Positions 1 to 64,000 of a stretch of 64,000 nt of DNA are shown here, piece after piece. Every line of letters starts with the position of its first letter. Positions within the stretch are counted from its first letter, which is position 1. A program made the translations under genes and the position numbers. The stretch covers positions 800,001-864,000 of the forward strand of contig CAVTHO010000008.1 of NCBI GenBank assembly GCA_963734545.1. The letters run 5' to 3'. This DNA is from an uncultured Spirochaetota bacterium (lineage in GTDB: Bacteria > Spirochaetota > Spirochaetia > SZUA-6 > Fen-1364). The notes beneath the pieces were generated by a model. The model worked only from the letters and a program-made list of their open reading frames with translations. It searched no databases and had not been told where the DNA came from.

Positions 1-454
1 CGAGCCAGCTGAGCTGGAACAGGCCGATGTGCGTCAGGGCGGAGAAGGAATCGAAACCCCGGGAGAAGATGAAGCGCCACACGTAGCCGATGATGATGAG
101 GCTTATGATATTCGGGATGTAAAACGCCGCGCGCAGGACATTCCTGCCCCGGATGTCGCTGTCAAGGACGACGGCAAGAAGCAGCGCGAGGACATTCGTC
201 ACCAGGACGGTGACAAGGGTAAAAATGACCGTGAAGACGACGGCGAGCAGGAGGTCCCGGTCATTCGTGAGCAGCTCGCGGTAGTTGGCAAGACCGATCC
301 ATTTCGGCACCTTGTCGAGACCGTTCCACCGGGTGAATGAATACATCACGCTCATGAGAAAGGGGATTTCCACGAAAGCCAGGATGGCGATGACGGCGGG
401 CCCCGTCATTCCAAGGAACTCCAGGGCCCGCCTCAGGTGCTTACTTCGATGCAT
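1..454 (-). CDS. Carbohydrate ABC transporter permease, N-terminal part (runs off the window)
   Basis: Manual translation from ATG at 454: MHRSKHLRRALEFLGMTGPAVIAILAFVEIPFLMSVMYSFTRWNGLDKVPKWIGLANYRELL. The SFTxWNG...IGLxNY pattern is typical of CUT1 permeases; the start overlaps the SBP stop. Confidence 0.85.
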   Translation of the reverse strand, partial: MHRSKHLRRALEFLGMTGPAVIAILAFVEIPFLMSVMYSFTRWNGLDKVPKWIGLANYRELLTNDRDLLLAVVFTVIFTLVTVLVTNVLALLLAVVLDSDIRGRNVLRAAFYIPNIISLIIIGYVWRFIFSRGFDSFSALTHIGLFQLSWL

Positions 455-1676
455 TCACGATCTTCGTGTAGCTCGCGTCGAGCGCGGCGAGCGTCTGCTG
501 CCTGTTCGTCTGTCCGGCGCAGTATCCCTGGAGGATGATGCCCAGTCCCTGCTCCGTGCCGGTGGGGAACCGCTGATAGTACCAGGAGTAGCTGGGCGTC
601 TTCTTCGCCAGCAGGGCAACGGTCGCCTGCGCCAGCTCGGCCGTGGAGGCCTTTGCGCCGATGATGGGTGAAAGCTGCTTGATCTTGTCCGGGATCCACT
701 TCTTCCCGTACTCCGACGTGGTCAGCCAGCGCAGCCACGCGAGCGCGGCCTTCACGTTCTTCCCGTCCTTCGCGACGCGGATCGTCTGGTTCGAATCGAA
801 CATGATGCCCGCCTTGTCCGCCGCATTCCCCGTCGGGCCGAGCAGGAAGCCGATGTCGATATTCGGGCTGGTCTTGCGGATCGAGTCCTCCGCCCAGTTG
901 CCCTGGTGGATCATGGCAACCTTGCCCGTGGCAATCAGGGAGCACTGGTCATTGAAGTCCGACTCCAGCGGCTTCGGGCCGCCGTACTTCTTGATGAGGT
1001 CCAGCACGTCGAACACATTGCTCATTTCCCTGATATTCGCGAATTTCAGCGTTCCGGCGTTCATTCGGTCCACGAACTTCGCGTAGTCCCCGCTGTAGGC
1101 GTCCTTGATGGGGGCGAGGACCTGCCAGGCGGTCTGGGGGAGCACCCACCACTCCTTGAACCCGGTCGCAAAGGGCTGAATCCCTTTTGCCTGCAATTTC
1201 TGGCAGACAGCCTCATATTCCTTGATCGTCCGGGGCAGGGTGGTGATACCCGCATCGGCGAAAATCTTCTTGTTGTAGATGAATGAGTGCGACTGCACGA
1301 GGAACGGATATCCGATCACCTTCCCGTTCACCGTCACGCCGGTCAGGGCCGTCGGTTCCAGCGCTTTCATGAAATCTTCATTCGTCAGGTCATACACGTA
1401 GTCCTTGTACGTGTCGTTGTCCGCGTATGCGCTGCTCATGAAGACATCCGGAATGTCTCCCGAATTGAGCTTGGCGCGGAGGACGGTGACATAGTCGTTC
1501 TGCAGAACAGTCAGGTCGAGGGTCGTTCCGGTTTCCGCCAGGTACTGCTTGGCCATGTCATTGTACTGGTCGATCAGCTCGGGACTGTAGAAAAACAGCT
1601 TGAGCGTGACTCCCTGACCCATGGCAAGCGCCGTCACGAGCACAAGGAGTGAGAGCATGAGAAAGGTCTTCTTCAT
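441..1676 (-). CDS. Sugar ABC transporter extracellular solute-binding protein
   Basis: Signal peptide MKKTFLMLSLL, SGDIPDVF, IYNKKIF and GKVAM motifs of family 1 SBPs; AGGAGG RBS upstream of ATG 1676. Confidence 0.9.
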   Translation of the reverse strand: MKKTFLMLSLLVLVTALAMGQGVTLKLFFYSPELIDQYNDMAKQYLAETGTTLDLTVLQNDYVTVLRAKLNSGDIPDVFMSSAYADNDTYKDYVYDLTNEDFMKALEPTALTGVTVNGKVIGYPFLVQSHSFIYNKKIFADAGITTLPRTIKEYEAVCQKLQAKGIQPFATGFKEWWVLPQTAWQVLAPIKDAYSGDYAKFVDRMNAGTLKFANIREMSNVFDVLDLIKKYGGPKPLESDFNDQCSLIATGKVAMIHQGNWAEDSIRKTSPNIDIGFLLGPTGNAADKAGIMFDSNQTIRVAKDGKNVKAALAWLRWLTTSEYGKKWIPDKIKQLSPIIGAKASTAELAQATVALLAKKTPSYSWYYQRFPTGTEQGLGIILQGYCAGQTNRQQTLAALDASYTKIVNASK

Positions 1677-1719
1677 TTCCTGCCTCCTTCTGGGGATAGA
1701 GCCGGGGCTTCGCCCCGGA

Positions 1720-1739
1720 TATGATGCACGTTTATCATA
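1720..1739. promoter_or_regulatory. Putative LacI-family operator
   Basis: Imperfect palindrome TATGATGCACGTTTATCATA with central CG, between the divergent SBP and LacI genes. Confidence 0.6.
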
Positions 1740-1808
1740 CCGGAGGGTCCCTGTCAACTGAAAATGCCCTATTCATGATGACGGGTTTTGGCTATGCCTT
1801 ATGTCGGC

Positions 1809-2909
1809 ATGGGTGGCTTTGTCACGCAACAGGATATCGCGGATGCCCTCGGCATCTCCCTCATCACGGTTCATCGGGCACTGAACAGCTCGGGCTACGT
1901 GTCCAAGAAGCTCAAGGCACGGATCCTCGCCTATGCCAAGAAGGTCACCTATGTCCCCCACAAGGCCTCGCAGATACTGAAGAGGAACAAGGTCCGCAAG
2001 GTCGCCGTGTTTTCGTCCACCCTGCCCCGCTATTTCTGGAATGACATCAGGACGGGAATCACGATCGGCTCGGAGCAGGTGCAGCCCTTCAACTACCAGG
2101 TGCGCTATCACATGATCCCGGAGAGAAACTCCCGGCTCTATCTCGCGCGGCTGAAGTCCGCGGTCGCGGAGGGCGTGGAGGCGGTCGCTTTCGTCAATCA
2201 GTGGATCTATGACATGAAATCGATCATTGCCTACATCGATCGGGTCGGAATTCCCTATCTCACGCTGAATGTCGATGCCCCGAACAGCCGCCGCGTCTGT
2301 TACATCGGCCCTGACTACCGAGCCGGGGGCAGATTGGCTGCCGAGTATATCGGCAAGACGCTTCTGTTCCGGAAGAACCCGCGCGTGCTCGTGATCACGG
2401 CGCGCAGGGAGGGGATCACAGGGTCCCACGCTCCCGACATCAACAATCTCCGATATGAGGGTTTCCTGGCAGTTCTCCAGAAAAGCCTCGGCCGCATACA
2501 CCATGAAGTGGGATACCTGACCTCGGAGATGCGCTCGAAGGAAGTTGGCAGCCAGATCCAGGAGCTCCTGAATTCCGCCCGGGGCAACGTGGACGCGATC
2601 TATCTCATTGCAGCCTACAATGCGCAATTCATACAGGCCCTGGAGCAAAGCCCGCGTCCCCGGACACTTGTCGTTCTCCATGATCTGGATCCTTCGTCGA
2701 ATCACTACCTGGAAAAGAATCCGCTCGCCGCCGTCATCTACCAGAATCCCATTCTCCAGGGCTACTATGCGGTCAAGATACTGGAGAACATGCTCGAATC
2801 GGGTCATCCACCGGACATCCGGCAGATCAACATCGTGCACAGCATCATCCTGAACGAAAACAAGGACCTGTACAGGAATCACTACCTCTTCACGAAGATG
2901 ATCGATTGA
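1809..2909 (+). CDS. LacI-family transcriptional regulator
   Basis: N-terminal HTH VTQQDIADALGISLITVHRALN followed by a periplasmic-binding-fold domain (YIGPDYRAGGRLAAEY). Confidence 0.9.
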   Translation: MGGFVTQQDIADALGISLITVHRALNSSGYVSKKLKARILAYAKKVTYVPHKASQILKRNKVRKVAVFSSTLPRYFWNDIRTGITIGSEQVQPFNYQVRYHMIPERNSRLYLARLKSAVAEGVEAVAFVNQWIYDMKSIIAYIDRVGIPYLTLNVDAPNSRRVCYIGPDYRAGGRLAAEYIGKTLLFRKNPRVLVITARREGITGSHAPDINNLRYEGFLAVLQKSLGRIHHEVGYLTSEMRSKEVGSQIQELLNSARGNVDAIYLIAAYNAQFIQALEQSPRPRTLVVLHDLDPSSNHYLEKNPLAAVIYQNPILQGYYAVKILENMLESGHPPDIRQINIVHSIILNENKDLYRNHYLFTKMID

Positions 2910-2917
2910 GGTGCCGT

Positions 2918-3111
2918 ATGGAGCTGATGGAAGCGATTTCCCAAAGGCGCAGCATCCGCAGGTTCAAGGATACGCCGGTGCCACGCGAGCTGGTCGAGGA
3001 GGTCCTTGCCGCTGCCGTGCGCGCGCCATCGGCAAAGAACTCCCAGCCATGGCGGCCGCGCGGCCCCGCACGCCCTGGCAGGAGCTGACGATGTGGCGGG
3101 AGGAAGAGTAG
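2918..3111 (+). pseudogene. Nitroreductase remnant with internal deletion
   Basis: MELMEAISQRRSIRRFK...APSAKNSQPWR N-terminus joined out of frame to a nitroreductase-like C-terminus (RPRTPWQELTMWREEE*); the middle of the fold is missing. Confidence 0.7.
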
Positions 3112-3152
3112 CAGGGATGGCCCCCGGGGGCCGATTCTGATATGATGGGCTC

Positions 3153-3431
3153 ATGGAATGGCGTGCAAGTCACATACTGGTAAGAGACAAGCGTCTGGCC
3201 GACGAGCTCTTGAAAAAAATCAAGCTCGGCGCGGGCTTCGAAGCAATGGCCCGGGATCATTCCACCTGCCCGTCGAAATCCCGGGGTGGAGACCTGGGAT
3301 GGTTCGGGCCCGGCAAGATGGTGCCGGCATTCGAAGAGGCCTGCAAGAGGCTCTCATCGGGATCCCTCAGCGACATAGTCTCCACGTCGTTCGGCTATCA
3401 CATCATCAAGCTCACCGGCCGCAAGGAGTAG
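3153..3431 (+). CDS. ppiC: Parvulin-type peptidyl-prolyl cis-trans isomerase
   Basis: ASHILV, HSTCPS, GGDLGWF, MVPAFEEA and FGYHII motifs; 92 aa. Confidence 0.95.
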   Translation: MEWRASHILVRDKRLADELLKKIKLGAGFEAMARDHSTCPSKSRGGDLGWFGPGKMVPAFEEACKRLSSGSLSDIVSTSFGYHIIKLTGRKE

Positions 3432-3510
3432 CCAGGCCTCCACGGCCGCGGCCGAGAGCTGCATACCACGCGGGACGCGCCCATGGTATAATCAGGGGAA
3501 GGAGCGAGAA

Positions 3511-3834
3511 ATGACGTTCGCAGAGAAGATGCAGGGCATAATCAACAAGGGCGTGGCGGCAACGAAGGACCTGGCAAGCAAGGCCGGCGAGAAGGCAAAA
3601 GACCTCGGCGCCAAAGGCATGGTCAAGGTGGAAATCATGCAGCTGGAGTCTCACGCGGAAAAGGTCATTGCCCGGCTCGGCAACGAAGTCTACAGGGCCC
3701 TTGTCGAGAAGAACGGCACCTCGGTGAGCCGGGATACTCCGCTGATCAGCGACATGCTCAAGGAAATCGAGGACCTCCGCGCAAAGATCGAGGTGAAGGA
3801 AAAGGAGTACCATTCGATCGGCGGCAAGGAATAG
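3511..3834 (+). CDS. Small helical/coiled-coil hypothetical protein
   Basis: 107 aa Lys/Glu-rich ORF with TG-N-TATAAT promoter and GGAAGGAG RBS. Confidence 0.75.
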   Translation: MTFAEKMQGIINKGVAATKDLASKAGEKAKDLGAKGMVKVEIMQLESHAEKVIARLGNEVYRALVEKNGTSVSRDTPLISDMLKEIEDLRAKIEVKEKEYHSIGGKE

Positions 3835-3895
3835 GAGCGCCTCGCGGGTTTCTCTCCGTCCGGCGCCCCGCGCCTCTTCTGAAGGGCCACGCGGC

Positions 3896-5134
3896 CTACA
3901 TCGAAGCCTTCACCACGACAACGGCCTGCATGGAGGGATGTATTTCGCAATGGTAGGAGTACGTCCCTGCCGCATTGAACGTCATTGAGAAGCTGCCGCC
4001 GGGGGCGATATCTCCTGAGCGCCAGAGCCCCGTGTCACTGGTCACCGTGTGCGGCACCGAGTCCGTATTTGTCCAGGTAACGGCCTGACCCGCCGCCACA
4101 GTGATCGTGTCTTCGAATGCAAATCCTGAAATGCGTGTCCGCGCGGTTCCGGCACGCGACATCGACGCTGCCGGCCCGGAGGGCTGGATGACGATCTTGC
4201 GCGGCGCGTTGCCCACCGGGACGGTCCCGATCACCGACAGGGTGGCCAGATTCACGACCGAGACATCGTTGGAGCCCTCGTTGGTCACGTAGGCCGTGCG
4301 CCCGTCCGCGGCCAGCGCGATCCAATGCGGCAGCGTGCCGACCTTCACATCTGCCCGCACCGTGTCGCCGGCAGGGTCGATGACGTACAGCGCGCCGGGG
4401 CCCTGGCTCACGACCAGCGCGGTGGCGCCGTCCGGAGAGAAAAGCGGGAGATGGGGGGACGCGCCCACGGGCACCTGGCGCGCAATCGTATTGCTCGCCG
4501 TGTCGAGCACCTGCACCGAATCCGAGCCTGCCAGCGTGAAGTAGAGCTTCTTCCCATCCGGACTGAGGTTCAGCGCCCGCGGCGTCTTGTCCAGGGGCAC
4601 GGCCCCCTTCTGACGCATGCGAGGTATGTCCAGAATGACGAGCGCGAGGGCGCCCTTGCCCTGCGCCGCAACGTAGGCGGTGCCGCCGTCCGGGCTGATG
4701 GCGATATTGTGGGGGCTCGCCACGGGTAATGCGCCGACCACGGTGTTGCTCGCCGTGTCGATGAAAGCGACCTGGCCGGCTCCGAAGACAGCGGCCAGCA
4801 GCGTCCTTCCATCCGGGGTCATGGCAAGGCCGTGAGGAGACTTGCCGACCTCGATCGTCGTGACGACGGCGTCGGTTGCCGTGTCGATGACGCTCACCTT
4901 CGTGTCCCCGTCACTGCTGGCGTAGACGCTCTTCCCGCTGGGAGTGATGGCAAGACCATGGGGCCCGGTCGGTATGGGAATCGTGCGGAGAAGCCGGTTG
5001 GTCGCCGTGTCGAGCACGGCAACAGCGTTGTCCTTGAAGAGGCCTACGTACGCCTTCGCTCCTGCCGCGAAGGACGCGGTTGCCGCAAGTACCGCAAGCA
5101 CCAGGAAAATGAAGAATATCCTTGAGGATCTCAT
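3896..5134 (-). CDS. Secreted YVTN beta-propeller protein with C-terminal cupredoxin domain
   Basis: Signal peptide, repeated IPVGxxPHGLAITPDG/YVTN blades, and C-terminal PHTVT...YHCEIHPSM type-1 copper ligands (His, Cys, His, Met). Confidence 0.85.
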   Translation of the reverse strand: MRSSRIFFIFLVLAVLAATASFAAGAKAYVGLFKDNAVAVLDTATNRLLRTIPIPTGPHGLAITPSGKSVYASSDGDTKVSVIDTATDAVVTTIEVGKSPHGLAMTPDGRTLLAAVFGAGQVAFIDTASNTVVGALPVASPHNIAISPDGGTAYVAAQGKGALALVILDIPRMRQKGAVPLDKTPRALNLSPDGKKLYFTLAGSDSVQVLDTASNTIARQVPVGASPHLPLFSPDGATALVVSQGPGALYVIDPAGDTVRADVKVGTLPHWIALAADGRTAYVTNEGSNDVSVVNLATLSVIGTVPVGNAPRKIVIQPSGPAASMSRAGTARTRISGFAFEDTITVAAGQAVTWTNTDSVPHTVTSDTGLWRSGDIAPGGSFSMTFNAAGTYSYHCEIHPSMQAVVVVKASM

Positions 5135-5178
5135 TCGATCCGCTCCTTTCTGTGACCGCGTATCCGCGGTGCGAGTCC

Positions 5179-6219
5179 CTATTGTGCCCGCCACCTGATG
5201 ACCTCGGGGCCGGCGGGGACGGGACTCCCTCCCGCCGGCTCCTGCGTCACTTTCACTTCCTCGGGAAGCTCCATGAACGCCTTCCCTTCGGCGACGAGCA
5301 GCCCCTCCCCCTCCGAGTCCGGAGTGAAAGTACCCATGGTGGTCCACGCGCCCCGGTGAAGGACCCAGGCCTGGTACGTCCTTCCTGATGGTGCCGGGGC
5401 GAAATTGTGCAGGGCAATGATGCCCAGCGGGGTCCCCGGCCTGCCGCGGTACGAGCCGTGCGTGGCGGCCGGCACGCCGGGAGCTGCCGGTATGTGCTGG
5501 GTGGTGATGTCGCTTGCCGTGGCCATGGAAAGCGCGCGCTCATGACGCTGCGCCACGATGCGCTGCTGGTTGAACCTCACACCGGCGCCGAAAAGGAGGG
5601 CGAGGGCCACCGCGGCCACGCCGAGGGGCGCCAGGATGTAGCGCAGCTTCTGCACGCCTGCCCGGATACGTGTCTTCACGGTGCCCAGGGGAAGATTCAG
5701 CGCAACAGCCACCTGGTCGTGCGTAAGCTCATCGAAAAACGCAAGGCTCAATGCCTGGCGCTGCGCGGGGGGCAGGCGTTCCACCGCCGCGCGGACGGCT
5801 TCCTGCCTGTACGCCTGCCACGCTGCTTCAACCGGTTCCGCGGTAGTGTCGGGAAGCTCGTCCACCACCTCCGCGGTCACCTCCGGGTCCAGCCGCGGCC
5901 TGCGGCTGCGGGCGCGAAGCTCATTGAGGATTCGAAAATGGGCGATCTGCAGAAGCCAGGGCCGAAGCGCGCCTCTTCTCGGATCATAGGTGTCCGCCTT
6001 GCGCCAGACCGCAAGGAACACGTCCTGCACGATATCCTCAGCGGATCCGGGATCGAGGCTCTGGGAGGCGATGTGGAAGACAAGGGGCGCGTAGCGCGCA
6101 AAGAGCGGCTGGAGCGCCCCCGGGCTCCTGCGGGCGAGCGCCTGCATGAGCTTCTCGTCGCTCGGGTCTGCCTCAGGGGACGTGAGGGGAGGTGTTTTCA
6201 TTGCCTGCATTCCATTCAC
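5179..6219 (-). CDS. ECF sigma factor fused to a TM helix and an RskA-like anti-sigma extracytoplasmic domain
   Basis: Sigma2 (AEDIVQDVFLAVWR...WLLQIA), sigma4 (LPPAQRQAL...LPLGTVKTRIR), hydrophobic helix, then RskA-type APSGRTYQAW...VTQEPAGGSPVPAGP. Start may be ATG 6210 or 6201. Confidence 0.85.
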   Translation of the reverse strand: MNGMQAMKTPPLTSPEADPSDEKLMQALARRSPGALQPLFARYAPLVFHIASQSLDPGSAEDIVQDVFLAVWRKADTYDPRRGALRPWLLQIAHFRILNELRARSRRPRLDPEVTAEVVDELPDTTAEPVEAAWQAYRQEAVRAAVERLPPAQRQALSLAFFDELTHDQVAVALNLPLGTVKTRIRAGVQKLRYILAPLGVAAVALALLFGAGVRFNQQRIVAQRHERALSMATASDITTQHIPAAPGVPAATHGSYRGRPGTPLGIIALHNFAPAPSGRTYQAWVLHRGAWTTMGTFTPDSEGEGLLVAEGKAFMELPEEVKVTQEPAGGSPVPAGPEVIRWRAQ

Positions 6220-6253
6220 GTAAAGTTACTACACCGGAGAGGCGCTGTTGGAT

Positions 6254-7996
6254 TCAGCCCAGGCGAACGACGCTGTCGACGATTGCCAGCTCCCGTTCGC
6301 GATGGGTGATAAGGATGAGCGTTCTGCCCTGCAGCTTCCGGGCAAGCGTGTCGAGCAGCAGGCCGGCCGTCCGATCATCGAGCCCCTCCGTGGGCTCATC
6401 CAGGACATAGACAGGCGCCGCCCGGAGCAGGGCCCGGGCCACGGCAATGCGCTGGAGCTCTCCCGTGGAGATTTCCCGGCCGGTTTCCCCGACGACCGTC
6501 TCCAGGCCGTCCGGCAGAGCCGCAATGAGCTCCGTCAGCTGCGCGGCCTGGAGCGCCGGCAGGAGAGCCGCGTCCTGCCCCGCGGAGTCCAAACCGGGCG
6601 GGAGCGCGATCAGCAGGTTCTCACGAATGCTGGCATGAAAAAGGTACGGCGCCTGGGGCACCACGGAAAAGAGCCTGCGGACATCTTCAGGCGCCATCGA
6701 TCGCAGGTCATACCCGTCGGAACTGGCCGCCCCCATTGCGTCGGCGGCGTTGAATACCCGGATGCTTCCGGATTCAAAATCCCAGAAACGCAGGAGGACA
6801 TTGACGATCGAGCTCTTCCCCGCTCCCGTGGGTCCGATGATGCCCAGCCGCGCGCCGGCAGGGACGTCGAATGACAGTCCGTCTATCGCCGGGGGCTGCT
6901 CAGGAGAATATCGAAAGCGAAGATCCCGGATCGACAGGGATACCGGGCCGGCCGTCTTCATTCCCGGGGGCGCGAAGACCGGGGCCGAGGGCCCCTTTTT
7001 CGCGGTCCCCCTGGCCGCGGGTTCCTTCACAGCCGGCTCGGCGTCGATGATCTGGAAAAGGCGGCGCGCCGCCGCGGTCATTTCCCCCGCCCTCTGCATG
7101 ACGCCGGGCAGCGGCATGATCGTCTCGAAGCTGGCAAGGACGAGCACGGTCAGCATGGCCATGTCGGCGCGCGGCAGCCCGCCGCCGGCGACAACAGGCA
7201 CGAGCACAAAGGCGGCGGCCCACACGGCAAGGGCGCTCGCCCCGACGATGCCTGCCTCGCCGAGCCCCTGCAGCGAGGCGAGCGTGCGCTGACGCCGGTC
7301 CATCTCCCGGCCCGCCGCCTCGATGCGTGCCGCATGCGCGCCCGCCGCGCCGAGCGCCACAAGCTCCGCCATTCCCTGGACCTCCTCGACGATCGAGGCG
7401 CGGAGCTCCGCTGCCCACGCGACGCGCTCGCGCCCCGGACGCGCGGACAGCCGGTGCAGAAGCAGCGGGAGGAGGACGCCGGAGAAAGCCAGGGCGGCCG
7501 CGTCGATCACGGCGAGACGGGCGTCGAAGCGCGCGAGGAACGGGACGATGCACGAGACGGCGAGCACCGCCACGATGGAGGGAACGACCCCGCGCACATA
7601 GAAGTCGTCCAGCGTGTCGATGTCGGCCCGGATGCGGCTCAGCAGATCGCCGCTCCGATACGAGGACAGGCGCGCGGGGGCGAGGGGCTCGATGCGCGCG
7701 TAGAACCAGACGCGGAGGGCGGAGAGGATCCTGAACGTGACGTCGTGATTCACGAGCCTCTCGGCATAGCGCCCCGCGGCCCTGCCGAGGGCCAGGGCGC
7801 GGACGCCCGCGCCGGCGGTCGTGTAGTCCATCAGCACGCCCGCCAGGCCCGCGATGGCCATCGACGCGATGAACCAGCTCGAGAGCGCGAGCAGGCCGAC
7901 ATTGGCCAGGAGCGTCGCGAGGGAGAGAACGAGCCCGAGCACCGCCAGCCGCCAGTGGGGACGTACGAGCTTCAGCAGGCGAAACAGGTCTCTCAT
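6254..7996 (-). CDS. cydC: Thiol/heme ABC exporter subunit CydC
   Basis: GLLALSSWFI...GVRALALGR..GRYAERLVNHDVTFR signature; Walker A GPTGAGKS and LDEPT. Confidence 0.93.
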   Translation of the reverse strand: MRDLFRLLKLVRPHWRLAVLGLVLSLATLLANVGLLALSSWFIASMAIAGLAGVLMDYTTAGAGVRALALGRAAGRYAERLVNHDVTFRILSALRVWFYARIEPLAPARLSSYRSGDLLSRIRADIDTLDDFYVRGVVPSIVAVLAVSCIVPFLARFDARLAVIDAAALAFSGVLLPLLLHRLSARPGRERVAWAAELRASIVEEVQGMAELVALGAAGAHAARIEAAGREMDRRQRTLASLQGLGEAGIVGASALAVWAAAFVLVPVVAGGGLPRADMAMLTVLVLASFETIMPLPGVMQRAGEMTAAARRLFQIIDAEPAVKEPAARGTAKKGPSAPVFAPPGMKTAGPVSLSIRDLRFRYSPEQPPAIDGLSFDVPAGARLGIIGPTGAGKSSIVNVLLRFWDFESGSIRVFNAADAMGAASSDGYDLRSMAPEDVRRLFSVVPQAPYLFHASIRENLLIALPPGLDSAGQDAALLPALQAAQLTELIAALPDGLETVVGETGREISTGELQRIAVARALLRAAPVYVLDEPTEGLDDRTAGLLLDTLARKLQGRTLILITHRERELAIVDSVVRLG

Positions 7997-9728
7997 GACG
8001 CCTCGCGTATCCGGCCGGCGTCGAGGACGAGCACTCGATCCACCCCGGGGGCCGGGCGATGGGTCACCAGGACCATGGTGCGGCCCTCTGCCAGGCTGCG
8101 GATTCCGGCGTTCACCATGCGCTCACTCTCCGCGTCCAGGTGGGCGGTCGGCTCGTCCAGGAGGACCAGGCCCGGGTCACGCAGGAACAGGCGGGCCAGC
8201 GCGACGCGCTGGAGCTGTCCCGTGGAGAGCCCCTGTCCCCCCTCCCCGACGCGTGTGTGGAGCCCGGCAGGCATCCGCTCGACGAACTCGGACGCGTGTG
8301 AAAGCCGCAGCGCTTCCTCGATCTCGCGTTCGTTGGCGGATGGCCGGCCGAGAATGATATTGTCCCGCAGCGTGCCGTGAAACAGGGTCGGCCGCTGCGG
8401 CAGCCACGCGACCGTGTCGAGCCACGCGCGCTGGTCGAGGCCGCGCAGATCGTTCCCGTCGATGAGCAGCCGGCCGCTGCCGGGCGTGGCGAAGCCCAGG
8501 AGCAGGGAAAGGAGCGTCGACTTGCCTGCGCCGCTCGCCCCGAGCACCGCGACATGTTCCCGGGAGCTGACGGAGAAAGTCACGCCTTGCAGGATGGGCC
8601 GCTCTTCATAGGCGAAGGAGACGTCTTCAAAAGCCACTGCGCGCGCATGCGGCCGGGGAGGGATGCGCGCCCCGGACATTTGCGCTGCCGTACCCGGCGG
8701 ATTTGGCGCTGCCGTACCCGGCGGATTTGGCGCTGCCGTGCCGGCGGGGGGTGAGGATTCCGGACCCGGGCCGGGCCCGCCTGCAAAAGGACCCGCACCT
8801 GGTCGGCCGCGCTGACCGCCTCCATGCGCGAATGATAGAAGGTTCCCAGGGTGCGGAGGGTGAGGAAATACTCGGGAGCGATGAGAAGTATGAAGTATCC
8901 CGGGGCGAACTGCATGGAGGCGGAAAGCAGCCGCAGCCCGGAGAGTATGGCGACCAGGGCGATGCTGACGCTCGAAATCAGCTCCAGCATGAATGAAGAG
9001 AGGAATGCGACCTTGAGAACCGACATCGTCATGCCGCGGTATTCCTCGGAGGTACGGGCGATCTCTTCCGCCTCGCGCCGCGAGGCGTCGAACATCTTCA
9101 GCGTGGCCAGTCCCTGGAGCGCGTCGAGAAAATGCCCGCTCATCCGGGCGAGCTTCCCCCACAGACGCTGGTTGCGGGCGTGCGATTCTTCGCCGATGAC
9201 GATCATGTTCAGGGGAAGAAACACCGCGGTGAGGACGAGGACGAGTCCCGAGATCCAGTCCAGCGGAAACACCACGGCGAGGATCGTGAACGGCAGCAGG
9301 GTGGCGATGGCCCGTTGAGGCAGGTACTTCGAGAAGTAGGCATCCAGGGCTTCCACTGCGTCGACCGCCGTGTGCGCGATCTCCCCCGCACGCATGCCGG
9401 CGAGTGCAATCGGTCCGATGGACTGGAGGTGTCCACCAAGCTCCCTGCGCAGCGTCTGTTTGGCGCCGGACGCGCACTCGAACGCTGCGCGCCGGGATCC
9501 CCAGGTGACGACGGCGCGCAGAAGGACCACGCCCAGGAGCGCCGCGAAAAAGGGCAGGAGGCCGCGAAGGGTGCGCCCGCCGAACATGACGCCGTTGCCG
9601 ATCTGGACCAGGAGCGAAGTCTGGAGGATCAGGAGGATTCCCGACAGCTCGCCCAGCGCGACCGTCAGGGCGAGATTGGGCCGGGCAGGACGGCTTCTGC
9701 CGCGCAGCCAGGTGGACGTACTCGTCAT
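7993..9728 (-). CDS. cydD: Thiol/heme ABC exporter subunit CydD (frameshift near 8740-8790, probably a sequencing error)
   Basis: TMD frame (YFSKYLPQ, SGHFLDALQGL, LLIAPEYF..LRTLGTFYH) and NBD frame (GASGAGKS, LSTGQLQR, LDEPTAHLD) lie in different frames, joined in the linker. Confidence 0.88.
8682..8747. repeat. 24-bp tandem repeat (~2.7 copies) in the CydD linker
   Basis: GCGCTGCCGTACCCGGCGGATTTG at 8682 and 8706, plus a degenerate third copy at 8730; encodes PNPPGTAA repeats on the minus strand. Confidence 0.9.
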
Positions 9729-9796
9729 CGCAGTGACGAGTGTACGGAAAAGCCGTCTCGATTGACAACCGGAAACGGATATGTTAAAGCCGCTCC
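9729..9796. promoter_or_regulatory. Overlapping divergent sigma70 promoters for cydDC and cydAB
   Basis: Plus strand: TTGACA(9762)-17bp-TAAAGC with TGn, 6 nt before the cydA ATG. Minus strand: TTGTCA-18bp-TACACT upstream of cydD. Confidence 0.6.
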
Positions 9797-11102
9797 ATGG
9801 GCGTCGAGGCACTCTCCCGGATACAGTTCGCCACCGTTGCCATCTTCCATTTCCTGTTCGTCCCCCTGACCCTGGGTCTCAGCGTGCTGGTGGCTTTCAT
9901 GGAAACACGCTACGCGCGGACCGGGGACGAAACCTGGCTGCGCATGACGAGGTACTGGAGCAGGCTGCTGCTCATCAACTTCGCCGTGGGCGTGGTCACC
10001 GGTCTCACGCTGGAGTTCCAGTTCGGAATGAACTGGGCGGAATACTCGAAGTTCGTCGGTGACATCTTCGGCGCGCCCCTTGCCATCGAGGCAACGGTGG
10101 CGTTCTTCCTGGAGTCCACCTTCATCGGCCTGTGGGTGTTCAGCTGGAAGAGGGTTTCCCGGGGCACCCATGCGGCGATCATGTGGGTGGTCGCGTCGGC
10201 CAGCACGTTTTCCGCATTGTGGATCCTGCTGGCCAACGGATGGATGCAGAAGCCGCGCGGCTATGTCCTGGCGGGCGGCAAGGCCCAGCTGGTGGACTTC
10301 GGCGCCCTCATCTGGAACCCGTACGCGTGGATCAAGTTCTTCCACGTGATCACGGCCGCGTACACTTTGAGCGCATTCTTCATCATGGGGATCTCCGCGG
10401 TCAATCTCCTCCGCGGGAGGAATCCCCAGTTGTTCAAGAAGTCTTTCCGGCTCGCCGCCACATTCGCCGTGGCTTCCTCGGTCCTGATCGTCGTGGCCGG
10501 GGACCTCTCGGGAGTGCAGGTGGCGAAGTTCCAGCCGACGAAGCTCGCCGCCATTGAATCGCAGTGGAAGACAGAGACCGGCGCCCCCTTCTATCTGCTC
10601 CAGTTCCCCGACCCCGGGGCACAGCGCAACATCGTCGAAGCGCTGCCGATCGCCAAGGGACTCAGCTTTCTCGCCTACCACGACGTCAACGCCACGGTGA
10701 AGGGGCTCGAGGAGTTCCCCCGGCGAGCGGCCCCCGGTGATGGTGAGCTTCGTCGGATTCCGCCTGATGGTGGCCCTGGGTTTCCTCTTCGTGCTGCTGG
10801 CGGTGGTCTCCGCCGTTCTCTCGTGGACGGACAGGCTCGCATCGAAACGCTGGTTTCTCTGGATCATGACGGTGGCCCTGATCCTGCCCTACCTGGCCAG
10901 CGAGCTGGGGTGGATCGTCGCGGAGATCGGCCGGCAGCCGTGGATCGTGTATGGGCTGCTCAAGACGGCGGACGCGGCATCGCGCTCCATCACGCCGGGC
11001 GACGTCCTGGGCTCGCTCATCTGCTTCCTCGTCATCTACAGCGCCCTTGCCGCCGTGGACGTTTTCCTGCTCGCCAGGTACGCCCGCAGGACTGAGGACT
11101 GA
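9797..11102 (+). CDS. cydA: Cytochrome bd ubiquinol oxidase subunit I (frameshift at C-run 10717-10721, probably a sequencing error)
   Basis: FHFLFVPLT, EFQFGMNW, QPTKLAAIE, then FRLMVALG and EIGRQPWIVY in the next frame; short Q-loop. Confidence 0.92.
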
Positions 11103-11113
11103 GGAGGGAAGGA

Positions 11114-12142
11114 ATGGCGCTGCAAACGCTCTGGTTCGTCCTGTGGGGTATCCTGTGGGCCGTCTATTTCATGCTGGACGGCTTCGACTTCGGCGCGTGC
11201 ATGCTGCGCAACTTCCTCGCCCGTGACGAGCTGGACAGGAAAGTCGCGCTGGCCGCCATCGGTCCGGTGTGGGACGGCAACGAAGTCTGGCTCATCACGG
11301 CCGGGGGCGCCACCTTCGCCGCCTTTCCCGCCACCTACGCGTCGATGTTCAGCTTCCTCTACCTTCCCATGCTGCTGATCCTCTTCTCCCTCATCGCGCG
11401 CGGCGCGGCCATCGAGCTGCGCGGCAAGCATGACGCGCCGAAGTGGCGGTCCGTGTGGGACTGGGTGCTGGCCGTCTCCAGCTTCACGGCGCCGCTGGTG
11501 CTGGGGCTGGGGTTCGGCAACATATTCAAGGGCCTGCCCATCGACCTTGCCGGGTATCGGGGAAGCTTCTTCATGCTCTTCAATCCGTACGGCCTGCTCA
11601 CGGCGCTTCTCTTCGTGCTCCTGTTTCTCCAGCACGGCGCCCTCTGGCTCAGGTATAAAACGGACGGAGAGCTGGGCGAGCGGGCAGGCAGGCTCGTGGG
11701 GGTCCTCTGGTTCCTCGTTTTGGCTGCTGCCGCGGCATTCCTCGTGCTGAGCGGATTCGCGACACGGCTGTATGACAACTACCTGGCCCGGCCGTTCTGG
11801 ATCGTTGTGCCTGTTCTGGCTGTCGCGGCCCTGCTCGGGGTGCGGATCCTTCACTCCCGGGCGCGGCCCCTCGGCGCCTTTGGCGCTTCCTGCGCGACGA
11901 TCGTGCTCGTGATTGCCACGGGGCTCATCGGCTTGTTCCCCAATCTCATCCCATCGAGCCTCGATTCAGCGGCGAGCCTCACGATCTACAACTCCTCATC
12001 GGGTCCATATACGCTGAAGCTCATGAGCATCGTCGCCGGGATCTTTGTTCCCCTCGTCATCGTCTACCAGTTCCTCGTGTTCAGATTCTTCCGGGCAAAA
12101 GTCACGCGAACCCAGGTGGGCGGAGAAGCCGAAGGATATTGA
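11114..12142 (+). CDS. cydB: Cytochrome bd ubiquinol oxidase subunit II
   Basis: LDGFDFG, IGPVWDGNEVWL and FAAFP motifs; GGAGG RBS. Confidence 0.95.
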   Translation: MALQTLWFVLWGILWAVYFMLDGFDFGACMLRNFLARDELDRKVALAAIGPVWDGNEVWLITAGGATFAAFPATYASMFSFLYLPMLLILFSLIARGAAIELRGKHDAPKWRSVWDWVLAVSSFTAPLVLGLGFGNIFKGLPIDLAGYRGSFFMLFNPYGLLTALLFVLLFLQHGALWLRYKTDGELGERAGRLVGVLWFLVLAAAAAFLVLSGFATRLYDNYLARPFWIVVPVLAVAALLGVRILHSRARPLGAFGASCATIVLVIATGLIGLFPNLIPSSLDSAASLTIYNSSSGPYTLKLMSIVAGIFVPLVIVYQFLVFRFFRAKVTRTQVGGEAEGY

Positions 12143-13385
12143 CGAGCCTTGAGATCGTGAAGTGCGGGCGCAGGTAATGGCTCACCGTCACGGCAAGGAT
12201 CCGCTCGTCTTCGGTCACACCCAGCGCAGCGACGCTTGCCGGGCCGCCCGCTGCCTGGAGCAGCTCCGCGATACGCGCAGGCCCGGGAACCTGCCGGGCG
12301 ATTTCCTGGATTTCTCCCCAGCGGTCCTGGATCCTCTGTTTCAGCCGTCCGTAGTCCTGCTCGCTCATGTCCAGGTACGAGGCCTGGGAAGCGATGATGT
12401 CCGCGGCAAGGGATCCATAGGCTGAGCGAATGCGCTGCATCTCCTCTTCGCGCCCGGGCAGGCGGGAGTCCTTCAACAGGGCCACTGCCTGCTCCCGTGA
12501 AATCCGGCCTATCCGTTCGTAAAGCTCGGCCACGAGGATCGTCGCGACGCCGACCTTTGCGCCGTGCAGGATCGCAGGCCTGCCCTCCCTCAGCAGCTTC
12601 ATCTCCCAGTAATGGGAATAGTGGTGCTCGGATCCGGAGGCAGGCAGGGAGTTGCCGAAATCCAGCATGCAGAACCCCGACTCGATCAAGGCCTCCATGA
12701 GGCTCCGCACGCCGTCCGCGGAAGCAGCCGCGATCTCTCCCGCCTGCTCCTCGCACGCCCGCACGGCGCGGAGCGACCTCCCCGCGATGGATTCGTCGTA
12801 CGGTTCGTCCCGTAGAAGGTGGGCCAGCCGCCAGTCCGCGACCGAGGTGTGCTTGCCCAGCATGTCGCCGAAGCCCGCCGCGATCATCTGCTGCGGAGCC
12901 GAAGACAGGACAGCGAGGTCGGCGAATATGGCGAGGGGCGCGTGGGCATTCGCGGTCGTCTTCACCCCGTCGACGATCAGCGGCGCCCCGATGGATGTAT
13001 ATCCGTCAACCGAGGGCGCCGATGGGATGGAAATGAACGGGCAGCCGGTCCTGTGACTGACGAACCGCACGATGTCGGTGATCGTCCCCGAGCCGACGGC
13101 GAGAAATGTCAGGTCGGCCCCACCGGAGGCGAGCAGGACGCGAAGCACGTGTGGGGCGTCCGCAACCACCTCGCCGCCGGTGAACACGATCTTCCTCACC
13201 TCGCAGCCGATCCCGCGCAGCGCTCTCTCCACCGTCTCCCCGGCCGCCCGATACGTGTGCGCGTCCGCGACCAGCAGAAGCCGACGGCGTCCGGTCTCCC
13301 GGCAGTATTGCGTCAGGCGCGGGATGGCGTCCGTGCCAATGACGATCAGGGGTCTCTGCGCGCCGGTGTGAACGTGCTCTGGCAT
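12102..13385 (-). CDS. araM: sn-glycerol-1-phosphate dehydrogenase (AraM/EgsA family)
   Basis: AVGSGTITDI, PSAPSVDGYTS, AGFGDMLGK, PASGSEHHYSHYWEM and LHGAKVG motifs; AGGAG RBS. Confidence 0.88.
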   Translation of the reverse strand: MPEHVHTGAQRPLIVIGTDAIPRLTQYCRETGRRRLLLVADAHTYRAAGETVERALRGIGCEVRKIVFTGGEVVADAPHVLRVLLASGGADLTFLAVGSGTITDIVRFVSHRTGCPFISIPSAPSVDGYTSIGAPLIVDGVKTTANAHAPLAIFADLAVLSSAPQQMIAAGFGDMLGKHTSVADWRLAHLLRDEPYDESIAGRSLRAVRACEEQAGEIAAASADGVRSLMEALIESGFCMLDFGNSLPASGSEHHYSHYWEMKLLREGRPAILHGAKVGVATILVAELYERIGRISREQAVALLKDSRLPGREEEMQRIRSAYGSLAADIIASQASYLDMSEQDYGRLKQRIQDRWGEIQEIARQVPGPARIAELLQAAGGPASVAALGVTEDERILAVTVSHYLRPHFTISRLVNILRLLRPPGFA

Positions 13386-13443
13386 CTCCTGGGCTCCGAC
13401 GGATGGTACCTCAACCCGCCGGATTGTTGCTATAGTCGTTCCC

Positions 13444-14574
13444 GTGGACACGGTAGACGTTCTCATCATCGGCGCAGGCGTGATCGGCCTGGCCATCGCT
13501 GAACGGCTGGCCGATCCGTCACGGGAGATCGTGGTCGTGGAAATGCATGACGGGTTCGGCCGGGAGACTTCCTCCCGCAACAGCGAGGTCATCCACTGCG
13601 GCATGTACTACGCGGAAGACCTGCTCAAGACCCGGCTGTGCGTGCGGGGCAATCCGCTCCTGTACGAGCTCTGCGCGCGCCAGGGAATCCCACACCGCAG
13701 GACCGGCAAGATCGTGGTCGCCACTGATGAGAAAGAGGCGGCTACGCTGCAACGGCTCTTCGCCCAGGGAAAGAAGAACGGCGTCGACGGCCTGCGACTG
13801 ATCGACAGCAGGGAGATAGAGGCCCGGGAGCCGCATGTACGCGGGATCCTCGGATTGCACAGTCGTGACAGCGGAATCATCGACAGTCATCGGCTGATGG
13901 AGTACCTCGCGCACGCCGCGGTCTCCCGGGGAGCGACACTGGCGTACAATTGCGAAGTCACCGGGATTCACAGGAATGGAGGAGGCTATTCGGTCGAGGT
14001 GCGGGAGGCCAACGGCGCGCTCACCACCCTGATGACGGCCTGCGTGATCAATTGCGCCGGTCTTCACGCGGACCGGATTGCCGCTCTGGCCGGGATCGAC
14101 GTCGAGGAGGCAGGATACCGCATCCGTCCCTGCAAGGGAGAGTATTTTCGCGTGTCCTCACGGCACAATGGCAGGCTCCATACCCTGGTGTATCCTGTTC
14201 CTTCATCTGTTCACCTCGGGGCGCACGCCGTCCTCGGCCTGGACGACAGCCTGAAGATAGGTCCGAGCTCTTTCTACGTTGACGCGCTTGACTACGCGGT
14301 GGACCCTGCCCACCGGTCGGTTTTCCACCGGAAGGCCCACCGTTTCCTTCCCTTCCTGGAGCTGGATGACCTGTCCCCGGACATGTCGGGAATCCGGCCG
14401 AAGCTGTACCGGCAGGGAGAGCCCTTCAAGGATTTCGTAATCCGCGAGGAGGGCGACCGCGGGCTTCCGGGGCTCGTCAATCTGGTCGGCATGGAATCTC
14501 CCGGCCTGACCGCGTGCCTGGCCATCGCGGAAAACGTGGAACGTCTTCTCCAAGGAGGGCCTGCACTCGTATGA
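13444..14574 (+). CDS. FAD-dependent oxidoreductase, LhgO (L-2-hydroxyglutarate oxidase)/GlpA-like
   Basis: GAGVIG, ETSSRNSEVIHCG, KGEYF, SGIRPK and GMESPGLT motifs. Confidence 0.85.
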   Translation: MDTVDVLIIGAGVIGLAIAERLADPSREIVVVEMHDGFGRETSSRNSEVIHCGMYYAEDLLKTRLCVRGNPLLYELCARQGIPHRRTGKIVVATDEKEAATLQRLFAQGKKNGVDGLRLIDSREIEAREPHVRGILGLHSRDSGIIDSHRLMEYLAHAAVSRGATLAYNCEVTGIHRNGGGYSVEVREANGALTTLMTACVINCAGLHADRIAALAGIDVEEAGYRIRPCKGEYFRVSSRHNGRLHTLVYPVPSSVHLGAHAVLGLDDSLKIGPSSFYVDALDYAVDPAHRSVFHRKAHRFLPFLELDDLSPDMSGIRPKLYRQGEPFKDFVIREEGDRGLPGLVNLVGMESPGLTACLAIAENVERLLQGGPALV

Positions 14575-15371
14575 GTAGATCTCAACGCAAGGCAGGGGCG
14601 CTCGTGGATCACAATCCCGACGAGGCCTCGCGCACCGCAAAGCGCTCCGCACGGGTGCTGGGCAACGAGGCTTTCGGCTCGGTGGTCCTGAGCACCGTGG
14701 CCGGCTACGTCGACACGGCCGGCTACCTGGCGCTCTTCGGGCTTTTCACCGCACACGTCACGGGGGACCTGATCACGGCCGCCGCCACCATGGCCACCGG
14801 TCCCAATCTCGGGGCAGGCATACGCCTGGCCATGATTCCGATCTTCATGGTGACCGTCGCCGCAATTACGCTCTTCGCGCGGGGCATCAGGCGTCGGGGC
14901 GCCGCGACGCTCGCACCGCTGCTCAGCCTGATGACGATCGCGCTCGCCCTTTTCTGCGCGGCCGGGGTGTACATCCGGCCGTACGCGAGAAACCCCAACG
15001 CGTGGGGTGTCGCCGTCATTGGAGGTCTCGGTGTCGCCGCCATGGGGATCCAGAACGCATTGATGCGCGGCGCGCTGAAGAGCTTCTCCCAGACCACGCT
15101 CATGACGGGCAACCTGACGCAGTTCACGATCGATTTCGTCGAGTTCGTCTTTCCCGCCGCGCGCGACGATGCGCGGGAACGCGCGCGCGTCCGGCGCGAA
15201 TCGGCCCGGCATGCAAGGAAATCCGGCATCCCGCTCCTGGGCTTCATGGTCGGGGCTGCCCTGGGCGCGTGGCTGACGAAGCGCTACGGGCTCCTGTGCA
15301 TCGCCTTGCCGACAGGCGTGGTCGCCATCCTGAGCATCATTGCCTGGGCACGCTCGGGCAGACGCGGCTAG
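14571..15371 (+). CDS. YoaK/DUF1275 family membrane protein
   Basis: AGYVDTAGYL..FTAHVTGD, AMGIQN and TTLMTGNLT motifs. Confidence 0.85.
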   Translation: MSRSQRKAGALVDHNPDEASRTAKRSARVLGNEAFGSVVLSTVAGYVDTAGYLALFGLFTAHVTGDLITAAATMATGPNLGAGIRLAMIPIFMVTVAAITLFARGIRRRGAATLAPLLSLMTIALALFCAAGVYIRPYARNPNAWGVAVIGGLGVAAMGIQNALMRGALKSFSQTTLMTGNLTQFTIDFVEFVFPAARDDARERARVRRESARHARKSGIPLLGFMVGAALGAWLTKRYGLLCIALPTGVVAILSIIAWARSGRRG

Positions 15372-16759
15372 AACGAGACTTTTGCCCCCAGGGTCACGAA
15401 AAACATGTTGTTGCGCAGGGCACCGCTGCTCGTCGGAGAGATCGTGTATTCCGTGTTGTTCGGTCCGAGATACGAGCCGAGCTGCAGGGAAAGCTCGAAA
15501 TTGTTGACAGGGTCATATGCGAGACCGATCATCGCGATGCCGGACAGGTCGGACAGATTGCTCAGTCCGCTCACGCTCAGTGTCATATCGCTGAGGATGA
15601 ACTTGTTCACGGTCACGAAGAGCGCCGCGTAGTATTTCCCGTAGTAACCCGGCTGAAAGTAGCCATTCAGGAACGTGGCGAGCCCTGCGGAACCGAGCTC
15701 CTGGAACATGTGCGCGTCGTATCCGGCGCCGTTGTAGAAGAACTCGACATTCACCGAGATCCGATCCTGCACGTCGAACGCATCGAATGTCCGGGACAGC
15801 CCCACGTCCACCTTCGGAACAACCTGGTTGCGAATGGAGGTGGCGGTCACGCCGTCCACGTCCAGCCTCTTCTGATTGTCTCCCCACGAGAGGCTCGCCT
15901 CAGCCGTGAGATTCATGCTCCAGAAGAACGGTGCCGTCAGGTCGACCCCCCAGACGGGGAGCTTCCCCGACTTGAGCCAGCCGGAAAAGCCGAACTCGTA
16001 TGAGCCGACGAGAAACTCGGTGCGCGCGGCGAACGCGAGGTCGGTGATGTCCTGGATCGCATTGAGGTTGAGGAACGTGTAGAGGTGGAACTCCCGGGCA
16101 AAGACCACGTCGGACCGAAGACCGAAGACCCCTTCGCGCAGAGCGGTAAGGTTGGTGAAGCTCTTGTGCTCGATATTGATCAGGTCCGTGGGATTCCAGA
16201 AGTAGCCCGTTCCCCACTGGAGCACCTGCTTGCCTGCCCGGAAGTACACGGTGTTGGCCGCATTGAAGTCGACGAAGATCTCCTTCACGCCCAGGAGCGT
16301 GGTCTGGTCCTCGGAGAGGACGAACGGCGCAGGCGGCGCCGGCGGCGCAAACAGCGTGAAGTTGTGGATGACCGGTGTGCCGGCAGTCAGGTAGCCCAGA
16401 TTGAGGTCCACGAAGGCCCGAAAGCTCTTCTTCAGCCGCACGTCGACCAGGAAGTCCCCCATCATCACATTGGAAAGGGTGTTGTCGCTTGCGCCGGTAT
16501 TCCCCTGCACGAAATCACGCGTCATGGTGTACGAGCCTGTGGCCTGCAGAATTCCCGAAAGCCCCACCCGCTCCTTCTCGATGTCCTCCACGATGTTCTT
16601 TTTCTCCGCTGTCCCCTGAGTGGCCTCCACCGTGGAGGAGCCGAAGAACTCGTCTTCACCCGCGCTCGCGCCTGCAGGCGCCGCGGTTTCACTCTGGGCA
16701 AAGAGGCCGGGAGAGAGAAGGAGCGCGGCCAGCAGGCCGAGCGTGCAACGTTTCAGCAT
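15368..16759 (-). CDS. Putative outer-membrane beta-barrel protein
   Basis: Signal peptide, RAGKQVLQWGTGYFWNPTD motif, alternating beta pattern and C-terminal Phe (GAKVSF). Confidence 0.75.
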   Translation of the reverse strand: MLKRCTLGLLAALLLSPGLFAQSETAAPAGASAGEDEFFGSSTVEATQGTAEKKNIVEDIEKERVGLSGILQATGSYTMTRDFVQGNTGASDNTLSNVMMGDFLVDVRLKKSFRAFVDLNLGYLTAGTPVIHNFTLFAPPAPPAPFVLSEDQTTLLGVKEIFVDFNAANTVYFRAGKQVLQWGTGYFWNPTDLINIEHKSFTNLTALREGVFGLRSDVVFAREFHLYTFLNLNAIQDITDLAFAARTEFLVGSYEFGFSGWLKSGKLPVWGVDLTAPFFWSMNLTAEASLSWGDNQKRLDVDGVTATSIRNQVVPKVDVGLSRTFDAFDVQDRISVNVEFFYNGAGYDAHMFQELGSAGLATFLNGYFQPGYYGKYYAALFVTVNKFILSDMTLSVSGLSNLSDLSGIAMIGLAYDPVNNFELSLQLGSYLGPNNTEYTISPTSSGALRNNMFFVTLGAKVSF

Positions 16760-16769
16760 GACAATCCCC

Positions 16770-17543
16770 TTACTTGCTCAGGCTTTCCAGATAGGACTTG
16801 TCGAACTTGTAGTCGTCAACCTTGCTGAAGGAAATGCCGGTGATTTCCAGCAGCGAGGTCTTCCCTTTTTCCACCTCGTCCGTGAATCTCTGCACAAGCG
16901 GAACATAGCGGCCATCGATCTCCTTGTATTGGGCGAAGAGATCCGTTTCCATGAGGGTTCCCGAGAGGGAGTAGGACTCGCGTTTGACCTCCAGGTACTT
17001 GTCCTGCGTCAGCCACATCACCAGCCGGGGGTATTTGACGTCATTGACCTTGGCCGTCACCTCGATCCGGTACACGGGGATCTTGCCGCCGCCGAGCGCC
17101 TGTATGGAAATGATCTCGTTGCCATTGGGGTCTATCGACGGCTTGTACAGCTCCTTGAACTTCCTCGTCTCGAAGTCGCCGGCAGTGGCGTTGGAGCCTC
17201 CGATCTTCTCGTCACGGCCGATGTGGGTGAAGGTGCGCGTGCTCCGCCGATACATCCACATGTTGTCTGCCACGCGCAGGTACCCATTGCCCCTCTCCGT
17301 TTCCGGGTCCGCCATGACGATGAGAAACGCGTCGTCCCGGTCCCGCCTGTACAGCACGCTCTGGATGACCTTGGTCCCCTGGTCGGGATCACGCGTGGTG
17401 ATGTTGGCCTGCGCGGTCATGTCGCTGCGGATCTCGTAGTTGGTATCGATGTAGTCGATGATCTGCTGGACAGACGGGGTTGCCCAGAGCGCCGGAGCCA
17501 GCAGGAGGAGGGCCAGGGCAGCCCCGAGGATACTCAGTTTCAT
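16770..17543 (-). CDS. Outer-membrane lipoprotein-sorting (LolA-like) protein
   Basis: Signal peptide, PETERGNGYLR..NMWMY, GSNATAGDF and YSLSGTLM motifs typical of LolA-like proteins in ABC operons. Confidence 0.8.
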   Translation of the reverse strand: MKLSILGAALALLLLAPALWATPSVQQIIDYIDTNYEIRSDMTAQANITTRDPDQGTKVIQSVLYRRDRDDAFLIVMADPETERGNGYLRVADNMWMYRRSTRTFTHIGRDEKIGGSNATAGDFETRKFKELYKPSIDPNGNEIISIQALGGGKIPVYRIEVTAKVNDVKYPRLVMWLTQDKYLEVKRESYSLSGTLMETDLFAQYKEIDGRYVPLVQRFTDEVEKGKTSLLEITGISFSKVDDYKFDKSYLESLSK

Positions 17544-17552
17544 GTCAGTCTC

Positions 17553-19334
17553 CTATTCAAAGTGCCGCAGCGCGTCCGCCACCCGGAGCTTCGATGCGCG
17601 GCGCGCGGTAAAGAACGCGATCAGGAAGGACACGATCACGATGATGAGGAAATTGCCGACCAGAGCCCCGACGGTCGGAACAAAGTACAGGTGCCTGTTC
17701 ACGAAGAACATGCTGAACGGGTTGTCCTTGAGGTCGAACGTGAGCGCGCCGAGCAGGGCCATGAGCCCGTAGGACAGCCCGATGCCCACGATGCACGCGA
17801 ACACGGCAAGAAAGACGATTTCCATGACAAAGACGGAACGGACATCGGACCGCTGCATGCCGATTGCCCGGTTGGTGCCGATCTCCCGGGTGCGCTCGCG
17901 GATGCTCATCCTCATGGTGTTCACGACCCCTATCAGGATCACGAAGAAGAGGATCAGGACGGCGACGATGGAGATCGTGTTCAGACCTCTCTGCAGATCG
18001 ACCACCATGCTGGCATTCTCGAACATGGTCTGGACGTCCACGCGCGACCCTTTCCACGCATCCCTGTTGAGGAGCCGCAGCTTCTGGGTCGCCTCGTCCG
18101 TCGTCTTGCTTCGCGCCAGCATCTCCCATTCAGGCAACAGGGCCTTGAAGAGAGGCGTGCCCTCGGCCGCCTTGGCGGGCTTCTTGGGGATGTTCCAGAA
18201 GTAGTTCTTGTAGAACGAGTCTTCATGCGCGAATGCGGTGGCATCGGCAAACGGTGTCACGGTTTTCACAATGCCCGTCACGACAAACTGCGCGTCGATA
18301 GGATCAGCGGCATCGAGGGAGACATAGCGATAGTCGATCCGGGTGCCGACATCCGCTCCAAGAGACCGGGCCAGGGGCTGTGTGAGAATGATTCCGGTCT
18401 TGTCCTTCAGGAGGTCCCTGATGTCGCCCTTCACGAACTTGAGATTGTCACGGGCAATGGCCAGGGCGTCGGGGCTGGTCTCCAGCCGCAGCGCAAACAC
18501 GTCGGCATTGGCCTGCCGCCCCTGCGCGCGAAGAACCGCCTTGACCCCGGCAGCTCCGGGGGCAAGCGCCTCCTGCAGCTTGTTGGCCTGCGCGATCACC
18601 TTCTGGGCATCCTGGGGATATTTCGTCACGATCTGGAGCCCGAGCGATTCGTTGGGCTTCATGTTGAGCTGTGCGCGGAGAGTATCCTGGTCCACGAAGG
18701 CAGCCATGTCCATGAACATGTTGGACGAGGGGATGAGCCCGACGACCTTGTACTTGGGCGCCTGCGCCTGTCCATAGACCGTCTGGAACCGCACGGTGAC
18801 AATGTCGTTCATCCCGACGTTCAGCTCGTTCGCCGCGTTCTTGTACAGCAATATGCCGGGAAAGACGTCCGGTTTGTAAATATCGCGCGGATGGCCGGAC
18901 TCAACTTGCGTATCGTCGTAGAATTCGGCGTTCCGGCTCATGCCCACAAGGGCCACGAGACCGGTCTTCCCGTTTCCGACTATCCGGCCGAACGCGCTCA
19001 CGTCCTGATCGATTGATTTGATCCCGTCCACGTTCTCCTTGATGGTCTTGATGAACCGATCAGTGTCCCTGATTACGTCGCTGCGCCGCGTGGTGTAGGT
19101 ATCCTGGATCACCTTGATGTGTCCGCTCATGTACACGAGCATCTTGTTGAAGAGGATGTCGGTGAGACCGCTCGTGAACGAGGAGGTGACCACCAGAATG
19201 CACATGCCGACGGCGATGCCCGCGGAGAGCAGCACGTTGCGCCGGAACTGCCGGACGAGATTGCGGAAAGCGATCTTGGAGACGACGCGCGCGCTTCGCA
19301 TTCGCGTCATGAAAAACCGTGCTATGCGTTTCAT
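17553..19334 (-). CDS. LolE/MacB-like ABC permease with enlarged periplasmic region
   Basis: KIAFRNL N-terminus, VNTMRMSIRERTREIGT.RAIG FtsX domain and C-terminal ADALRH. Confidence 0.88.
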   Translation of the reverse strand: MKRIARFFMTRMRSARVVSKIAFRNLVRQFRRNVLLSAGIAVGMCILVVTSSFTSGLTDILFNKMLVYMSGHIKVIQDTYTTRRSDVIRDTDRFIKTIKENVDGIKSIDQDVSAFGRIVGNGKTGLVALVGMSRNAEFYDDTQVESGHPRDIYKPDVFPGILLYKNAANELNVGMNDIVTVRFQTVYGQAQAPKYKVVGLIPSSNMFMDMAAFVDQDTLRAQLNMKPNESLGLQIVTKYPQDAQKVIAQANKLQEALAPGAAGVKAVLRAQGRQANADVFALRLETSPDALAIARDNLKFVKGDIRDLLKDKTGIILTQPLARSLGADVGTRIDYRYVSLDAADPIDAQFVVTGIVKTVTPFADATAFAHEDSFYKNYFWNIPKKPAKAAEGTPLFKALLPEWEMLARSKTTDEATQKLRLLNRDAWKGSRVDVQTMFENASMVVDLQRGLNTISIVAVLILFFVILIGVVNTMRMSIRERTREIGTNRAIGMQRSDVRSVFVMEIVFLAVFACIVGIGLSYGLMALLGALTFDLKDNPFSMFFVNRHLYFVPTVGALVGNFLIIVIVSFLIAFFTARRASKLRVADALRHFE

Positions 19335-19348
19335 TTCAGTTCCCTCGA

Positions 19349-20863
19349 TTAGTGCCGGTTGATTGCGTCCAGCGGCGTGATTTTCCGCGCCACCATGACC
19401 GGGTAGACAACCGCGAGCACCGTGACAATGGCCAGCCCGATGATGCCCGTCACCAGCCCGGCAAAACCCAGCGTGGGCTGGAAGACCTCGCCACCGAACA
19501 GGAGCTCGAAGATCTCGTTTCCCCCCGAGGCGATGCGGAGGGGCCGGATGATCCACGTGACGATGACGCCGACGAGGATGCCGATGCCGCCGAAGATGAA
19601 CGAGAGGGAGAAGGTCTCCGCCAGGAACATCCTGGTGATGAAGCTCTTGCGCGCGCCCACGGCGCGCATCATGCCGAACTCCTCCGTCCTTTCCAGGGCG
19701 TTCATGCTCAGCGTGTTCATGATGATGATGATGGCAACGAAGAAGAGCAGGAGCACGAATACGATGATGATCATCTGCAGGATGTCGGAGATCTGCGCCA
19801 CCTGTCCGGATGCCTTCTTCCAGCTCAGCACCTTCACCGGCAGGTTATTCTCCTTGGCCAGGCTCTTCATCTTCGCCACGGACGCGTTCAGGTCCTCGCC
19901 CGGCTTCAGGAGGATGGTGACGTAGTTGTACGCCGCGTTGTCGAAGTCGATCACCCGCGTGACGGTCGGCTCCGTCTTGATCCTTTTCTCCAGCTCGGCC
20001 ACGGACGTGCCGCTTGTCCCGGCGGAGAAGATGTCGCCGCCGCCGAAGAGCGCGTCCTCGTCGGCGCTCATCAGCGCCTCCTGCTTCGGGGGGAGCTTCT
20101 GGACGATGTCCCGCGCCGTGTAATATCCGAAGATCTCCCGGTAGGTCTCGATGTCCATGAAGCTGACTTCCTGCATGAGGGAGTTGAGCGACCTGAATCG
20201 AACGACACCCTTTACCGGGACGTCCTTGTTTGTCGAGTTCTGCTCTCCGAAGCCTTCCAGCGCCAGGGAGCGCCTGACGGCAAGCCTGTCCTCCTCCTTC
20301 TTGGCCTCGTCCGTGAGATTGTCCCTGTTGATCCCCGCACCCTCCGGGACGAGCCAGTACCCCTGGATCTTGTAGCGGTTCTTCCTCCCGTCCACGTTCA
20401 GAAGGATGCCATGGTCCCCATTCTTCAGCACCTTTCCCTCTATGGCCGTGACCGGATTCCCGAACACCCTCTGAAACTCGTCGAAGTTGCAGCCGAAGGT
20501 GAGCATGAAGTCCATCTCCTGGCCGCCCAGGACGGCCACCCCGCCCCGGGTCATGGGAAGGTAGCCCTGGATGAAATCCTGCCTGTCCAGGACGGAACGG
20601 ATCCTGTCGTAGTCCTTCAGGATCTTCAGCGGCTTGGCCAGCGGCGTAAACAGGACATTGTCCTTTGGCTCCTCGTCGGAGACGAGAATGATGTGCCCGG
20701 TAAAGCTCCTGACCATGTTCTGCTCGACTCCGCGCTGCATGCCGATGGCCGTGGCATTGCCCAGCGTCATGATGAGCGCGCCGAGGAACAGGATGGTCCC
20801 GATGATGATGCTCTTGGCCTTGTGCCGGAGGAGGCTCCTCCAGGCAATTTTCAGGATAAACAT
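19349..20863 (-). CDS. LolE/MacB-like ABC permease
   Basis: KIAWRSLLRHK, MNTLSMNALERTEEFGMMRAVG and ITPLDAI motifs. Confidence 0.88.
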   Translation of the reverse strand: MFILKIAWRSLLRHKAKSIIIGTILFLGALIMTLGNATAIGMQRGVEQNMVRSFTGHIILVSDEEPKDNVLFTPLAKPLKILKDYDRIRSVLDRQDFIQGYLPMTRGGVAVLGGQEMDFMLTFGCNFDEFQRVFGNPVTAIEGKVLKNGDHGILLNVDGRKNRYKIQGYWLVPEGAGINRDNLTDEAKKEEDRLAVRRSLALEGFGEQNSTNKDVPVKGVVRFRSLNSLMQEVSFMDIETYREIFGYYTARDIVQKLPPKQEALMSADEDALFGGGDIFSAGTSGTSVAELEKRIKTEPTVTRVIDFDNAAYNYVTILLKPGEDLNASVAKMKSLAKENNLPVKVLSWKKASGQVAQISDILQMIIIVFVLLLFFVAIIIIMNTLSMNALERTEEFGMMRAVGARKSFITRMFLAETFSLSFIFGGIGILVGVIVTWIIRPLRIASGGNEIFELLFGGEVFQPTLGFAGLVTGIIGLAIVTVLAVVYPVMVARKITPLDAINRH

Positions 20864-20872
20864 GATCCGCCC

Positions 20873-21553
20873 CTAGTTCGCCATGAGCCCGTCTTTGATC
20901 TTCAAGACGCCGTTGGCGTACTTGAGGATGTCCGGATCGTGCGTGGAGAAGATGAATGTGGTCTTTTCGAGGACATTCAGCTCTTTCATGAGCTTCAGGA
21001 TCATGTCACCTGTTTCCGAATCGAGGTTGGCGGTCGGCTCATCCGCGAGCACGATTGCCGGACGGGTGACGAGCGCGCGCGCAATGGCCACGCGCTGGCG
21101 CTGGCCGCCGGAGAGCTCGTACGGCTTGTGGTTGATCTGGTCCTTGAGCCCCACCTCTTCGATGAGCTTCTCCGCGCGCTCGCGGATCTCTCTCTTCCTG
21201 ATGCTTTCCCTCTTCATGAGGAGAAGGGGAAACTCCACGTTTTCACGCGTGGTGAGCACGGGGATGAGGTTGAATGTCTGGAAGATGAACCCGATGGTGT
21301 GCAGGCGCAGGTCGGTGAGCTCGCGGTCGGAGTGCGTGGTGATGTCCTTCTCATGGATCTTCACCACCCCTTCGGTGGCAGAGTCGATGCACCCGATTAT
21401 ATTGAGAAGGGTGGTCTTGCCGCTCCCCGACGGGCCGACAATGGAAATAAAATCCCCCTCCCGGATGGCCAGATCGACGCCGCGCAGGGCGTGGACCGTC
21501 GTCGCACCCAGTGGGTAGTCCTTCTTCACAGCCTTCAGCTCGATCACGTTCAT
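20873..21553 (-). CDS. LolD-like ABC transporter ATP-binding protein
   Basis: GPSGSGKT, LSGGQRQRVAIARAL, LADEPTANLD and STHD motifs. Confidence 0.95.
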   Translation of the reverse strand: MNVIELKAVKKDYPLGATTVHALRGVDLAIREGDFISIVGPSGSGKTTLLNIIGCIDSATEGVVKIHEKDITTHSDRELTDLRLHTIGFIFQTFNLIPVLTTRENVEFPLLLMKRESIRKREIRERAEKLIEEVGLKDQINHKPYELSGGQRQRVAIARALVTRPAIVLADEPTANLDSETGDMILKLMKELNVLEKTTFIFSTHDPDILKYANGVLKIKDGLMAN

Positions 21554-21764
21554 GATGCGCACTCCTTCCCGTTCTTTACCAATGAAACGAGGTCAATGAG
21601 CACTTATTGCATTGTTCTGTCAATAATATAAAGGGCAATCTGAGCATTCAACACCGCTCGCGCCCGATTGGGCGCCAGTTTTCCGGCTTTTTCTAGAACC
21701 GATACCCGGCGGCGGACGCCCGGGGAATCAGGGCAAGGATCGTCCGACCTGTACTTTGTTCCAC

Positions 21765-21801
21765 CCTTATTAATGGTCAGTGCGCCGAATCATTAATAAG
21801 G
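21765..21801. repeat. Perfect 11-bp AT-rich inverted repeat (operator or terminator)
   Basis: CCTTATTAATG-N15-CATTAATAAGG in the intergenic region between etfA and the ABC operon. Confidence 0.7.
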
Positions 21802-21871
21802 CCGGGCAATGGCCCAGTGCGGCGCATACCTCTCGGCGTTTTCGCTGGGCGCCCGCCGCGGTGCGCTCGTG

Positions 21872-23089
21872 CTACCCCGCCGATTCCAGTCTCTTCACCA
21901 GCTCCGGAACCACTTTGAACAGGTCTCCCACGATCCCGAAATGAGCCACGTCGAAGATCGGCGCATTGGGGTCTGAGTTGATGGCAACGATCATGTCGGC
22001 GCCTTTCATGCCGGCCAGGTGCTGAATTGCTCCGCTGATGCCGCAGGCGATATAGACCTTCGGCTTCACGGTCTTCCCTGTCTGGCCCACCTGGTGGGAA
22101 TAGGGGATCCAGCCCGCGTCCACCGCTGCGCGGGACGCGCCCACGGCCCCGCCCGTTGCCAGGGCGAGCTTCTCGATGAGCGCGAAGTTCTTCGGGTCCT
22201 TGATGCCGCGGCCGCCCGACACGATCACGTCCGCTTCCACGAGGTTCACCGTGGCCGATTTCTCCTCCACGAACTCCAGGAACTCGAGCTTCGTTGCAGG
22301 AACGGGAATGTGGTTGAGCTCGATCACCTTGCCCTGCGGGTTGGAAACCTTTTCCGCGGGTGTCATCACCTTGTGGCGCACCGTGGCCATCTGGGGCCTG
22401 TGGTTCTGCGTGAGGATCGTGGCCATGATGTTGCCGCCGAATGCGGGCCGGGTCTGGCGCAGGAGCATGGTGGCCGGGTCGATGCTGAGCTCCGTGCAGT
22501 CCGCCGTGAGACCGGTGAGTATCTTTGCCGCCACCCGGGGCAGGAGGGAACGGCCCACCACCGTGCCGCCGCCGAGGAAGATCTCGGGCTTTTTCTCCAT
22601 GAGGATCTCGGACACCAGCTCCGCGTGGACGTCCTCATCGAAATCTCCGATGCCGGGGTTGTCGATCATCCACACCTCGTCGACGCCGTAGGACAGGAGC
22701 TCATCGGTGAACTTCCTCACCCCGTTTCCCACCAGAATGGCGCACACCGGGGCAGAGAGCTCCTTCTGCAGCTCGCGCGCCACGCCGATGATCTCCGGCA
22801 CCACGCTGCCCAGCTTTCCGCGCCGGTGCTCGGCCAGGATCGCGATACCGGAATACTTCTTTATGTCCTGGCCCTTGAACGTCCGGCGCGTGATGACGAT
22901 GGCCTGGTAGCGCTTGCATGCCTCCACGCAGGCGCCGCAGAGCGTGCAGACACCCAGGTCGATGACGGCGGACGGCTTGTCCAGCTTCGCGCCCACCGGG
23001 CCCGAGAGCGCAATTGCGTCGTAGGGGCATGACTTCACGCAAAGACCGCAGCCGACGCAGTTCTGAACGATGACGCGGATCGGGTCCAT
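21872..23089 (-). CDS. etfA: Electron transfer flavoprotein alpha subunit with N-terminal 2x[4Fe-4S] ferredoxin domain
   Basis: CVGCGLCVKSCP and CTLCGACVEAC, then GLTADCT, RPAFGGN, VSGGRG, QVGQTG and GISGAIQH. Confidence 0.95.
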   Translation of the reverse strand: MDPIRVIVQNCVGCGLCVKSCPYDAIALSGPVGAKLDKPSAVIDLGVCTLCGACVEACKRYQAIVITRRTFKGQDIKKYSGIAILAEHRRGKLGSVVPEIIGVARELQKELSAPVCAILVGNGVRKFTDELLSYGVDEVWMIDNPGIGDFDEDVHAELVSEILMEKKPEIFLGGGTVVGRSLLPRVAAKILTGLTADCTELSIDPATMLLRQTRPAFGGNIMATILTQNHRPQMATVRHKVMTPAEKVSNPQGKVIELNHIPVPATKLEFLEFVEEKSATVNLVEADVIVSGGRGIKDPKNFALIEKLALATGGAVGASRAAVDAGWIPYSHQVGQTGKTVKPKVYIACGISGAIQHLAGMKGADMIVAINSDPNAPIFDVAHFGIVGDLFKVVPELVKRLESAG

Positions 23090-23099
23090 GTGCGTATCC

Positions 23100-23897
23100 T
23101 TATTTCTTCCGAATGGTGATGCCGGCCGCGGCAAGCTCCGCGAGCAGGGCGCCCACTGTTTCAGCCGGTTCTCCCGTGAACTTCTTGCCCCCGGAAGGCT
23201 TGGGCGGAGTGAAGATCTTCATGACCTGCGTGGGTGAGCCGTTGAGGCCAAGCCTCTCCGTGTCCGCGCCGATGTCGGCGGCCTTCAGCACCGGGATCTC
23301 CGCCTTCTTCGCCGCCATCTTGCCTTTCAGCGACGGCAGGCGGGGAATATTGATCTCTTTCACGACGGTCAGCACGACCGGGAGCCGGGCGGCCAGACGG
23401 GCGTACCCCTCTTCCAGCAGCCGCTCGACGACAATGCGTCCGTCGACGATCTCCTCGATCTTCCTGATATCGGTGACATGGGAGATGCCCAGGTTTTCCG
23501 CGACGCCCGGGCCCACCTGTCCCGTGTCGCCGTCGATTGCCTGCCGGCCCATGAGGATGATGTCAGCGCCGCCGAGCTTTCTCACCGCGCAGGCCAGCGC
23601 GTACGCGGTTGCCAGGGTGTCCGCGCCGGCGAACGCCCTGTCGGAAACCAGACGGGCATCGTCCGCCCCGAGGCTGATGGACTCCCGAAGCGCTTCCACC
23701 GCCTGGGGCGGTCCCATCGTGATCACCGTGACGGTGCCGCCGTGCTTCTCCCGGAGGCGTACGGCCTCCTCGATTGCGTAGACGTCGAAAGGATTGATGA
23801 TGGACTGCACGCCCTCCCTCACCAGGGTGTTGGTCTCGGGGTTGATGCGCACATTGGTGGTATCAGGCACCTGCTTTATGCAGACGATGACCTTCAT
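23100..23897 (-). CDS. etfB: Electron transfer flavoprotein beta subunit
   Basis: VCIKQVPDT, INPFD, FAGADTLAT and GRQAIDGDTGQVGP motifs. Confidence 0.95.
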   Translation of the reverse strand: MKVIVCIKQVPDTTNVRINPETNTLVREGVQSIINPFDVYAIEEAVRLREKHGGTVTVITMGPPQAVEALRESISLGADDARLVSDRAFAGADTLATAYALACAVRKLGGADIILMGRQAIDGDTGQVGPGVAENLGISHVTDIRKIEEIVDGRIVVERLLEEGYARLAARLPVVLTVVKEINIPRLPSLKGKMAAKKAEIPVLKAADIGADTERLGLNGSPTQVMKIFTPPKPSGGKKFTGEPAETVGALLAELAAAGITIRKK

Positions 23898-23906
23898 GGC
23901 AGCTCC

Positions 23907-25067
23907 CTAGACTTTCGCGCGCACGCTCTCCTTGATGAGCCCGAGAGCGATCACCTCGCGCTGGATCTGGTTCGTGCCTTCGTAGATCTGCGTGATCTTT
24001 GCGTCCCGCATCATCTTTTCGACCGGGTACTCCTTCATGTAGCCGTACCCGCCGCAGATCTGCACGGCATCCGTGGTGACTTTCATCGCGGTATCGGAGG
24101 CGAACACCTTGGCCATTGCGGAGAGACGCGACACGTCCTTCTCCCCGGCGTCGATGCTGCGCGCCGCCGCGTAGCACAGCGCCCGCGCGGCCTCCACCTG
24201 CGTGGCCATGTCGGCCATCATGAACTGTACCCCCTGGAAGGAGGAGATCGGCTTGCCGAACTGCTTGCGCTCCCGGGAGTAGGCAAGGGCGTAATCCAGG
24301 GCACCCTGGGCAATGCCCAGCGCCTGGGAGGCCACGCCGGGCCGTGACTGGTCGAGGGTCTTCATGGCCACGAGAAAGCCCATGCCCTCCTTTGCAAGGA
24401 GGTTCGTTTTCGGGACCCTGCAATCCTGGAACACGAGCTCCCGGGTGGCGGATGCGCGGATGCCCATCTTGTTCTCCTTCTTTCCGAAGGTGAAACCGGG
24501 ATGGTCTTTTTCCACGAGAACGGTGGAGGAGCCGCGCACGCCCCTGGCCGGATCGGTAAGGGCGACGACCGTGTAAATCGAAGCCTCCCCTCCATTCGTG
24601 ATCCACTGCTTGGTGCCATTGATCACATACGAATCCCCGTCCGGCTTCGCCGTGGTCTTGATGGCGGCGGCGTCACTGCCGGCGCCCGCCTCGGTGAGCC
24701 CGAAAGCGGCAAGGATCTCTCCGGCGGCAAGGCGCGGAAGGTACTTCTTCTTCTGCTCGTCGCTGCCGAACAGGATGATCGGGATGGTGCCCAGGCCCGA
24801 AGCGGCATACGACAGCGCGATTCCGCTGCACACCTTGGAAAGCTCCTCAACTACGAGGCACATCTCGAACATGCCTCCGCCCAGGCCGTCGTACTCGGAA
24901 GGGACGAAGACCCGGAAGAGATCGGCCTTGGCAAGTGTCTGCACGACCTCCCAGGGGAACTCGCCGGTCTCGTCCAGCTCTGCCCTGATCGGCAAAAGCT
25001 TCTCGCGCGCTACTTGCGCGGCCAGGTCTTTGATCATTTTCTGGTCTTCGGTCAGGAAGTAGTTCAT
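23907..25067 (-). CDS. Acyl-CoA dehydrogenase (butyryl-CoA/caffeyl-CoA reductase-like)
   Basis: FGLTEAGAGSD, NGTKQWITNG, RKQFGKPI, GGYGY and IYEGTNQIQR motifs. Confidence 0.93.
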   Translation of the reverse strand: MNYFLTEDQKMIKDLAAQVAREKLLPIRAELDETGEFPWEVVQTLAKADLFRVFVPSEYDGLGGGMFEMCLVVEELSKVCSGIALSYAASGLGTIPIILFGSDEQKKKYLPRLAAGEILAAFGLTEAGAGSDAAAIKTTAKPDGDSYVINGTKQWITNGGEASIYTVVALTDPARGVRGSSTVLVEKDHPGFTFGKKENKMGIRASATRELVFQDCRVPKTNLLAKEGMGFLVAMKTLDQSRPGVASQALGIAQGALDYALAYSRERKQFGKPISSFQGVQFMMADMATQVEAARALCYAAARSIDAGEKDVSRLSAMAKVFASDTAMKVTTDAVQICGGYGYMKEYPVEKMMRDAKITQIYEGTNQIQREVIALGLIKESVRAKV

Positions 25068-25159
25068 GGCTACCCCTCCTCTTTGGATCCCTTGTCAGGC
25101 TTCAATAGATTGGTGACTAAAAAGGTATGATATACAGTGGACCATAGGGGCTGGTCGCG

Positions 25160-26314
25160 TCAAGAGGCGCTGACCGGCCTGCCGTAAACGCGGTAACGCT
25201 TGTAGATCCGCGCGCCCATGCGGGTCGCGAGCGCCGGCGTATAGGGATTGTCGTCGGAGGTAAGGGAAAGGTCTGCCCACTGGTACCCTTTGGCGCGCGC
25301 CCGGCGGGCTATCTCATCGATGAGGAGGATGGCCGCGCCGCTTCCCCAGTATTCCGGCAGGATAAGGATGCTCTTGAGCGCAATGCAGCGCGGCTTGGAG
25401 CGCATCCATCGCAGTGCGCGCAGCATGTCCCATGGATACCGCAGCCCGTTGAGGTGAATGAGCACCTCGTTCACGTTCGGCACGCCGGCAAACCACCCGA
25501 TGGTTTTCCCTTCGATTTCCGCGAAGAGCACGAAGTCCGGATCCGCAATCCTGCTGAATGGCTCCAGCAGGCCTTCCACGGCCTCTCTCTCCCACGGGCG
25601 ATAGTCCGGAACGTGGGCCATGGATCTGTTCAGAAGCTCCTGCACCACCTCCACCTCGTTCTGCCATTGTCCGAGGTCGGGCGTGCGGATCCGGATCCAG
25701 CCTTTGCGCCTGATGCGCTCCGCAAGCACCGCGGTGCGCGCAAGCGCCGCGGAAGCAGTGTCGAACGTGAGCTCATAGGCCAGATTGTCGCCCCGCAGCG
25801 GCGTGAAGCCGTTGTGCTCGAAGAAGTCCATGTAGTACGGCGGCGTGTGGCCGCACAGCAGCACGGGCGGACGGTCCCGTCCTTCCACGAGAACGCCGTA
25901 GCTGTCCTCATAGTCCAGGTTGAAGGGCCCTCCGAGAGTGGCGAGTCCGCGCGCGGCTGCCCACTGCGAAACCCGGTCGATCATGGCCTTCGCAATGGCT
26001 TCTTCCTTCGCGTACTCGAAAAACCCGAACATGCACTCGCGCGCGTGCATGCGCGCGTTGTACGGCTTGTCCTCCGCGGCGCAGATCGTGCCCACCGGGG
26101 TGCCGCTCTTCCACGCGATGAACTGCTCCGCCTCTCCCCTCTTGAAGAAAGCGCCGCGTGCGGGATCGAGGGCCTTGGCACGCTCGGAAAGAAGAGGCGG
26201 CACCCACTGGGGATCATCCGCGTAGATTCTCCAGGGAAACGTCAGGAAAAGCCTTTGTTCACGGCGAGTGCGGACGGGCCGGACCTCGATGCTCCCTTGC
26301 GGTGTCTGCGGCAT
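25160..26314 (-). CDS. Tandem-GNAT protein of the YghO / bacterial ceramide synthase (bCerS) family
   Basis: FPWRIYADDPQWVPPL, FGFFE, GPFN...GVLVEG...PPYY and C-terminal YKRYRVY pattern recognised as YghO/bCerS-like. The alternative start at 26326 overlaps a TACAAT -10. Confidence 0.72.
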   Translation of the reverse strand: MPQTPQGSIEVRPVRTRREQRLFLTFPWRIYADDPQWVPPLLSERAKALDPARGAFFKRGEAEQFIAWKSGTPVGTICAAEDKPYNARMHARECMFGFFEYAKEEAIAKAMIDRVSQWAAARGLATLGGPFNLDYEDSYGVLVEGRDRPPVLLCGHTPPYYMDFFEHNGFTPLRGDNLAYELTFDTASAALARTAVLAERIRRKGWIRIRTPDLGQWQNEVEVVQELLNRSMAHVPDYRPWEREAVEGLLEPFSRIADPDFVLFAEIEGKTIGWFAGVPNVNEVLIHLNGLRYPWDMLRALRWMRSKPRCIALKSILILPEYWGSGAAILLIDEIARRARAKGYQWADLSLTSDDNPYTPALATRMGARIYKRYRVYGRPVSAS

Positions 26315-26372
26315 GACTGCCTGCATTGTACGCCATCTGTCAATTCGACTACACTGCCACGGGAGGGATCCG

Positions 26373-27134
26373 GTGACACTCGCACAACTCGATCAGTGGC
26401 TTTCGACATTCCTCGGCATTGGCGCGCTGGAAGACATGGACAACAGCCAGAACGGATTGCAGGTCGGCAGCGCGGCGGCAGAGGTGCGGAAAGTCGCATT
26501 CGCCGTGGACGCGTCCATGGAAAGCTTTCGCCGGGCAGTCGAGGCGGGCGCGGACACGCTCTTCGTTCATCACGGCATTCTCTGGGGCAGGCCTGCCCGG
26601 ATCACGGGCGCGTTTTACGAGCGCGTGCGATTCCTCGTGGAACACGGCCTGGCCCTGTACGCGGTGCACCTGCCCCTGGATCTGCACGCCGAGGTCGGCA
26701 ACAACATCGGCATCGCCCGGCTTCTCGGCCTGAGGGACATCCAGCCATTCTGCTCGTATCGGGGCCTGAAAATCGGGTGCAAGGGGACACTGCCGGCGCC
26801 CGCGCGCCTGGAAGAGATCGTGCTCCGTCTGGGCGGGCGTCAGGGGGAGCAGATCCGGACCCTGCCATTCGGCCCCCCGATGATACAATCAGTCGGCATC
26901 GTATCGGGGGATGTGCCGAGGGAGTTCACGCAGGCGGTCGCGGAAGGCCTTGACCTGTACGTCACCGGCGAATCCGCCCACGAGATCTATCATCATTGCC
27001 TCGAAAGCCGAATCCATGTTATCTTTGCTGGTCACTACCACACGGAATCCTTCGGTGTCCAGCTGCTCGCAGACAGGCTCGCGCGGGAAACAGGCGTGGA
27101 AACGACATATCTCGACATTCCCACGGGGTTGTAA
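26373..27134 (+). CDS. Nif3-like dinuclear metal-centre protein (YbgI family)
   Basis: NGLQV, AVDA, VHHG, HLPLDLH.EVGNN, TGE and AGHYHTE motifs; GTG start with GGAGGG RBS. Confidence 0.92.
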   Translation: MTLAQLDQWLSTFLGIGALEDMDNSQNGLQVGSAAAEVRKVAFAVDASMESFRRAVEAGADTLFVHHGILWGRPARITGAFYERVRFLVEHGLALYAVHLPLDLHAEVGNNIGIARLLGLRDIQPFCSYRGLKIGCKGTLPAPARLEEIVLRLGGRQGEQIRTLPFGPPMIQSVGIVSGDVPREFTQAVAEGLDLYVTGESAHEIYHHCLESRIHVIFAGHYHTESFGVQLLADRLARETGVETTYLDIPTGL

Positions 27135-27671
27135 ATGATTCTGAACGTCGCAAAGAGGGACATCAAGTCCAGGCTGCTCCCGCTCGTGCTCTCCGCCGGG
27201 ATCATCATCCTGGACCAGCTTTCGAAGCTCGTCATCATCTGGACCGTGCCGAAGGGCCGCGTGGTTTCTGTCATTGGCGACTTTTTTCAGATCATCCACG
27301 TGCAGAACCCCGCCATCGCATTCAGCATCGGCCACGGCATTGCCTCGGGTCCGCGCCGGACGCTTTTCAGCCTTCTCCCCCTCGCCGTGATCGCCCTCCT
27401 TTTCCTCTACTATCTCCTCACCCGTGATCCGCTCACCCGGCTGCAGAAGTGGACATTCGCTGCGCTCCTGGGCGGCGGGCTGGGCAACTATGTGGACCGC
27501 ATCATCCGCCCGGAAGGGGTCGTGGATTTTCTGGACTTCAAGTTCTACGGATTTCTCGGCCTGGCCCGCTGGCCCACGTTCAACCTCGCCGATATGACAG
27601 TCGTGCTCGCCGGCATACTCCTCTTCGTGACATTCCTCATCCCCGCCCGGCCGGCAGAGGAGGCGAAATGA
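27135..27671 (+). CDS. lspA: Lipoprotein signal peptidase II
   Basis: DQLSK, NPAIAFS, GGLGNYVDR, VVDFL and FNLAD motifs. Confidence 0.95.
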   Translation: MILNVAKRDIKSRLLPLVLSAGIIILDQLSKLVIIWTVPKGRVVSVIGDFFQIIHVQNPAIAFSIGHGIASGPRRTLFSLLPLAVIALLFLYYLLTRDPLTRLQKWTFAALLGGGLGNYVDRIIRPEGVVDFLDFKFYGFLGLARWPTFNLADMTVVLAGILLFVTFLIPARPAEEAK

Positions 27672-27943
27672 GCTCCACCGGGAAGATGGTCCTGTTTTTT
27701 CTCGGCGCAACGGTGTTCAACGTCGTTCTGATGATCGGCCTGGCCGCGCTCTTCGGAGGGCTCATCCTGCTCATTCTCGGCCCCCACGCCAATCCCAACG
27801 TGGCAATGCCGTTGATCGTCGTGGGTCTCATCGCCGCCATGGTGCTCACCTTCCTGATCTACGGCAGAGTGATGAAGTGGATCACGGTGAAGTTCGACCT
27901 GCAGAAGCACATTCCCCAGCTCTTCAAAGGCAGAAAGAAATAG
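27668..27943 (+). CDS. Small two-TM membrane protein
   Basis: ATG overlaps the lspA stop; MSSTGKMVLFFLGATVFNVVLM with two hydrophobic helices and a basic tail. Confidence 0.75.
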   Translation: MSSTGKMVLFFLGATVFNVVLMIGLAALFGGLILLILGPHANPNVAMPLIVVGLIAAMVLTFLIYGRVMKWITVKFDLQKHIPQLFKGRKK

Positions 27944-27946
27944 GCT

Positions 27947-28462
27947 ATGGAATTCACCCGCGTCATCTGCGAGAGGGAAAGCATACGAAGCTATGACCCG
28001 ACACGACCGGTGGGGAAAGAGGTTCTGGGGAGGATCCTGGACGCCGGGCGCATTGCGCCCTCGGCCGCGAACCGGCAGCCCTGGAAGTTTCTCGTCGTCT
28101 CCTCACGGGAGGTGCTCGCCCAGGTCCGTCGATGCTACACGAAACCCTGGTTTCAGGACGCCCCGCACGTGCTCGTCGTCACGGGAAGAACGGGTGATTC
28201 CTGGACCCGGCAGGACGGATGGAACTCCATTGAAACCGACCTGATCATCGCCATGGACCACATGATCCTGGCCGCGGAGAACGAAGGGGTGGGTACCTGC
28301 TGGATCGCCACGTTCGACCCGGTAGCGCTGCGCGCCGCGCTGGGTCTCGGCGTGGAGGACCGCGTGTACGCAATCACTCCGCTGGGGTATCCGAAGCCCG
28401 GTTTCACCAAGAAGGGGCAGAAGCAGAGAAAGAGCCTTCAGGAAGTGGTACGCTATCTTTGA
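27947..28462 (+). CDS. Nitroreductase family protein
   Basis: RESIRSY, APSAANRQPW, LAAENEGVGTCWI and LGYP motifs. Confidence 0.92.
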   Translation: MEFTRVICERESIRSYDPTRPVGKEVLGRILDAGRIAPSAANRQPWKFLVVSSREVLAQVRRCYTKPWFQDAPHVLVVTGRTGDSWTRQDGWNSIETDLIIAMDHMILAAENEGVGTCWIATFDPVALRAALGLGVEDRVYAITPLGYPKPGFTKKGQKQRKSLQEVVRYL

Positions 28463-28480
28463 GTCGGGCCGACAGCCCGC

Positions 28481-30154
28481 TCAGTATCCGTCGGATTTGG
28501 CGATGTTCTGGTCTTTCTTGTACAGGTCGTTGTACACGAAACCGCGGTTCTTCAGATTGTCCTTGACGTGCTGGGGGAAGGGCATCATGCGCCAGAAGAT
28601 CCCGCGCACGTCCTTGTCCAGCTTCTGCATTCCCTGGCTTTCCTTGTTGATCCAGAGCGCATAGTCGCGGATGAAATACTCGCGCACGTCCCCGCGCAGC
28701 TTGTGCTCGGTGAACCACTGGTAGTACTTGCCCGTGATGCCCTCTTCCATCCAGTAGTACTGCGCCTTCTCCTTGGCCACCTGCCACCGCAGGTCAGCCA
28801 GGGCGGTGAGCACCGCAACCGGAAGGTTCTTGGGATACATGGGAATGGCGATACGGCCCCGGCTGGTGGCGCGATTGAACTTTTCGAACGGCTCCCAGCA
28901 GACTCCCGTATCACCGTAGCTGGCCAGGAGGATCACGTTGGGCACGATCCGCGTGGTCTGGCTCTTGTAGGTCCTGATAAAGAGACCGGGGTCCATGGCT
29001 TCCACCTGCGCCATCTCCCGGATCACATTCTCACGGGTGCCGATCTCCTTGATGAGGGGGCGGACGAACTGCGCAAGAAAGATGGGAAAGTGATTCCCCT
29101 GCCTTCCCACGCACATCTTTGCCATCTGCCGGATGCTGGCCCATTCGTCTACCACGGTCCTCTGGTCTACCGTGCTTTGCGCGTCTACTCCCTCGGACTT
29201 GCGTCCCAGTGACTCCAGGTCCTTGTCGATCCGCGCAAGGTCCCCGTAGGAGGAAACGATCTGGCCGTCCAGGTTCGAGAGCTGGCGGAGCAGCTCCTGG
29301 ATCTGCGCAAGCGCGGCCTTCTGTGTGGCGGAATAAGCCGCTTTCAGACCCCCGTACTCCTCGTTCCTGTCGTGGCGGATCAGCAGGTCCACCTGGCCGC
29401 GCAGCTGGGACTCCCGTTCCTCGAGCTGTGAGATCTTGGCCTTCAGGATCGTGATCTCGCTGTCCCGCTGGCCTCTTTTCTTCTCAAAGGCATCCAGGAT
29501 CTTCTGCCCGGTGGCCTTCCCCTTCTGCTTGACCTCGTCGATTGTCGAGGGCCTGACCAGGCCCTTGGAGATCCGCTCCAGCCATTCGTCGACGTACCAG
29601 ACCGGCTCGCCCACCTGGTTCTCGTACACGATTCGCGAGACCATGTCCCGCAGCTCCGGCGACAGGAATCCCGGAGAGAGAATTCCGAAGCGGAGCAGCA
29701 GCCGCTTGGGAGTGAGCAGGCCTTTGCCGGCTCGATACGCGACCCGGGCGCCCAGTTCCCAGAAGGCGGATATGAGCTGGGCCCGGAAATGGGATTTCTC
29801 TTCCGGGTCCTCTGCCTTCATGTACTTGCCCAGCAGCTCGTGAAGCCGGGTCCCCTCCTCCCCCTCTCCCCCGAGAACCTGCTTGTAGTATTCCTTCTCC
29901 TGGAAGAACGGTTTCGGATCCTCCTGGAGCTTGGTGATGGCGGGGAAGCGCGTGCGGGTGGTGTCTACATCTTCGCCCCGTATCTTCTGCTTTTTTTCGT
30001 CGGTGAACAGGGTGTGAAAGTCGGGCTTGCCGGTGGTCTCCTGGCCGGTCTCAGGCTCCGGTTCGGCAGCAGGCCGTGCCGGCTCTATGTTGAGCAGCTC
30101 AGCGAGATCAGGATCGAGGCCGTTTTGAGCAGGCGCCCCTTTTTTGTTGTCCAT
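28481..30154 (-). CDS. Hypothetical protein with central coiled coil (557 aa)
   Basis: Long ORF with host-like codon bias and an aromatic-rich C-terminal domain (WMEEGITGKYYQWF, DYALWI); starts just downstream of tRNA-Ala. Confidence 0.8.
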   Translation of the reverse strand: MDNKKGAPAQNGLDPDLAELLNIEPARPAAEPEPETGQETTGKPDFHTLFTDEKKQKIRGEDVDTTRTRFPAITKLQEDPKPFFQEKEYYKQVLGGEGEEGTRLHELLGKYMKAEDPEEKSHFRAQLISAFWELGARVAYRAGKGLLTPKRLLLRFGILSPGFLSPELRDMVSRIVYENQVGEPVWYVDEWLERISKGLVRPSTIDEVKQKGKATGQKILDAFEKKRGQRDSEITILKAKISQLEERESQLRGQVDLLIRHDRNEEYGGLKAAYSATQKAALAQIQELLRQLSNLDGQIVSSYGDLARIDKDLESLGRKSEGVDAQSTVDQRTVVDEWASIRQMAKMCVGRQGNHFPIFLAQFVRPLIKEIGTRENVIREMAQVEAMDPGLFIRTYKSQTTRIVPNVILLASYGDTGVCWEPFEKFNRATSRGRIAIPMYPKNLPVAVLTALADLRWQVAKEKAQYYWMEEGITGKYYQWFTEHKLRGDVREYFIRDYALWINKESQGMQKLDKDVRGIFWRMMPFPQHVKDNLKNRGFVYNDLYKKDQNIAKSDGY

Positions 30155-30164
30155 GTGAGCCTAG

Positions 30165-30238
30165 TGGAGGCGACGGGAATTGAACCCACGACCTCTTGAA
30201 TGCCATTCAAGCGCTCTAGCCAACTGAGCTACGCCCCC
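30165..30238 (-). tRNA. tRNA-Ala(GGC)
   Basis: Cloverleaf GGGGGCG/CGCCTCC-A with the G3:U70 alanine identity pair, anticodon arm CTTGA-ATGGCAT-TCAAG and GGTTCAATT T-arm; CCA not encoded. Confidence 0.97.
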
Positions 30239-30291
30239 GGAACACGGGAGCATAATAGAGAAATACCCCTCCGCCTGTCAAGAACGAACGC

Positions 30292-31107
30292 CTATGTGTC
30301 CGCCGCCGCGCGCACGCCGTTGGCGAGAATGCGCAAGCCCTCACCCCGGGCGCGGCCGCGGCCGCGCGGGAGGGTCGTTTCCCGCAAGGCCCACTGCGGG
30401 TGATTCTCTGCGTGAAGGAACGCCTCGGGGTGGGGCATGAGACCGAAGACCCTTCCGGTGGGATCGCAGATACCGGCCACGTGCCCATCGGAACCGTTGG
30501 GATCGTCGGGGTAGCTTACATCGTTCCTGCCCGCTTCCCTGGCCGCGTAACGCACCGCAATGAGACCGCGGCCAGCGAGCGCGTTCATGGCCTCGTTCGT
30601 TCTCACCACGAACTTGCCTTCGCCATGCCGCACGGGAAGGTCCATGTCGGTGAGCCCTCTTGTCCACACGCAGCGGCTGTTCTCTTCGAACCGGACCTTG
30701 ACCCAGCGGTCCTCGTATTTTCCTGAATCATTGTGGATCAGGGAAACCTCCTGCGTTCCCTTTCCCTCGAGATTGGGCAGTACTCCCATCTTGACGAGCA
30801 CCTGAAAGCCATTGCAGATCCCCAGAACGAGACCCCCGCGCGCTATGAATTCCTGCAATTCATCGCCCAGCGTGCGGCGGAAGAGAGTGGCAAAAACCTT
30901 TCCCGAGCCGAGATGGTCTCCAAATGAGAAGCCACCGGGGAAAGCGAGAATCCGGAAGGTGGACAGGAGGCCCGGTTTCCCGATCAGGTCGCTCACGTGC
31001 ACCCGGACGGCCTCCCCGCCCGTCCGGTCGAACGCGCAGGCGAGCTCTTCATCCGCATTGATTCCGAATCCGGTGATGATACAGACCCGCGGTCTTCTCC
31101 CTTTCAC
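30292..31107 (-). CDS. purQ: Phosphoribosylformylglycinamidine synthase subunit PurQ
   Basis: PGGFSFGD, GICNGFQ, RHGEG, PNGS and GLMPHPE motifs. Confidence 0.95.
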   Translation of the reverse strand: MKGRRPRVCIITGFGINADEELACAFDRTGGEAVRVHVSDLIGKPGLLSTFRILAFPGGFSFGDHLGSGKVFATLFRRTLGDELQEFIARGGLVLGICNGFQVLVKMGVLPNLEGKGTQEVSLIHNDSGKYEDRWVKVRFEENSRCVWTRGLTDMDLPVRHGEGKFVVRTNEAMNALAGRGLIAVRYAAREAGRNDVSYPDDPNGSDGHVAGICDPTGRVFGLMPHPEAFLHAENHPQWALRETTLPRGRGRARGEGLRILANGVRAAADT

Positions 31108-34100
31108 GATGACGTCCCCCCGCTCCGGGACCAGAGCGCGCGGATCTCATCGACCGTCAGGGCGGCGATCTGCCGGCCCGCCGCCTCCACGCTGACCCGG
31201 GGCTCATGCGTCACCTCGCCGATCCACCCGCAGGCCACGCCCTTCATGATGCGTCTCCACCTCTTGAGACTGCGCGGGGCCACACTGACGAGAAATCGTG
31301 AGGGCGTCTCGCAGAAGAGCAGCCGCGCGGGTTCGCGGCCGCTTTCCCCGGATACGGGCAGCGCGTCCAGAAAGACCCTTGCACCGAGGTCCCCGCCCAG
31401 ACAGCTCTCCGCGAGGGCTACCCAGAGCCCGCCGTCCGAAAGGTCGTGGCACGAGCGTACGAGCCCCTGCCGGATTGCGCGGTACATTGCGCGATACGAT
31501 TCTCGCGCGGGACCGAGACGGACGGAGGGACAGGGTCCCCGGGCGCCTCCGCTGATTCTCTCGAAGCACGTGCCGCCGAGCTCGCCGCGCGTCTCCCCGA
31601 CCACGAACAGGAGGTCGCCCGGGTTCTTGAAATCCGTGGTCTGGGCCCTGCGCACGTCCGCGATGACCCCCATGAGGGAGACCAGGAGCGTGGGGCGGAT
31701 GGAAATCTTCCTGCCGCCCACGCGCGCGTCGTTCTTCATGGAGTCCTTCCCCGAAATCAGGGGAAGCTGATACGCCCGGCACGCCGCGGAAAGCCCGCGG
31801 CAGGCGCGTACGAGCTGGGCCAGCTTGAAGGGACCGTCCGGGGTCTCCGGCCCTTCCACGGGATCCGGCCAGCAGAAGTTGTCCAATGCGGACATCCGGT
31901 CGGGATCGCCCCCGAGCGCCACGTGGGCGCGCACCGCCTCATCCACCGCGCACTGGGCCATGTCCCAGGTATCGTGGTCCCCGTACCGGGGACAGATGCC
32001 GTGCGTGATGGTGATGCCGCGGCGGGAGTCGTGCCGCACGCGCATGACGCCCCCGTCCGAGGGCGCGTCACGGCGCCGGCCGACGAACGGCTTCACCACG
32101 GAGCGCGCCTGCACCTCGTGGTCGTACGCCCGCACCCACTCTTCCCGTGACGCGATATTGGGATCCGAGATCAGCGCGCGCATGACGCGCGGGATGTCGG
32201 CGAAGGACGTATCGCCTGCCGGCGCCGGGGCCCCGCATCTCCCCTTCCGGCGGAAGGGGGAATCCACTCGGCCCGCAGTTCCATCAGCGGAAGACCGTCG
32301 TGGAGAAAGCGCAAAGGAAGCAGACCGACGAGCGTGCCATGCGCGAACACCTCCACGTCGCCGGTGTCCGTAAACTCCCCGACAATGGCTGCTTCGACAT
32401 CCCGGCGCCGCGCCAGGTCGAGGAACGCCTCGACAGTGCGGGGGGGCACGGCCAGGCTCATCCGCTCCTGTGACTCGGACACGAGGATTTCCCAGGCAGC
32501 CAGCCCCGTGTATTTCAGCGGGCACGCGTCCAGATCGATGCGCACCCCTCCGCTCAGGCCCGCCATTTCCCCCAGGGATGAGGAGAGCCCGCCCGCGCCA
32601 TTGTCCGTTATCCCCCGGTAGAGCCCGAGGTCCCGCGCCTCCAGGAGCATGTCGAGCATCTTCTTCTGGGTGATCGGGTCTCCGATCTGCACCGCCGAGG
32701 TGGGTGAGGTCTCGCTCAACGCTTCGGAAGAAAACGTGGCGCCGTGGATGCCGTCCTTTCCGATCCTGCCGCCGGTCATGACCGCCAGGTCTCCCGGCCG
32801 CACGCGCTTTGCGCAGGAGTCCCCGCCGCGCACGCGCGCCGGCAGGACGCCCCCGGTTCCGCAGAACACCAGGGGCTTGCCGAGAAAGCTCTCGTCGAAG
32901 AGGAACGCGCCGGCCGCCGTCGGGATGCCGGACTGGTTGCCCCCATCCACGATGCCGTGATGCACGCCGTCGAGGACCCGGCGCGGATGCAGCAATCCCG
33001 GAGGGACCTGGTCAGCCGGCGTATCCGGAAAGCCGAAACACAGCACATTCGTGTTGAACAGCGGGCGCGCCCCCACGCCCGTTCCCATGATGTCACGGTT
33101 CACCCCGACTATTCCCGTGATCGCGCCGCCGTAGGGGTCCAGAGCGGAAGGGGAGTTGTGCGTTTCCACCTTGAAGCAGACGAACGTCCGGCGGTCGAAG
33201 GCGATCACTCCGGAGTTGTCGTGAAAAACGGACCGGAGAAACCTTCGCCGCTTTGCCACGCTCTCCGTCGTGGCCCTGATGAAGGTGCGGAACAGCGAGT
33301 GGATGGTCTCCTCGCGTCCTTCTTCGCGATAGCGGATCGTGGCATTGAAGATCTTGTGCTTGCAGTGCTCCGACCAGGTCTGGGCTATCATCTCCAGCTC
33401 CACGTCGGTGGCCGCGGTGGAAAGCCCGCGCTCCCTGCGCGCGCGCCGTGTCTCCTCGTCCATGAAGAACCGCTGCACCGCCTTCATCTCCGGAAGGGAC
33501 AGGGCGAGGAGCCGCGCGCGGGAAAGCGCAAGCAGCTCCTCGTCGCGCAGACCGGCGAGCTCGATGCGCAGGACCGCCGCGGGGCTCGCCGGCACGGTGT
33601 GCGGATAGAGGCGCGCGGGGCGCATCCCCTGGGACCACTCCCGCTGCCTCATGCACGCGGCGGACTGGATGAGCGGATTGTGAAAGAAACGGGCGAGGAG
33701 GTCGGCATCCACGGAGCCTGAAGGGTCGAGCGAGACAAGGTACTGCACGGCGGTCTGGATGACGGCGTCCGGGGGACGCCTCCCGGCAGGCATGTCCGAA
33801 GGGCCTCCCGGGCGGTGAGGGCCACGGGGTCGGTGACCCCGGGCTTCACCGTCACCTCGATGAGGTGCTCCCAGGATCCACCGAACGCCTTTTCCGCGGC
33901 ATACTCGTCGGTCAGAATCTCCTGCGCAACGGCGTCCTGGAAAACATCCGCGGCAACCGCGGGGGTCAGGCCGGGAATGCCGGAGAGCAGATAGACATCG
34001 ACGATCGCGACGTCGACGATGGCCGGAGAGACCGCGCGCCGAAGGAGCGGAAGGATCCGCCGCGCCCTGCCGTCCGGGTAGCGCCTGCGGGTGAACACCT

Positions 34101-34119
34101 CCAGCCGGGCGGACGACAT
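31104..34119 (-). CDS. purL: Phosphoribosylformylglycinamidine synthase subunit PurL (two frameshifts near 33770-33790 and 32225-32260, probably sequencing errors)
   Basis: PGVTDP (first frame); QTWSEHCKHKIF, ETHNSPS, DGIHGATFSS and SESQERM (second frame); YDHEVQ, LDNFCWPDP, ISGKDSMKND and HDLSDGG (third frame). Confidence 0.9.
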
Positions 34120-34136
34120 CTCCCTCGTCGCCGCGC

Positions 34137-35426
34137 TCACGGGGCGGAGTTTTCCGGCTGGCTGAAAGCCATGGCCAGGAGGCAGATATCGTCCTGCGGG
34201 GGGTCATCGCCGAGAAACGCGCGCACCGATCCCATGACCCTGTCCACGTCCAGGCTCCCCGTCTCCTGGATGATGCGGGTGGCCTCTGCCTTCAGCCGCT
34301 CCATGCCGAAGGTCTCCTGTCCCCGGCTCGCTTCGATCACCCCGTCGCTCACGAACAGCAGGGCGTCCCCCGGCGCGAAGCTTGACCGCAGGGTCTCATA
34401 TTCGTTGTCCATCACGTGCCCGATGGGGTAGTCGGAGTGATCGAACAGTTCAACGGCCCTGCCCGCCGAGAGCACGACAGGGGGGACGTGGATGCCCGCG
34501 GACGCGTACTGGAACGCGAACCCGCGGAGGTCCAGCACGCCGAGAAAAAGGGTGAGGTAGATCTCGGGGTCCCCCTGGTTGATCTCGGTGATGAAGCTGT
34601 GATTGATCGCGGTGAGGACCGCGCCGGGAGGCTTCACCACGTACTGCCGGTTGAGCAGAATTCTCTTCACCGAAGTCTCGATGAGCTTCTTCACGTAGCT
34701 CATGACCATGGCCGCATAGATGCCGTGACCGCACACGTCTCCACCGTACACGGCCAGGCGGTACTCGTCGATCTGGAATACGCCGGTGATGTCCCCCCCC
34801 AGCTCGTCGCAGGGAATGTACTCCGAGGCGATGGAGACCCCGGGATAGCTCTTGCGCTTTTCCGGCAGGAGGTTGCGCTGGATATTCTGCGCCAGGAGCA
34901 GCTCGCGCCGCACCTTCTCTCCCACCGCCTCGAGCTCCCTCGTGCGCTCGCGCACCTTGCGCTCCAGCACGTCTTTCTCCACGCGGAGGGTCTCCAGCCA
35001 CTTGTAGTTCAATCCCTGGAGCTGGAGGATGATATTGGAGAGAACGTTTCGAGTGGTTCCGGGATAGTCCTCCAGCAGCCGGGTGAATCCCTCTGTCGTC
35101 AGGGAAAGCGTGGTCACCGGGCTGAGGGCTATGACGCTGGCCGAGTGCACCGATGCGCCGATGATCACGGCCATCTCGCCGAAGAAGTCCCCTGCCTCCA
35201 GCTCCGCAATCCCCATTTCCTCGGCGCCCGGCAGCCGCCGGCGCACCTCGACCTTTCCCTCCGCAAGGAGGTACACCCGGTCGGGGGTTTCCGACTGCCG
35301 CACGATCACCGCTCCCGTGGGAAATGTCTGCCGGGTCACCAGGTCACGCACCTTGCCGAGCTGGTCTTCCGTCATTCCCTTCAGGAGCTTGTTGTGCGTG
35401 AGAAAGCTGCGAAGCTCCAGGTCCAT
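34137..35426 (-). CDS. SpoIIE/PP2C-family phosphatase with N-terminal cyclic-nucleotide-binding domain
   Basis: CNB fold (FPTGAVIVRQ...GDFFGEMA), coiled coil, then IQRNLLP, GGD, GDVCGHG, SDGVIE and QDDI motifs. Confidence 0.88.
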   Translation of the reverse strand: MDLELRSFLTHNKLLKGMTEDQLGKVRDLVTRQTFPTGAVIVRQSETPDRVYLLAEGKVEVRRRLPGAEEMGIAELEAGDFFGEMAVIIGASVHSASVIALSPVTTLSLTTEGFTRLLEDYPGTTRNVLSNIILQLQGLNYKWLETLRVEKDVLERKVRERTRELEAVGEKVRRELLLAQNIQRNLLPEKRKSYPGVSIASEYIPCDELGGDITGVFQIDEYRLAVYGGDVCGHGIYAAMVMSYVKKLIETSVKRILLNRQYVVKPPGAVLTAINHSFITEINQGDPEIYLTLFLGVLDLRGFAFQYASAGIHVPPVVLSAGRAVELFDHSDYPIGHVMDNEYETLRSSFAPGDALLFVSDGVIEASRGQETFGMERLKAEATRIIQETGSLDVDRVMGSVRAFLGDDPPQDDICLLAMAFSQPENSAP

Positions 35427-35534
35427 TGCTGTTGCGCCAGAATCGCCCAGCGTTCCGGCGTTGTCAAGTGCGGCCGGGTATTGCAGCCTGCCCTTTCCTT
35501 GACCCGGGTGCGCACGCCACGTATCTTCTTGCTG

Positions 35535-36299
35535 ATGGCGGATATACTCGTATTCGGGGCGCACCCTGACGATGCGGAGTTCGGGATGGGCGCAAGCATG
35601 GTCAAGTTCGCGCGGGCGGGAGCCTCCGTTGCGCTCTGCGTTCTCACGCGCGGCGAGGCGGGCACCTTCGGCACGCCGGCGCAGCGGGAAGGGGAGATGC
35701 GCGCCGCCGCGGAGATGCTGGGAGGAGAGCTGGAAATTCTCTCATTCCACGACTGCCAGATCTTCGATACCTACGAGGCCCGGCTGCGGCTGGCCGAAGC
35801 CATCCGTAAATTCAGGCCCCGGCTCGTATTTGCCCCTTATCATACGAACCCCAGCAACCACAAGGACGGCGGCGCGCACCCCGACCACACCGCGACGGGC
35901 ACCATCGTGAGGTCCGCGACGCGCTATGCGCGGTTCGCCGGCCTGAAAGACGCGCGCGGGGAGCCCTGGAACGCGGAACACATCATCTACTACATGGTGC
36001 CCCGGTCGCGCACGCCGACCCTCTTGAACGACGTGTCCGCCCACATGGACGAGTGGGAATCGATCGCGCGCTGCCACCAGTCCCAGATGAGCCTCCGGGA
36101 CGGCAAAGTGCTGGAGGGCCTGCGCAGGTTCAGGGAAGCATACGGAAACATGCTCGGCGTGGCCCACGCGGAGGGCTTTCTCGTGGAGGAGCCGCTCGTC
36201 TTCGACCTTCCCTTTTTCATGCGCACGTCCAGCCAGCCGGGAGGCGTCGCTACCTCCGAGGCTGAAAAATCAGGAGCCCTGCCCTCCCTACGTTCGTGA
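35535..36299 (+). CDS. PIG-L/LmbE family Zn-dependent N-deacetylase (BshB1-like)
   Basis: GAHPDDAEFG, LTRGEAG, HPDH and CHQSQ motifs; AEGF near the C-terminus. Confidence 0.88.
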   Translation: MADILVFGAHPDDAEFGMGASMVKFARAGASVALCVLTRGEAGTFGTPAQREGEMRAAAEMLGGELEILSFHDCQIFDTYEARLRLAEAIRKFRPRLVFAPYHTNPSNHKDGGAHPDHTATGTIVRSATRYARFAGLKDARGEPWNAEHIIYYMVPRSRTPTLLNDVSAHMDEWESIARCHQSQMSLRDGKVLEGLRRFREAYGNMLGVAHAEGFLVEEPLVFDLPFFMRTSSQPGGVATSEAEKSGALPSLRS

Positions 36300-37377
36300 A
36301 CGAGGTCTCCTCCCACGCGACGATGAAGAGATCCCCCTGCTTCACGAAGTCCGTGTAGCGGAACGCACGCGGCAGGCCGGGAAGGTCGATGGGCCGCACA
36401 GAATCCGCGGAGTCCCGCGATGCGGACGAGGCCGTTGACGCAATCACCCGCCCGTCGGGAATGAGTGCCAGGCGCGTCCCCTCTTCCTCGAAGACGGGGA
36501 TCATCACGGCGGAATCGCTTACCGGCCGGGATCGATAGCTCCGGCGGACGGGGTTTTCACGGGACCGCAACGCGAACTGGAGCGAGGCGTCCGGGGCGAG
36601 CCTCGGTATTGATTTGCGACAGGTCTCGAAGAACGCGCCGAGGTCCGGCGGCACCCCTGCCCCGGAAATGGACGGCACCCCGAGGGCGGCGAGATAGGCG
36701 TCCCTGCTCGTGTCCTCCTCCGCCTGCGTGTCGGCGTGATAGCGCGTGTAGGCGAAGCGGGTCTCAATGGCATCCGTGTATTTCCATTCGAACGCGAACT
36801 GGTTCTCCGTTTCCGGCGCAAATCCCACGGCTTCCCAGTCGGGATTCCTCTTCTGGAACGGTGGAATGAGAAAGGAAAAATCGGACCGCGCGGGGAGAAA
36901 GGTGACGATGCTGATGCCCGAGATCGGAAGTTCCCGCTGCCGCGCGTCGTTCAGCAGCGCGTTGAAGTAGAGGTGCACGGCGAGTGTTCCCTGCCGTGGG
37001 ACGAGGGTGGTGATTGTGCGGTGCGCGAAGATGAGAGGATCCGCATGATAGGCGAATACCGGTGCGCCCGCCGTGTCGAACACCAGCGCGGCCAGGCCCG
37101 TCCCATTGACCGCGCAATAGAGAGTGTCGCCGAGAAACGCCATGTCCGCCACCCGTGACTGGACTGTCCAGGGCAGCTCGGGCACGGCGGGCGACGACCC
37201 CGGCCCGTCAACGGGCTGAAACACACCCGCCTGGAGATGGAGCCACGAAGCGCGCGCTGGGGACCCCGGCCGCGCCCCCGAGCAGGAGGCAAGCGCGGCG
37301 AGCGCGCCGGCGGCCGCCAGAAGGGCGGCTAGTACGCGCGTCCGAAGACGGCGATGACTTGGGCGGTCTTTCCGCAC
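36250..37377 (-). CDS. Hypothetical lipoprotein
   Basis: Basic N-region, hydrophobic [17 protein letters not shown] lipobox and a beta-rich body. Start uncertain (GTG 37377 overlaps the proS end). Confidence 0.65.
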
Positions 37378-38759
37378 ACGATGCACGGAGCGCCTGCTGT
37401 TTCGATCTTTTCCATCGGGAGAAGGCGGATAGTCGCCTTGGTCTCCTCCTTCACTTTGGCCTCGCATGCCGCGTCTCCGCACCAGCCCGCTTCGATGAAT
37501 CCGCCCGGATCGTCCAGCTTTGCCTTGAGCGCGGCGTAGTCCGCGACCCGGAAGGTATTGTCCTGGCGGAACTTCAGGGCGCGCGTGTACAGGGACTCCT
37601 GGATCGCGCCCAGCAGGGCGCGCAGTTTTTCACCGGCCTCGGCCACGGGAACAAACGCCTTCTCACCCGTGTCGCGGCGCACGGCGACGAACTGGCCTTT
37701 CTCCATGTCGCGCGGACCGATTTCCACCCGCACCGGAATTCCCTGCAGCTCGTACTCGGAAAACTTCCACCCCGGCGTATTCTGGTCATCCTCGTCCAGG
37801 GTGACCCTGAACGAGGCGGCGAGGGTGTCACGCAGCTTCCGCGCGAAAGCCAGCACCGTCTCTTTCGTTTCGTTCTTGAAGATGGGAACGATCACGACCT
37901 CGATGGGAGCCAGCCGCGGCGGAAGAACGAGGCCCTTGTCGTCCGAGTGGGCCATGATGACGGCGCCGATGAGCCGGGTGGACACGCCCCAGGACGACCC
38001 CCAGACGTAGTCGAGTGTCTTCTCCTTTGTCTGGAAGGTGACATCGAAGGCCTTTCCGAAGTTCTGGCCCAGGTTGTGGGAGGTGCCCGCCTGCAGCGCC
38101 TTGCGGTCCTGCATCATGGCCTCGATGCAGTACGTGCGCACGGCCCCCGCAAACTTTTCCGAGTCCGTCTTCACCCCGTGCAGGACGGGCACCGCCATGT
38201 ACTGCTCGGCGAACGTCTTGTACACGCCCACCATGCGCAGCGTCTCCTCCTCCGCCTCGGCCGCCGTTGCATGGGCCGTGTGTCCCTCCTGCCAGAGGAA
38301 CTCCGTGGTGCGCAGGAAGAGCCGGGTGCGCTTCTCCCAGCGAATGATGTTGCACCACTGGTTGATGAGAAGGGGCAGATCGCGATAGGACTGGATCCAC
38401 TTCTTGTACATGGCCCAGATGATGGTCTCCGAGGTGGGCCGGATCACGAGCGGCTCCTCGAGCTTTTCCCCACCCGCCTCGGTCACGACCGCGAGCTCGG
38501 GAGAGAACCCCTCCACGTGCTCGGCCTCTTTCTTGATGAAGCTCTCGGGAATGAGGAGCGGGAAATACGCGTTGACGTGGCCCGTTTCCTTGAAGAGGCC
38601 GTCCAGGCCCTGCTGGATCCTCTCCCAGAGCGCGTAGCCGCGCGGGCGGATCACCATGCATCCCTTCACCGGCGCGTAGTCGGCCAGCTTCGCATTGATG
38701 ACGACGTCGATGTACCACTGCGAATAGTCTGTTGCCCGGGGCGTGATTTTCTCTGCCAT
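37329..38759 (-). CDS. proS: Proline--tRNA ligase (eukaryote/archaeal type)
   Basis: [47 protein letters not shown] and C-terminal FGRAY. Confidence 0.97.
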
Positions 38760-38843
38760 GCCAGCCTCTTTGTGTGTGCGGCATTCTAAGGGCGCCAGAG
38801 ACTGGTGTCAATAAGATCCCGCTCGGGGCCCCGCGCGGGGGCG

Positions 38844-39533
38844 CTACTTCACCCGGACCGTCTCCACCATGTAGCGGATATTGTCCCCGCGGCTGTCCTG
38901 CTCCTCTTTCTGGATCAGGAAGACGAGGGAGTTGCCGTCGGGGGCGAGGATGATCTGCTTGATATGGTATGCCCTCACGCCCGGTCTCCTGTACGAGGAA
39001 TTGCCGGCAGTGAGGGTACGGGTTCTGCCATCCTTCTCCACGATGGAAATGGCGAGGCTGAACGAGGCGCTCGGGTAGGAGCCGGTCGTCCCGCTGCCCT
39101 GGATGAGACTCACCTTGTAGGATCTCCCCGACGGGAAGTCACGGAACTCGAGGGTGTCGGCGGCCTGCTCACCATCGATGAGAACGTAGAGCAGGCGCCC
39201 GGTGAGCAGGTGGTCGATCCTGTACTTCTTCTGTGCGAGTGTATCGTTCAGGGTGTTCAGGAGGGCCCCCACGGCGCTTGCGCCCGGCTCGACGGGCTGG
39301 TTGGAGGAGAAACGGTTCGCGCCCCGCGGCGCGTAGGCATTGGCGCGCACGTCGACTATGTACGAATCCGCCCAGGGAGTGGAGTTCTTTTCGAGAATCC
39401 CGTACTGCCCGAACATGAAGTACTTCGAATCTGATGAGAACCCGAGATTCACGAACAAAGCGATGTCGCCCGTGGAAGCGAAGCTCGCCACCGCGAGAAA
39501 CAGGGCCCCGACCAGGGCAAACCGTTTTGCCAT
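38844..39533 (-). CDS. DUF2259-like secreted protein
   Basis: Signal peptide, GDIALFVNLGFSSDSKYFMFGQYG and C-terminal IRYMVET, recognised from spirochaete DUF2259 proteins. Confidence 0.75.
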   Translation of the reverse strand: MAKRFALVGALFLAVASFASTGDIALFVNLGFSSDSKYFMFGQYGILEKNSTPWADSYIVDVRANAYAPRGANRFSSNQPVEPGASAVGALLNTLNDTLAQKKYRIDHLLTGRLLYVLIDGEQAADTLEFRDFPSGRSYKVSLIQGSGTTGSYPSASFSLAISIVEKDGRTRTLTAGNSSYRRPGVRAYHIKQIILAPDGNSLVFLIQKEEQDSRGDNIRYMVETVRVK

Positions 39534-39607
39534 AGGTGCTCCTGGTTATAGTATCGTACTGCCCGGTGTATTCTATAGAGGAATTTGGCGTCCCCGACAG
39601 GCGCCCC

Positions 39608-40624
39608 CTACTGGACAGCTACCCCCAGGTGCGGCGCAAGCGCGCGCAGACGGGCCAGCAATTCCTCGAAATGAGCGAAATTGAGGCTCTGCTTGCCGTC
39701 CGACTTGGCCATTGCGGGGTCCGGATGGATCTCGATGAGGATCCCGTCCGCCCCCGCCGCGATGGCAGCGAGAGATGCAGGGGCCACGTAGTGCCAGTCA
39801 CCCATCGCGTGGCTGGGATCCACGAGAATGGGGAGATGGCTGAGACGCCTTATGACCGGGACCGCCGCGATATCCAGGGTGTTGCGGGTCTGGGTTTCGA
39901 AGGTCCGGATGCCCCGTTCGCAGAGGATGACGTGCGGGTTCCCGCCTTTCATGATGTATTCGGCCGACAGGAGGAGCTCCTCGATGGTGCCCATCATGCT
40001 CCTTTTGAGGAGGATCGGGGCGCGCGTCTCTCCGAGGGCCTTGAGGAGAGCGAAGTTCTGCATGTTCCTCGCGCCAACCTGGAAAACGCCCGAATAGCGC
40101 CCCACCAGGTCCACGTCGTGCTCCGACATGATTTCAGTGACCACGGTGAGCCCGTGCCGCTTCGCCGCGGCGCTGAGGATCTGAAGTCCCTGCTCGCCCA
40201 GACCCTGGAATGAGTACGGCGAAGAGCGCGGCTTGAAGGCGCCGCCCCGCAGGAGCTTCAGCCCAAGGCTGCTCACCAGCTTCGCAATCGACTCGACCTG
40301 TTCCTCGGTTTCCGCCGAGCAGGGGCCGGCAACCACCGCGAAGCCCCCCAATCCGACGCTGATCCCTCCCACCTCCACGCGCGTGGGATCGGGGTGGAAC
40401 TCCCGGGAGGCCAGCTTGTACGGCTTGAGCACGCGCAGGACGCTCTCGACGCCCGGCATCTGATCGAACTCGGATTCCGAAATGGCACGATCGTCGCCCG
40501 TGACCCCGCAGATCGTCTTGACGGCGCCCCGGCTCAGGTGCGGGGTATAGCCGAGGGTCCCTATCTTGTGCAGAGCGCTCTGGATCTGCTCTTCGGTGGC
40601 GTCCTTGCGGAAAATAATGATCAT
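39608..40624 (-). CDS. aroF: 3-deoxy-7-phosphoheptulonate (DAHP) synthase, type I-beta with N-terminal regulatory domain
   Basis: AGPCS, RGGAFKPRSSPYSFQG, QVGARNMQNF, CERGIRTF and DPSH motifs. Confidence 0.95.
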   Translation of the reverse strand: MIIIFRKDATEEQIQSALHKIGTLGYTPHLSRGAVKTICGVTGDDRAISESEFDQMPGVESVLRVLKPYKLASREFHPDPTRVEVGGISVGLGGFAVVAGPCSAETEEQVESIAKLVSSLGLKLLRGGAFKPRSSPYSFQGLGEQGLQILSAAAKRHGLTVVTEIMSEHDVDLVGRYSGVFQVGARNMQNFALLKALGETRAPILLKRSMMGTIEELLLSAEYIMKGGNPHVILCERGIRTFETQTRNTLDIAAVPVIRRLSHLPILVDPSHAMGDWHYVAPASLAAIAAGADGILIEIHPDPAMAKSDGKQSLNFAHFEELLARLRALAPHLGVAVQ

Positions 40625-40678
40625 GACAAAGTCTACAATGTTTTGACCTTTTGGCAAATAACATCGTAGTATGCCCGG

Positions 40679-41536
40679 ATGCGAACGCCCGCAGGAGCCG
40701 TTGCTTTCAACGCGGCGGCTGTCATCACGCTCCTGCTCATCGCCTCCGCGGCCCTTGCCCTCGCTCTCTTCCTGACCGTGCCGCGCACCGCCGAGCCCCT
40801 TCTCTCTCTTCCTGACAATACATGGTGGTTCATCTACCACGACCCGCCGCAGGGAGGCGCGCCGGCTGCCCTCTGGCGCATCGGCGCAGCCATGGCGACG
40901 GCATGCGTTGCGGCTGCCGCGTCATTTCGCGCCTACGCTCTCTTCCGGCGGACCGGTTCGATGCTGTTTCCGGCCCTCATGCTGTTTCTCTTTTCCCTCG
41001 GCCCGGAGTGTCTTCGCGCCGGAACCGCGTACCTGTATGCGATTGACGGCTCGATCTCCGCGGTTGTCGTTCTGACCAGGATGATCTACTGGGCCCGGTT
41101 CGTGGGCCTGCTGGGGCTGCTGCTCACGGGCCTGTACTGCATCGACTTCAAGTACAAGAGGTATGGCGTGCTCACCGCGGTCATATTCCTCGTCTCATTC
41201 GCCATGGCCGCGTACATCCCCGTGGACCGGACGGTGTTTCTCACGCAGCTCACCTGGAAGCTGGGAGACGAGCAGGGGGTCTGGTTCGTGAGTCTCACGA
41301 TAGGCGCCCTTGCGCTTTGCACCGCTGCTGCCGCTGCCCCTGCCAAGCGGGACGGAAGATACCTCTGGCTCGCGGCCGGTCTCGCTCTCCTTCTGGTGTC
41401 GCGAGAGCTCCTCTTCTTTGGCGCGAATCCGGTGATCCTCGGAGCAGGCCTGGCCGCATTGAGCGTGGGGATCGTATTGTGTCTGCGAACGGTCTCGACG
41501 CTCTCCGCTGCCGCGGCTGAGAGAAGCGCCGATTAA
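40679..41536 (+). CDS. Multi-pass membrane protein of unknown function
   Basis: About 8 hydrophobic helices; sigma70-like promoter directly upstream of the ATG. Confidence 0.75.
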   Translation: MRTPAGAVAFNAAAVITLLLIASAALALALFLTVPRTAEPLLSLPDNTWWFIYHDPPQGGAPAALWRIGAAMATACVAAAASFRAYALFRRTGSMLFPALMLFLFSLGPECLRAGTAYLYAIDGSISAVVVLTRMIYWARFVGLLGLLLTGLYCIDFKYKRYGVLTAVIFLVSFAMAAYIPVDRTVFLTQLTWKLGDEQGVWFVSLTIGALALCTAAAAAPAKRDGRYLWLAAGLALLLVSRELLFFGANPVILGAGLAALSVGIVLCLRTVSTLSAAAAERSAD

Positions 41537-41542
41537 GGGCGG

Positions 41543-42187
41543 CTAGGGCACGATAAGCTTTGCCGCCACCATTCCCACGCCAAAGGGGATGATGATGTTG
41601 TCGAAATTGCCCGCGGGGATCCCTTCCAGGAATGTCGCGGCAGCGGCCACGATGAGCGCATCAGCAGGATTCGAGGTGATGCCGAACGTGACAATGAAGA
41701 CCGCGGCGAAGCATGCGAAGCTTCCGGCCACTGTCTTGCCGTTCAGGAACGGAATCCGCGGCCCCTTGACCACTGTGCCGACCAGGCTTGCGAAGCCGTC
41801 CCCAAAGGCGAGGGCGAAGATGGCGATGGAAGCAGCGGGAAGCGGATACAGCAGCAGGGAAAGCAGGGCACCCAGACCGAGGGTGACCGGACCCAGAACG
41901 AACCTGTCCATGTCCCTTTCACGGGCGGCAATGAGCGTCAGATCGCTCACCACGAGCACGGGGTTGCCCTGACGGCGCGAAGCCTCGGCAAGGGAATAGA
42001 AGATGGTTCCCATGGCCAGGAGGGCTATGGTTGCCGGAAGATTGACGGCGGCCAGAACAGGGACGAGGGCAATGAGGAGGTGAAGTGACTTCCTGACCAT
42101 CTCCCCTTGAAACCTGGCGGCAACTTGAGTACCTTGTGTCTGTCGGCTTTCGGCTTGTCGTAGCAATTCCGGTCTTTCCTGCATCAT
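41543..42187 (-). CDS. CTP-dependent polyprenol/phytol/diacylglycerol kinase (SEC59/VTE5/DGK1 family)
   Basis: RKSLH, LAFGDGFASLVG, GKTVAGS and FDNIIIP motifs. Confidence 0.88.
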   Translation of the reverse strand: MMQERPELLRQAESRQTQGTQVAARFQGEMVRKSLHLLIALVPVLAAVNLPATIALLAMGTIFYSLAEASRRQGNPVLVVSDLTLIAARERDMDRFVLGPVTLGLGALLSLLLYPLPAASIAIFALAFGDGFASLVGTVVKGPRIPFLNGKTVAGSFACFAAVFIVTFGITSNPADALIVAAAATFLEGIPAGNFDNIIIPFGVGMVAAKLIVP

Positions 42188-42210
42188 GTTGTGTTCGCTG
42201 TCATTCTCAA

Positions 42211-42227
42211 TGCAATTTCGATACCAA
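42211..42227 (-). promoter_or_regulatory. Putative sigma-54 promoter of the polyprenol kinase gene
   Basis: Minus strand TTGGTATCGAAATTGCA fits GG-N10-GC (-24/-12), with an AT-rich tract upstream. Confidence 0.55.
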
Positions 42228-42483
42228 CAATGGGCAGAATGAGCTGCTTCTAATTGTTTATAGCTGAATCAATTGAAATGTCGATTTCTTCCCGGCTTCT
42301 GATCAGCACAGGTTTGTCTACTTTCTTGCACTTTAGGCTCTGATTTTCATATAGCGGAAGGGGCACTTTCCCGCAGTTCGCGCGGGTATTCGCGAGTCAG
42401 CGGTACCTTGGGCGGTCAGGCTGCTCAGGCGTCGCTGATTGACAGCAAACCCAGCGCCGATGTACTTTACCAGCAGATTTTCG

Positions 42484-42557
42484 GGGCGATTAACTCAGCG
42501 GCCCAGAGTGCTACCTTCACACGGTAGAAGTCACTGGTTCAAATCCAGTATCGCCCA
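42484..42557 (+). tRNA. tRNA-Val(CAC)
   Basis: GGGCGAT/ATCGCCC-A acceptor stem, CTACC-TTCACAC-GGTAG anticodon arm and GGTTCAAATCC; preceded by a TTGACA...TACTTT promoter; CCA not encoded. Confidence 0.97.
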
Positions 42558-42570
42558 TATTGAGCGAGCC

Positions 42571-44032
42571 ATGAGTGATCTGGGCGCGTACGATGCCATC
42601 GGGCTGGGCGAGCTTGTCCGCAGGCGAAAGGTTTCCCCCGCGGACCTCCTGGAGAACACGATCCGCCGCATCGAGGCGGTCAACCCGAGCCTGAACGCAG
42701 TCATCTGCACGCTCTGGGACCGGGCCCGGGCGGAAGTGAAGAAACGCACGGAAAAGGGTGCTGCCTCCGGCGAGCGCTTCCCCGGCGTTCCCTACCTGTT
42801 GAAGGACCTCCTGACGGACATGCAAGGCGCGCCATTCGCTGACGGGTCCCGGTTCGTGCATGGCCACGTGTCCGCAATCGACAGCGAGCTCGTCGAGCCG
42901 GACTCGCAAGAGCGGTCTTGTCATCGCCGGAAGGACGAACACGTCAGAGCTCGGCGTGCTCACCACCGCGGAGCCGCTTCTCTACGGCCCGGCGCGAAAC
43001 CCATGGAACCTCAGGTTGACAACAGGGGGATCCAGCGGCGGATCGGCAGCCGCCGTTGCGGCGGGCATGGTGCCGATGGCCCACGGCAACGACGGCGGCG
43101 GCTCCATCCGCATCCCCGCGTCCTGCTGCGGAGTGTTCGGCCTGAAGCCGACCCGGGGCCGCAACAGCCTGGGGCCGCTGTTCGGAGACTTCGCCCATGG
43201 CATCGTTTGTGAGCATGCCCTTACCCGCACGGTGCGGGACTCCGCGGCTCTGCTCGACGTCACCTCGGGCGCCGTCCCCGGTGATCCCTACGTTGCCCCG
43301 GCCCCCGCGCGGCCCTTCCTCGAGGAAGCGCGCCGAAGCCCCGGCCGGCTGAAAATCGCTTTCCTCTCTCGCGTGCCCGACGGCTGGAACGAGGAGACGG
43401 CGCTGCATCCGGATTGCGCGGCCGCCGTGCACGATGCCGCTCGGCTCTGCGAGTCCCTCGGCCATACGGTGGTGGAGGCAGACCCGGCCGCCCTTGCCTG
43501 GCCCGACCTGCCCCGGCGTTTCATCACGATTTTCTCATCCTTTGTCGGGCACTCGGTGGCGTACTGGGAGCGTACGCTGGGGAAGTCAGTGACACGGGAG
43601 GATCTGGAGCCGGTGACATGGGACTTGTACCAGGCGAGCCAGGGGATCACCAGTGCCGCCTACCTGGTAACGTGGGAGGAGCTGCAGCGCTTCTCACGCA
43701 AGGTGGCATGCTGGTACCGGGACGGCGGGTGGGATGTCCTCCTGTCCCCCACGATGCAGGTCCCTCCGACGGAACTCGGGTCCTTCGACCCGTCGCCCGG
43801 CGATCCGGGGAAATCGATCAGGCTCGCGCTGTCTTTCGTCGCTTTCACGCGCACGCAGAACATCACCGGGGATCCGGCCATGTCCGTCCCTCTCTACTGG
43901 AACAAGGACGAGGTGCCCATCGGGGTGCAGTTCGCGGCGCCCTTCGGCGCCGAGGCGACGCTCTTCCGGCTCGCCGCGCAACTGGAGAAGGCGCGGCCGT
44001 GGGCTGCGCGGAGGCCGCCCGTGCACTGCTGA
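42571..44032 (+). CDS. Amidase signature family enzyme (frameshift near 42898, probably a sequencing error)
   Basis: GVPYLLKDL in the first frame; [18 protein letters not shown] and [11 protein letters not shown] (Ser-cisSer-Lys triad) in the second frame. Confidence 0.88.
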
Positions 44033-44071
44033 GCCGCCCCTCGAGCAGCGCCGCATAGAATCCACGCTGCT

Positions 44072-44110
44072 CCTGCAATCCTTATTGCGGGCCGCAATCT
44101 GTATTGCAGG
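44072..44110. promoter_or_regulatory. Paired palindromic upstream activator sites (putative bEBP enhancer)
   Basis: GCAAT-N4-ATTGC at 44075 and again at 44094, together forming a larger inverted repeat, about 100-135 bp upstream of the sigma-54 start. Confidence 0.6.
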
Positions 44111-44155
44111 CCGCGCGTGTGTATCGAGCCCCACCTCTTACGCTAATTCTTTACA

Positions 44156-44199
44156 AATAAAGCAATTGACAAATGCCCGATGTTGGCATGCCCCTTGCT
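44156..44199 (+). promoter_or_regulatory. Sigma-54 promoter with IHF-like site
   Basis: TTGGCATGCCCCTTGCT (44183-44199) closely matches TGGCAC-N5-TTGC. AATAAAGCAATTG (44156-44168) is one mismatch from WATCARNNNNTTR. Confidence 0.75.
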
Positions 44200-44211
44200 T
44201 TGTCTCTTGTC

Positions 44212-45189
44212 ATGATGAAGAACATATTGAAGTTCCTGAAAGAGTACGTAAAGTCGATGCGGCTCTACTACTCATTCGTCACGGGCATCGCCGGCTGGAT
44301 CGGCATCACCTGCTATGAGTATTCCGCCGACCTTCCGACCTCGGGAGCCGGCGCAAGAAAACTCGTCATTCTGGTACTTGCGTTCCTGGGCTGGGGAATA
44401 AACCAGATCGTCAACGACTACCTCGGTCTGCCGGAGGACCGAATCAACGCACCCCGGCGGCCCATGGTCACAGGAGCCCTCGACCCTCGGAAAGCTCTGC
44501 TCCTCTCGTCGTTCCTCATGCTTGGTGCTGCTGTGGTCACCTGGCTTTTCCTGGAGCCCATTGCGATCGTGTTCCTCCTGGCAGGAGTCATGCTGAACGT
44601 GCTGTACGAAAAGGCGAAAGGATACGGCGTCTGGGGCAACATCGTTTTCGGCCTGATGATCTGCATGGTGACCCTGTACGGCTTTTTCGCGATGGGCCCC
44701 GTCCATGGATTCCGCTGGCTGTCCCGCATCCTGCCGGTGCTTGCTCTCCTTTGCACGATCAACGGGCTCATGACCCTGTACACGTATTTCAAGGACTACT
44801 CCGGGGATCGACGAACCGGGAAAAGAACATTGATTGTCATCTGGGGGCTGAAGAGATCGAGGATCTGCGCCTTCGCAGGGGCCTTTCTGCCGCTGTCGGT
44901 GTTCGTTCTCCTCATGGCTGCCAACAAGCTCCCCATCCACATTGGCGCCGAGTTCATGCTCCTCGGCTCGCTGGCCCTGGCCCTGCAGATCTGGACAGGA
45001 GCTCTCTTCTATTTGAAGCCCGTCGGAAAGGCGACGTACACATCCCTGGGAGTCAATTTCAAGGCGTGCGTATGCGCGGAAGCCGCCCTGCTGTCACTGT
45101 TCGACCCCCTGCTGGGCGTTCAACTCTTCGTCATTTCGTATTTCGCCGTGACCTTTCTCTTCTTTCTGCACAAAAACGCCAAGGCCTAG
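44212..45189 (+). CDS. UbiA-family intramembrane prenyl/alkyl transferase (DGGGP synthase/ChlG-like)
   Basis: NQIVNDYLGLPEDRINAPRRPMVTG, KGYGVWGN and FKDYSGDRRTGKRTL motifs; multi-TM. Confidence 0.88.
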   Translation: MMKNILKFLKEYVKSMRLYYSFVTGIAGWIGITCYEYSADLPTSGAGARKLVILVLAFLGWGINQIVNDYLGLPEDRINAPRRPMVTGALDPRKALLLSSFLMLGAAVVTWLFLEPIAIVFLLAGVMLNVLYEKAKGYGVWGNIVFGLMICMVTLYGFFAMGPVHGFRWLSRILPVLALLCTINGLMTLYTYFKDYSGDRRTGKRTLIVIWGLKRSRICAFAGAFLPLSVFVLLMAANKLPIHIGAEFMLLGSLALALQIWTGALFYLKPVGKATYTSLGVNFKACVCAEAALLSLFDPLLGVQLFVISYFAVTFLFFLHKNAKA

Positions 45190-45200
45190 AGGAGGAAGTG

Positions 45201-46418
45201 ATGATCGCGCTTCAGCCGGCACGGATCGGCGCAGTGGTACTGAAGAACAGGATAGTCCGTTCGGCAACGTACGAAGGTCGATGCGACGATCATGGATTTC
45301 CGGATGAAAGCTATCGAGACCTGTACGCGGAGCTGGCGCGCAACGAGGTCGGAGCGATGATCACGGGTTTCACCTATATCACGCGTTCCGGCAGAGCCAT
45401 GCAGCCCCGGCAAGCGGGGATCGAGAACGAGTCCAAGATTCGATTCTACCGGGAAGTCACCCGTGCGGTGCACAGCCATGACGGCAGGATATTCATGCAG
45501 CTTGCTCATACGGGGCGGCAGACCTCGCGCCAGGCAACGGGTGAAGAAGTTGCAGGAGCCAGCGGGAAACGGTCTCGCTACTTCAATCAGAAGCCCCGGT
45601 CACTTGAAGCGCGTGAAGTCCTTCGGATCGTGGAGCAGTTCGCCGACTCCGCGGTACGCGCCATGCAGGCCGGGTTCGACGGCATACAGCTCCATGCGGC
45701 ACATGGCTACCTCATTCACCAGTTCCTTTCACCCGCCATCAACACCAGGAAGGACTTGTTCGGCATCGACAGAGAATCTCGGCTGGGAATCCGCTTCCTC
45801 GACCTGATCATCGACTGCATCAGGCAGAAGTGCGGACCGCACTACCCCGTCCTGGTGAAGATCAGCGGCGGGGATGACGGCCGAAACGGCATGTCCGAGA
45901 CTCGGCTCGTACGACTGATTCACTTCCTCAACACCAAGAAGGTGGATGCGATCGAGATCAGTTGCGGCACCATGGAACGTCCACTGGATATCTTTCGCGG
46001 CGCCAGCATTCCGCTGGACGTGATACTGCGCTGCAACCCGCGATACAGGATTCCGGGCGCACTCCGGCGTTCTCTCTGGAAGACCCTGGCCGCGCCTTTC
46101 ATTCTGGCCCGAACAAGGCCGCTCACCCCCGCGTACAATCTCCACTTCGCCGAAACGGCCAAGAGGCATTCGGACGTCCCGATCATCAGCGTGGGCGGCT
46201 TCCGCAGCGGCGGCCAGATCGAGTCGTCCCTCGCCGACGGCAAGACGGACTTCATCGGTTTGTGCAGGCCCCTGCTGTGTGAGCCTGATTTCGTACAGAG
46301 ACTGAAGGAGAACAACTCCTACGTCTCGCGATGCGTCAGCTGCAACGTGTGCGCAGTTCTCTGCGACACGCGAAGTCCGACGCGATGTCATTTCGGGGAG
46401 GCAGTCCATGAGTATTGA
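45201..46418 (+). CDS. NADH:flavin oxidoreductase (Old Yellow Enzyme family) with C-terminal Cys cluster
   Basis: LKNRIVRSAT, QLAHTGR, AGFDGIQLHAAHGYL, SVGGFRS, RPLLCEPD and CVSCNVC..C motifs; GGAGG RBS. Confidence 0.9.
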   Translation: MIALQPARIGAVVLKNRIVRSATYEGRCDDHGFPDESYRDLYAELARNEVGAMITGFTYITRSGRAMQPRQAGIENESKIRFYREVTRAVHSHDGRIFMQLAHTGRQTSRQATGEEVAGASGKRSRYFNQKPRSLEAREVLRIVEQFADSAVRAMQAGFDGIQLHAAHGYLIHQFLSPAINTRKDLFGIDRESRLGIRFLDLIIDCIRQKCGPHYPVLVKISGGDDGRNGMSETRLVRLIHFLNTKKVDAIEISCGTMERPLDIFRGASIPLDVILRCNPRYRIPGALRRSLWKTLAAPFILARTRPLTPAYNLHFAETAKRHSDVPIISVGGFRSGGQIESSLADGKTDFIGLCRPLLCEPDFVQRLKENNSYVSRCVSCNVCAVLCDTRSPTRCHFGEAVHEY

Positions 46419-46659
46419 AGAGCGGGTCATATCAGTGGTGCGAGAAAATCTGGAGAACGGCAGAGAGATCCCCATCACCCCGGGGAGCGAGCTGGTGAAG
46501 GATCTGGAAATCGATTCCGTGAGCGCCCTGACGATCCTTTTCGGTCTGGAAAAGGAGTTCTCCGCTTCTCTGCACGAATCGATGTTCGGCAGCTGCAAGA
46601 CCGTTCACGACGTCATCGCCAGCCTCGAAAGACAGTTGCCGCAGCTGCGGGGAGGCTGA
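46408..46659 (+). CDS. Acyl carrier protein
   Basis: 83 aa acidic protein with DLEIDSV phosphopantetheine motif and LEKEF...TVHD. Confidence 0.9.
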   Translation: MSIEERVISVVRENLENGREIPITPGSELVKDLEIDSVSALTILFGLEKEFSASLHESMFGSCKTVHDVIASLERQLPQLRGG

Positions 46660-46660
46660 G

Positions 46661-47842
46661 ATGAGCACACCGGGTTATCTCGAGCAGCTCACGATCGACA
46701 AGAGCCTCGCGGAAACGCTGAACTTCAACCCGTATTATCAGGTCCTGCGATCCGGTCTGGGAGACCCGATCAGAGTCGGCGGCGAAGAGTTCATCAACCT
46801 CGCTTCGAACAACTATCTCGGCATCGGCAGCTCGGACAGAGTCAAGAAGGCCATGATCGACGGCGTGCAGCGATATGGCGTCTCCATGTGCGGCACTCCC
46901 ATTGCAACCGGCTATGTCGATGCGTTTGCCCGGCTCGAGCGGAGACTGGCCGGGTTCGTCGGTCTGAAGGATTCCACCGTATTCCCCTCCTGCTATCAGG
47001 CGAACCTCGGCGTCTTTTCCGCCATCGCGAGGAAGGAAGATGCGATCATCTTCGACCACTATGCGCATTCGTCCCTCGTGAGCGGCATCAGGGCGGTGGG
47101 ATGCAGGGCGCTGGCATTCCTTCACAACGATACTCGCCATCTGGAGAAGCTCCTGCAGAGCACATCGGGCTGCCGACAGACCTTTGTCGTGACGGAATCC
47201 GTGTTCTCAACTGAAGGGAGCATCGCGCCGTTTCGTGAGATCGTTCAATTGTGCGCCGCGCATGACGCCATTCCTGTCGTTGATGACTCCCACGGCATCG
47301 GCGTGCTCGGAAAGAACGGGCGAGGAATACTCGAGGAGCAGAATATCGAGAGCTACCCGGGCATCTACACGGCCTCCCTGGGCAAGGCGCTCGCAAATTT
47401 CGGAGGAATGGTCGCCGGCAGCGCGAACCTGATCGAATACCTGCGGTATGCCTGCCCCGCTCTCATCTACTCCACGGCCCTGCCGCCTTCGATCCTGCTG
47501 GGAATAGAGGCGGCCCTCGACATTGTCGAAGAGGAATTCACGGTGCGGGCCCGGCGGATGTGGAGATACAAGAACCTCGTATCCTCCCGGCTTCAGGAGC
47601 TCGGCTTTTCAGTCATTGCCGGCGAGGCGCCGATCACATCTGTGGCCTGCGGCGGGCTTGCAGACACGCTGCGCTTCGCCCGGGAGCTCTACTCGCAGAA
47701 GATTCTCGCCACGCCGTTTGTCCCCCCCTCTGTCCCGCCGAACATGGGCAGAGTCCGGCTCATCGCCGGGGCAGACCTGCAGGAGTCTTCCGTCCAGCGG
47801 GCTCTGGATGCCTTTTCCCGGATCGCAGAGGGACGATCATGA
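46661..47842 (+). CDS. PLP-dependent alpha-oxoamine synthase (serine palmitoyltransferase/AONS/KBL family)
   Basis: NPYY N-terminus, NLASNNYLG, SCYQAN, HSSL, FLHND, ESVFSTEG, DDSHGIG and SLGKA (PLP Lys). Confidence 0.9.
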   Translation: MSTPGYLEQLTIDKSLAETLNFNPYYQVLRSGLGDPIRVGGEEFINLASNNYLGIGSSDRVKKAMIDGVQRYGVSMCGTPIATGYVDAFARLERRLAGFVGLKDSTVFPSCYQANLGVFSAIARKEDAIIFDHYAHSSLVSGIRAVGCRALAFLHNDTRHLEKLLQSTSGCRQTFVVTESVFSTEGSIAPFREIVQLCAAHDAIPVVDDSHGIGVLGKNGRGILEEQNIESYPGIYTASLGKALANFGGMVAGSANLIEYLRYACPALIYSTALPPSILLGIEAALDIVEEEFTVRARRMWRYKNLVSSRLQELGFSVIAGEAPITSVACGGLADTLRFARELYSQKILATPFVPPSVPPNMGRVRLIAGADLQESSVQRALDAFSRIAEGRS

Positions 47843-48810
47843 AGTACTTCTTCGTCCTGAATCCGGGCTCCGCGGGAGGGAAGAGCGGACGTCGGTTTTC
47901 CTCTGTGCACGAAGCTGTCACGCGTCGGCGCGTCAGGTTCGATTTCGAGATTTGCCGCAGCCTCGACCACGCGTGCGACCTGTCGCGGATGGCAAACCGG
48001 TCAGGGTACGACGTCGTCGTTGCCGTCGGAGGAGACGGCACCATCAATCAGGTGCTCAACGGATTCTATGACGAAAGGGGCGGGCGGATCTCGGATGCCT
48101 CGCTGGGGGTCCTGCATACGGGAACGAGCCCTGATTTCTGCAAGAGCCACGCCATCCCGTGTCAACTCGAGAGCGCCCTGGAGCTGCTTTTCGGAGGATG
48201 CACGAAGAAGATCCCTGTCGGCAGGATCACGCTGGCACGGCAGTTCGAACCGGCATTCGATGGAAAACCCGTATCGGACGACGCTCTCTTCCACACGCGG
48301 TACTTCGCGTGCTGCGCCAATATCGGCCTGGGAGCATCTGTGGCCCGCTGCGCAAACAACGGAATCAGGAAACGGCTCGGAGACTCTCCGGGCACTTTCA
48401 TTGCCATCCTGAGAAGCCTGGCCCGGTTCGAACAATCCTCCTTCACGATCGTCCGTGATGGCAAAGCCCAGACCATACCCCGGCTCGTCAACCTGGCAAT
48501 CGGAAAGACCTTCCACGTTGCCTCCGGCATCAAAGTCAGGAGCGAGCTGCGCGAGCATGATCGGCGCTTCTACTGCCTTGCTCTCCACGATCTGCGGATG
48601 GTCGATGTCGTGCCCTGCCTCGTGTCGCTCTACAGCGGGAGGACGATCCAGGGCACGGGATACGCGGAGCTCGGGTACTGCTCGTCGATCCAGGTCCTGG
48701 GAAACAGCCGGTATCCCGAAGTGGAATACGACGGAGACCCCCAGGGATTTCTCCCCTGCCGCATCGAGACGGCTGCTGACGAGCTCTCCGTGATCGGAAA
48801 GCCATCATGA
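47839..48810 (+). CDS. Diacylglycerol/sphingosine kinase family protein (YegS/DgkB-like)
   Basis: LNPGSAGG, AVGGDGTINQVLNG, GTSPDF and C-terminal YDGD motifs. Confidence 0.88.
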   Translation: MKYFFVLNPGSAGGKSGRRFSSVHEAVTRRRVRFDFEICRSLDHACDLSRMANRSGYDVVVAVGGDGTINQVLNGFYDERGGRISDASLGVLHTGTSPDFCKSHAIPCQLESALELLFGGCTKKIPVGRITLARQFEPAFDGKPVSDDALFHTRYFACCANIGLGASVARCANNGIRKRLGDSPGTFIAILRSLARFEQSSFTIVRDGKAQTIPRLVNLAIGKTFHVASGIKVRSELREHDRRFYCLALHDLRMVDVVPCLVSLYSGRTIQGTGYAELGYCSSIQVLGNSRYPEVEYDGDPQGFLPCRIETAADELSVIGKPS

Positions 48811-49835
48811 GCGTCGAGAAGAGCCTCATCGAGTTGATCGACCACATTCTCCCGAAGGACCCGACGTGCCTGACCAAATGCTTCGAAGCAGATGCCCAGG
48901 TCATCAGGCTGGGCACCGGGACATTCGTCTTTTCGACTGATGGATTCTCGCACGAGGACCTGCTGCAGGAGAAAGATCCCTTCCGCCTTGGCTGGAACGT
49001 CGCGGTGGGCGCAATCAGCGACATCCTTGCCGTCGGCGGCGTGCCTCTGCTCTATGCGCACACGATGAGCATCGAGCCCCGGTGGAACGCGGCCTTCATT
49101 GAGAGATTTTCCAGAGGGGTGGCCAGGGCGCTGGAGTTGTCCGGGATCACCTTCATCGGGGGTGATCTCGGAAGGTCGGGAGAATGGAAGTATGCCGCCT
49201 CGGTGATCGGCACGCTGGCGGGAGAGCCGGTGCTCAGAAAGGGCGCATCCGAAGGAGACAGCATCTACCTTTCCGGCGAGGTCGGCGCCGGCAACCTGGA
49301 AGCGGCCATGAGCCTGTACGCCCGCAGGGTGGGATGTGCCGCGGCGGCGGGCAGGATCTGCGGCAGGTTCCACCTCCGCCTCTCGGAAGCCAGGCTCATG
49401 AAAAAGTACGCGACATCCGCAATCGACACCAGCGACGGCGTCTTTGACGCCCTGAGCACGTTGTCTGAGATAAATGGTACCGGCTACGTCGTGGAGAATC
49501 TGCCGTACCTCCGGCGGGGAGTCCTGCTCGCGAAGCTCCTCGCGGTGCCCCCATCCCTCCTCTTCTTCGGCGGATGCGGCGAGTACGAGCTTCTCTTCAC
49601 GGTCAAGAGAGAAGAGGAGGCGGCGTTCCTGTCGGAGGCGCGGGAAAAAGGGCTGAGGTTCTACCGGCTGGGCGGAATAACCGGCGGGAAATCTCCGCAA
49701 AAGATTCTGCGGGAAAACGGCGCGCGCATCGATCTGTCACAGGTGAGCATGTCGGCCCGGGACTTCGGCACTGCGGAGGAGTACCTGGAGAAACTGCAGG
49801 CGATGGTGGAGGGACTGAAATGCCAAGGGTCGTGA
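48807..49835 (+). CDS. Thiamine-monophosphate kinase (ThiL)-like kinase, PurM/AIRS fold
   Basis: FSTD, ISDILAVGG, IGGD, RKGASEGD, IDTSDG and GEYELLFT motifs. Confidence 0.82.
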   Translation: MSVEKSLIELIDHILPKDPTCLTKCFEADAQVIRLGTGTFVFSTDGFSHEDLLQEKDPFRLGWNVAVGAISDILAVGGVPLLYAHTMSIEPRWNAAFIERFSRGVARALELSGITFIGGDLGRSGEWKYAASVIGTLAGEPVLRKGASEGDSIYLSGEVGAGNLEAAMSLYARRVGCAAAAGRICGRFHLRLSEARLMKKYATSAIDTSDGVFDALSTLSEINGTGYVVENLPYLRRGVLLAKLLAVPPSLLFFGGCGEYELLFTVKREEEAAFLSEAREKGLRFYRLGGITGGKSPQKILRENGARIDLSQVSMSARDFGTAEEYLEKLQAMVEGLKCQGS

Positions 49836-51088
49836 TCACGGGCATCGGAATCCTGACCTCGCTCGGAGTCGGGAAGGATGAGTTCATGCGGAACCTCTTT
49901 CTGCAGAAAACTCCTCTGGCAGCCATACCCGCCTCTTTTGAGAAGCATTATTCCTTTACATCCAGGTTCTATGTTCCGTTCTCGGTTCCCGCCCTGAACG
50001 ACTATGGCATCCCGTCGCATCATCAATGCTTCATGCAGGACGCTCACAAGATCGCCGTTATTGCCGCGAAACTGGCTCTCTCGGACGCGGGGTTCTTGAT
50101 TTCCAGTGACGGGCGATCCTTCAGAATCGAAGAGCTCGCGGATTGCGGCGTCTGCATCGGGATGGGCTTCCTGGGGATGCGCGAGGGCTTCTCATCATAC
50201 CTCGCCCACCTGGCCGGCGAGGACGGGCCGCCGTTTTCCTGGATCTCGAAAAGCGTCCGGTTCAACAGGCTGATCATCCCGGTCATGATGCCCAATTCAG
50301 TGTCGGCATGGATTTCGATCCTGTTTCATCTCAATGGAAGCTCCTGCACCGTGAATGCCTCCTGCGCGTCGGGAACGCTGGCCATCGGCGAGGCATTCAG
50401 GAGGATAAAGGACGGATACGAGACGGTGGCCCTGGCAGGCGGGGTGGAATGCCTGAAAGACGAATGCGGCGGCGTGATGCGCGGGTTCGATGTTCTCGGA
50501 GCGCTCACCCGGGCGGAAGACGGCAGACCGTTGCCCTTTTCAGGCCGGAGAAGCGGCTTTCTTTTTTCGGAGGGCGGCGGATGCATCCTCGTCCTGGAAG
50601 AGCTCGCGCATGCGCGAAGTCGCGGCGCTTCGATATATGCTGAAATCGCCGATTTCAGGTCAAACAGCGACGCCTGCAGCATTCTCCAGATGGAGGGGAG
50701 CGGGGCGCAGATCAGGAGACTCCTGAAGGACCTGAAAGGCGATCGGACCATCGACTATCTGAACTCCCACGGCACGGGAACGGCGGCAAACGATTCGATC
50801 GAGGCGCGAGCCATTCACGAGGTCTTCGGCAGCAGAGACGCGCAGCCGTTCATCGACGCGACAAAAGGGATACTTGGCCACACCGTGGGAGCCAGCGGAG
50901 CCATAGAGGCCGCCGTGGTGGCGCTGTCCATCAGGGAATCCAGGATTCATGGCAGTGCGGTACCTGACCCCATCCCTGATCTCAATCTCGCTTCCTGCAA
51001 TCAGAGCTTGCCCATCACGTACGCCATCTCGACATCCTACGGGTTCGGAGGGCACAACGCCGGACTCCTCTTTCGGAGGTATGGATGA
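49820..51088 (+). CDS. Beta-ketoacyl-ACP synthase (FabF-like)
   Basis: RVVITGIG, ASCASG (Cys), NSHGTGT (His), KGILGHT (His) and SYGFGGHN motifs. Confidence 0.92.
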   Translation: MPRVVITGIGILTSLGVGKDEFMRNLFLQKTPLAAIPASFEKHYSFTSRFYVPFSVPALNDYGIPSHHQCFMQDAHKIAVIAAKLALSDAGFLISSDGRSFRIEELADCGVCIGMGFLGMREGFSSYLAHLAGEDGPPFSWISKSVRFNRLIIPVMMPNSVSAWISILFHLNGSSCTVNASCASGTLAIGEAFRRIKDGYETVALAGGVECLKDECGGVMRGFDVLGALTRAEDGRPLPFSGRRSGFLFSEGGGCILVLEELAHARSRGASIYAEIADFRSNSDACSILQMEGSGAQIRRLLKDLKGDRTIDYLNSHGTGTAANDSIEARAIHEVFGSRDAQPFIDATKGILGHTVGASGAIEAAVVALSIRESRIHGSAVPDPIPDLNLASCNQSLPITYAISTSYGFGGHNAGLLFRRYG

Positions 51089-52139
51089 TGGACCGTGTCA
51101 TGATCACCGGCGCCACCGGTTTCATCGGGAGTCACATCACCCGCGCGTTCATCGGGCATGGCGTGAAGGTGGGCTGTCTCGTGCGGCGATGCAGCGATCT
51201 CGCGAATCTCGAAGGGCTGAACGTCGAGCTGCGGTATGGGGACATTCGGGACAGAGAAAGCCTGGTCAGCGCTTTCAAGGACTATGACGCGGTCATTCAC
51301 AATGCCGCCCTCGTTGCCGACTGGGGGCCATACAGGGATTTCTACCAGACCAACGTGCGGGGCACGCTCAATGTCATGGACGGCATGCCTGCAGAACGGT
51401 ATTGAGAAGATCATCATGGCAGGCTCCAACGCCGTGTATGGTGAGGAAGACTGCAGGACATCAAAGAACGAGGATTCACCTCTCAATCCCCATTACCGCT
51501 ATTTTCTCGGGAGAATTGTTCCCTGCAAGCTCAACTATTACCGGGACACCAAGACCCTGGCAACGGTCCTCGCTTCGGACTACGCCCGGAAGTTCGGGCT
51601 GAACCTCACGATTCTGGATCCCGGTGTGGGTGTACGGCGAGCGGGAGCTGCATACCGGCTTCTACGAGTACCTTCGCTCGGTACAAGGCGGGATGATCGT
51701 CACGCCGGGATGCAGACGCAACAAGTTCCATGCCATTTATGCGGGAGATCTGGCAGAGGCGTATTACTGTGCGTTCCGCAAGGGAGTGAGCGGTGTCAGA
51801 AGGTTTATCATCGGCAATGAGCGAGCCGAGCGAATGTCCACAATCTACGGGCTTCTCTGCCGTGAAGCTCGGCTCAAGCCGCCGCGAAACCTCCCCAAGT
51901 TCATTTTCTACCCGGTCGGGCTTCTCATGGAAATCCTCTGGAGCGCGCTGGGTTTCGCGGCGCCGCCGCTGCTGACCCGGGGAAGGGTGAACCTCTTCTA
52001 CGACAGCATCACGTACTCCGTGGAAAAGGCGAAAAAGATGCTCGGCTTTGCGGGCACGTACTCCCTGGAGGAGGGCATCGCAAGGACCGTGTCCTGGTAT
52101 CGAACAAATCACCTGCTGCAGGGGAGGGAAAAACCATGA
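51085..52139 (+). CDS. Extended SDR / NAD-dependent epimerase-dehydratase (3-beta-HSD/CerR-like); two +1 frameshifts near 51380 and 51622
   Basis: TGATGFIG, GDIRD, HNAA and NVRGT in frame 1; SNAVYG and YRDTK (YxxxK) in frame 2; VWVYG...DLAEA...KAKKMLGF in frame 3. Confidence 0.85.
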
Positions 52140-53437
52140 TCGATCCTCGAAGCGTATCCGGTCTCGCCAAGCACGTTTTCAATGCAAAATTGAAGCTTGT
52201 CATTTTCTTTCGCTTCATGCGCCCTCTGATCACAGGGGAGCTGTCTCCGGCCCGGTTCATCCTGCTCCTGAGGAGGCTGCTGTATTTCTTCTCTCGACTC
52301 CAGAGCAACAAGTTCGTTCGGATCGGGAAACAGACGCGAGTCGATCTCTATGTCCCGTTTTTTCCCACGAAGGCATTCTTCGCTGCCTGCCGCAAGTTCA
52401 CGACCTTCGGTGAAAAGCTGCCCTGCACGACCGCCCTCATTTCAGTCACTTCGGCCTGCCGCTTCAACTGCAGCCACTGCTACCAGAAGATGGACCGTGG
52501 AAAGGACGTGGATATCGGACGGCTGGTTCAGGTGGCGGCAAGGCTGCAGGAGAAGGGCATTGCTTTCTTCAACATCGAAGGTGGTGAACCGTTTCTCGTG
52601 TTCGACCGTCTCAGGAGAGTATGCGCGGCAATCGATGACCGGTCGGAGGTATGGGTGAACTCCACCGGCGACGGAATGACTTTGGAACGGCTCCGGGAGC
52701 TGAAAACGCTGAATCTCACCGCCGTCATGTTCTCTCTGCATTCGCCTGTCCCTGATGATTTCAACGCTTTTCTGGGATCTGAGAGAGCCTGGGCCACGAT
52801 GCTGAACGGGGTCCATCTCTGCCATCAGGCCGAGGTGCCCGTGGCGTTCAATATGTGCCTGCAGAGAGAAGGCTTCTCTGACGGGACTTTCGAGCGGCTC
52901 ATGGACAAGGCCAGGGAGCTCGGGGCGTCGATCATCCAGCTCATCAAGCCGAAGCCCTCGGGAGGATGGCTGCGCTGCGGCGTGGAGGAGTTCCGGCCGC
53001 AGGACGTCATGCGCATGAAAACCCTGGTCAGTGACTACAACACCAGGCGCGAGTACGGAGATTTTCCCTCGATCTCAGCACAGATGCTCGAGGAAGATCC
53101 GTCGCGCTTCGGCTGCACGGCGGGAGGAACCGATCGGTTCTATATCAACGCGAAAGGGGATCTGCAGCCCTGTGAGTTTCTGAACCTGTCTTTCGGGAAT
53201 ATCGCCACGGACGACTTCGACACAATCTATGACACCATGAGAAGCTGCTTCGAGAGGCCCGGCGTGAACTGGCTGTGCGAGAAATGCGCCGGCAGCGTCC
53301 TCCAGCGTGTCACGAGCCATGACCTGCACTCCCTTCCGCTCGACCCAGGGCTCTCCAGGGAAGTCTACGGGTCCTGGGATCGGGGCAGTCCGACGGAGCT
53401 CTATGACACCATCGAGAACAGGTTGAGCCCCCGTTGA
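52136..53437 (+). CDS. Radical SAM enzyme with SPASM/twitch-like C-terminus
   Basis: CRFNCSHC (CxxxCxxC), GGEP and GCTAG...INAKGDLQPCEF, plus further Cys residues. Confidence 0.9.
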   Translation: MIDPRSVSGLAKHVFNAKLKLVIFFRFMRPLITGELSPARFILLLRRLLYFFSRLQSNKFVRIGKQTRVDLYVPFFPTKAFFAACRKFTTFGEKLPCTTALISVTSACRFNCSHCYQKMDRGKDVDIGRLVQVAARLQEKGIAFFNIEGGEPFLVFDRLRRVCAAIDDRSEVWVNSTGDGMTLERLRELKTLNLTAVMFSLHSPVPDDFNAFLGSERAWATMLNGVHLCHQAEVPVAFNMCLQREGFSDGTFERLMDKARELGASIIQLIKPKPSGGWLRCGVEEFRPQDVMRMKTLVSDYNTRREYGDFPSISAQMLEEDPSRFGCTAGGTDRFYINAKGDLQPCEFLNLSFGNIATDDFDTIYDTMRSCFERPGVNWLCEKCAGSVLQRVTSHDLHSLPLDPGLSREVYGSWDRGSPTELYDTIENRLSPR

Positions 53438-53480
53438 TTGAAGCTCTCCATGCGGGCCGTTCTCCTGAAGTCAAGAGTCG

Positions 53481-56400
53481 TCAGCTGGAGCTGGCGAACG
53501 CCGAAACGAGGCCACCCACGTAATCCTTGACCGGCGGAGAGCTCCACATGCCGGATTCCTGACCGCGGCGGAGCAGCTCGAGGATCTCCGGCCCTTCTTC
53601 CACGAAGATGCGGAGGTATCCCTCAGGCTGCGCCAGCCCTACAGCTTCGCTCAGAGCATCAAGGGCATCCCCCTGGGCGGAAGCCGAGGCCCTTGCTTTC
53701 GCCTGGAGGACGAGGATCTCGATGAGGGGACCAATGCGTCCTCCCGACCGCGCAGAGAAGGCAAGGTCATCGAGCAGGCGCGAGATGTCGGCCGAGCCCG
53801 GGTCCGTCACACCGGCAGCCAGGCGAACCCGGGCCAGGCAGATGAGCTCCACCTCCCGATTCACAGGACTCGCCGCTTTCCCCGGCTTGTACTCGCGCAT
53901 CCACGCCTCGGCAGCTGCGCTGTCCCCGCACGCGAGATACGTCTTCACCCTGTCGGCCTCGAAAATCGGCAGGAGCGTGGCATGGATGAGGGCGCGCCGC
54001 GGAAGCGATTGTACTTTCGCAAGCTCCTCCTGCGCCCGCGCGGCCTGTCCACGCGATCGGAGCACGCGCGCCAGCGACTGGCGGGTGAGATACACGTCGG
54101 AGGGCAGGCCCCACGCCTCCACGTCCTTCACCGCTTTTTCGGCAATCCTCAGCGCGTCATCAAGCTCGCCTCGTTCCCTCTTGAGCTCAGCCATCAGGGC
54201 ATACACTTTGGCGATCGGCCCGCTCCCGCGCGCGTGGCGCCGCCCCGCCAGGGCATCGAACTCCTCCAGCAGGGCCAGCGCATCGCGGAGCCGGCCCTGA
54301 AGGCGGCGGAGATGCGCAAACTCGTACACCGCGCTGGCGATCGACCAGATGCTTCCGGCGGCATGGCTCGCCCGCAGAAACTCCTTGCAGCCCTCCTCGG
54401 CTTTTTCCAGCTCTCCCTGGTAGCGATAGGATTTTTCCAGGATATAGAGGATCAAAGTCCTGGGCATATCTTCCTTCGGGGGCAGGAGCCGGTCAGCCCT
54501 GCCGGCGAGCTCGACGGCCTCCGCGGTCTCCCCTGCCATGTCGGCGAGAACGGCCCGGATGATTGCCACGGTTCCCTCGAGGGTCCGGATGCTGTCGGAA
54601 TCCTTCCCGGCTTCGGAAATACTCTTCTCCGTCCGATCCAGCAGAGCCTCGGCCTCCTGCCGTCGTCCCGCCCATGCCAGGGTCCAGGCAGCGGCCATGC
54701 AGTGTCCGGGGCGTTTCTCCATCACCTCCGAGGGGATCTCCCTGCACCAGCGCTGCAACTGGCTCAGCGCACCCTGGCCGATGATATCGAAGAACCTTGC
54801 CTCGATGAGGTCCGCGGCTTTCTCGTGGGCCTCTGCCGCCAGGTATTCCTGGATCGCCTCGACGAGCTCCCCCTGTCCGGCAAACCAGTCGCCCGCCCTG
54901 ATGTGGAGTGCATGAATCTTCTCGGGAAGCCGCTCGAGCTCCAGCTTGTGCCGCAGCAGGTCGGCGAAGAGGTGGTGGTAGCGAAACCAATTCCTCTGCT
55001 CGTCCAGGGGGACGAGGAACAGGTTCATCCGCTCCAATTGCTGCAGGGTCTCCTGGCATCCACGCCGTCCTGTCACCGCTTCGCACAACCCGGCGCTCAT
55101 CCTGGTCATGATCGAAGTATCGAGGAGAAGCTGCTTGAGGTCTTCGTCCAGACGGGAAAACACCTCCTCGGCAAGATATTCCAGGATGTAGCGTTGAGTT
55201 CCGCTGAAAGACGCGATGAAGCCGTCCACGTCCTCCCGTCCCTGAAGGGAGAGAGCCGCCATCTGCAGCCCCGCAACCCAGCCTTCGGTCCGCTTCTCCA
55301 GCACGGCGACCTGGGCCGGGGAAAGGGACAGGGACATTGCCCGATCGAAGAATTGCTCGGCCTCGGCGGCGGTGAAACGCAGATCTTCCGCGCGAATTTC
55401 CGCAACGCGGTCCTGCGAGCGCAGGCGCGCGAGCGGAAAGGGCGGATCGGCACGGCTTGCAATGAAGATGCCGAGCGACGCAGGCCTGTGGTCGATCAGG
55501 AACCGCACCGCTGCATGGACCTCCAGCGTGTGGATGAACTGGTAGTCGTCAAGGACCAGGGCGATGCCCTTCCCCTGCTCCTCGATGGCGTTGATCAGGG
55601 CGGTCATGACGAGCTCTGCCGGGGCGGGCGGCGTGGCCCGCAGCATCTGGCTCGCCTCCTCCCCCACGCCCTCCCCGGTCCTCATGATCGAAGCTGCGAG
55701 GTGGAGCAGGAAGCGGGGGAGATCATTGTCTCCCTCATCGAGTGAGAGCCAGGCGACAGGCATCCCGGCCCGCGCAGCCAATTCAGAAAGGATTGTCGTC
55801 TTGCCAAAACCAGCCGGAGCGGATACGACCACCAGGCCGCGCGCCAGGCCCTGCTCGAGGAGGCGGATGAGCCTGCCTCTTCTGACCATTCCATCGCGAA
55901 CGGGTGGAACCGAAAGCTTGGTGCCGAGCAGGCCCGGGAAAAGATCTGCGCCCTGCGCGGGCGGCTGCACCGCTCGCGGCTCTTCGATCCGGTGAGCTGC
56001 GCATTCGACTCTCCGGGCCCGGCTCGCGGTGTGTCCTTCGTTTTCTCCCGCGGTCCGATCTGACGGGACAGGATCTGGTTGTAGAGGTCCCGGGTCCCCT
56101 TTTCCGGTTCCTGGCCAAACTCTCCCCGCAGCGCCTCGGCAAACTCCTCGTACTGCCTGATGGCGGCGCTTCGCTGACCCGAAAGCGCAAGCGTCTGTAT
56201 CAGCAGGGCCTGGGCCTGCTCGTGCATCCTGTCCTGCGCAAGCCAGCGCTTCACCGACTGGAGAGCATCTTCCCAGCGCTCGGCCGCGGCGTGACAACGG
56301 GCAGATCTCTCGAGAAGCCACCCGAGCTCGGCTCTCAGGCTCTCCCTTTCCGCCACCTGCCAGTCGTCGAACCCAGGGCAGCCAGGGAGGTTGAAGCCTT

Positions 56401-56833
56401 CGAGGAACTCGCCCTGGAAGAGCCGTATCGCATTCACCACCCGCTCGAGGCACTCAGGGCACCGCTCCCCTGATTCGTGAGGATGGGCCTTTACATCCGC
56501 GACAAGCCGCCGCGCGGCACGCACGTCGATCCACAGGTCCGCGTCCGACCGCACGCTTATCCTGTCCCGCTCTGGCTCCAGCCAATCCCCGGGAATGCTC
56601 GCGTGGAGCGAGGCGAGGCTCCGCCGCAGGTTCGCAGGAGCGCGATTCTGGTCGAATTCCGGCCAGAAGAGGGCCGCCAGTTTCTCCCGCGATTGGGGAT
56701 GCTCGTTCAGACTGAGATAGGCAAGAAGGGCGGTGGTCTTTCGCGTTTCGAGCCGCACGTGGCTGCCGGAGAGCTCGACTCGAGGGTGACCGAGCCAGTA
56801 GAGCCCCAGGCGCGGCCCGCTTCCCTGCTTCAC
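53481..56833 (-). CDS. SARP (wHTH+BTAD) fused to a MalT-type STAND ATPase/TPR regulator (frameshift near 55950-56030)
   Basis: ALLAYL...SREKLAALFWPE...FLEGF...FDDW BTAD part in one frame; TKLSVPP, APAGFGKTT, WLSLDEGDND, LVLDDY, TEGW and FRYHHLF in the other; no C-terminal LuxR HTH. Confidence 0.82.
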
Positions 56834-56920
56834 AAACTGATATTGTACACGCCGCTGCGGCACGGGACAAGACCGGGAGCATAGTGTGATAGAATGGCCT
56901 GCCGGACGAGGAGTAGAGTC

Positions 56921-58720
56921 GTGAATGAATTGCCCCCCTTCGACGTGTACGGGGACGCAAAGGTCATCACCCGGATCTTCAACTCATTCATTGCAGTGAT
57001 CCTGGTGTCGCTCATGGTGGGGATTGTCATCATCCTCGCGACAAAGGATGCAATCCGGGCAGTGAGCATCGGCCTCAGCCTCCCCTTCGTGCTGGCAGCC
57101 GCCCTCTTCATCCGATGGAAACGCTTCGAGCGGGCGGCCGTGTCTCTGGCGGTCGTGCTCCTCGGCCTCTGCACGGCGGTCGCGACCCAGGGATTGGGCA
57201 TCCACGACATCAGCAATCTGGGGATCGCATCCGTCCTTATCATCGCGAGCATGGTGACAAAGAAGCGCACCATGGTGTTTCTCACCCTCTTTGCTGTCGC
57301 CTGCCTCGCCTGGCAGGTGTTCGGCGAGCTGGCGGGGGTGTACCGGCCTTCGGCGCTCGTGCACAGCGTCCCCGGTGATTTCATTACCGCCTCGCTCATC
57401 ATCGGGGCCACCGCTTTCATGGTCCGCCTGTTGTCGGAGGCCCTGTTTCAGAGTCATCGTCAGCTGCACAGCGAATTGCGGGAGCGGAAGAGCGCCGAGG
57501 TGCAGCGCGAGGCGTTGACTCACAAGCTCGAGCAGACGCAGGAGCAATTCCTGCAATCGCAGAAAATGGAGGCCATGGGACGACTGGCCGGCGGCATTGC
57601 CCACGACTTCAACAACGTCCTCACGATTATCGGAGGCTACTCGGAATTGCTCCGGGAGGACGTCTCTTCGACCGAACCCCAGAGGGGTTACACGGAGGAG
57701 ATCGCCAAGGCTGCCCGGCGCGCCGCTGGGCTGACCCGGCAGCTCCTTGCCTTCAGCCGGAAGCAGGTGCTCCAGACCCAGGTCGTGGACTTGAACAAAG
57801 TGGTCCGCGGCATGGAGGGCATTCTTACGCGCATCATCGGAGAGGACATCGAGCTCTCCACGGTCCTTGCCCCGGGACTCGGCCGGGTGAGAGTGGACTC
57901 CTCGCAGATCGAGCAGGCTATTCTGAATCTTGCCGTCAATGCGCGGGACGCCATGACGAAGGGCGGGAAGCTGATTCTCGAGACCTCCGAAATCATCCGC
58001 AATGAAGCCGGGCCGGGCGGACAAGACGGACCGCTTCCGGGGCGCTGCGTGATGCTTCGGGTGAGTGACACCGGAGGCGGTATGACCCCCGAAGTCCTCA
58101 GCCATCTGTACGAGCCTTTCTTCACAACAAAGGAGCAGGGCAAGGGCACGGGGCTCGGTCTCTCCATGGTCTACGGCATCGTGACCCAGAGCTCGGGCTC
58201 AATCGAGGTCGACTCGACTCCGGGGCGCGGGACGAGCTTCAGGATCTTCCTGCCGATTGTTGACGAAGCGCCATTGGAGAGCCGCCCGGATGGCCCGGAG
58301 CGCGGCCCCTACCGGGGCTCGGAAAGCGTGCTGATCGTCGAGGACGAACCGGCGGTTCTCGAGTTCGCCGTACGGGTCCTGGCGGACAAAGGATACACGG
58401 TCCTGCGCGCCACGCACGCGGCAGAGGCGCTGCGAATCTGCCGCGAAAACGAGACGCCCATCCACCTCGTCGTGACCGACATGGTCATGCCGGGCGGCAT
58501 GAACGGGCGGGAGCTGGCTCGCGAGCTTTCCCAAACGCGCCCGGGCGTGCCGGTGCTTTTCATGTCAGGCTACGTGGCCGACGCCATGGATGACGGCGGC
58601 GCGGCCGAGGAACCGATCCACCTGCTGGAGAAGCCTTTCACCCCCGCCTCCCTCGCGCAGAAGGTTCGCGATGTGCTCGACACCCCGAACAGACAAGCCG
58701 CAGCTCCGGAGCCTGAGTGA
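56921..58720 (+). CDS. Membrane-bound hybrid sensor histidine kinase with C-terminal receiver (CckA-like)
   Basis: About 5 TM helices, QSQKMEAMGRLAGGIAHDFNN, NARDAM, EPFFTTK, GTGLGL, then VED...TDMVMP...KPF. Confidence 0.92.
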   Translation: MNELPPFDVYGDAKVITRIFNSFIAVILVSLMVGIVIILATKDAIRAVSIGLSLPFVLAAALFIRWKRFERAAVSLAVVLLGLCTAVATQGLGIHDISNLGIASVLIIASMVTKKRTMVFLTLFAVACLAWQVFGELAGVYRPSALVHSVPGDFITASLIIGATAFMVRLLSEALFQSHRQLHSELRERKSAEVQREALTHKLEQTQEQFLQSQKMEAMGRLAGGIAHDFNNVLTIIGGYSELLREDVSSTEPQRGYTEEIAKAARRAAGLTRQLLAFSRKQVLQTQVVDLNKVVRGMEGILTRIIGEDIELSTVLAPGLGRVRVDSSQIEQAILNLAVNARDAMTKGGKLILETSEIIRNEAGPGGQDGPLPGRCVMLRVSDTGGGMTPEVLSHLYEPFFTTKEQGKGTGLGLSMVYGIVTQSSGSIEVDSTPGRGTSFRIFLPIVDEAPLESRPDGPERGPYRGSESVLIVEDEPAVLEFAVRVLADKGYTVLRATHAAEALRICRENETPIHLVVTDMVMPGGMNGRELARELSQTRPGVPVLFMSGYVADAMDDGGAAEEPIHLLEKPFTPASLAQKVRDVLDTPNRQAAAPEPE

Positions 58721-58734
58721 TTGCAGAATCCATC

Positions 58735-59349
58735 CTATGACCCGGCCGCTGCCCGGGCGTGACTACGGATAAGCTCGACAAAGTAGCGATGCATTCTGCT
58801 GTCCCCCGTCAGTTCCGGGTGGAACGCTGCAACGAGCATATGCCGCTCCCGGGCCGCAACGATCGTTCCATCCGGGAGACGGGCGAGCACTTCCACTTCA
58901 GCCCCCACTGAGGCAATGGCGGGTGCGCGGATGAAGACAGCGCGCATTGGCGGGTCTCCCAGCACCGGAACCGGGATCAGCGTCTCAAAGGACTGGAGCT
59001 GACGACCGAAGGCATTCCTGCGCATGCGAAGGTCCATGAGCCCCAGGAGAGGCTGGTCGAGCCCGCCGATGTCACGGGCAAGCACGATAGCGCCGGCGCA
59101 CGTGCCGAACACTGGCATTCCCGCCGCGATGCGTTCGCGGGACAGACCCAGCAGGCCGCAGTCATGCATGAGCTTGCCGATGGTCGTGCTCTCCCCGCCG
59201 GGAATGACGAGGCCGTCCACCTCTGACAGCTGTCGTGTCGTTCGAATCTCCACGGGCTCGACGCGCGCGAAGGATTCCGCGTTCAATTCGCGCAGAATGG
59301 CGACGTGCTCGGAAAAATCCCCCTGGAGGGCGAGGACGCCGATCCTCAT
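58735..59349 (-). CDS. pdxT: Pyridoxal 5'-phosphate synthase glutaminase subunit
   Basis: GVLALQG, PGGEST, GTCAG, RNAFGRQ, FIRAP and FHPE motifs. Confidence 0.96.
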   Translation of the reverse strand: MRIGVLALQGDFSEHVAILRELNAESFARVEPVEIRTTRQLSEVDGLVIPGGESTTIGKLMHDCGLLGLSRERIAAGMPVFGTCAGAIVLARDIGGLDQPLLGLMDLRMRRNAFGRQLQSFETLIPVPVLGDPPMRAVFIRAPAIASVGAEVEVLARLPDGTIVAARERHMLVAAFHPELTGDSRMHRYFVELIRSHARAAAGS

Positions 59350-59353
59350 CGTG

Positions 59354-60241
59354 TCACCTGCCCCGGGCAGCCAGGAGCATCTCCCGGGGAATGGCGTTTA
59401 TCTCGAGGCCCGGCATGGCCCCGCCCAGTCCCCGGGATACACGGGCAATGACCGCGGGGTCCCGAAAGTGCGTCGTGGCCTGCACGATGGCCGACGCGCG
59501 CCGGGCAGGGTCCTCTGACTTGAAAATCCCTGAACCCACGAAGACTCCGTCAGCGCCCAGCTGCATCAGGAGCGCGGCGTCAGCCGGAGTGGCCAACCCG
59601 CCCGCGGCGAAGTTCACGACCGGAAGCCGTCCTTCCCGGGCAACCTCTGCGACCAGGTCGTAGGGGGCGTTCAGGTTCTTCGCCTCGGCAGCCAGCTCTT
59701 CAGGTGACGCGGCGTGAAGGCGGCGGATCGCGCTCTGCACGGCACGCATGTGGCGCACGGCCTCCACCACGTTGCCCGTCCCTGCCTCGCCCTTGGTGCG
59801 GACCATTGCGGCCCCTTCTGACAGCCGTCGGAGAGCCTCCCCGAGGTCCCGGCAGCCGCACACGAAGGGAACACGGAAGGCGTTCTTGTCGATGTGGTGC
59901 TCCTCGTCCGCGGGGGTGAGGACCTCGGACTCGTCCACGTAGTCGATGCCGAGAGACTCCAGCACCTGCGCCTCGACGAAGTGGCCGATGCGGCACTTCG
60001 CCATGACGGGGATGGTCACGGCTTCCATGATCTGCAGGATCAGCTCCGGGTCGCTCATCCGCGCCACGCCCCCGGCAGCCCGGATGTCGGCGGGAACGCG
60101 TTCCAGCGCCATGACCGCGCATGCGCCGGCGTCCTCCGCGATCCGCGCGTGGTCCACGGTCGCCACATCCATGATGACGCCGCCTTTCAGCATCTGCGCC
60201 AGACCCTTCTTGGTGAGCCACGTCGACTGTTCCATCTTCAT
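59354..60241 (-). CDS. pdxS: Pyridoxal 5'-phosphate synthase lyase subunit
   Basis: [37 protein letters not shown] and [14 protein letters not shown] motifs. Confidence 0.97.
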
Positions 60242-60259
60242 TCCTCCCACGGTTGTAAG

Positions 60260-60320
60260 ATACGCTGCAAATGGTATAATAAAAGATCCAATATTCGATG
60301 GATTGATTGGGCCATTAACA
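60260..60320. promoter_or_regulatory. AT-rich divergent pdxS/pdxR control region with repeated ATGG/CCA(A/T)T boxes
   Basis: AATGGTATAATAAAAGATCCAAT and GATGGATTGATTGGGCCATT; MocR-type regulators bind such short direct/inverted boxes (inference). Confidence 0.45.
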
Positions 60321-60346
60321 GGCGCGGGGAAGGGGTGAAGCGAGGG

Positions 60347-61876
60347 ATGTGGGCGGACAACCTGATTGTGGCGCTGGACAATACGAAGCGAGGGTCGCCG
60401 CGTTTTCGCCATCGGCAGGTGTTCACCCAGATTCGCGACGCCATCCGGGACGGCACACTCCGATCCGGGGATCGGCTCCCGGCAACCCGGGAACTGGCGC
60501 GTACCCTCGGGCTCGCGAGAAACACCGTCGCGCGCGCATACGAGGACCTGCTCACTGAAGGCTATGTCGAGGGAAGGGTCGGGTCCGGCACGTACGTGTC
60601 GTTCGGTCTCGGCAGGTGGCCCCCTGGCGCGGGAAAGCCCGGAACGCGCATGGCCCCTTTGCTGCAAGAGCCGGGAAAGGGCCCATCGGGCCGGCATCTT
60701 CCCTTGCGCGGCGGACCGGCGGGCGCCGACGCTGCGTCGCTGCCGATCGACTTCCGTCCCGGCATCCCGGACTGGGATGCATTTCCCCGGGCATTGTGGC
60801 TGCGGCTCCTGGGCAGGGCGCTGCGCGCGAATGCGGCCGAGCTGCGGAGGTACGGTGAGCCCGGTGGGCACTTTCCTCTTCGGGAGGCGATTGCGCGCCA
60901 CCTCGCCGTCTCACGGGGCGTCGTCTCCGAGCCGGGCCAGGTGGTGATTGTCAACGGGTCGCAGCAGGCACTCGATCTCATTGCGCGCCTGTTCGTCGGG
61001 GCCGGCGACACCGTGGCCCTGGAGGACCCCGGTTATCCCGATGCGCGGCACGTGCTTGCCGGCCCCGGGTCCCGCCCTCTCTTCGTTCCCGTCGACGAGG
61101 ACGGGATCGACGTGGGCGCACTGGAGAAGATGACGCGCGCCCGCGCTGCGCCACGGCTTCTCTACGTGACGCCCTCGCACCAGTTCCCTACGGGCGCGGT
61201 TCTGACCCTCTCCCGACGCCTGGCCCTTCTGAGCTGGGCGGTACGCCGCAATGTCCTCATCGTGGAAGACGACTACGACAGCGAGCTCCGCTCTCCGGGG
61301 CGCCTCGTGGAGTCCCTCCAGGGCCTCGACCGCTCCCGGAAGGTCGTCTACGTCGGGACGTTCTCCACGGTCCTTTTCCCTCCGCTCAGGATCGGTTACG
61401 TGGTGCTTCCGCCCGAAATGTCGGAGCCGTTCATTCGAGCCAAGTGGCTGGCTGACCGGCAGACGCCGACTCTCGAACAACTGGCCCTTGCCGATTTTCT
61501 TCAGGAGGGTCACTTCGAGCGTCACCTCAGGCGCATGCGTCGGCGTGTCGCCGCGCGGCGGGCAGTCATGCGTGCTGCGCTCGCCCGACACCTCGGTGAA
61601 TCGATCGAGATCTCCGATTCCAGCATGGGAATGCACCTCATGGTGCGGTTGACCATGGCACGCCGCGGAGTGCCTGCCGCTGAGATAGAGAAACGTGTGC
61701 TTGCCCTTTCGGCGGAACAGGGGGTCGCGGTTTACCCCGTCAGTCCCTGCTATTCACGGCCGCCTCGGCATGCCACTTTTCTTCTCGGGTATGCTGCGCT
61801 CAGCGAGGATCTCATCCGGGAGGGGGTTGAGAAGCTGGCAGGGGCGGTAGCGGCTGCTTTCAACCGCCGCCGTTGA
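60347..61876 (+). CDS. pdxR: MocR/GabR-family PLP-responsive regulator (PdxR)
   Basis: GntR HTH ([11 protein letters not shown]...RNTV..AY), then aminotransferase-like [16 protein letters not shown] and EDDYDSE; divergent from pdxST. Confidence 0.9.
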
Positions 61877-62965
61877 GACTATCGGGGCCGATATGTGATC
61901 GTCGCACACGCCTCGGTAAGGTTTGGCGCCCTGACGTGGGCGCTGATTGCCAAGCAGGACGTCTCCGAGGCATTTGCATCCGCGAACCGGCTGACGTTTG
62001 TCCTTGCCCTCGCCATGAGCGCCGCGGCCGTGCTGGCGGCGGCCGTGACCCTGTGGGCTGCTGGCAGGGTTGTGCGGCCCGTGCTCCGTCTGGCAAGCGC
62101 GGCAGAGGCAGTCGCCGCCGGCGATCTGAGCGTCGAACCGGAGGTGCCTGCCGCGCGCCGGGACGAGCTGGGCGTCCTGGCTGAGGCATTCCACAGCATG
62201 ACCGCCCAGCTGCGAGGTCTCATCTCCGGCCTCGAACAACGCGTGGACGAACGCACGGCCCAGCTCCAGGCGGCCAACCGGGAGCTGGAGTCCTTCACAT
62301 ACTCCGTTTCCCACGACCTGCGCGCCCCTCTGCGGGCAATCGACGGGTATGCGCAGATCATCGAGGACGAATACCAGGCGAAACTGGATGACGAGGGCAG
62401 GCGCGTGCTCGGGATTGTGCGTGGCGAAGCGAGACGCATGGGGGACCTGATAGACGACCTGCTCCGGTTCTCCCGCCTCGGCCGACATCCCCTCCAGAAA
62501 CGGATTACCGACATGACCGGGCTCGTGAGAGAGGTCTTTGCCGAACTTGAGCGGGGGGCCGCAGAGCGGCGGGTGGAACTGCGCCTCAGCGCATTGCCCG
62601 GGGTGGAGGCAGATCCGGGGCTGATCCGGCAGGTGTGGGCGAATCTCCTCGAGAATGCATTCAAATTCACGAGCGGGAAAGACCTTGCGGTCATCGAGGT
62701 GAGCGGCAGCGTGCAGGGTGCCAACGCGGTCTACTGCGTCCGGGACAACGGGGCCGGTTTCGACATGAGACACGCGGACAAGCTGTTCGGCGTCTTCCAG
62801 AGGCTCCACCGGGAGGACGAGTTCGAAGGAACCGGCGTGGGTCTTGCCCTGGCGCACCGCATACTCGAGCGGCATGGAGGCCGCATCTGGGCCGAAGGGG
62901 AAGAGGGTCGGGGGGCCGTCTTCCGGTTTGCGCTTCCGGCAGAAAGGAGATCTCCTGATGAGTGA
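61877..62965 (+). pseudogene. 5'-truncated dCache-HAMP sensor histidine kinase
   Basis: Begins mid-Cache domain (DYRGRYVIVAH...WALIAKQD) directly after the pdxR stop; one TM, HAMP, YSVSHDLRAPLR, NAFKF, FQRLH and GTGVGL. First TM and most of the sensor are missing. Confidence 0.7.
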
Positions 62966-63428
62966 TGCGAGAGACTCTTCGAGCCCGGGTGTCGACATCC
63001 TGCTCGTAGAGGACAATCCTTATGATGGGGATCTGACCCTCCGCGTGCTGAAGCAGAACAACCTTGCCAACCGCTTCGTGTGGGTGCAGGACGGGTCAGC
63101 CGCGCTCGAGCTCCTCCTGCCCGATCCGGGATCAGGGAAGCGCTGTCCCGACCCTCTTCCCCTGCTGATCCTGCTTGATCTGAAACTCCCCAAGGTGGAC
63201 GGGCACGAGGTCCTCCGCCGACTGAAGGGAGATCCCCGAACAAGGACCGTGCCGGTCGTGGTCATGACTTCCTCCAGCGAGGAGGTCGACATCCTGAAGA
63301 CGTACGACCTGGGAGCAAACAGCTACATCGTGAAGCCTGTTGACTTCCAAAAGTTCGCGGAAGCGGTGCGACAGTTGAGCATGTACTGGCTCCTTTTGAA
63401 TCAACCGCCGGGCAAAGCGGACCGCTGA
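62958..63428 (+). CDS. Single-domain response regulator (Rcp-like)
   Basis: ILLVEDN, LLDLKLPKVDG, TSS and GANSYIVKPV motifs; AGGAG RBS. Confidence 0.92.
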   Translation: MSDARDSSSPGVDILLVEDNPYDGDLTLRVLKQNNLANRFVWVQDGSAALELLLPDPGSGKRCPDPLPLLILLDLKLPKVDGHEVLRRLKGDPRTRTVPVVVMTSSSEEVDILKTYDLGANSYIVKPVDFQKFAEAVRQLSMYWLLLNQPPGKADR

Positions 63429-63500
63429 GAGGGGGGCCCGCGCGACGCGCGCAATCTGCAGCTTGAGTCGCGGGCCCGGCGGTGCGATACTGCTGCGCAG

Positions 63501-64000
63501 ATGGCGGCCAATCGGAAGAAGACGTCCCGGACAGGCTCGAACGACCAGCTTCTCTCATACGAGGAGAAGCGCTTCCAGAGCATCTTTCAACACTCGGCGG
63601 TCTCACTCTGGGAGGAGGACATCTCCGCGCTTCGTGGCGCCCTGGATGCGCTGCGTGCGCGCGGCGTCGTCGACCTGCGGAAGTACCTCGACGAGCACCC
63701 GGAGTTCCTGACCGAGGCGGCGCGGATGATCACCGTGATCAACGTCAACGAGGCCACCCTGGCGCTCTACGAGGTGGCCGACTCCCGGCAGCTCCTGGGT
63801 CCGCTGGATCGGACGCTCGACATGGAGGACCCGGTGACGCGCGCGTCTCTCCGGGACGATGTCCTCCTGATTGCGGAGGGAGGAACAAGTGCGGAGAGGG
63901 AATCCAAGGCCACCACCCCCTCCGGCCGGAAGCTCGACATCGTCATCAAGCTGTCCATCCCCGGCCGGCACGACCCCTACCCCCACATGCTCGTGAATGT
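63501..64000 (+). CDS. PAS-domain signalling protein, N-terminal part (runs off the window)
   Basis: Manual translation: MAANRKK...RFQSIFQHSAVSLWEEDIS...YLDEHPEF...INVNEATLALY, a PAS-type N-terminus. Confidence 0.8.
   Translation, partial: MAANRKKTSRTGSNDQLLSYEEKRFQSIFQHSAVSLWEEDISALRGALDALRARGVVDLRKYLDEHPEFLTEAARMITVINVNEATLALYEVADSRQLLGPLDRTLDMEDPVTRASLRDDVLLIAEGGTSAERESKATTPSGRKLDIVIKLSIPGRHDPYPHMLVN

Follow-up and report, generated by a model that had tools for sequence, protein, structure and literature searches.

We read nine adjacent genes of a wetland spirochaete as one horizontally mobile biosynthetic operon, whose core would make a membrane-bound, phosphorylated, UbiA-alkylated long-chain amino-alcohol lipid. 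This reading is predicted from gene content and sequence comparison, and we give it a probability of about one half. The genes lie in the window, the whole 64,000-nucleotide stretch of DNA that was analysed, as follows (coordinates, strand, feature, with scores in bits and family cut-offs where given):

44042..53482, no strand: whole insert, 9,441 bp, delimited by the X2 contig joint and a GC shift
44042..44211, +: 5' non-coding leader, part of the insert, starting 9 nt past the amidase stop codon
44212..45189, +: UbiA-superfamily membrane transferase (Pfam UbiA 91.8, gathering score 34.2)
about 45198..46418, +: OYE-family flavin reductase with a C-terminal Cys cluster (Pfam Oxidored_FMN 180.4)
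46408..46659, +: dedicated acyl carrier protein, ACP (Pfam PP-binding 26.1)
46661..47842, +: PLP-dependent alpha-oxoamine synthase, AOS (Pfam Aminotran_1_2 143.4)
47839..48810, +: DAGK_cat/YegS-type lipid kinase (Pfam DAGK_cat 78.1, cut-off 23.6; YegS_C 28, cut-off 27)
48807..49835, +: ThiL-like protein, PurM/AIR-synthase superfamily (Pfam AIRS 59.2)
49820..51088, +: FabF-like beta-ketoacyl-ACP synthase, KS (Pfam ketoacyl-synt N 102.6, C 77.7)
51085..52139, +: extended SDR, NAD-dependent epimerase/dehydratase fold (ORFs in three reading frames)
52136..53437, +: radical SAM/SPASM enzyme (Pfam Radical_SAM 59.2, cut-off 29.5; SPASM 25.2, cut-off 21.5)

As the sequence-only reading had described, the nine genes between 44212 and 53437 share one strand and are tightly packed, with overlap or abutment at seven of the eight junctions (four ATGA overlaps, overlaps of 11 and 16 nt, and one 1-nt spacer); the UbiA and OYE genes are separated by a gap of 8–11 nt with AGGAGG inside. 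An alternative UbiA start lies at 44173. All nine family assignments of that reading were borne out by Pfam and NCBIfam profile scores. The best curated (NCBIfam) model for each protein is a housekeeping family, yet each score falls below its curated cut-off.

The cassette in this spirochaete is a recently gained, horizontally acquired 9.4-kb insert. One contig (depth 8.66) of the related metagenome run X2 joins position 44041 directly to 53483, skipping 9441. The insert is flanked by convergent genes for an amidase (stop at 44032) and a MalT-like protein (stop at 53481–53483), and its GC content is 0.592, compared with 0.637 and 0.650 in the flanks. Orthologs of the radical SAM gene were present in one of 40 relatives and in three of 401 genomes of the phylum. 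The sequence-only reading had remarked that sphingolipid synthesis is not a recognised trait of spirochaetes; the cassette is no spirochaete trait either, but a rare horizontally acquired insert. From the X2 joint it also follows that the leader travels with the cassette. The leader holds nested inverted repeats and has an RNA fold z-score of -2.3; it had no Rfam match, and its promoter-like sites were not above chance level.

To assess conservation of the gene set, 81 loci were fetched from 16 named phyla and, in addition, from spirochaetes, and families were located by tblastn. This synteny comparison upheld the earlier claim that the genes form a unit: all eight large families occurred together in 53 of the 81 loci, with the gene order of the window in 48, all within the 53 complete ones, and every tblastn match in the 81 loci lay on the same strand as the radical SAM gene. 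In five of five genomes with an incomplete- or rearranged-looking locus, UbiA and ThiL-like orthologs were found on the same or another contig. ORF clustering over 82 loci (the 81 plus the window, with ORFs of at least 80–90 aa) gave seven clusters, each in at least 67 loci, that cover eight of the nine families; the next most common cluster, a 150-aa HTH protein, occurred in 21. The ACP, below this length cut-off, was detected by tblastn in 48 of the 81 loci. The nine-gene arrangement is not due to chance.

Not all nine genes are equally constant. A diverged form of the cassette in Verrucomicrobiota, together with natural fusions (UbiA::rSAM and SDR::rSAM, where rSAM is the radical SAM enzyme), defines a six-gene core of AOS, extended SDR, DAGK-type kinase, ThiL-like protein, UbiA, and radical SAM/SPASM enzyme. 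These six families were present in all 10 Verrucomicrobiota loci examined, which came from 17 matching genomes among 401; OYE was found in five of the 10, ACP and KS in none, and no further conserved family was found in these loci. Seven further loci, each extending 4 kb or more upstream, likewise had no KS (L012, L061, L062, L065, L071, L074, and L075); L074 lacked the ACP as well, and OYE was missing from L070. Given these absences, ACP, KS, and OYE are accessory genes and not part of the core. Locus L065 carries a carbamoyltransferase in place of the KS and an AMP-binding acyl-activating enzyme upstream, a replacement which suggests that KS and ACP merely deliver the acyl chain. Across the 82 clustered and 10 Verrucomicrobiota loci, neither a prenyl-diphosphate synthase nor a head-group transferase was conserved with the set, a result that counts against the lipid proposal.

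In the proposed pathway, the AOS would join a fatty acyl thioester and an amino acid to give an alpha-amino ketone; in the window, the acyl group would be brought on the dedicated ACP, with the KS helping. The SDR would turn the ketone into an amino alcohol, the DAGK-type kinase would phosphorylate a hydroxyl, and the ThiL-like enzyme would transfer a further phosphoryl group from ATP, in the simplest case turning the monophosphate into a diphosphate, like ThiL on thiamine phosphate. At the membrane, the DGGGPS-like UbiA would couple the phospho-lipid to an isoprenoid chain via an ether or amine, and this chain would stand in for the N-acyl chain that ceramide synthase adds. Finally, the radical SAM enzyme and the accessory OYE/Fe-S reductase may carry out oxygen-independent tailoring, the role of OYE being a guess. 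The carriers, which include the cultured Desulfosporosinus lacus DSM 15449 and Mangrovibacterium lignilyticum, may all be anaerobes, judging by the taxa named among them.

The AOS, which would begin this pathway, conserves the SLGK lysine and DDSHG motifs among its cassette orthologs and scored below every curated AOS cut-off in NCBIfam. Scores were 311.6 bits for bioF (cut-off 426.45), 279.7 for glycine C-acetyltransferase (460), 212 for CqsA (428), and, for three serine palmitoyltransferase (SPT) models, 247.6 (CFB type, 640), 220.1 (beta, 500), and 160.1 (alpha, 670). Its best PDB matches were KBL (201 bits), SPT (171), and BioF (168). In a tree whose references were two SPT, two BioF, and three KBL sequences (CqsA, ALAS, and RedL/PigH were not included), all 67 AOS of cassettes group as a single clade (SH-aLRT 100, stem 1.44). 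Outside this clade fall the two labelled SPT, at a tree distance of 2.6, and also the BioF and Kbl of carrier genomes; tree and sub-cut-off scores agree with the earlier expectation that the AOS would not group with BioF or Kbl. A canonical CFB SPT (687.7 bits) coexists with the cassette in two of five Bacteroidota carriers searched (G047 and G050). With scores below three SPT cut-offs, a clade of its own, and this coexistence, the AOS was rejected as a serine palmitoyltransferase. No ceramide-synthase-type (bCerS) gene was conserved in or beside the cassette in the 82 clustered loci, and the label "sphingoid" given by the sequence-only reading therefore expresses analogy, not membership. The near-equal distances of the AOS from SPT, BioF, and KBL (2.6–3.4) were counted against the lipid proposal, since they point to no particular amino acid or acyl chain length. 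Serine recognition by SPT is described in passages of PMC10196870 as a matter of subtle rearrangements and water molecules.

By its Pfam scores, the DAGK-type kinase is a member of the DAGK/YegS lipid kinases, with a GGDG motif conserved in 68 orthologs and PDB matches to DgkB and YegS; every equivalog model scored below its cut-off. In bacteria, ceramide and dihydrosphingosine are substrates of kinases with the DAGK fold, according to passages of PMC10331486. The eight best PDB matches of the ThiL-like protein were all thiamine-monophosphate kinases, and its score against TIGR01379 (thiL) was 127.4, below the cut-off of 184.15, so it was rejected as a ThiL equivalog. Genome G000 had no TIGR01379 match above cut-off anywhere, with a second match at 87.2. 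The nearness of the ThiL-like protein to phosphomonoester kinases (NCBIfam, PDB) was counted in favor of the lipid proposal. The activation of amides and carbonyls is also among the reactions of the PurM superfamily, and the fourth step may therefore not be a kinase step. The KS was rejected as FabF (KAS II), scoring 246.8 against the TIGR03150 cut-off of 493.75; its Cys-His-His triad motifs are conserved in 65 orthologs.

The SDR gene of the window contains extra single bases near 51381 and at 51620 or 51623. Both are missing from contigs of the related metagenome runs X1, X2, and X6, that is, from all three runs covering these places (X3 has no cover there), and the two frameshifts are therefore probably assembly errors. 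In G025 the ortholog reads through in a single open frame. Among 30 orthologs, TGxxGxxG and Y152xxxK156 do not vary, and the best PDB match is 3wj7 (75 bits). As an extended SDR with these two motifs, the protein is a candidate CerR-type reductase, as judged without a CerR reference sequence.

UbiA is a member of its Pfam family with two acidic motifs, NDxxGxxED and YFKDYxGD, both conserved in 65 orthologs. Its best NCBIfam models were prenyltransferase/DGGGPS models at 70–75 bits (cut-offs 269–353), and it was rejected as a DGGGP synthase (72.3 against 296 and 70.3 against 353, with a non-canonical motif 1). From sequence comparison, it appears nearest to the DGGGP synthase and chlorophyll synthase types. 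Against the O-prenylating DGGGPS and ChlG models it scores 56–75 bits, above the 29.5 for the aromatic C-prenylating UbiA model, and its sole PDB sequence match is a DGGGPS (6m31); both points were counted in favor of the lipid proposal. Motif 1 has Gly in place of the canonical second Asp, a difference that we counted against the lipid proposal, as the diphosphate substrate may be no ordinary prenyl diphosphate. Among the accessory proteins, OYE is of the FadH/BaiCD N-terminal type without NAD(P)H/FAD domains; its NCBIfam matches are to Fe-S flavoenzymes of 640 aa, over no more than their N-terminal part, and 66 orthologs conserve HAAHGYL and CxxCxxCx3C..C. Of 51 ACP sequences, at least 95% retain the DS attachment motif.

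The last gene encodes a SPASM radical SAM enzyme by its Pfam scores. Its CxxxCxxC motif (C108, C112, C115) and the SPASM/C-terminal cysteines are invariant in 51 sequences, and its first 95 or so residues make up a conserved N-terminal domain. Foldseek searches with its AlphaFold model (pLDDT 92.5) placed SkfB, SuiB, TigE, BlsE, and MoaA nearest, at TM-scores of about 0.5 (E 5e-14 to 4e-08, identity 12–18%), and SkfB was the only sequence match. That the nearest folds are peptide-modifying enzymes was counted against the lipid proposal. Fusions place the enzyme in a lipid or membrane context: UbiA::rSAM fusions fall into two clusters at 90% identity, of which one has 7 full-length members and the other 6, and also occur in G827 and G954, SDR::rSAM fusions occur in P0128, L082, and L089, and a more distant relative is fused to a PlsC-type acyltransferase. 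We found no precursor peptide gene by the radical SAM gene; with ORFs of at least 80–90 aa clustered, the ACP was the only conserved small ORF.

Several known systems resemble parts of the cassette. Caulobacter-type ceramide and phosphosphingolipid synthesis uses AcpR, AasR, Spt, CerR, bCerS, and the ceramide kinase CpgB (PMC9386255, PMC10331486, PMC11087976). The cassette likewise has a dedicated ACP, a PLP oxoamine synthase, an NAD(P) reductase of the epimerase fold, and a GGDG DAGK-fold kinase, and the AMP-binding enzyme of L065 sits at the place expected for the acyl-ACP synthetase. However, the cassette AOS belongs to a clade apart from SPT and scores below the SPT cut-offs, the cassette may coexist with a canonical SPT and is without ceramide synthase, and UbiA, the ThiL-like protein, and the radical SAM enzyme are obligatory while the ACP is dispensable. 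Archaeal DGGGPS uses an isoprenoid diphosphate to O-alkylate a phospho-lipid that has a single chain, the same reaction type as that proposed for the cassette UbiA, which matched this structure alone and this family among its best NCBIfam models. The cassette enzyme differs in its low score (72.3 against 296), in having NDxxGxxED for NDxxDxxxD, in lacking a GGGP synthase partner, and in having relatives fused to the radical SAM enzyme. ThiL shares with the cassette protein its AIRS N and C domains, best model, and best PDB matches; apart from the sub-cut-off score, the cassette gene differs in always accompanying a lipid kinase and UbiA, not thiamine genes. The radical SAM core and C-terminal auxiliary-cluster domain are those of SPASM/twitch enzymes (SkfB, SuiB, CteB, anSME, MoaA, PqqE), from which the cassette enzyme is set apart by its own N-terminal domain, its lipid-enzyme fusions, and no peptide substrate gene. 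The 2-undecylpyrrole branch of prodiginine synthesis (RedP/Q/R/L/K) also brings together KS, ACP, an oxoamine-synthase step, and a reductase, but in the cassette KS and ACP are accessory, two kinases, UbiA, and the radical SAM enzyme are added, and bipyrrole genes are absent. In plants, phytol kinase and phytyl-phosphate kinase precede chlorophyll synthase or homogentisate phytyltransferase, a sequence from alcohol through monophosphate and diphosphate to a UbiA-family enzyme like that proposed here, although the cassette kinase families differ and the substrate would come from an oxoamine synthase, not an isoprenoid alcohol.

This two-kinase logic allows a different, though rather unlikely, assignment of roles, in which two ATP-dependent enzymes convert the amino alcohol to a diphosphate and UbiA uses this lipid diphosphate as donor to an unspecified acceptor. 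Two salvage kinases supply the phytyl diphosphate that chlorophyll synthase uses, and the substrate classes of the cassette would chain in the same way, from alcohol to monophosphate (DAGK fold), diphosphate (ThiL-like), and a diphosphate-binding UbiA. The DAGK and ThiL-like genes adjoin in both window-type and Verrucomicrobiota-type cassettes, no prenyl-diphosphate synthase accompanies them, and the altered UbiA motif 1 would suit an unusual diphosphate substrate. However, UbiA chemistry requires an ionisable, allylic-type diphosphate, which a saturated amino-alcohol diphosphate is not, no conserved gene points to an acceptor, and the fused relative P0139 retains the canonical NDxxDxxxD motif. 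We consider it improbable that the product is instead a heterocycle or signal, with the KS making a 3-oxoacyl-ACP, the AOS adding an amino acid to yield a pyrrolinone or pyrrole or a CqsA-type alpha-hydroxyketone, and UbiA prenylating the ring, so that a small lipid with a redox or signalling function results. Prodiginine RedP/Q/R/L/K logic is the model for such cyclisation; KS, ACP, AOS, and a reductase occur together in the window, the full KS catalytic triad is kept, and OYE could reduce a cyclic enone. Against this, KS and ACP are dispensable (both absent from all 10 Verrucomicrobiota loci and from L074, and KS from the seven loci above), UbiA is closer to O-prenylating than to ring C-prenylating models, the CqsA score is less than half its cut-off, and the two kinases are left without a role.

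An ordinary ceramide or sphingolipid pathway, with the AOS as a divergent Spt, the SDR as CerR, and the kinase as ceramide kinase, is very unlikely. Its ACP, AOS, epimerase-fold reductase, and DAGK-fold kinase are Caulobacter enzyme types (PMC9386255, PMC10331486), but the AOS falls below all three SPT cut-offs and outside the SPT clade, G047 and G050 carry canonical SPT alongside it, neither the cassette nor its surroundings in the loci compared conserve a ceramide-synthase-type gene, and the invariant members UbiA, ThiL-like protein, and radical SAM enzyme have no counterpart there. We give equally little credence to a protein- or peptide-tethered product, made by the SPASM enzyme as a RiPP-like maturase acting on a carrier protein or an unannotated peptide. 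The nearest folds (SkfB, SuiB, TigE, CteB) are peptide maturases with N-terminal recognition domains, and the N-terminal extension is conserved here as well; yet TM-scores are only about 0.5, the one conserved small ORF found encodes the ACP, which the six-gene form lacks, and the fusion partners are UbiA, SDR, and a PlsC-type acyltransferase rather than peptide-processing domains. An accidental cluster of unrelated housekeeping genes (BioF/Kbl, FabF, ThiL, AcpP) might be suggested by the housekeeping identity of each protein's best curated model. This reading has a negligible chance and is refuted by the sub-cut-off scores of all proteins, the X2 joint, and co-occurrence across phyla: the set moves as a block, a related population is without exactly that block, and G000 has its own separate Kbl (519.5 bits against a cut-off of 460).

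The amino-alcohol lipid remains our preferred product. The sequence-only reading had known of no characterised pathway combining an AOS with UbiA and ThiL, and a full-text literature search, which found no paper on the gene set, agrees. Kept together in bacteria of many phyla, the gene set corresponds to no pathway described so far.

The nine genes, all on the plus strand, encode in order UbiA, OYE, an acyl carrier protein (ACP), an alpha-oxoamine synthase (AOS), a DAGK-type kinase, a ThiL-like protein, a ketoacyl synthase (KS), an extended SDR, and a radical SAM/SPASM enzyme (rSAM). Eight received a direct Pfam assignment, namely UbiA, Oxidored_FMN (OYE), PP-binding (ACP), class I/II PLP enzyme, DAGK_cat with YegS_C, AIRS (PurM/ThiL superfamily), two-domain ketoacyl synthase, and Radical_SAM with SPASM. 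Junctions comprise four ATGA overlaps, two overlaps of 11 and 16 nt, one junction of 1 nt, and a UbiA/OYE junction of 8–11 nt that includes AGGAGG. All proteins with a nearest named NCBIfam family fall under its curated cut-off: the AOS scored 311.6 with bioF (cut-off 426), 279.7 with Kbl (460), and 247.6 with SPT (640), while the ThiL-like protein scored 127.4 with thiL (184), the KS 246.8 with fabF (494), and the UbiA protein 72 with DGGGPS (296). Gene content, strand, junctions, and family scores thus confirm what the sequence-only reading had observed, nine same-strand, tightly packed genes of these families. An Rfam scan of 42300–53700 returned nothing beyond tRNA-Val, a scan for promoters and terminators stayed at chance level, and the RNA fold of the cassette leader had a z of -2.3.

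Features in and around the cassette
42484–42557, plus strand: tRNA-Val (CAC), 1.5 kb upstream of the cassette
42860–44032, plus strand: amidase gene, upstream of the cassette
44212–53437, plus strand: nine-gene cassette
51085–52139, plus strand: extended SDR, the ninth gene besides the eight with a Pfam assignment, spread over three reading frames
53481–56453, minus strand: MalT-like STAND/TPR regulator, 990 aa, convergent to the cassette
56894–58720, plus strand: hybrid histidine kinase with receiver domain, after the MalT-like gene

We compared positions 42000–54000 with Logan contigs from four related metagenome runs (three wetland, one freshwater), in which contigs at 96–99% identity span most of the operon. 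Three runs (X1, X2, and X6; X3 gave no cover of the SDR) lack one base at 51381 and another at 51620 or 51623, and these positions coincide with both SDR frame changes. With the extra bases taken out, the SDR reads as the consensus of a 30-sequence family, and the orthologue in G025, a related spirochaete with the cassette, is a single open frame. Further genes of the window's own genome (G000; 5.1 Mb in 10 contigs) are broken up similarly. The frame changes are probably assembly indel errors, not gene decay, so that the pseudogene seen in the cassette would be an artefact of assembly. The Pfam model of the upstream amidase gene matched only from position 83, and the gene breaks near 42894; here another single extra base (the third, at 42894/42895), absent from related metagenome contigs, is likely one more single-base assembly error.

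Relatives of the cassette were found across diverse bacteria. The rSAM had 877 homologues at E ≤ 1e-20 in a collection at 90% identity, the best named ones from Omnitrophota, Clostridia, Desulfosporosinus, Latescibacterota, and a Spirochaetales MAG (P0038, "Spirochaetales bacterium"), and 73 relatives at E ≤ 1e-30 among 1.84 billion 50% identity representatives. A contig search with the rSAM protein as sole query found no relative, whereas an alignment-based query did, and scanning one genome per species in this way gave 157 relatives out of 268 pattern matches. We compared the best 80 of these 157, together with G025, by tblastn with the nine proteins. Every match lay on the same strand as the rSAM in all 81 loci. 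The eight large families were complete in 53 loci and all nine families were present in 36, the ACP being short and weakly detected. The window's gene order recurred in 48 loci, so that the expected conservation of the gene set as a unit in other genomes was borne out. Among the 53 complete loci, four showed the circular permutation ThiL-KS-SDR-rSAM-UbiA-OYE-ACP-AOS-DAGK and one (L088) another order; the other 28 of the 81 were mostly cut off at contig ends. Sixteen phylum names occurred over the 80 best loci, led by Bacillota (36), Bacteroidota (17), and Omnitrophota (8), and judging from the named taxa we take the carriers to be anaerobes. Clustering of ORFs of at least 90 aa at the cassette loci showed that no additional family exceeds 21 loci; the most frequent, a 150-aa HTH protein, occurred in 21, Bacillota only. 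A UbiA search in the phylum sample around genome G454 matched one of 201 genomes, the centre genome itself, and gave no new variants. One Clostridiales MAG (G451, the genome of locus L084) carries its set over three contigs, one with OYE-ACP-AOS-SDR-rSAM, one with UbiA and a ThiL-like gene, and one with a further ThiL-like copy, which means a cassette that has been split or in part duplicated.

Comparison with related genomes and metagenomes shows that the cassette entered G000 recently as a discrete insert. In one X2 contig of depth 8.66, position 44041 is joined straight to 53483, with 82 nt to the left, one extra T, and 515 nt with 23 differences to the right. This empty form, for which the joint rests on one contig from one of the four runs, lacks exactly 9,441 bp, beginning 9 nt past the amidase stop and ending where the convergent MalT-like gene stops; the same run also has cassette-bearing contigs of similar depth. 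On the empty-site contig, the MalT-like gene adjoins the amidase. An rSAM orthologue was present in one of 40 relatives (G025, with the same gene order and 58% identity), the best rSAM match in 20 same-genus genomes had an E of 1e-19, and matches at E ≤ 1e-80 occurred in three of 401 genomes of a phylum-wide sample, G000 included. The GC content of the cassette is 0.592, compared with 0.637 and 0.650 in its flanks, and neither an integrase nor a direct repeat was seen at its ends. We note that very high contig depth in the tRNA-Val bin arises because the tRNAs of many other organisms map there. Two congeners carry amidase orthologues (G014, 93% identity; G006, 91%), but the cassette, the MalT-like gene, and the hybrid kinase are all missing downstream of these; in G014, homology picks up again at window position 58739. 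We therefore rejected these genomes as a clean empty site, and the stretch up to 58739 is a variable region.

Variation among loci separates core from accessory genes. The KS is absent from seven loci whose upstream sequence extends 4 kb or more (L012, L061, L062, L065, L071, L074, and L075), L074 has neither ACP nor KS, and L070 is without OYE. In five genomes with an incomplete- or rearranged-looking locus, UbiA was absent from three loci and the ThiL-like gene from one; UbiA and ThiL-like orthologues were found in all five of these genomes, on the same contig or another. With the fused homologue P0138 as lead, 17 of 401 sampled Verrucomicrobiota genomes matched. All ten loci examined there contain UbiA, rSAM, DAGK, ThiL-like, AOS, and SDR (26–48% identity to the window proteins), nine in the order UbiA-rSAM-DAGK-ThiL-(OYE)-AOS-SDR; OYE is present in five, and ACP and KS in none. 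As six families are constant across the trimmed and Verrucomicrobiota forms, the cassette has an invariant core of three pairs: AOS/SDR, DAGK/ThiL-like, and UbiA/rSAM. In Mangrovibacterium lignilyticum (L065:3522–8926), the KS slot is occupied by a NodU/CmcH-type carbamoyltransferase of 734 aa, and upstream of the ThiL-like gene there is an AMP-binding enzyme of 551 aa, an arrangement seen in this locus alone among the 81; this hints that the product also comes in a carbamoylated form.

Gene fusions link several of these families. UbiA::rSAM fusions (P0138 and P0139) have UbiA halves 35–36% identical to the window's UbiA, their 90% clusters contain seven and six full-length members on separate contigs, and the fusion is one open frame in two genomes (G827 and G954). 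SDR::rSAM fusions occur in P0128, L082, and L089, and P0224 joins a PlsC-type acyltransferase to an rSAM. Other rSAM relatives are fused to a DUF362 domain (P0127, 1467 aa) or a class I methyltransferase domain (P0219, 676 aa). A search for longer forms of the ThiL-like protein returned just one, a ThiL::KS fusion whose contig measures 2.6 kb, and we set it aside as too thin to serve as evidence.

The AOS scored about equally by sequence against solved structures of KBL (201 bits), Thermus BioF/KBL (194), SPT (171), BioF (168), cysteate acyltransferase (157), ALAS (146), and CqsA (122). For phylogeny, AOS paralogues were gathered from G000 and ten carrier genomes, and the seven that exceeded a curated cut-off (three KBL, two BioF, two CFB-type SPT) were labelled as references; two fragments (L096 and L097) and six loci duplicating a cassette AOS already included were left out. 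In the resulting tree (IQ-TREE quick mode, 91 rows, unrooted, few labelled references), 67 cassette AOS formed one clade (SH-aLRT 100, stem 1.44), at distances of 2.6 from SPT, 2.9–3.1 from BioF, and 3.2–3.4 from KBL. The comparison with SPT, BioF, and KBL proposed earlier thus placed the cassette AOS apart from BioF/Kbl. Two genomes (G047 and G050) carry the cassette plus a canonical SPT (687.7 bits), and given its own clade and this coexistence, we take the cassette AOS to be a separate AOS subfamily. Excerpts of the S. multivorum SPT paper gave no rule on the amino-acid substrate transferable to it. G000 also has an extra AOS-family gene (C7:898021–898645; L096 and L097), broken into at least three frames. 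Its first 146 residues best match the CFB-type SPT model (185.6 bits), and G000 may thus carry, or once have carried, its own SPT-like gene. Two intact AOS paralogues (C8:298349–299386 and C6:294943–295944) fall under all curated cut-offs.

Catalytic signatures are all kept across 50–70 orthologues: the PLP lysine in AOS, the KS triad, GGDG in the kinase, the DS motif in ACP, TGxxGxxG and YxxxK in SDR, the His/Tyr motif and a C-terminal CxxCxxCx3C..C in OYE, and the radical SAM and SPASM cysteines in rSAM. UbiA keeps its two acidic motifs, the first altered family-wide to NDxxGxxED. Foldseek with the predicted rSAM model (pLDDT 92.5) recovered generic SPASM/twitch neighbours only (TM ~0.5), and the ESM Atlas returned solely "thiamine monophosphate kinase family" clusters for the ThiL-like protein.

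The three core pairs suggest a possible sequence of reactions. The AOS/SDR pair would form an amino ketone and reduce it to an amino alcohol, and the DAGK/ThiL-like pair would carry out two ATP-dependent phosphoryl transfers. According to excerpts of PMC10331486, the Caulobacter ceramide kinase is a DAGK-fold enzyme, and a bacterial dihydrosphingosine kinase is named there as well. The diphosphate-binding UbiA and the coupled radical SAM enzyme would complete the molecule at the membrane, with KS/ACP, or in L065 the acyl-activating enzyme, serving as acyl-chain supply only.

How UbiA would act can be read in two ways. We favor a phospho-amino-alcohol as the acceptor of an isoprenoid chain: O-prenylating enzymes of the DGGGPS/ChlG types come nearest to this UbiA, the set has no ceramide synthase, and fusions of the rSAM with lipid enzymes recur. 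In a second model that deserves serious weight, the two kinases would produce a diphosphate donor for the UbiA enzyme; this leaves the reactions of OYE and rSAM unexplained, as does the phospho-amino-alcohol acceptor. Built on that acceptor, the boldest reading, to which we give a probability of about 0.3, is that the cassette makes a new class of membrane lipid by an oxygen-independent route and is passed horizontally between bacteria belonging to at least 17 phyla. An amino alcohol from a non-Spt AOS would be phosphorylated twice, joined to an isoprenoid by UbiA, and remodelled by the rSAM, giving a sphingoid-isoprenoid hybrid in which an archaeal-type linkage replaces the ceramide acyl chain.

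A full-text literature search found no paper combining these genes, and the excerpted text of PMC11334938, on sphingolipids in the Black Sea, mentions neither UbiA nor radical SAM, operon, or gene cluster. That study describes "Spt-like" proteins of Cloacimonadota that have neither CerR nor bCerS as neighbours, candidates for cassette AOS. Because cultured carriers exist, among them Desulfosporosinus lacus DSM 15449, D. hippei DSM 8344, Mangrovibacterium lignilyticum, Petroclostridium sp. X23, and Acetivibrio alkalicellulosi DSM 17461, the product question is directly testable. Bacillota, Bacteroidota, Omnitrophota, Verrucomicrobiota, Spirochaetota, and a large number of candidate phyla share the six-gene core. 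A lipid as product would give a function to a separate AOS clade that surveys of "Spt homologues" could misread, a non-thiamine role to a ThiL paralogue, and a natural UbiA::radical-SAM fusion usable in enzymology. If the product is a lipid, a widespread membrane component would have been overlooked in bacteria of sediments, wetlands, and digesters.

What the first reader, a model, noticed from the sequence alone, without database searches (positions are those of the whole stretch)
47839..49835. Kinase + ThiL-like kinase + UbiA: a possible lipid-diphosphate activation and alkyl-transfer relay
Seen: a GGDGT lipid kinase directly coupled to a ThiL-fold kinase, in an operon headed by UbiA, with no thiamine genes and no prenyl-diphosphate synthase. 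Known: DgkB/sphingosine kinases make lipid monophosphates, ThiL converts a monophosphate to a diphosphate, and UbiA enzymes use Mg-bound lipid diphosphates as alkyl donors. Phytol salvage (VTE5, VTE6, then a UbiA enzyme) follows the same logic with other folds. Inference: ROH -> ROP -> ROPP -> UbiA-catalysed transfer of a non-isoprenoid chain, giving an ether or C-/N-alkyl bond. That would be a new role for ThiL and a new donor class for UbiA.
Basis: inference. Interest (0 to 1): 0.82.

Follow-up and report, generated by a model that had tools for sequence, protein, structure and literature searches.

The report
Orphan amino-lipid operon with ThiL paralog
The lipid kinase and the thiamine-kinase look-alike are real neighbours inside a nine-gene operon that many anaerobic bacteria share and that probably makes an undescribed phosphorylated amino-alcohol lipid, but whether the two kinases feed the UbiA enzyme a new kind of donor is still an open guess.

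Summary
Observation confirmed. 47839-48810 encodes a DAGK_cat lipid kinase (GGDGT) and 48807-49835 a ThiL-like AIRS protein, start and stop overlapping.

The block is inherited as a unit. 19 of 20 metagenome loci with enough flank carry it. All 5 genomes found through UbiA alone carry it. A distant variant keeps the same six core functions using unrelated SDR and rSAM genes.

The ThiL-like protein is a dedicated paralog. It scores 127 bits against a 184-bit thiL cut-off. It keeps the phosphotransfer residues but lacks residues invariant in canonical ThiL. This genome has no thiE or thiC, but has thiamine pyrophosphokinase.

Interpretation partly supported. A two-kinase step to a lipid diphosphate is plausible. 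That this diphosphate is UbiA's non-isoprenoid donor is untested and chemically awkward unless it is allylic. The genome has prenyl-diphosphate synthases elsewhere, and UbiA's only PDB sequence match is DGGGP synthase, whose acceptor is a lipid phosphate. I favour UbiA prenylating the phosphorylated base. No paper describing the operon was found.

The parts
44173..45189 (+). UbiA-family membrane transferase, first gene of the operon
   Evidence: PF01040 91.7 bits. Only PDB sequence hit is M. jannaschii DGGGP synthase 6m31, 5e-10. First Asp motif reads N-D-Y-L-G-L-P-E-D, with Gly at the canonical middle Asp in 41 of 41 orthologues.
45201..46418 (+). OYE/FadH-type FMN oxidoreductase with a C-terminal Cys-rich motif; accessory in the family
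   Evidence: PF00724 180.5 bits. Present in 18 of 20 full loci.
46408..46659 (+). Acyl carrier protein, 83 aa
   Evidence: PF00550 26.1 bits, cut-off 20.8. A D-S-[FLV] motif family in 28 of 48 long sequences (47 loci plus the window).
46661..47842 (+). Alpha-oxoamine synthase (BioF/KBL/SPT family, PLP-dependent)
   Evidence: PF00155 143.4 bits. bioF model 311.6, KBL 279.7, SPT 247.6 bits, all below their cut-offs. PDB: KBL 1fc4 2e-58, SPT 3e-49.
47839..48810 (+). DAGK_cat-type soluble lipid kinase (GGDGT)
   Evidence: PF00781 78.1 bits and PF19279 28 bits. PDB: DgkB 2qv7 7.5e-10, YegS, weak SphK1. Directly upstream of the ThiL-like gene in 53 of 60 loci where it was seen.
48807..49835 (+). ThiL-like AIRS-superfamily ATP enzyme, a pathway-dedicated paralog
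   Evidence: thiL model 127.4 bits against a 184.15 cut-off. AF2 pLDDT 90.3; Foldseek finds AaThiL 3c9t (TMt 0.80) and SelD 2yye. Residue comparison.
49820..51088 (+). FabF-like beta-ketoacyl synthase; accessory in the family
   Evidence: PF00109 101.9 and PF02801 77.7 bits. ATG at 49820. Present in 16 of 20 full loci.
51085..52139 (+). Epimerase-fold (extended) SDR reductase, read in three frames in this assembly
   Evidence: The intact orthologue in L005 has PF01370 103.4 and 3Beta_HSD 88.9 bits. Three-frame reading shown. Contigs of 3 runs lack one base at 51381 and one at 51620 or 51623.
52136..53437 (+). Radical SAM enzyme with SPASM/twitch-type C-terminal domain
   Evidence: PF04055 59.2 and PF13186 25.2 bits. 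CxxxCxxC at C108/C112/C115 is invariant. AF2 pLDDT 93.5; best fold match SkfB 6efn, TMq 0.54.

Best explanation
The two genes belong to a self-contained, horizontally mobile nine-gene operon of anaerobes. It most likely builds an undescribed phosphorylated amino-alcohol (sphingoid-like) lipid.

Inferred order of steps:
1. An acyl chain on the operon's own ACP, lengthened by the KAS where present, is condensed with an amino acid by the alpha-oxoamine synthase.
2. The epimerase-fold SDR reduces the ketone.
3. The DAGK-type kinase phosphorylates a hydroxyl of this base.
4. The ThiL-like paralog, which is not a thiamine enzyme, uses ATP to add a second phosphate to that phosphomonoester.
5. The UbiA enzyme attaches a second hydrophobic chain to the phosphorylated base. 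The chain is most likely an isoprenoid from the cell's own prenyl-diphosphate pool. UbiA thus stands where ceramide synthase stands in ordinary sphingolipid synthesis, and works as DGGGP synthase works on a lipid glycerol-phosphate.
6. The radical SAM and OYE enzymes tailor the chains without oxygen.

Shown here: gene content, co-inheritance, family assignments, paralogy of the ThiL-like protein, and retention of its phosphotransfer residues. Inferred: every substrate, the order of steps and the donor of UbiA.
For: Block inheritance:
- Same order in L005 and L019.
- Among 20 metagenome loci with at least 5.5 kb upstream and 9.5 kb downstream of the ThiL-like gene: UbiA 19, AONS 20, DAGK 19, SDR 19, rSAM 19, OYE 18, KAS 16.
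- The one exception (L095, like L089) has ThiL-like, AONS, DAGK_cat, UbiA, a classic adh_short SDR and another rSAM type. That is the same six functions with two non-orthologous replacements.
- UbiA-anchored searches found 5 new genomes, and 5 of 5 carry the kinase and the ThiL-like gene beside UbiA.

Paralogy of the ThiL-like protein:
- G025 has both a canonical thiL (297 bits) and the cluster copy (149 bits).
- 12 of 20 same-genus genomes have a canonical thiL but none has the cluster copy.
- G000 lacks thiE and thiC and has thiamine pyrophosphokinase at 112.8 bits against a 76.4 cut-off.

ThiL-type chemistry:
- D29, D72, R144 and D207-x-S209-D210-G211 are invariant in 28 subfamily members and shared with 10 canonical ThiL.
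- This genome's SelD has D-V-T-G-F at that place.
- Canonical invariants H53/F54, K64, N69 and the C-terminal G.DHF are replaced. New invariant aromatics appear: W63 (nearly invariant, 93%), W93, W127 and Y326.

Prenyl donor and phosphate-bearing acceptor:
- DGGGP synthase is the only PDB sequence hit.
- UbiA enzymes cluster by acceptor, and non-allylic diphosphates are not donors (PMC9385802, passages).
- Four PF00348 matches at three other places in G000.

Sphingoid logic:
- Bacterial ceramide and dihydrosphingosine kinases of the GGDG family exist (bioRxiv 10.1101/2023.05.01.538943, passages).
- None of the nine genes matched an acyltransferase family, so another enzyme must add any second chain.
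Against: - No enzyme activity was tested.
- The first Asp-rich motif of UbiA lacks the canonical middle Asp in 41 of 41 orthologues and in the variant cluster. Diphosphate handling may therefore differ from ordinary prenyltransferases.
- No prenyl synthase was found in 87 related loci with the two queries used.
- The amino acid used by the oxoamine synthase is unknown. KBL scores above SPT, so 'sphingoid' is an analogy.
- In the 5 other cluster genomes tested, thiE is present and the cluster copy is the only thiL-model hit at E<=1e-25. A side role as TMP kinase is therefore not excluded there. However, 4 of the 5 have thiamine pyrophosphokinase, and 147 of 200 genomes of that class also lack any such hit.
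Confidence: 0.4

Rival explanations
1. The amino-alcohol made by the operon is phosphorylated by the DAGK-type kinase and pyrophosphorylated by the ThiL-like kinase. This non-isoprenoid lipid diphosphate is then the electrophilic donor that UbiA transfers to an unknown acceptor, giving an ether, C-alkyl or N-alkyl bond.
For: - It gives the ThiL-like enzyme a clear purpose.
- Both kinases and UbiA are never separated in the loci examined.
- The ThiL-type phosphate-acceptor motif is kept.
- No prenyl synthase in the window or 87 related loci.
- The first Asp motif of UbiA is altered in 41 of 41 orthologues.
- The UbiA fold can use a non-prenyl diphosphate. The decaprenyl-phosphate phosphoribosyltransferase model NF008977 is among the UbiA-type models matched; that its donor is PRPP is established knowledge, recalled.
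- An OYE/BaiCD-type flavoenzyme and a radical SAM enzyme are present that could in principle make the alcohol allylic. This is inference only.
Against: - Saturated diphosphates do not support the carbocation chemistry of this family (PMC9385802).
- OYE is missing from 2 of 20 full loci and from the variant cluster.
- No acceptor is evident.
- Prenyl-diphosphate synthases exist elsewhere in the genome.
- The nearest relative uses a lipid phosphate as acceptor.
Confidence: 0.2
2. The ThiL-like protein does PurM/PurL/HypE-type chemistry. It phosphorylates a carbonyl or amide oxygen with ATP to drive a cyclisation or dehydration of the amino-ketone intermediate, and makes no diphosphate.
For: - Same superfamily. 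Foldseek scores for SelD, HypE and PurM are close to those for ThiL.
- The ThiL-like gene is followed by KAS (or by SDR where KAS is absent) in both common gene orders, and one ThiL-like::KAS fusion exists.
Against: - By sequence, thiL is far the best model: 127 bits against 50 for selD and 28 for hypE.
- The D-x-S-D-G motif shared with ThiL is kept, whereas SelD of this genome has D-V-T-G-F.
Confidence: 0.12
3. Prenol salvage. The two kinases turn a free isoprenoid alcohol into its diphosphate, as VTE5 and VTE6 do for phytol. This feeds UbiA, while the amino-alcohol is the acceptor.
For: - Same two-kinase-then-UbiA logic as phytol salvage. I saw only search listings and abstract openings of PMC4737080 and PMC5854125. 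Geranylgeraniol and geranylgeranyl-phosphate kinases are named in PMC9385802.
- No prenyl synthase in any related locus.
Against: - I know of no DAGK_cat kinase that acts on prenols (recalled, not searched).
- It leaves the amino-alcohol without the phosphate that a DGGGP-synthase-like acceptor site would suggest.
- The genome makes prenyl diphosphates de novo.
Confidence: 0.08
4. It is simply the organism's thiamine-phosphate kinase, which happens to lie in a lipid operon.
For: - It is the best thiL-model hit in G000.
- It is the only thiL-model hit at E<=1e-25 in 5 other cluster genomes, all of which have thiE.
Against: - G000 has no thiE or thiC, and has thiamine pyrophosphokinase.
- G025 has a canonical thiL as well.
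- It scores below the curated cut-off, and residues invariant in canonical ThiL are replaced.
- It travels with the operon across phyla.
- It was not found in the 20 same-genus genomes, 12 of which have a canonical thiL.
Confidence: 0.05

Closest known systems
Bacterial sphingolipid and ceramide-phosphate synthesis (Spt, dedicated ACP, CerR-type reductase, bCerS, ceramide kinase CpgB; P. gingivalis dihydrosphingosine kinase)
   Same: An alpha-oxoamine synthase with its own ACP, an epimerase-fold reductase and a GGDG lipid kinase sit in one cluster. CpgB and dhSphK1 are described in bioRxiv 10.1101/2023.05.01.538943 (passages read).
   Different: - None of the nine genes matched an acyltransferase family.
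- The oxoamine synthase is below every SPT cut-off, and KBL and BioF score higher.
- It adds UbiA, a ThiL-like enzyme, a radical SAM enzyme, OYE and KAS.
- It occurs in anaerobic Bacillota, Spirochaetes, Omnitrophota and Latescibacterota, by the source names.
Thiamine-phosphate kinase ThiL (TIGR01379; PDB 3c9t, 5dd7)
   Same: Same fold. Same metal and phosphate residues: D29, D72, R144 and D-x-S-D-G.
   Different: 127 bits against a 184 cut-off. H53/F54, K64, N69 and the C-terminal G.DHF of canonical ThiL are replaced. No TMP source in this genome.
Archaeal DGGGP synthase (UbiA superfamily, PDB 6m31)
   Same: It is the only solved structure found by sequence. Motifs 2 and 3 are kept. Its acceptor is a single-chain lipid carrying a phosphate next to the reacting hydroxyl.
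   Different: 72 bits against a 296 cut-off of the equivalog model. The middle Asp of motif 1 (Mj D66) is Gly in all 41 orthologues.
Phytol salvage VTE5, VTE6 and then a UbiA-type transferase; archaeal geranylgeraniol and geranylgeranyl-phosphate kinases
   Same: Two successive phosphorylations of a lipid alcohol, feeding a UbiA-family enzyme.
   Different: The kinases here are of the DAGK_cat and AIRS folds. That VTE5 and VTE6 are unrelated membrane proteins is recalled, not tested here. The alcohol here is probably made by the operon itself.

Membership tests
ThiL, thiamine-phosphate kinase (TIGR01379) | Two-domain AIRS/PurM fold | tested here: met
   PF00586 59.2 bits. AF2 pLDDT 90.3. Foldseek AaThiL 3c9t E 2.9e-24, TMt 0.80.
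ThiL, thiamine-phosphate kinase (TIGR01379) | Score above the curated equivalog cut-off | tested here: not met
   127.4 bits against 184.15. Canonical ThiL of relatives score 266-315 bits.
ThiL, thiamine-phosphate kinase (TIGR01379) | Metal and phosphoryl-transfer residues, including D-x-S-D-G and the Arg | tested here: met
   D29, D72, R144, D207, S209, D210 and G211 are invariant in 28 subfamily sequences and shared with 10 canonical ThiL.
ThiL, thiamine-phosphate kinase (TIGR01379) | Other residues invariant in canonical ThiL (G-D-D, V-E-G-V-H-F, K64, N69, C-terminal G.DHF) | tested here: not met
   All are replaced in the subfamily. Which of them touch TMP could not be mapped, because the structural paper was not held.
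ThiL, thiamine-phosphate kinase (TIGR01379) | A thiamine pathway that supplies TMP | tested here: not met
   No thiE and no thiC in G000, which is 89% complete. Thiamine pyrophosphokinase is present. thiE is present in 5 other cluster genomes.
ThiL, thiamine-phosphate kinase (TIGR01379) | TMP kinase activity | not testable with these tools
   Needs an enzyme assay or complementation.
DAGK_cat soluble lipid kinases (DgkB, YegS, sphingosine and ceramide kinases) | Catalytic domain with a GGDG(T) motif plus a YegS_C-type second domain | tested here: met
   PF00781 78.1 and PF19279 28 bits. G64-G65-D66-G67-T68 is invariant in 37 orthologues.
DAGK_cat soluble lipid kinases (DgkB, YegS, sphingosine and ceramide kinases) | Membership of a named equivalog (YegS, DgkB, MamU) | tested here: not met
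   The best is PRK13057 at 72.6 bits against a 274 cut-off.
UbiA superfamily | Pfam domain over the cut-off; motif 2 (Y..K) and motif 3 (D-x3-D) | tested here: met
   91.7 bits against 34.2. Y145, K149 and K-D-Y-x-G-D are conserved.
UbiA superfamily | First motif N-D-x-x-D-x-x-x-D | tested here: not met
   N-D-[YF]-L-G-x-x-E-D: Gly replaces the middle Asp in 41 of 41 orthologues. The variant cluster has Gln there.
DGGGP synthase (PRK12882/12883) | Score above the equivalog cut-off | tested here: not met
   72.4 and 70.2 bits against cut-offs of 296 and 353.
Bacterial sphingolipid core (Spt, ACP, CerR, bCerS) | Serine palmitoyltransferase equivalog | tested here: not met
   The best SPT model scores 247.6 bits against 640. 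bioF (311.6) and KBL (279.7) score higher.
Bacterial sphingolipid core (Spt, ACP, CerR, bCerS) | Dedicated ACP and a reductase in the cluster | tested here: met
   ACP at 46408-46659. Epimerase-fold SDR. Orthology to CerR was not tested.
Bacterial sphingolipid core (Spt, ACP, CerR, bCerS) | Ceramide synthase (N-acyltransferase) | tested here: not met
   None of the nine operon genes matched an acyltransferase family in Pfam. The rest of the genome was not searched for bCerS.

The most novel reading that the evidence does not exclude
The ThiL-like protein is the first lipid-phosphate kinase of the ThiL family. It turns the kinase product into an amino-alcohol diphosphate, possibly made allylic by the OYE or radical SAM enzyme. 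A UbiA enzyme with a rebuilt first Asp motif then uses this diphosphate as a non-isoprenoid alkyl donor. That would be a new way for anaerobes to make ether or N-alkyl lipids.
Probability: 0.2. Interest if true: 0.85.

Novelty: new variant of a known kind. Interest (0 to 1): 0.62.

Why it matters
The operon is widespread. A profile of the ThiL-like subfamily finds 337 representatives of 50%-identity clusters at E<=1e-30. Source names place members in Spirochaetes, Bacillota (including cultured Desulfosporosinus), Omnitrophota, Latescibacterota and Proteobacteria.

It is self-contained, and I found no paper that describes it. Its product would be a new lipid class of anoxic sediments, wetlands and peat. 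It would also give the ThiL family a second, non-vitamin function. Either a lipid pyrophosphate head group or a new donor class for UbiA enzymes would interest lipid biochemists and organic geochemists who look for the sources of unusual ether and amino lipids.

It also matters for annotation. Public sources label these proteins 'thiamine-monophosphate kinase', which is probably wrong and could mislead vitamin-auxotrophy predictions.

Tried and rejected
- Complex prediction of the kinase with the ThiL-like protein gave no answer (score 0.00, controls not folded). It is no evidence either way.
- The look-up of sequencing runs listed no RNA holder, so expression is unknown.
- The promoter and terminator scan of 43900-53700 was not above shuffles.
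- The fold search of the radical SAM model gave only generic SPASM/twitch relatives, best SkfB at TMq 0.54. No function was inferred from it.
- The search for longer fused forms of the ThiL-like protein found one protein, a ThiL-like::KAS fusion on a 2.6-kb contig, and no kinase fusion. The tool itself calls such a blank weak evidence.
- The structural paper on A. aeolicus ThiL was not held, so TMP-contact residues could not be mapped. The A. baumannii paper (PMC6416309, passages) names none.
- Five literature searches for the gene combination or for ThiL homologues outside thiamine found nothing relevant. Subscription journals and supplements are not covered.
- The first tblastn for prenyl synthases used a wrong ORF and was repeated correctly.
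- I rejected the idea that the SDR is a pseudogene.
- I considered that the flanking 214-aa membrane protein (41543-42187) is a prenol kinase. It hit no family and it is not conserved beside the operon.


Full report
WHAT IS THERE. On the + strand of the window lie nine tightly packed genes:
- UbiA, 44173-45189.
- An OYE/FadH-type FMN oxidoreductase with a C-terminal Cys motif, 45201-46418.
- An 83-aa acyl carrier protein, 46408-46659.
- An alpha-oxoamine synthase of the BioF/KBL/SPT family, 46661-47842.
- A DAGK_cat lipid kinase with GGDGT, 47839-48810.
- A ThiL-like AIRS protein, 48807-49835.
- A FabF-like ketoacyl synthase, 49820-51088.
- An epimerase-fold SDR, 51085-52139.
- A radical SAM enzyme with a SPASM/twitch domain, 52136-53437.

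Four junctions are ATGA overlaps: AONS/kinase, kinase/ThiL-like, KAS/SDR and SDR/rSAM. The OYE/ACP and ThiL-like/KAS pairs also overlap. The ACP was missed.

STATE OF THE ASSEMBLY. The SDR reads in three frames. Contigs from three public runs, 95-99% alike (X1, X3, X6; X2 barely covers the region), lack one base at 51381 and one at 51620 or 51623. Those are exactly the two shift points. The orthologue is intact in L005. The shifts are therefore most likely single-base insertion errors of this assembly. The amidase upstream is split in the same way. I treat the operon as intact.

IS IT MORE THAN CHANCE? Yes.
- The whole block recurs in the same order in a Clostridia MAG (L005) and in a genome of the same order (G025, L019), at 45-64% protein identity.
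- A metagenome scan with an alignment of 28 subfamily members returned 80 loci. I required at least 5.5 kb upstream and 9.5 kb downstream of the ThiL-like gene, which kept 20 of the 82 loci. At tblastn E<=1e-15 these held AONS in 20, UbiA, kinase, SDR and rSAM in 19 each, OYE in 18 and KAS in 16.
- Two gene orders occur, which are circular permutations of two four-to-five-gene modules. The kinase is directly upstream of the ThiL-like gene in 53 of 60 loci where it was seen.
- The one 'exception', L095 (and the short L089), is a distant variant. It has ThiL-like (38% identical), an oxoamine synthase, a DAGK_cat kinase, UbiA, a classic adh_short SDR and a different radical SAM type. The six core functions persist through two non-orthologous replacements. 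This is the strongest sign that they work together.
- Searches anchored on UbiA, not on ThiL, found orthologues in 3 of 401 genomes of the phylum and 4 of 399 of the class of L005's genome. All 5 new genomes carry the kinase and the ThiL-like gene beside UbiA.
- Flanking genes are not conserved, apart from an XRE-type regulator in 11 loci.
- The block is sporadic. None of 20 same-genus genomes has it, and its G+C (0.58-0.61) is a little below the flanks (0.63-0.66). This fits horizontal transfer.

THE THIL-LIKE PROTEIN.
- Fold. The AF2 model has pLDDT 90.3. Foldseek gives A. aeolicus ThiL at TMt 0.80, with SelD, HypE and PurM close behind.
- Sequence. thiL is by far the best model at 127 bits, against selD 50 and hypE 28. 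It still lies below the curated 184-bit cut-off, whereas canonical ThiL of relatives score 266-315 bits.
- Residues shared. I compared 28 subfamily members with 10 canonical ThiL taken from related genomes. The phosphotransfer core is shared: D29, E50, D72, G77-G78, G118-G119, R144, D207-x-S209-D210-G211 and Y260-E261-L262.
- Residues changed. Residues invariant in canonical ThiL are replaced: the first Asp of G-D-D, H53/F54, K64, N69 and the C-terminal G.DHF. New invariant or nearly invariant residues appear, many of them aromatic: W63, N64, Y83, H85, W93, F116, W127, N163 and Y326. This genome's SelD has D-V-T-G-F where ThiL and the subfamily have D-x-S-D-G.
- Reading. I take this as the same chemistry on a different substrate. 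That the changed residues line the substrate site is inference, because the structural paper was not held.

THIAMINE CONTEXT.
- In G000 (89% complete) the cluster copy is the best thiL-model hit and the next is SelD. There is no thiE and no thiC. Thiamine pyrophosphokinase is present at 112.8 bits against a 76.4 cut-off. This organism seems to salvage thiamine without ever making TMP.
- G025 has a canonical thiL (297 bits) as well as the cluster copy (149 bits). 12 of 20 same-genus genomes have a canonical thiL and no cluster copy.
- Against my reading: in the 5 other cluster genomes tested, thiE is present and the cluster copy is the only thiL-model hit at E<=1e-25. However, 4 of these 5 have thiamine pyrophosphokinase. 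In the class of three of them, 147 of 200 genomes have no such hit either, and none passes the cut-off. Absence of thiL is therefore the norm there. A side activity on TMP is not excluded.

WHAT THE OPERON PROBABLY DOES.
- An oxoamine synthase with its own ACP, an epimerase-fold reductase and a GGDG lipid kinase are the logic of bacterial sphingoid-base and ceramide-phosphate synthesis. Bacterial ceramide and dihydrosphingosine kinases of this family are known (bioRxiv 10.1101/2023.05.01.538943, passages read).
- The resemblance is functional only. The synthase is below all SPT cut-offs and KBL and BioF score higher. No ceramide synthase is among the nine genes.
- The only phosphomonoester the operon can make is the kinase product. 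A ThiL-type enzyme phosphorylates a phosphomonoester. A two-kinase route to a lipid diphosphate is thus the most economical reading of these two genes. I put it at about 0.5.

THE UBIA STEP.
- The absence of a prenyl-diphosphate synthase is true of the operon, and of 87 related loci plus the window with the two queries used. But the genome has four PF00348 matches in three places elsewhere.
- The only solved structure found by sequence is DGGGP synthase. That enzyme takes a prenyl diphosphate as donor and a single-chain lipid phosphate as acceptor.
- A review (PMC9385802, passages read) reports two relevant points. UbiA enzymes cluster by acceptor rather than donor. A saturated diphosphate such as phytanyl diphosphate is no donor, because the carbocation is not stabilised.
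- I therefore favour UbiA prenylating the phosphorylated base, in the place of the missing N-acyltransferase.
- The weakness of this reading is that it leaves the second phosphate without a clear purpose.
It reads N-D-[YF]-L-G-x-x-E-D, with Gly at the canonical middle Asp in 41 of 41 orthologues and Gln in the variant. The UbiA fold is also known to accept one non-prenyl diphosphate, PRPP. The family model is matched; the donor is recalled.
- If the OYE or radical SAM enzyme made the alcohol allylic, the chemical objection would fall. That is speculation, and OYE is missing from 2 of 20 full loci and from the variant.

THE REMAINING ENZYMES. The radical SAM model (pLDDT 93.5) resembles only generic SPASM/twitch enzymes. 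A large BcrAD/BadFG-type activase is inserted in or next to the block in 3 loci. KAS and OYE are accessory. I can assign them no specific step.

NOVELTY. Five full-text searches found no description of this gene set or of a ThiL homologue outside thiamine metabolism. Lists of lipid-kinase or SPT homologues in supplements of the sphingolipid papers could mention the family. Earlier notes of this scan describe the same operon in other genomes as an orphan amino-lipid operon. They agree with my reading but are not independent evidence.

VERDICT. The operon is real, conserved and undescribed. The ThiL paralog is a genuine functional novelty. The specific relay to a non-isoprenoid UbiA donor remains a minority hypothesis, at about 0.2.

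Noticed in passing
window 46408-46659 (+): An 83-aa acyl carrier protein between the OYE and oxoamine-synthase genes, overlapping the end of OYE. A matching small ORF family is in 28 of 48 long sequences (47 loci plus the window).
   Followed up: yes
window 51381 and 51620-51623: Two single extra bases split the SDR gene into three frames. Contigs of three public runs lack these bases, so they look like assembly errors.
   Followed up: yes
window 42439-44032 (+): An amidase is split into two overlapping ORFs (Pfam positions 1-85 and 83-444). This is another single frameshift, just upstream of the operon.
   Followed up: partly
window 53481-56453 (-): A 990-aa MalT-like regulator (AAA plus TPR_MalT, 188 bits) converges on the end of the operon. 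No LuxR-type HTH was reported by Pfam. It is not conserved beside the operon elsewhere.
   Followed up: partly
window 41543-42187 (-): A 214-aa multi-pass membrane protein with no Pfam or NCBIfam match, about 2 kb upstream of UbiA. It contains a G-D-G-x-A...G-K-T-x-x-G stretch that reminded me of dolichol or phytol kinases. This was not confirmed.
   Followed up: partly
L040 8306-12721, L041 3944-8359, L068 9872-14146: A 1,424-1,471-aa BcrAD/BadFG ATPase with DUF2229 ('CoA enzyme activase') is inserted between the ThiL-like gene and KAS, or after the operon, in 3 loci. It may be an ATP-driven electron donor for the flavin or radical enzymes.
   Followed up: partly
L095 10001-16426 and L089: A distant variant operon: ThiL-like, oxoamine synthase, DAGK_cat kinase, UbiA, classic adh_short SDR, and a radical SAM enzyme with a Radical_SAM_N2 domain. 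It has no ACP, KAS or OYE.
   Followed up: partly
G000 contigs C7 and C3 (outside the window): The genome has thiamine pyrophosphokinase (C7:775148-775741) but no thiE, thiC or canonical thiL, so it is probably a thiamine auxotroph. SelD at C3:165271-165900 has an in-frame stop just upstream of the open frame, where a selenocysteine codon would be expected.
   Followed up: partly
P0121 (781 aa, public protein): A single ThiL-like::KAS fusion protein on a 2.6-kb contig. It may be a real fusion or a read-through of the overlapping genes.
   Followed up: partly
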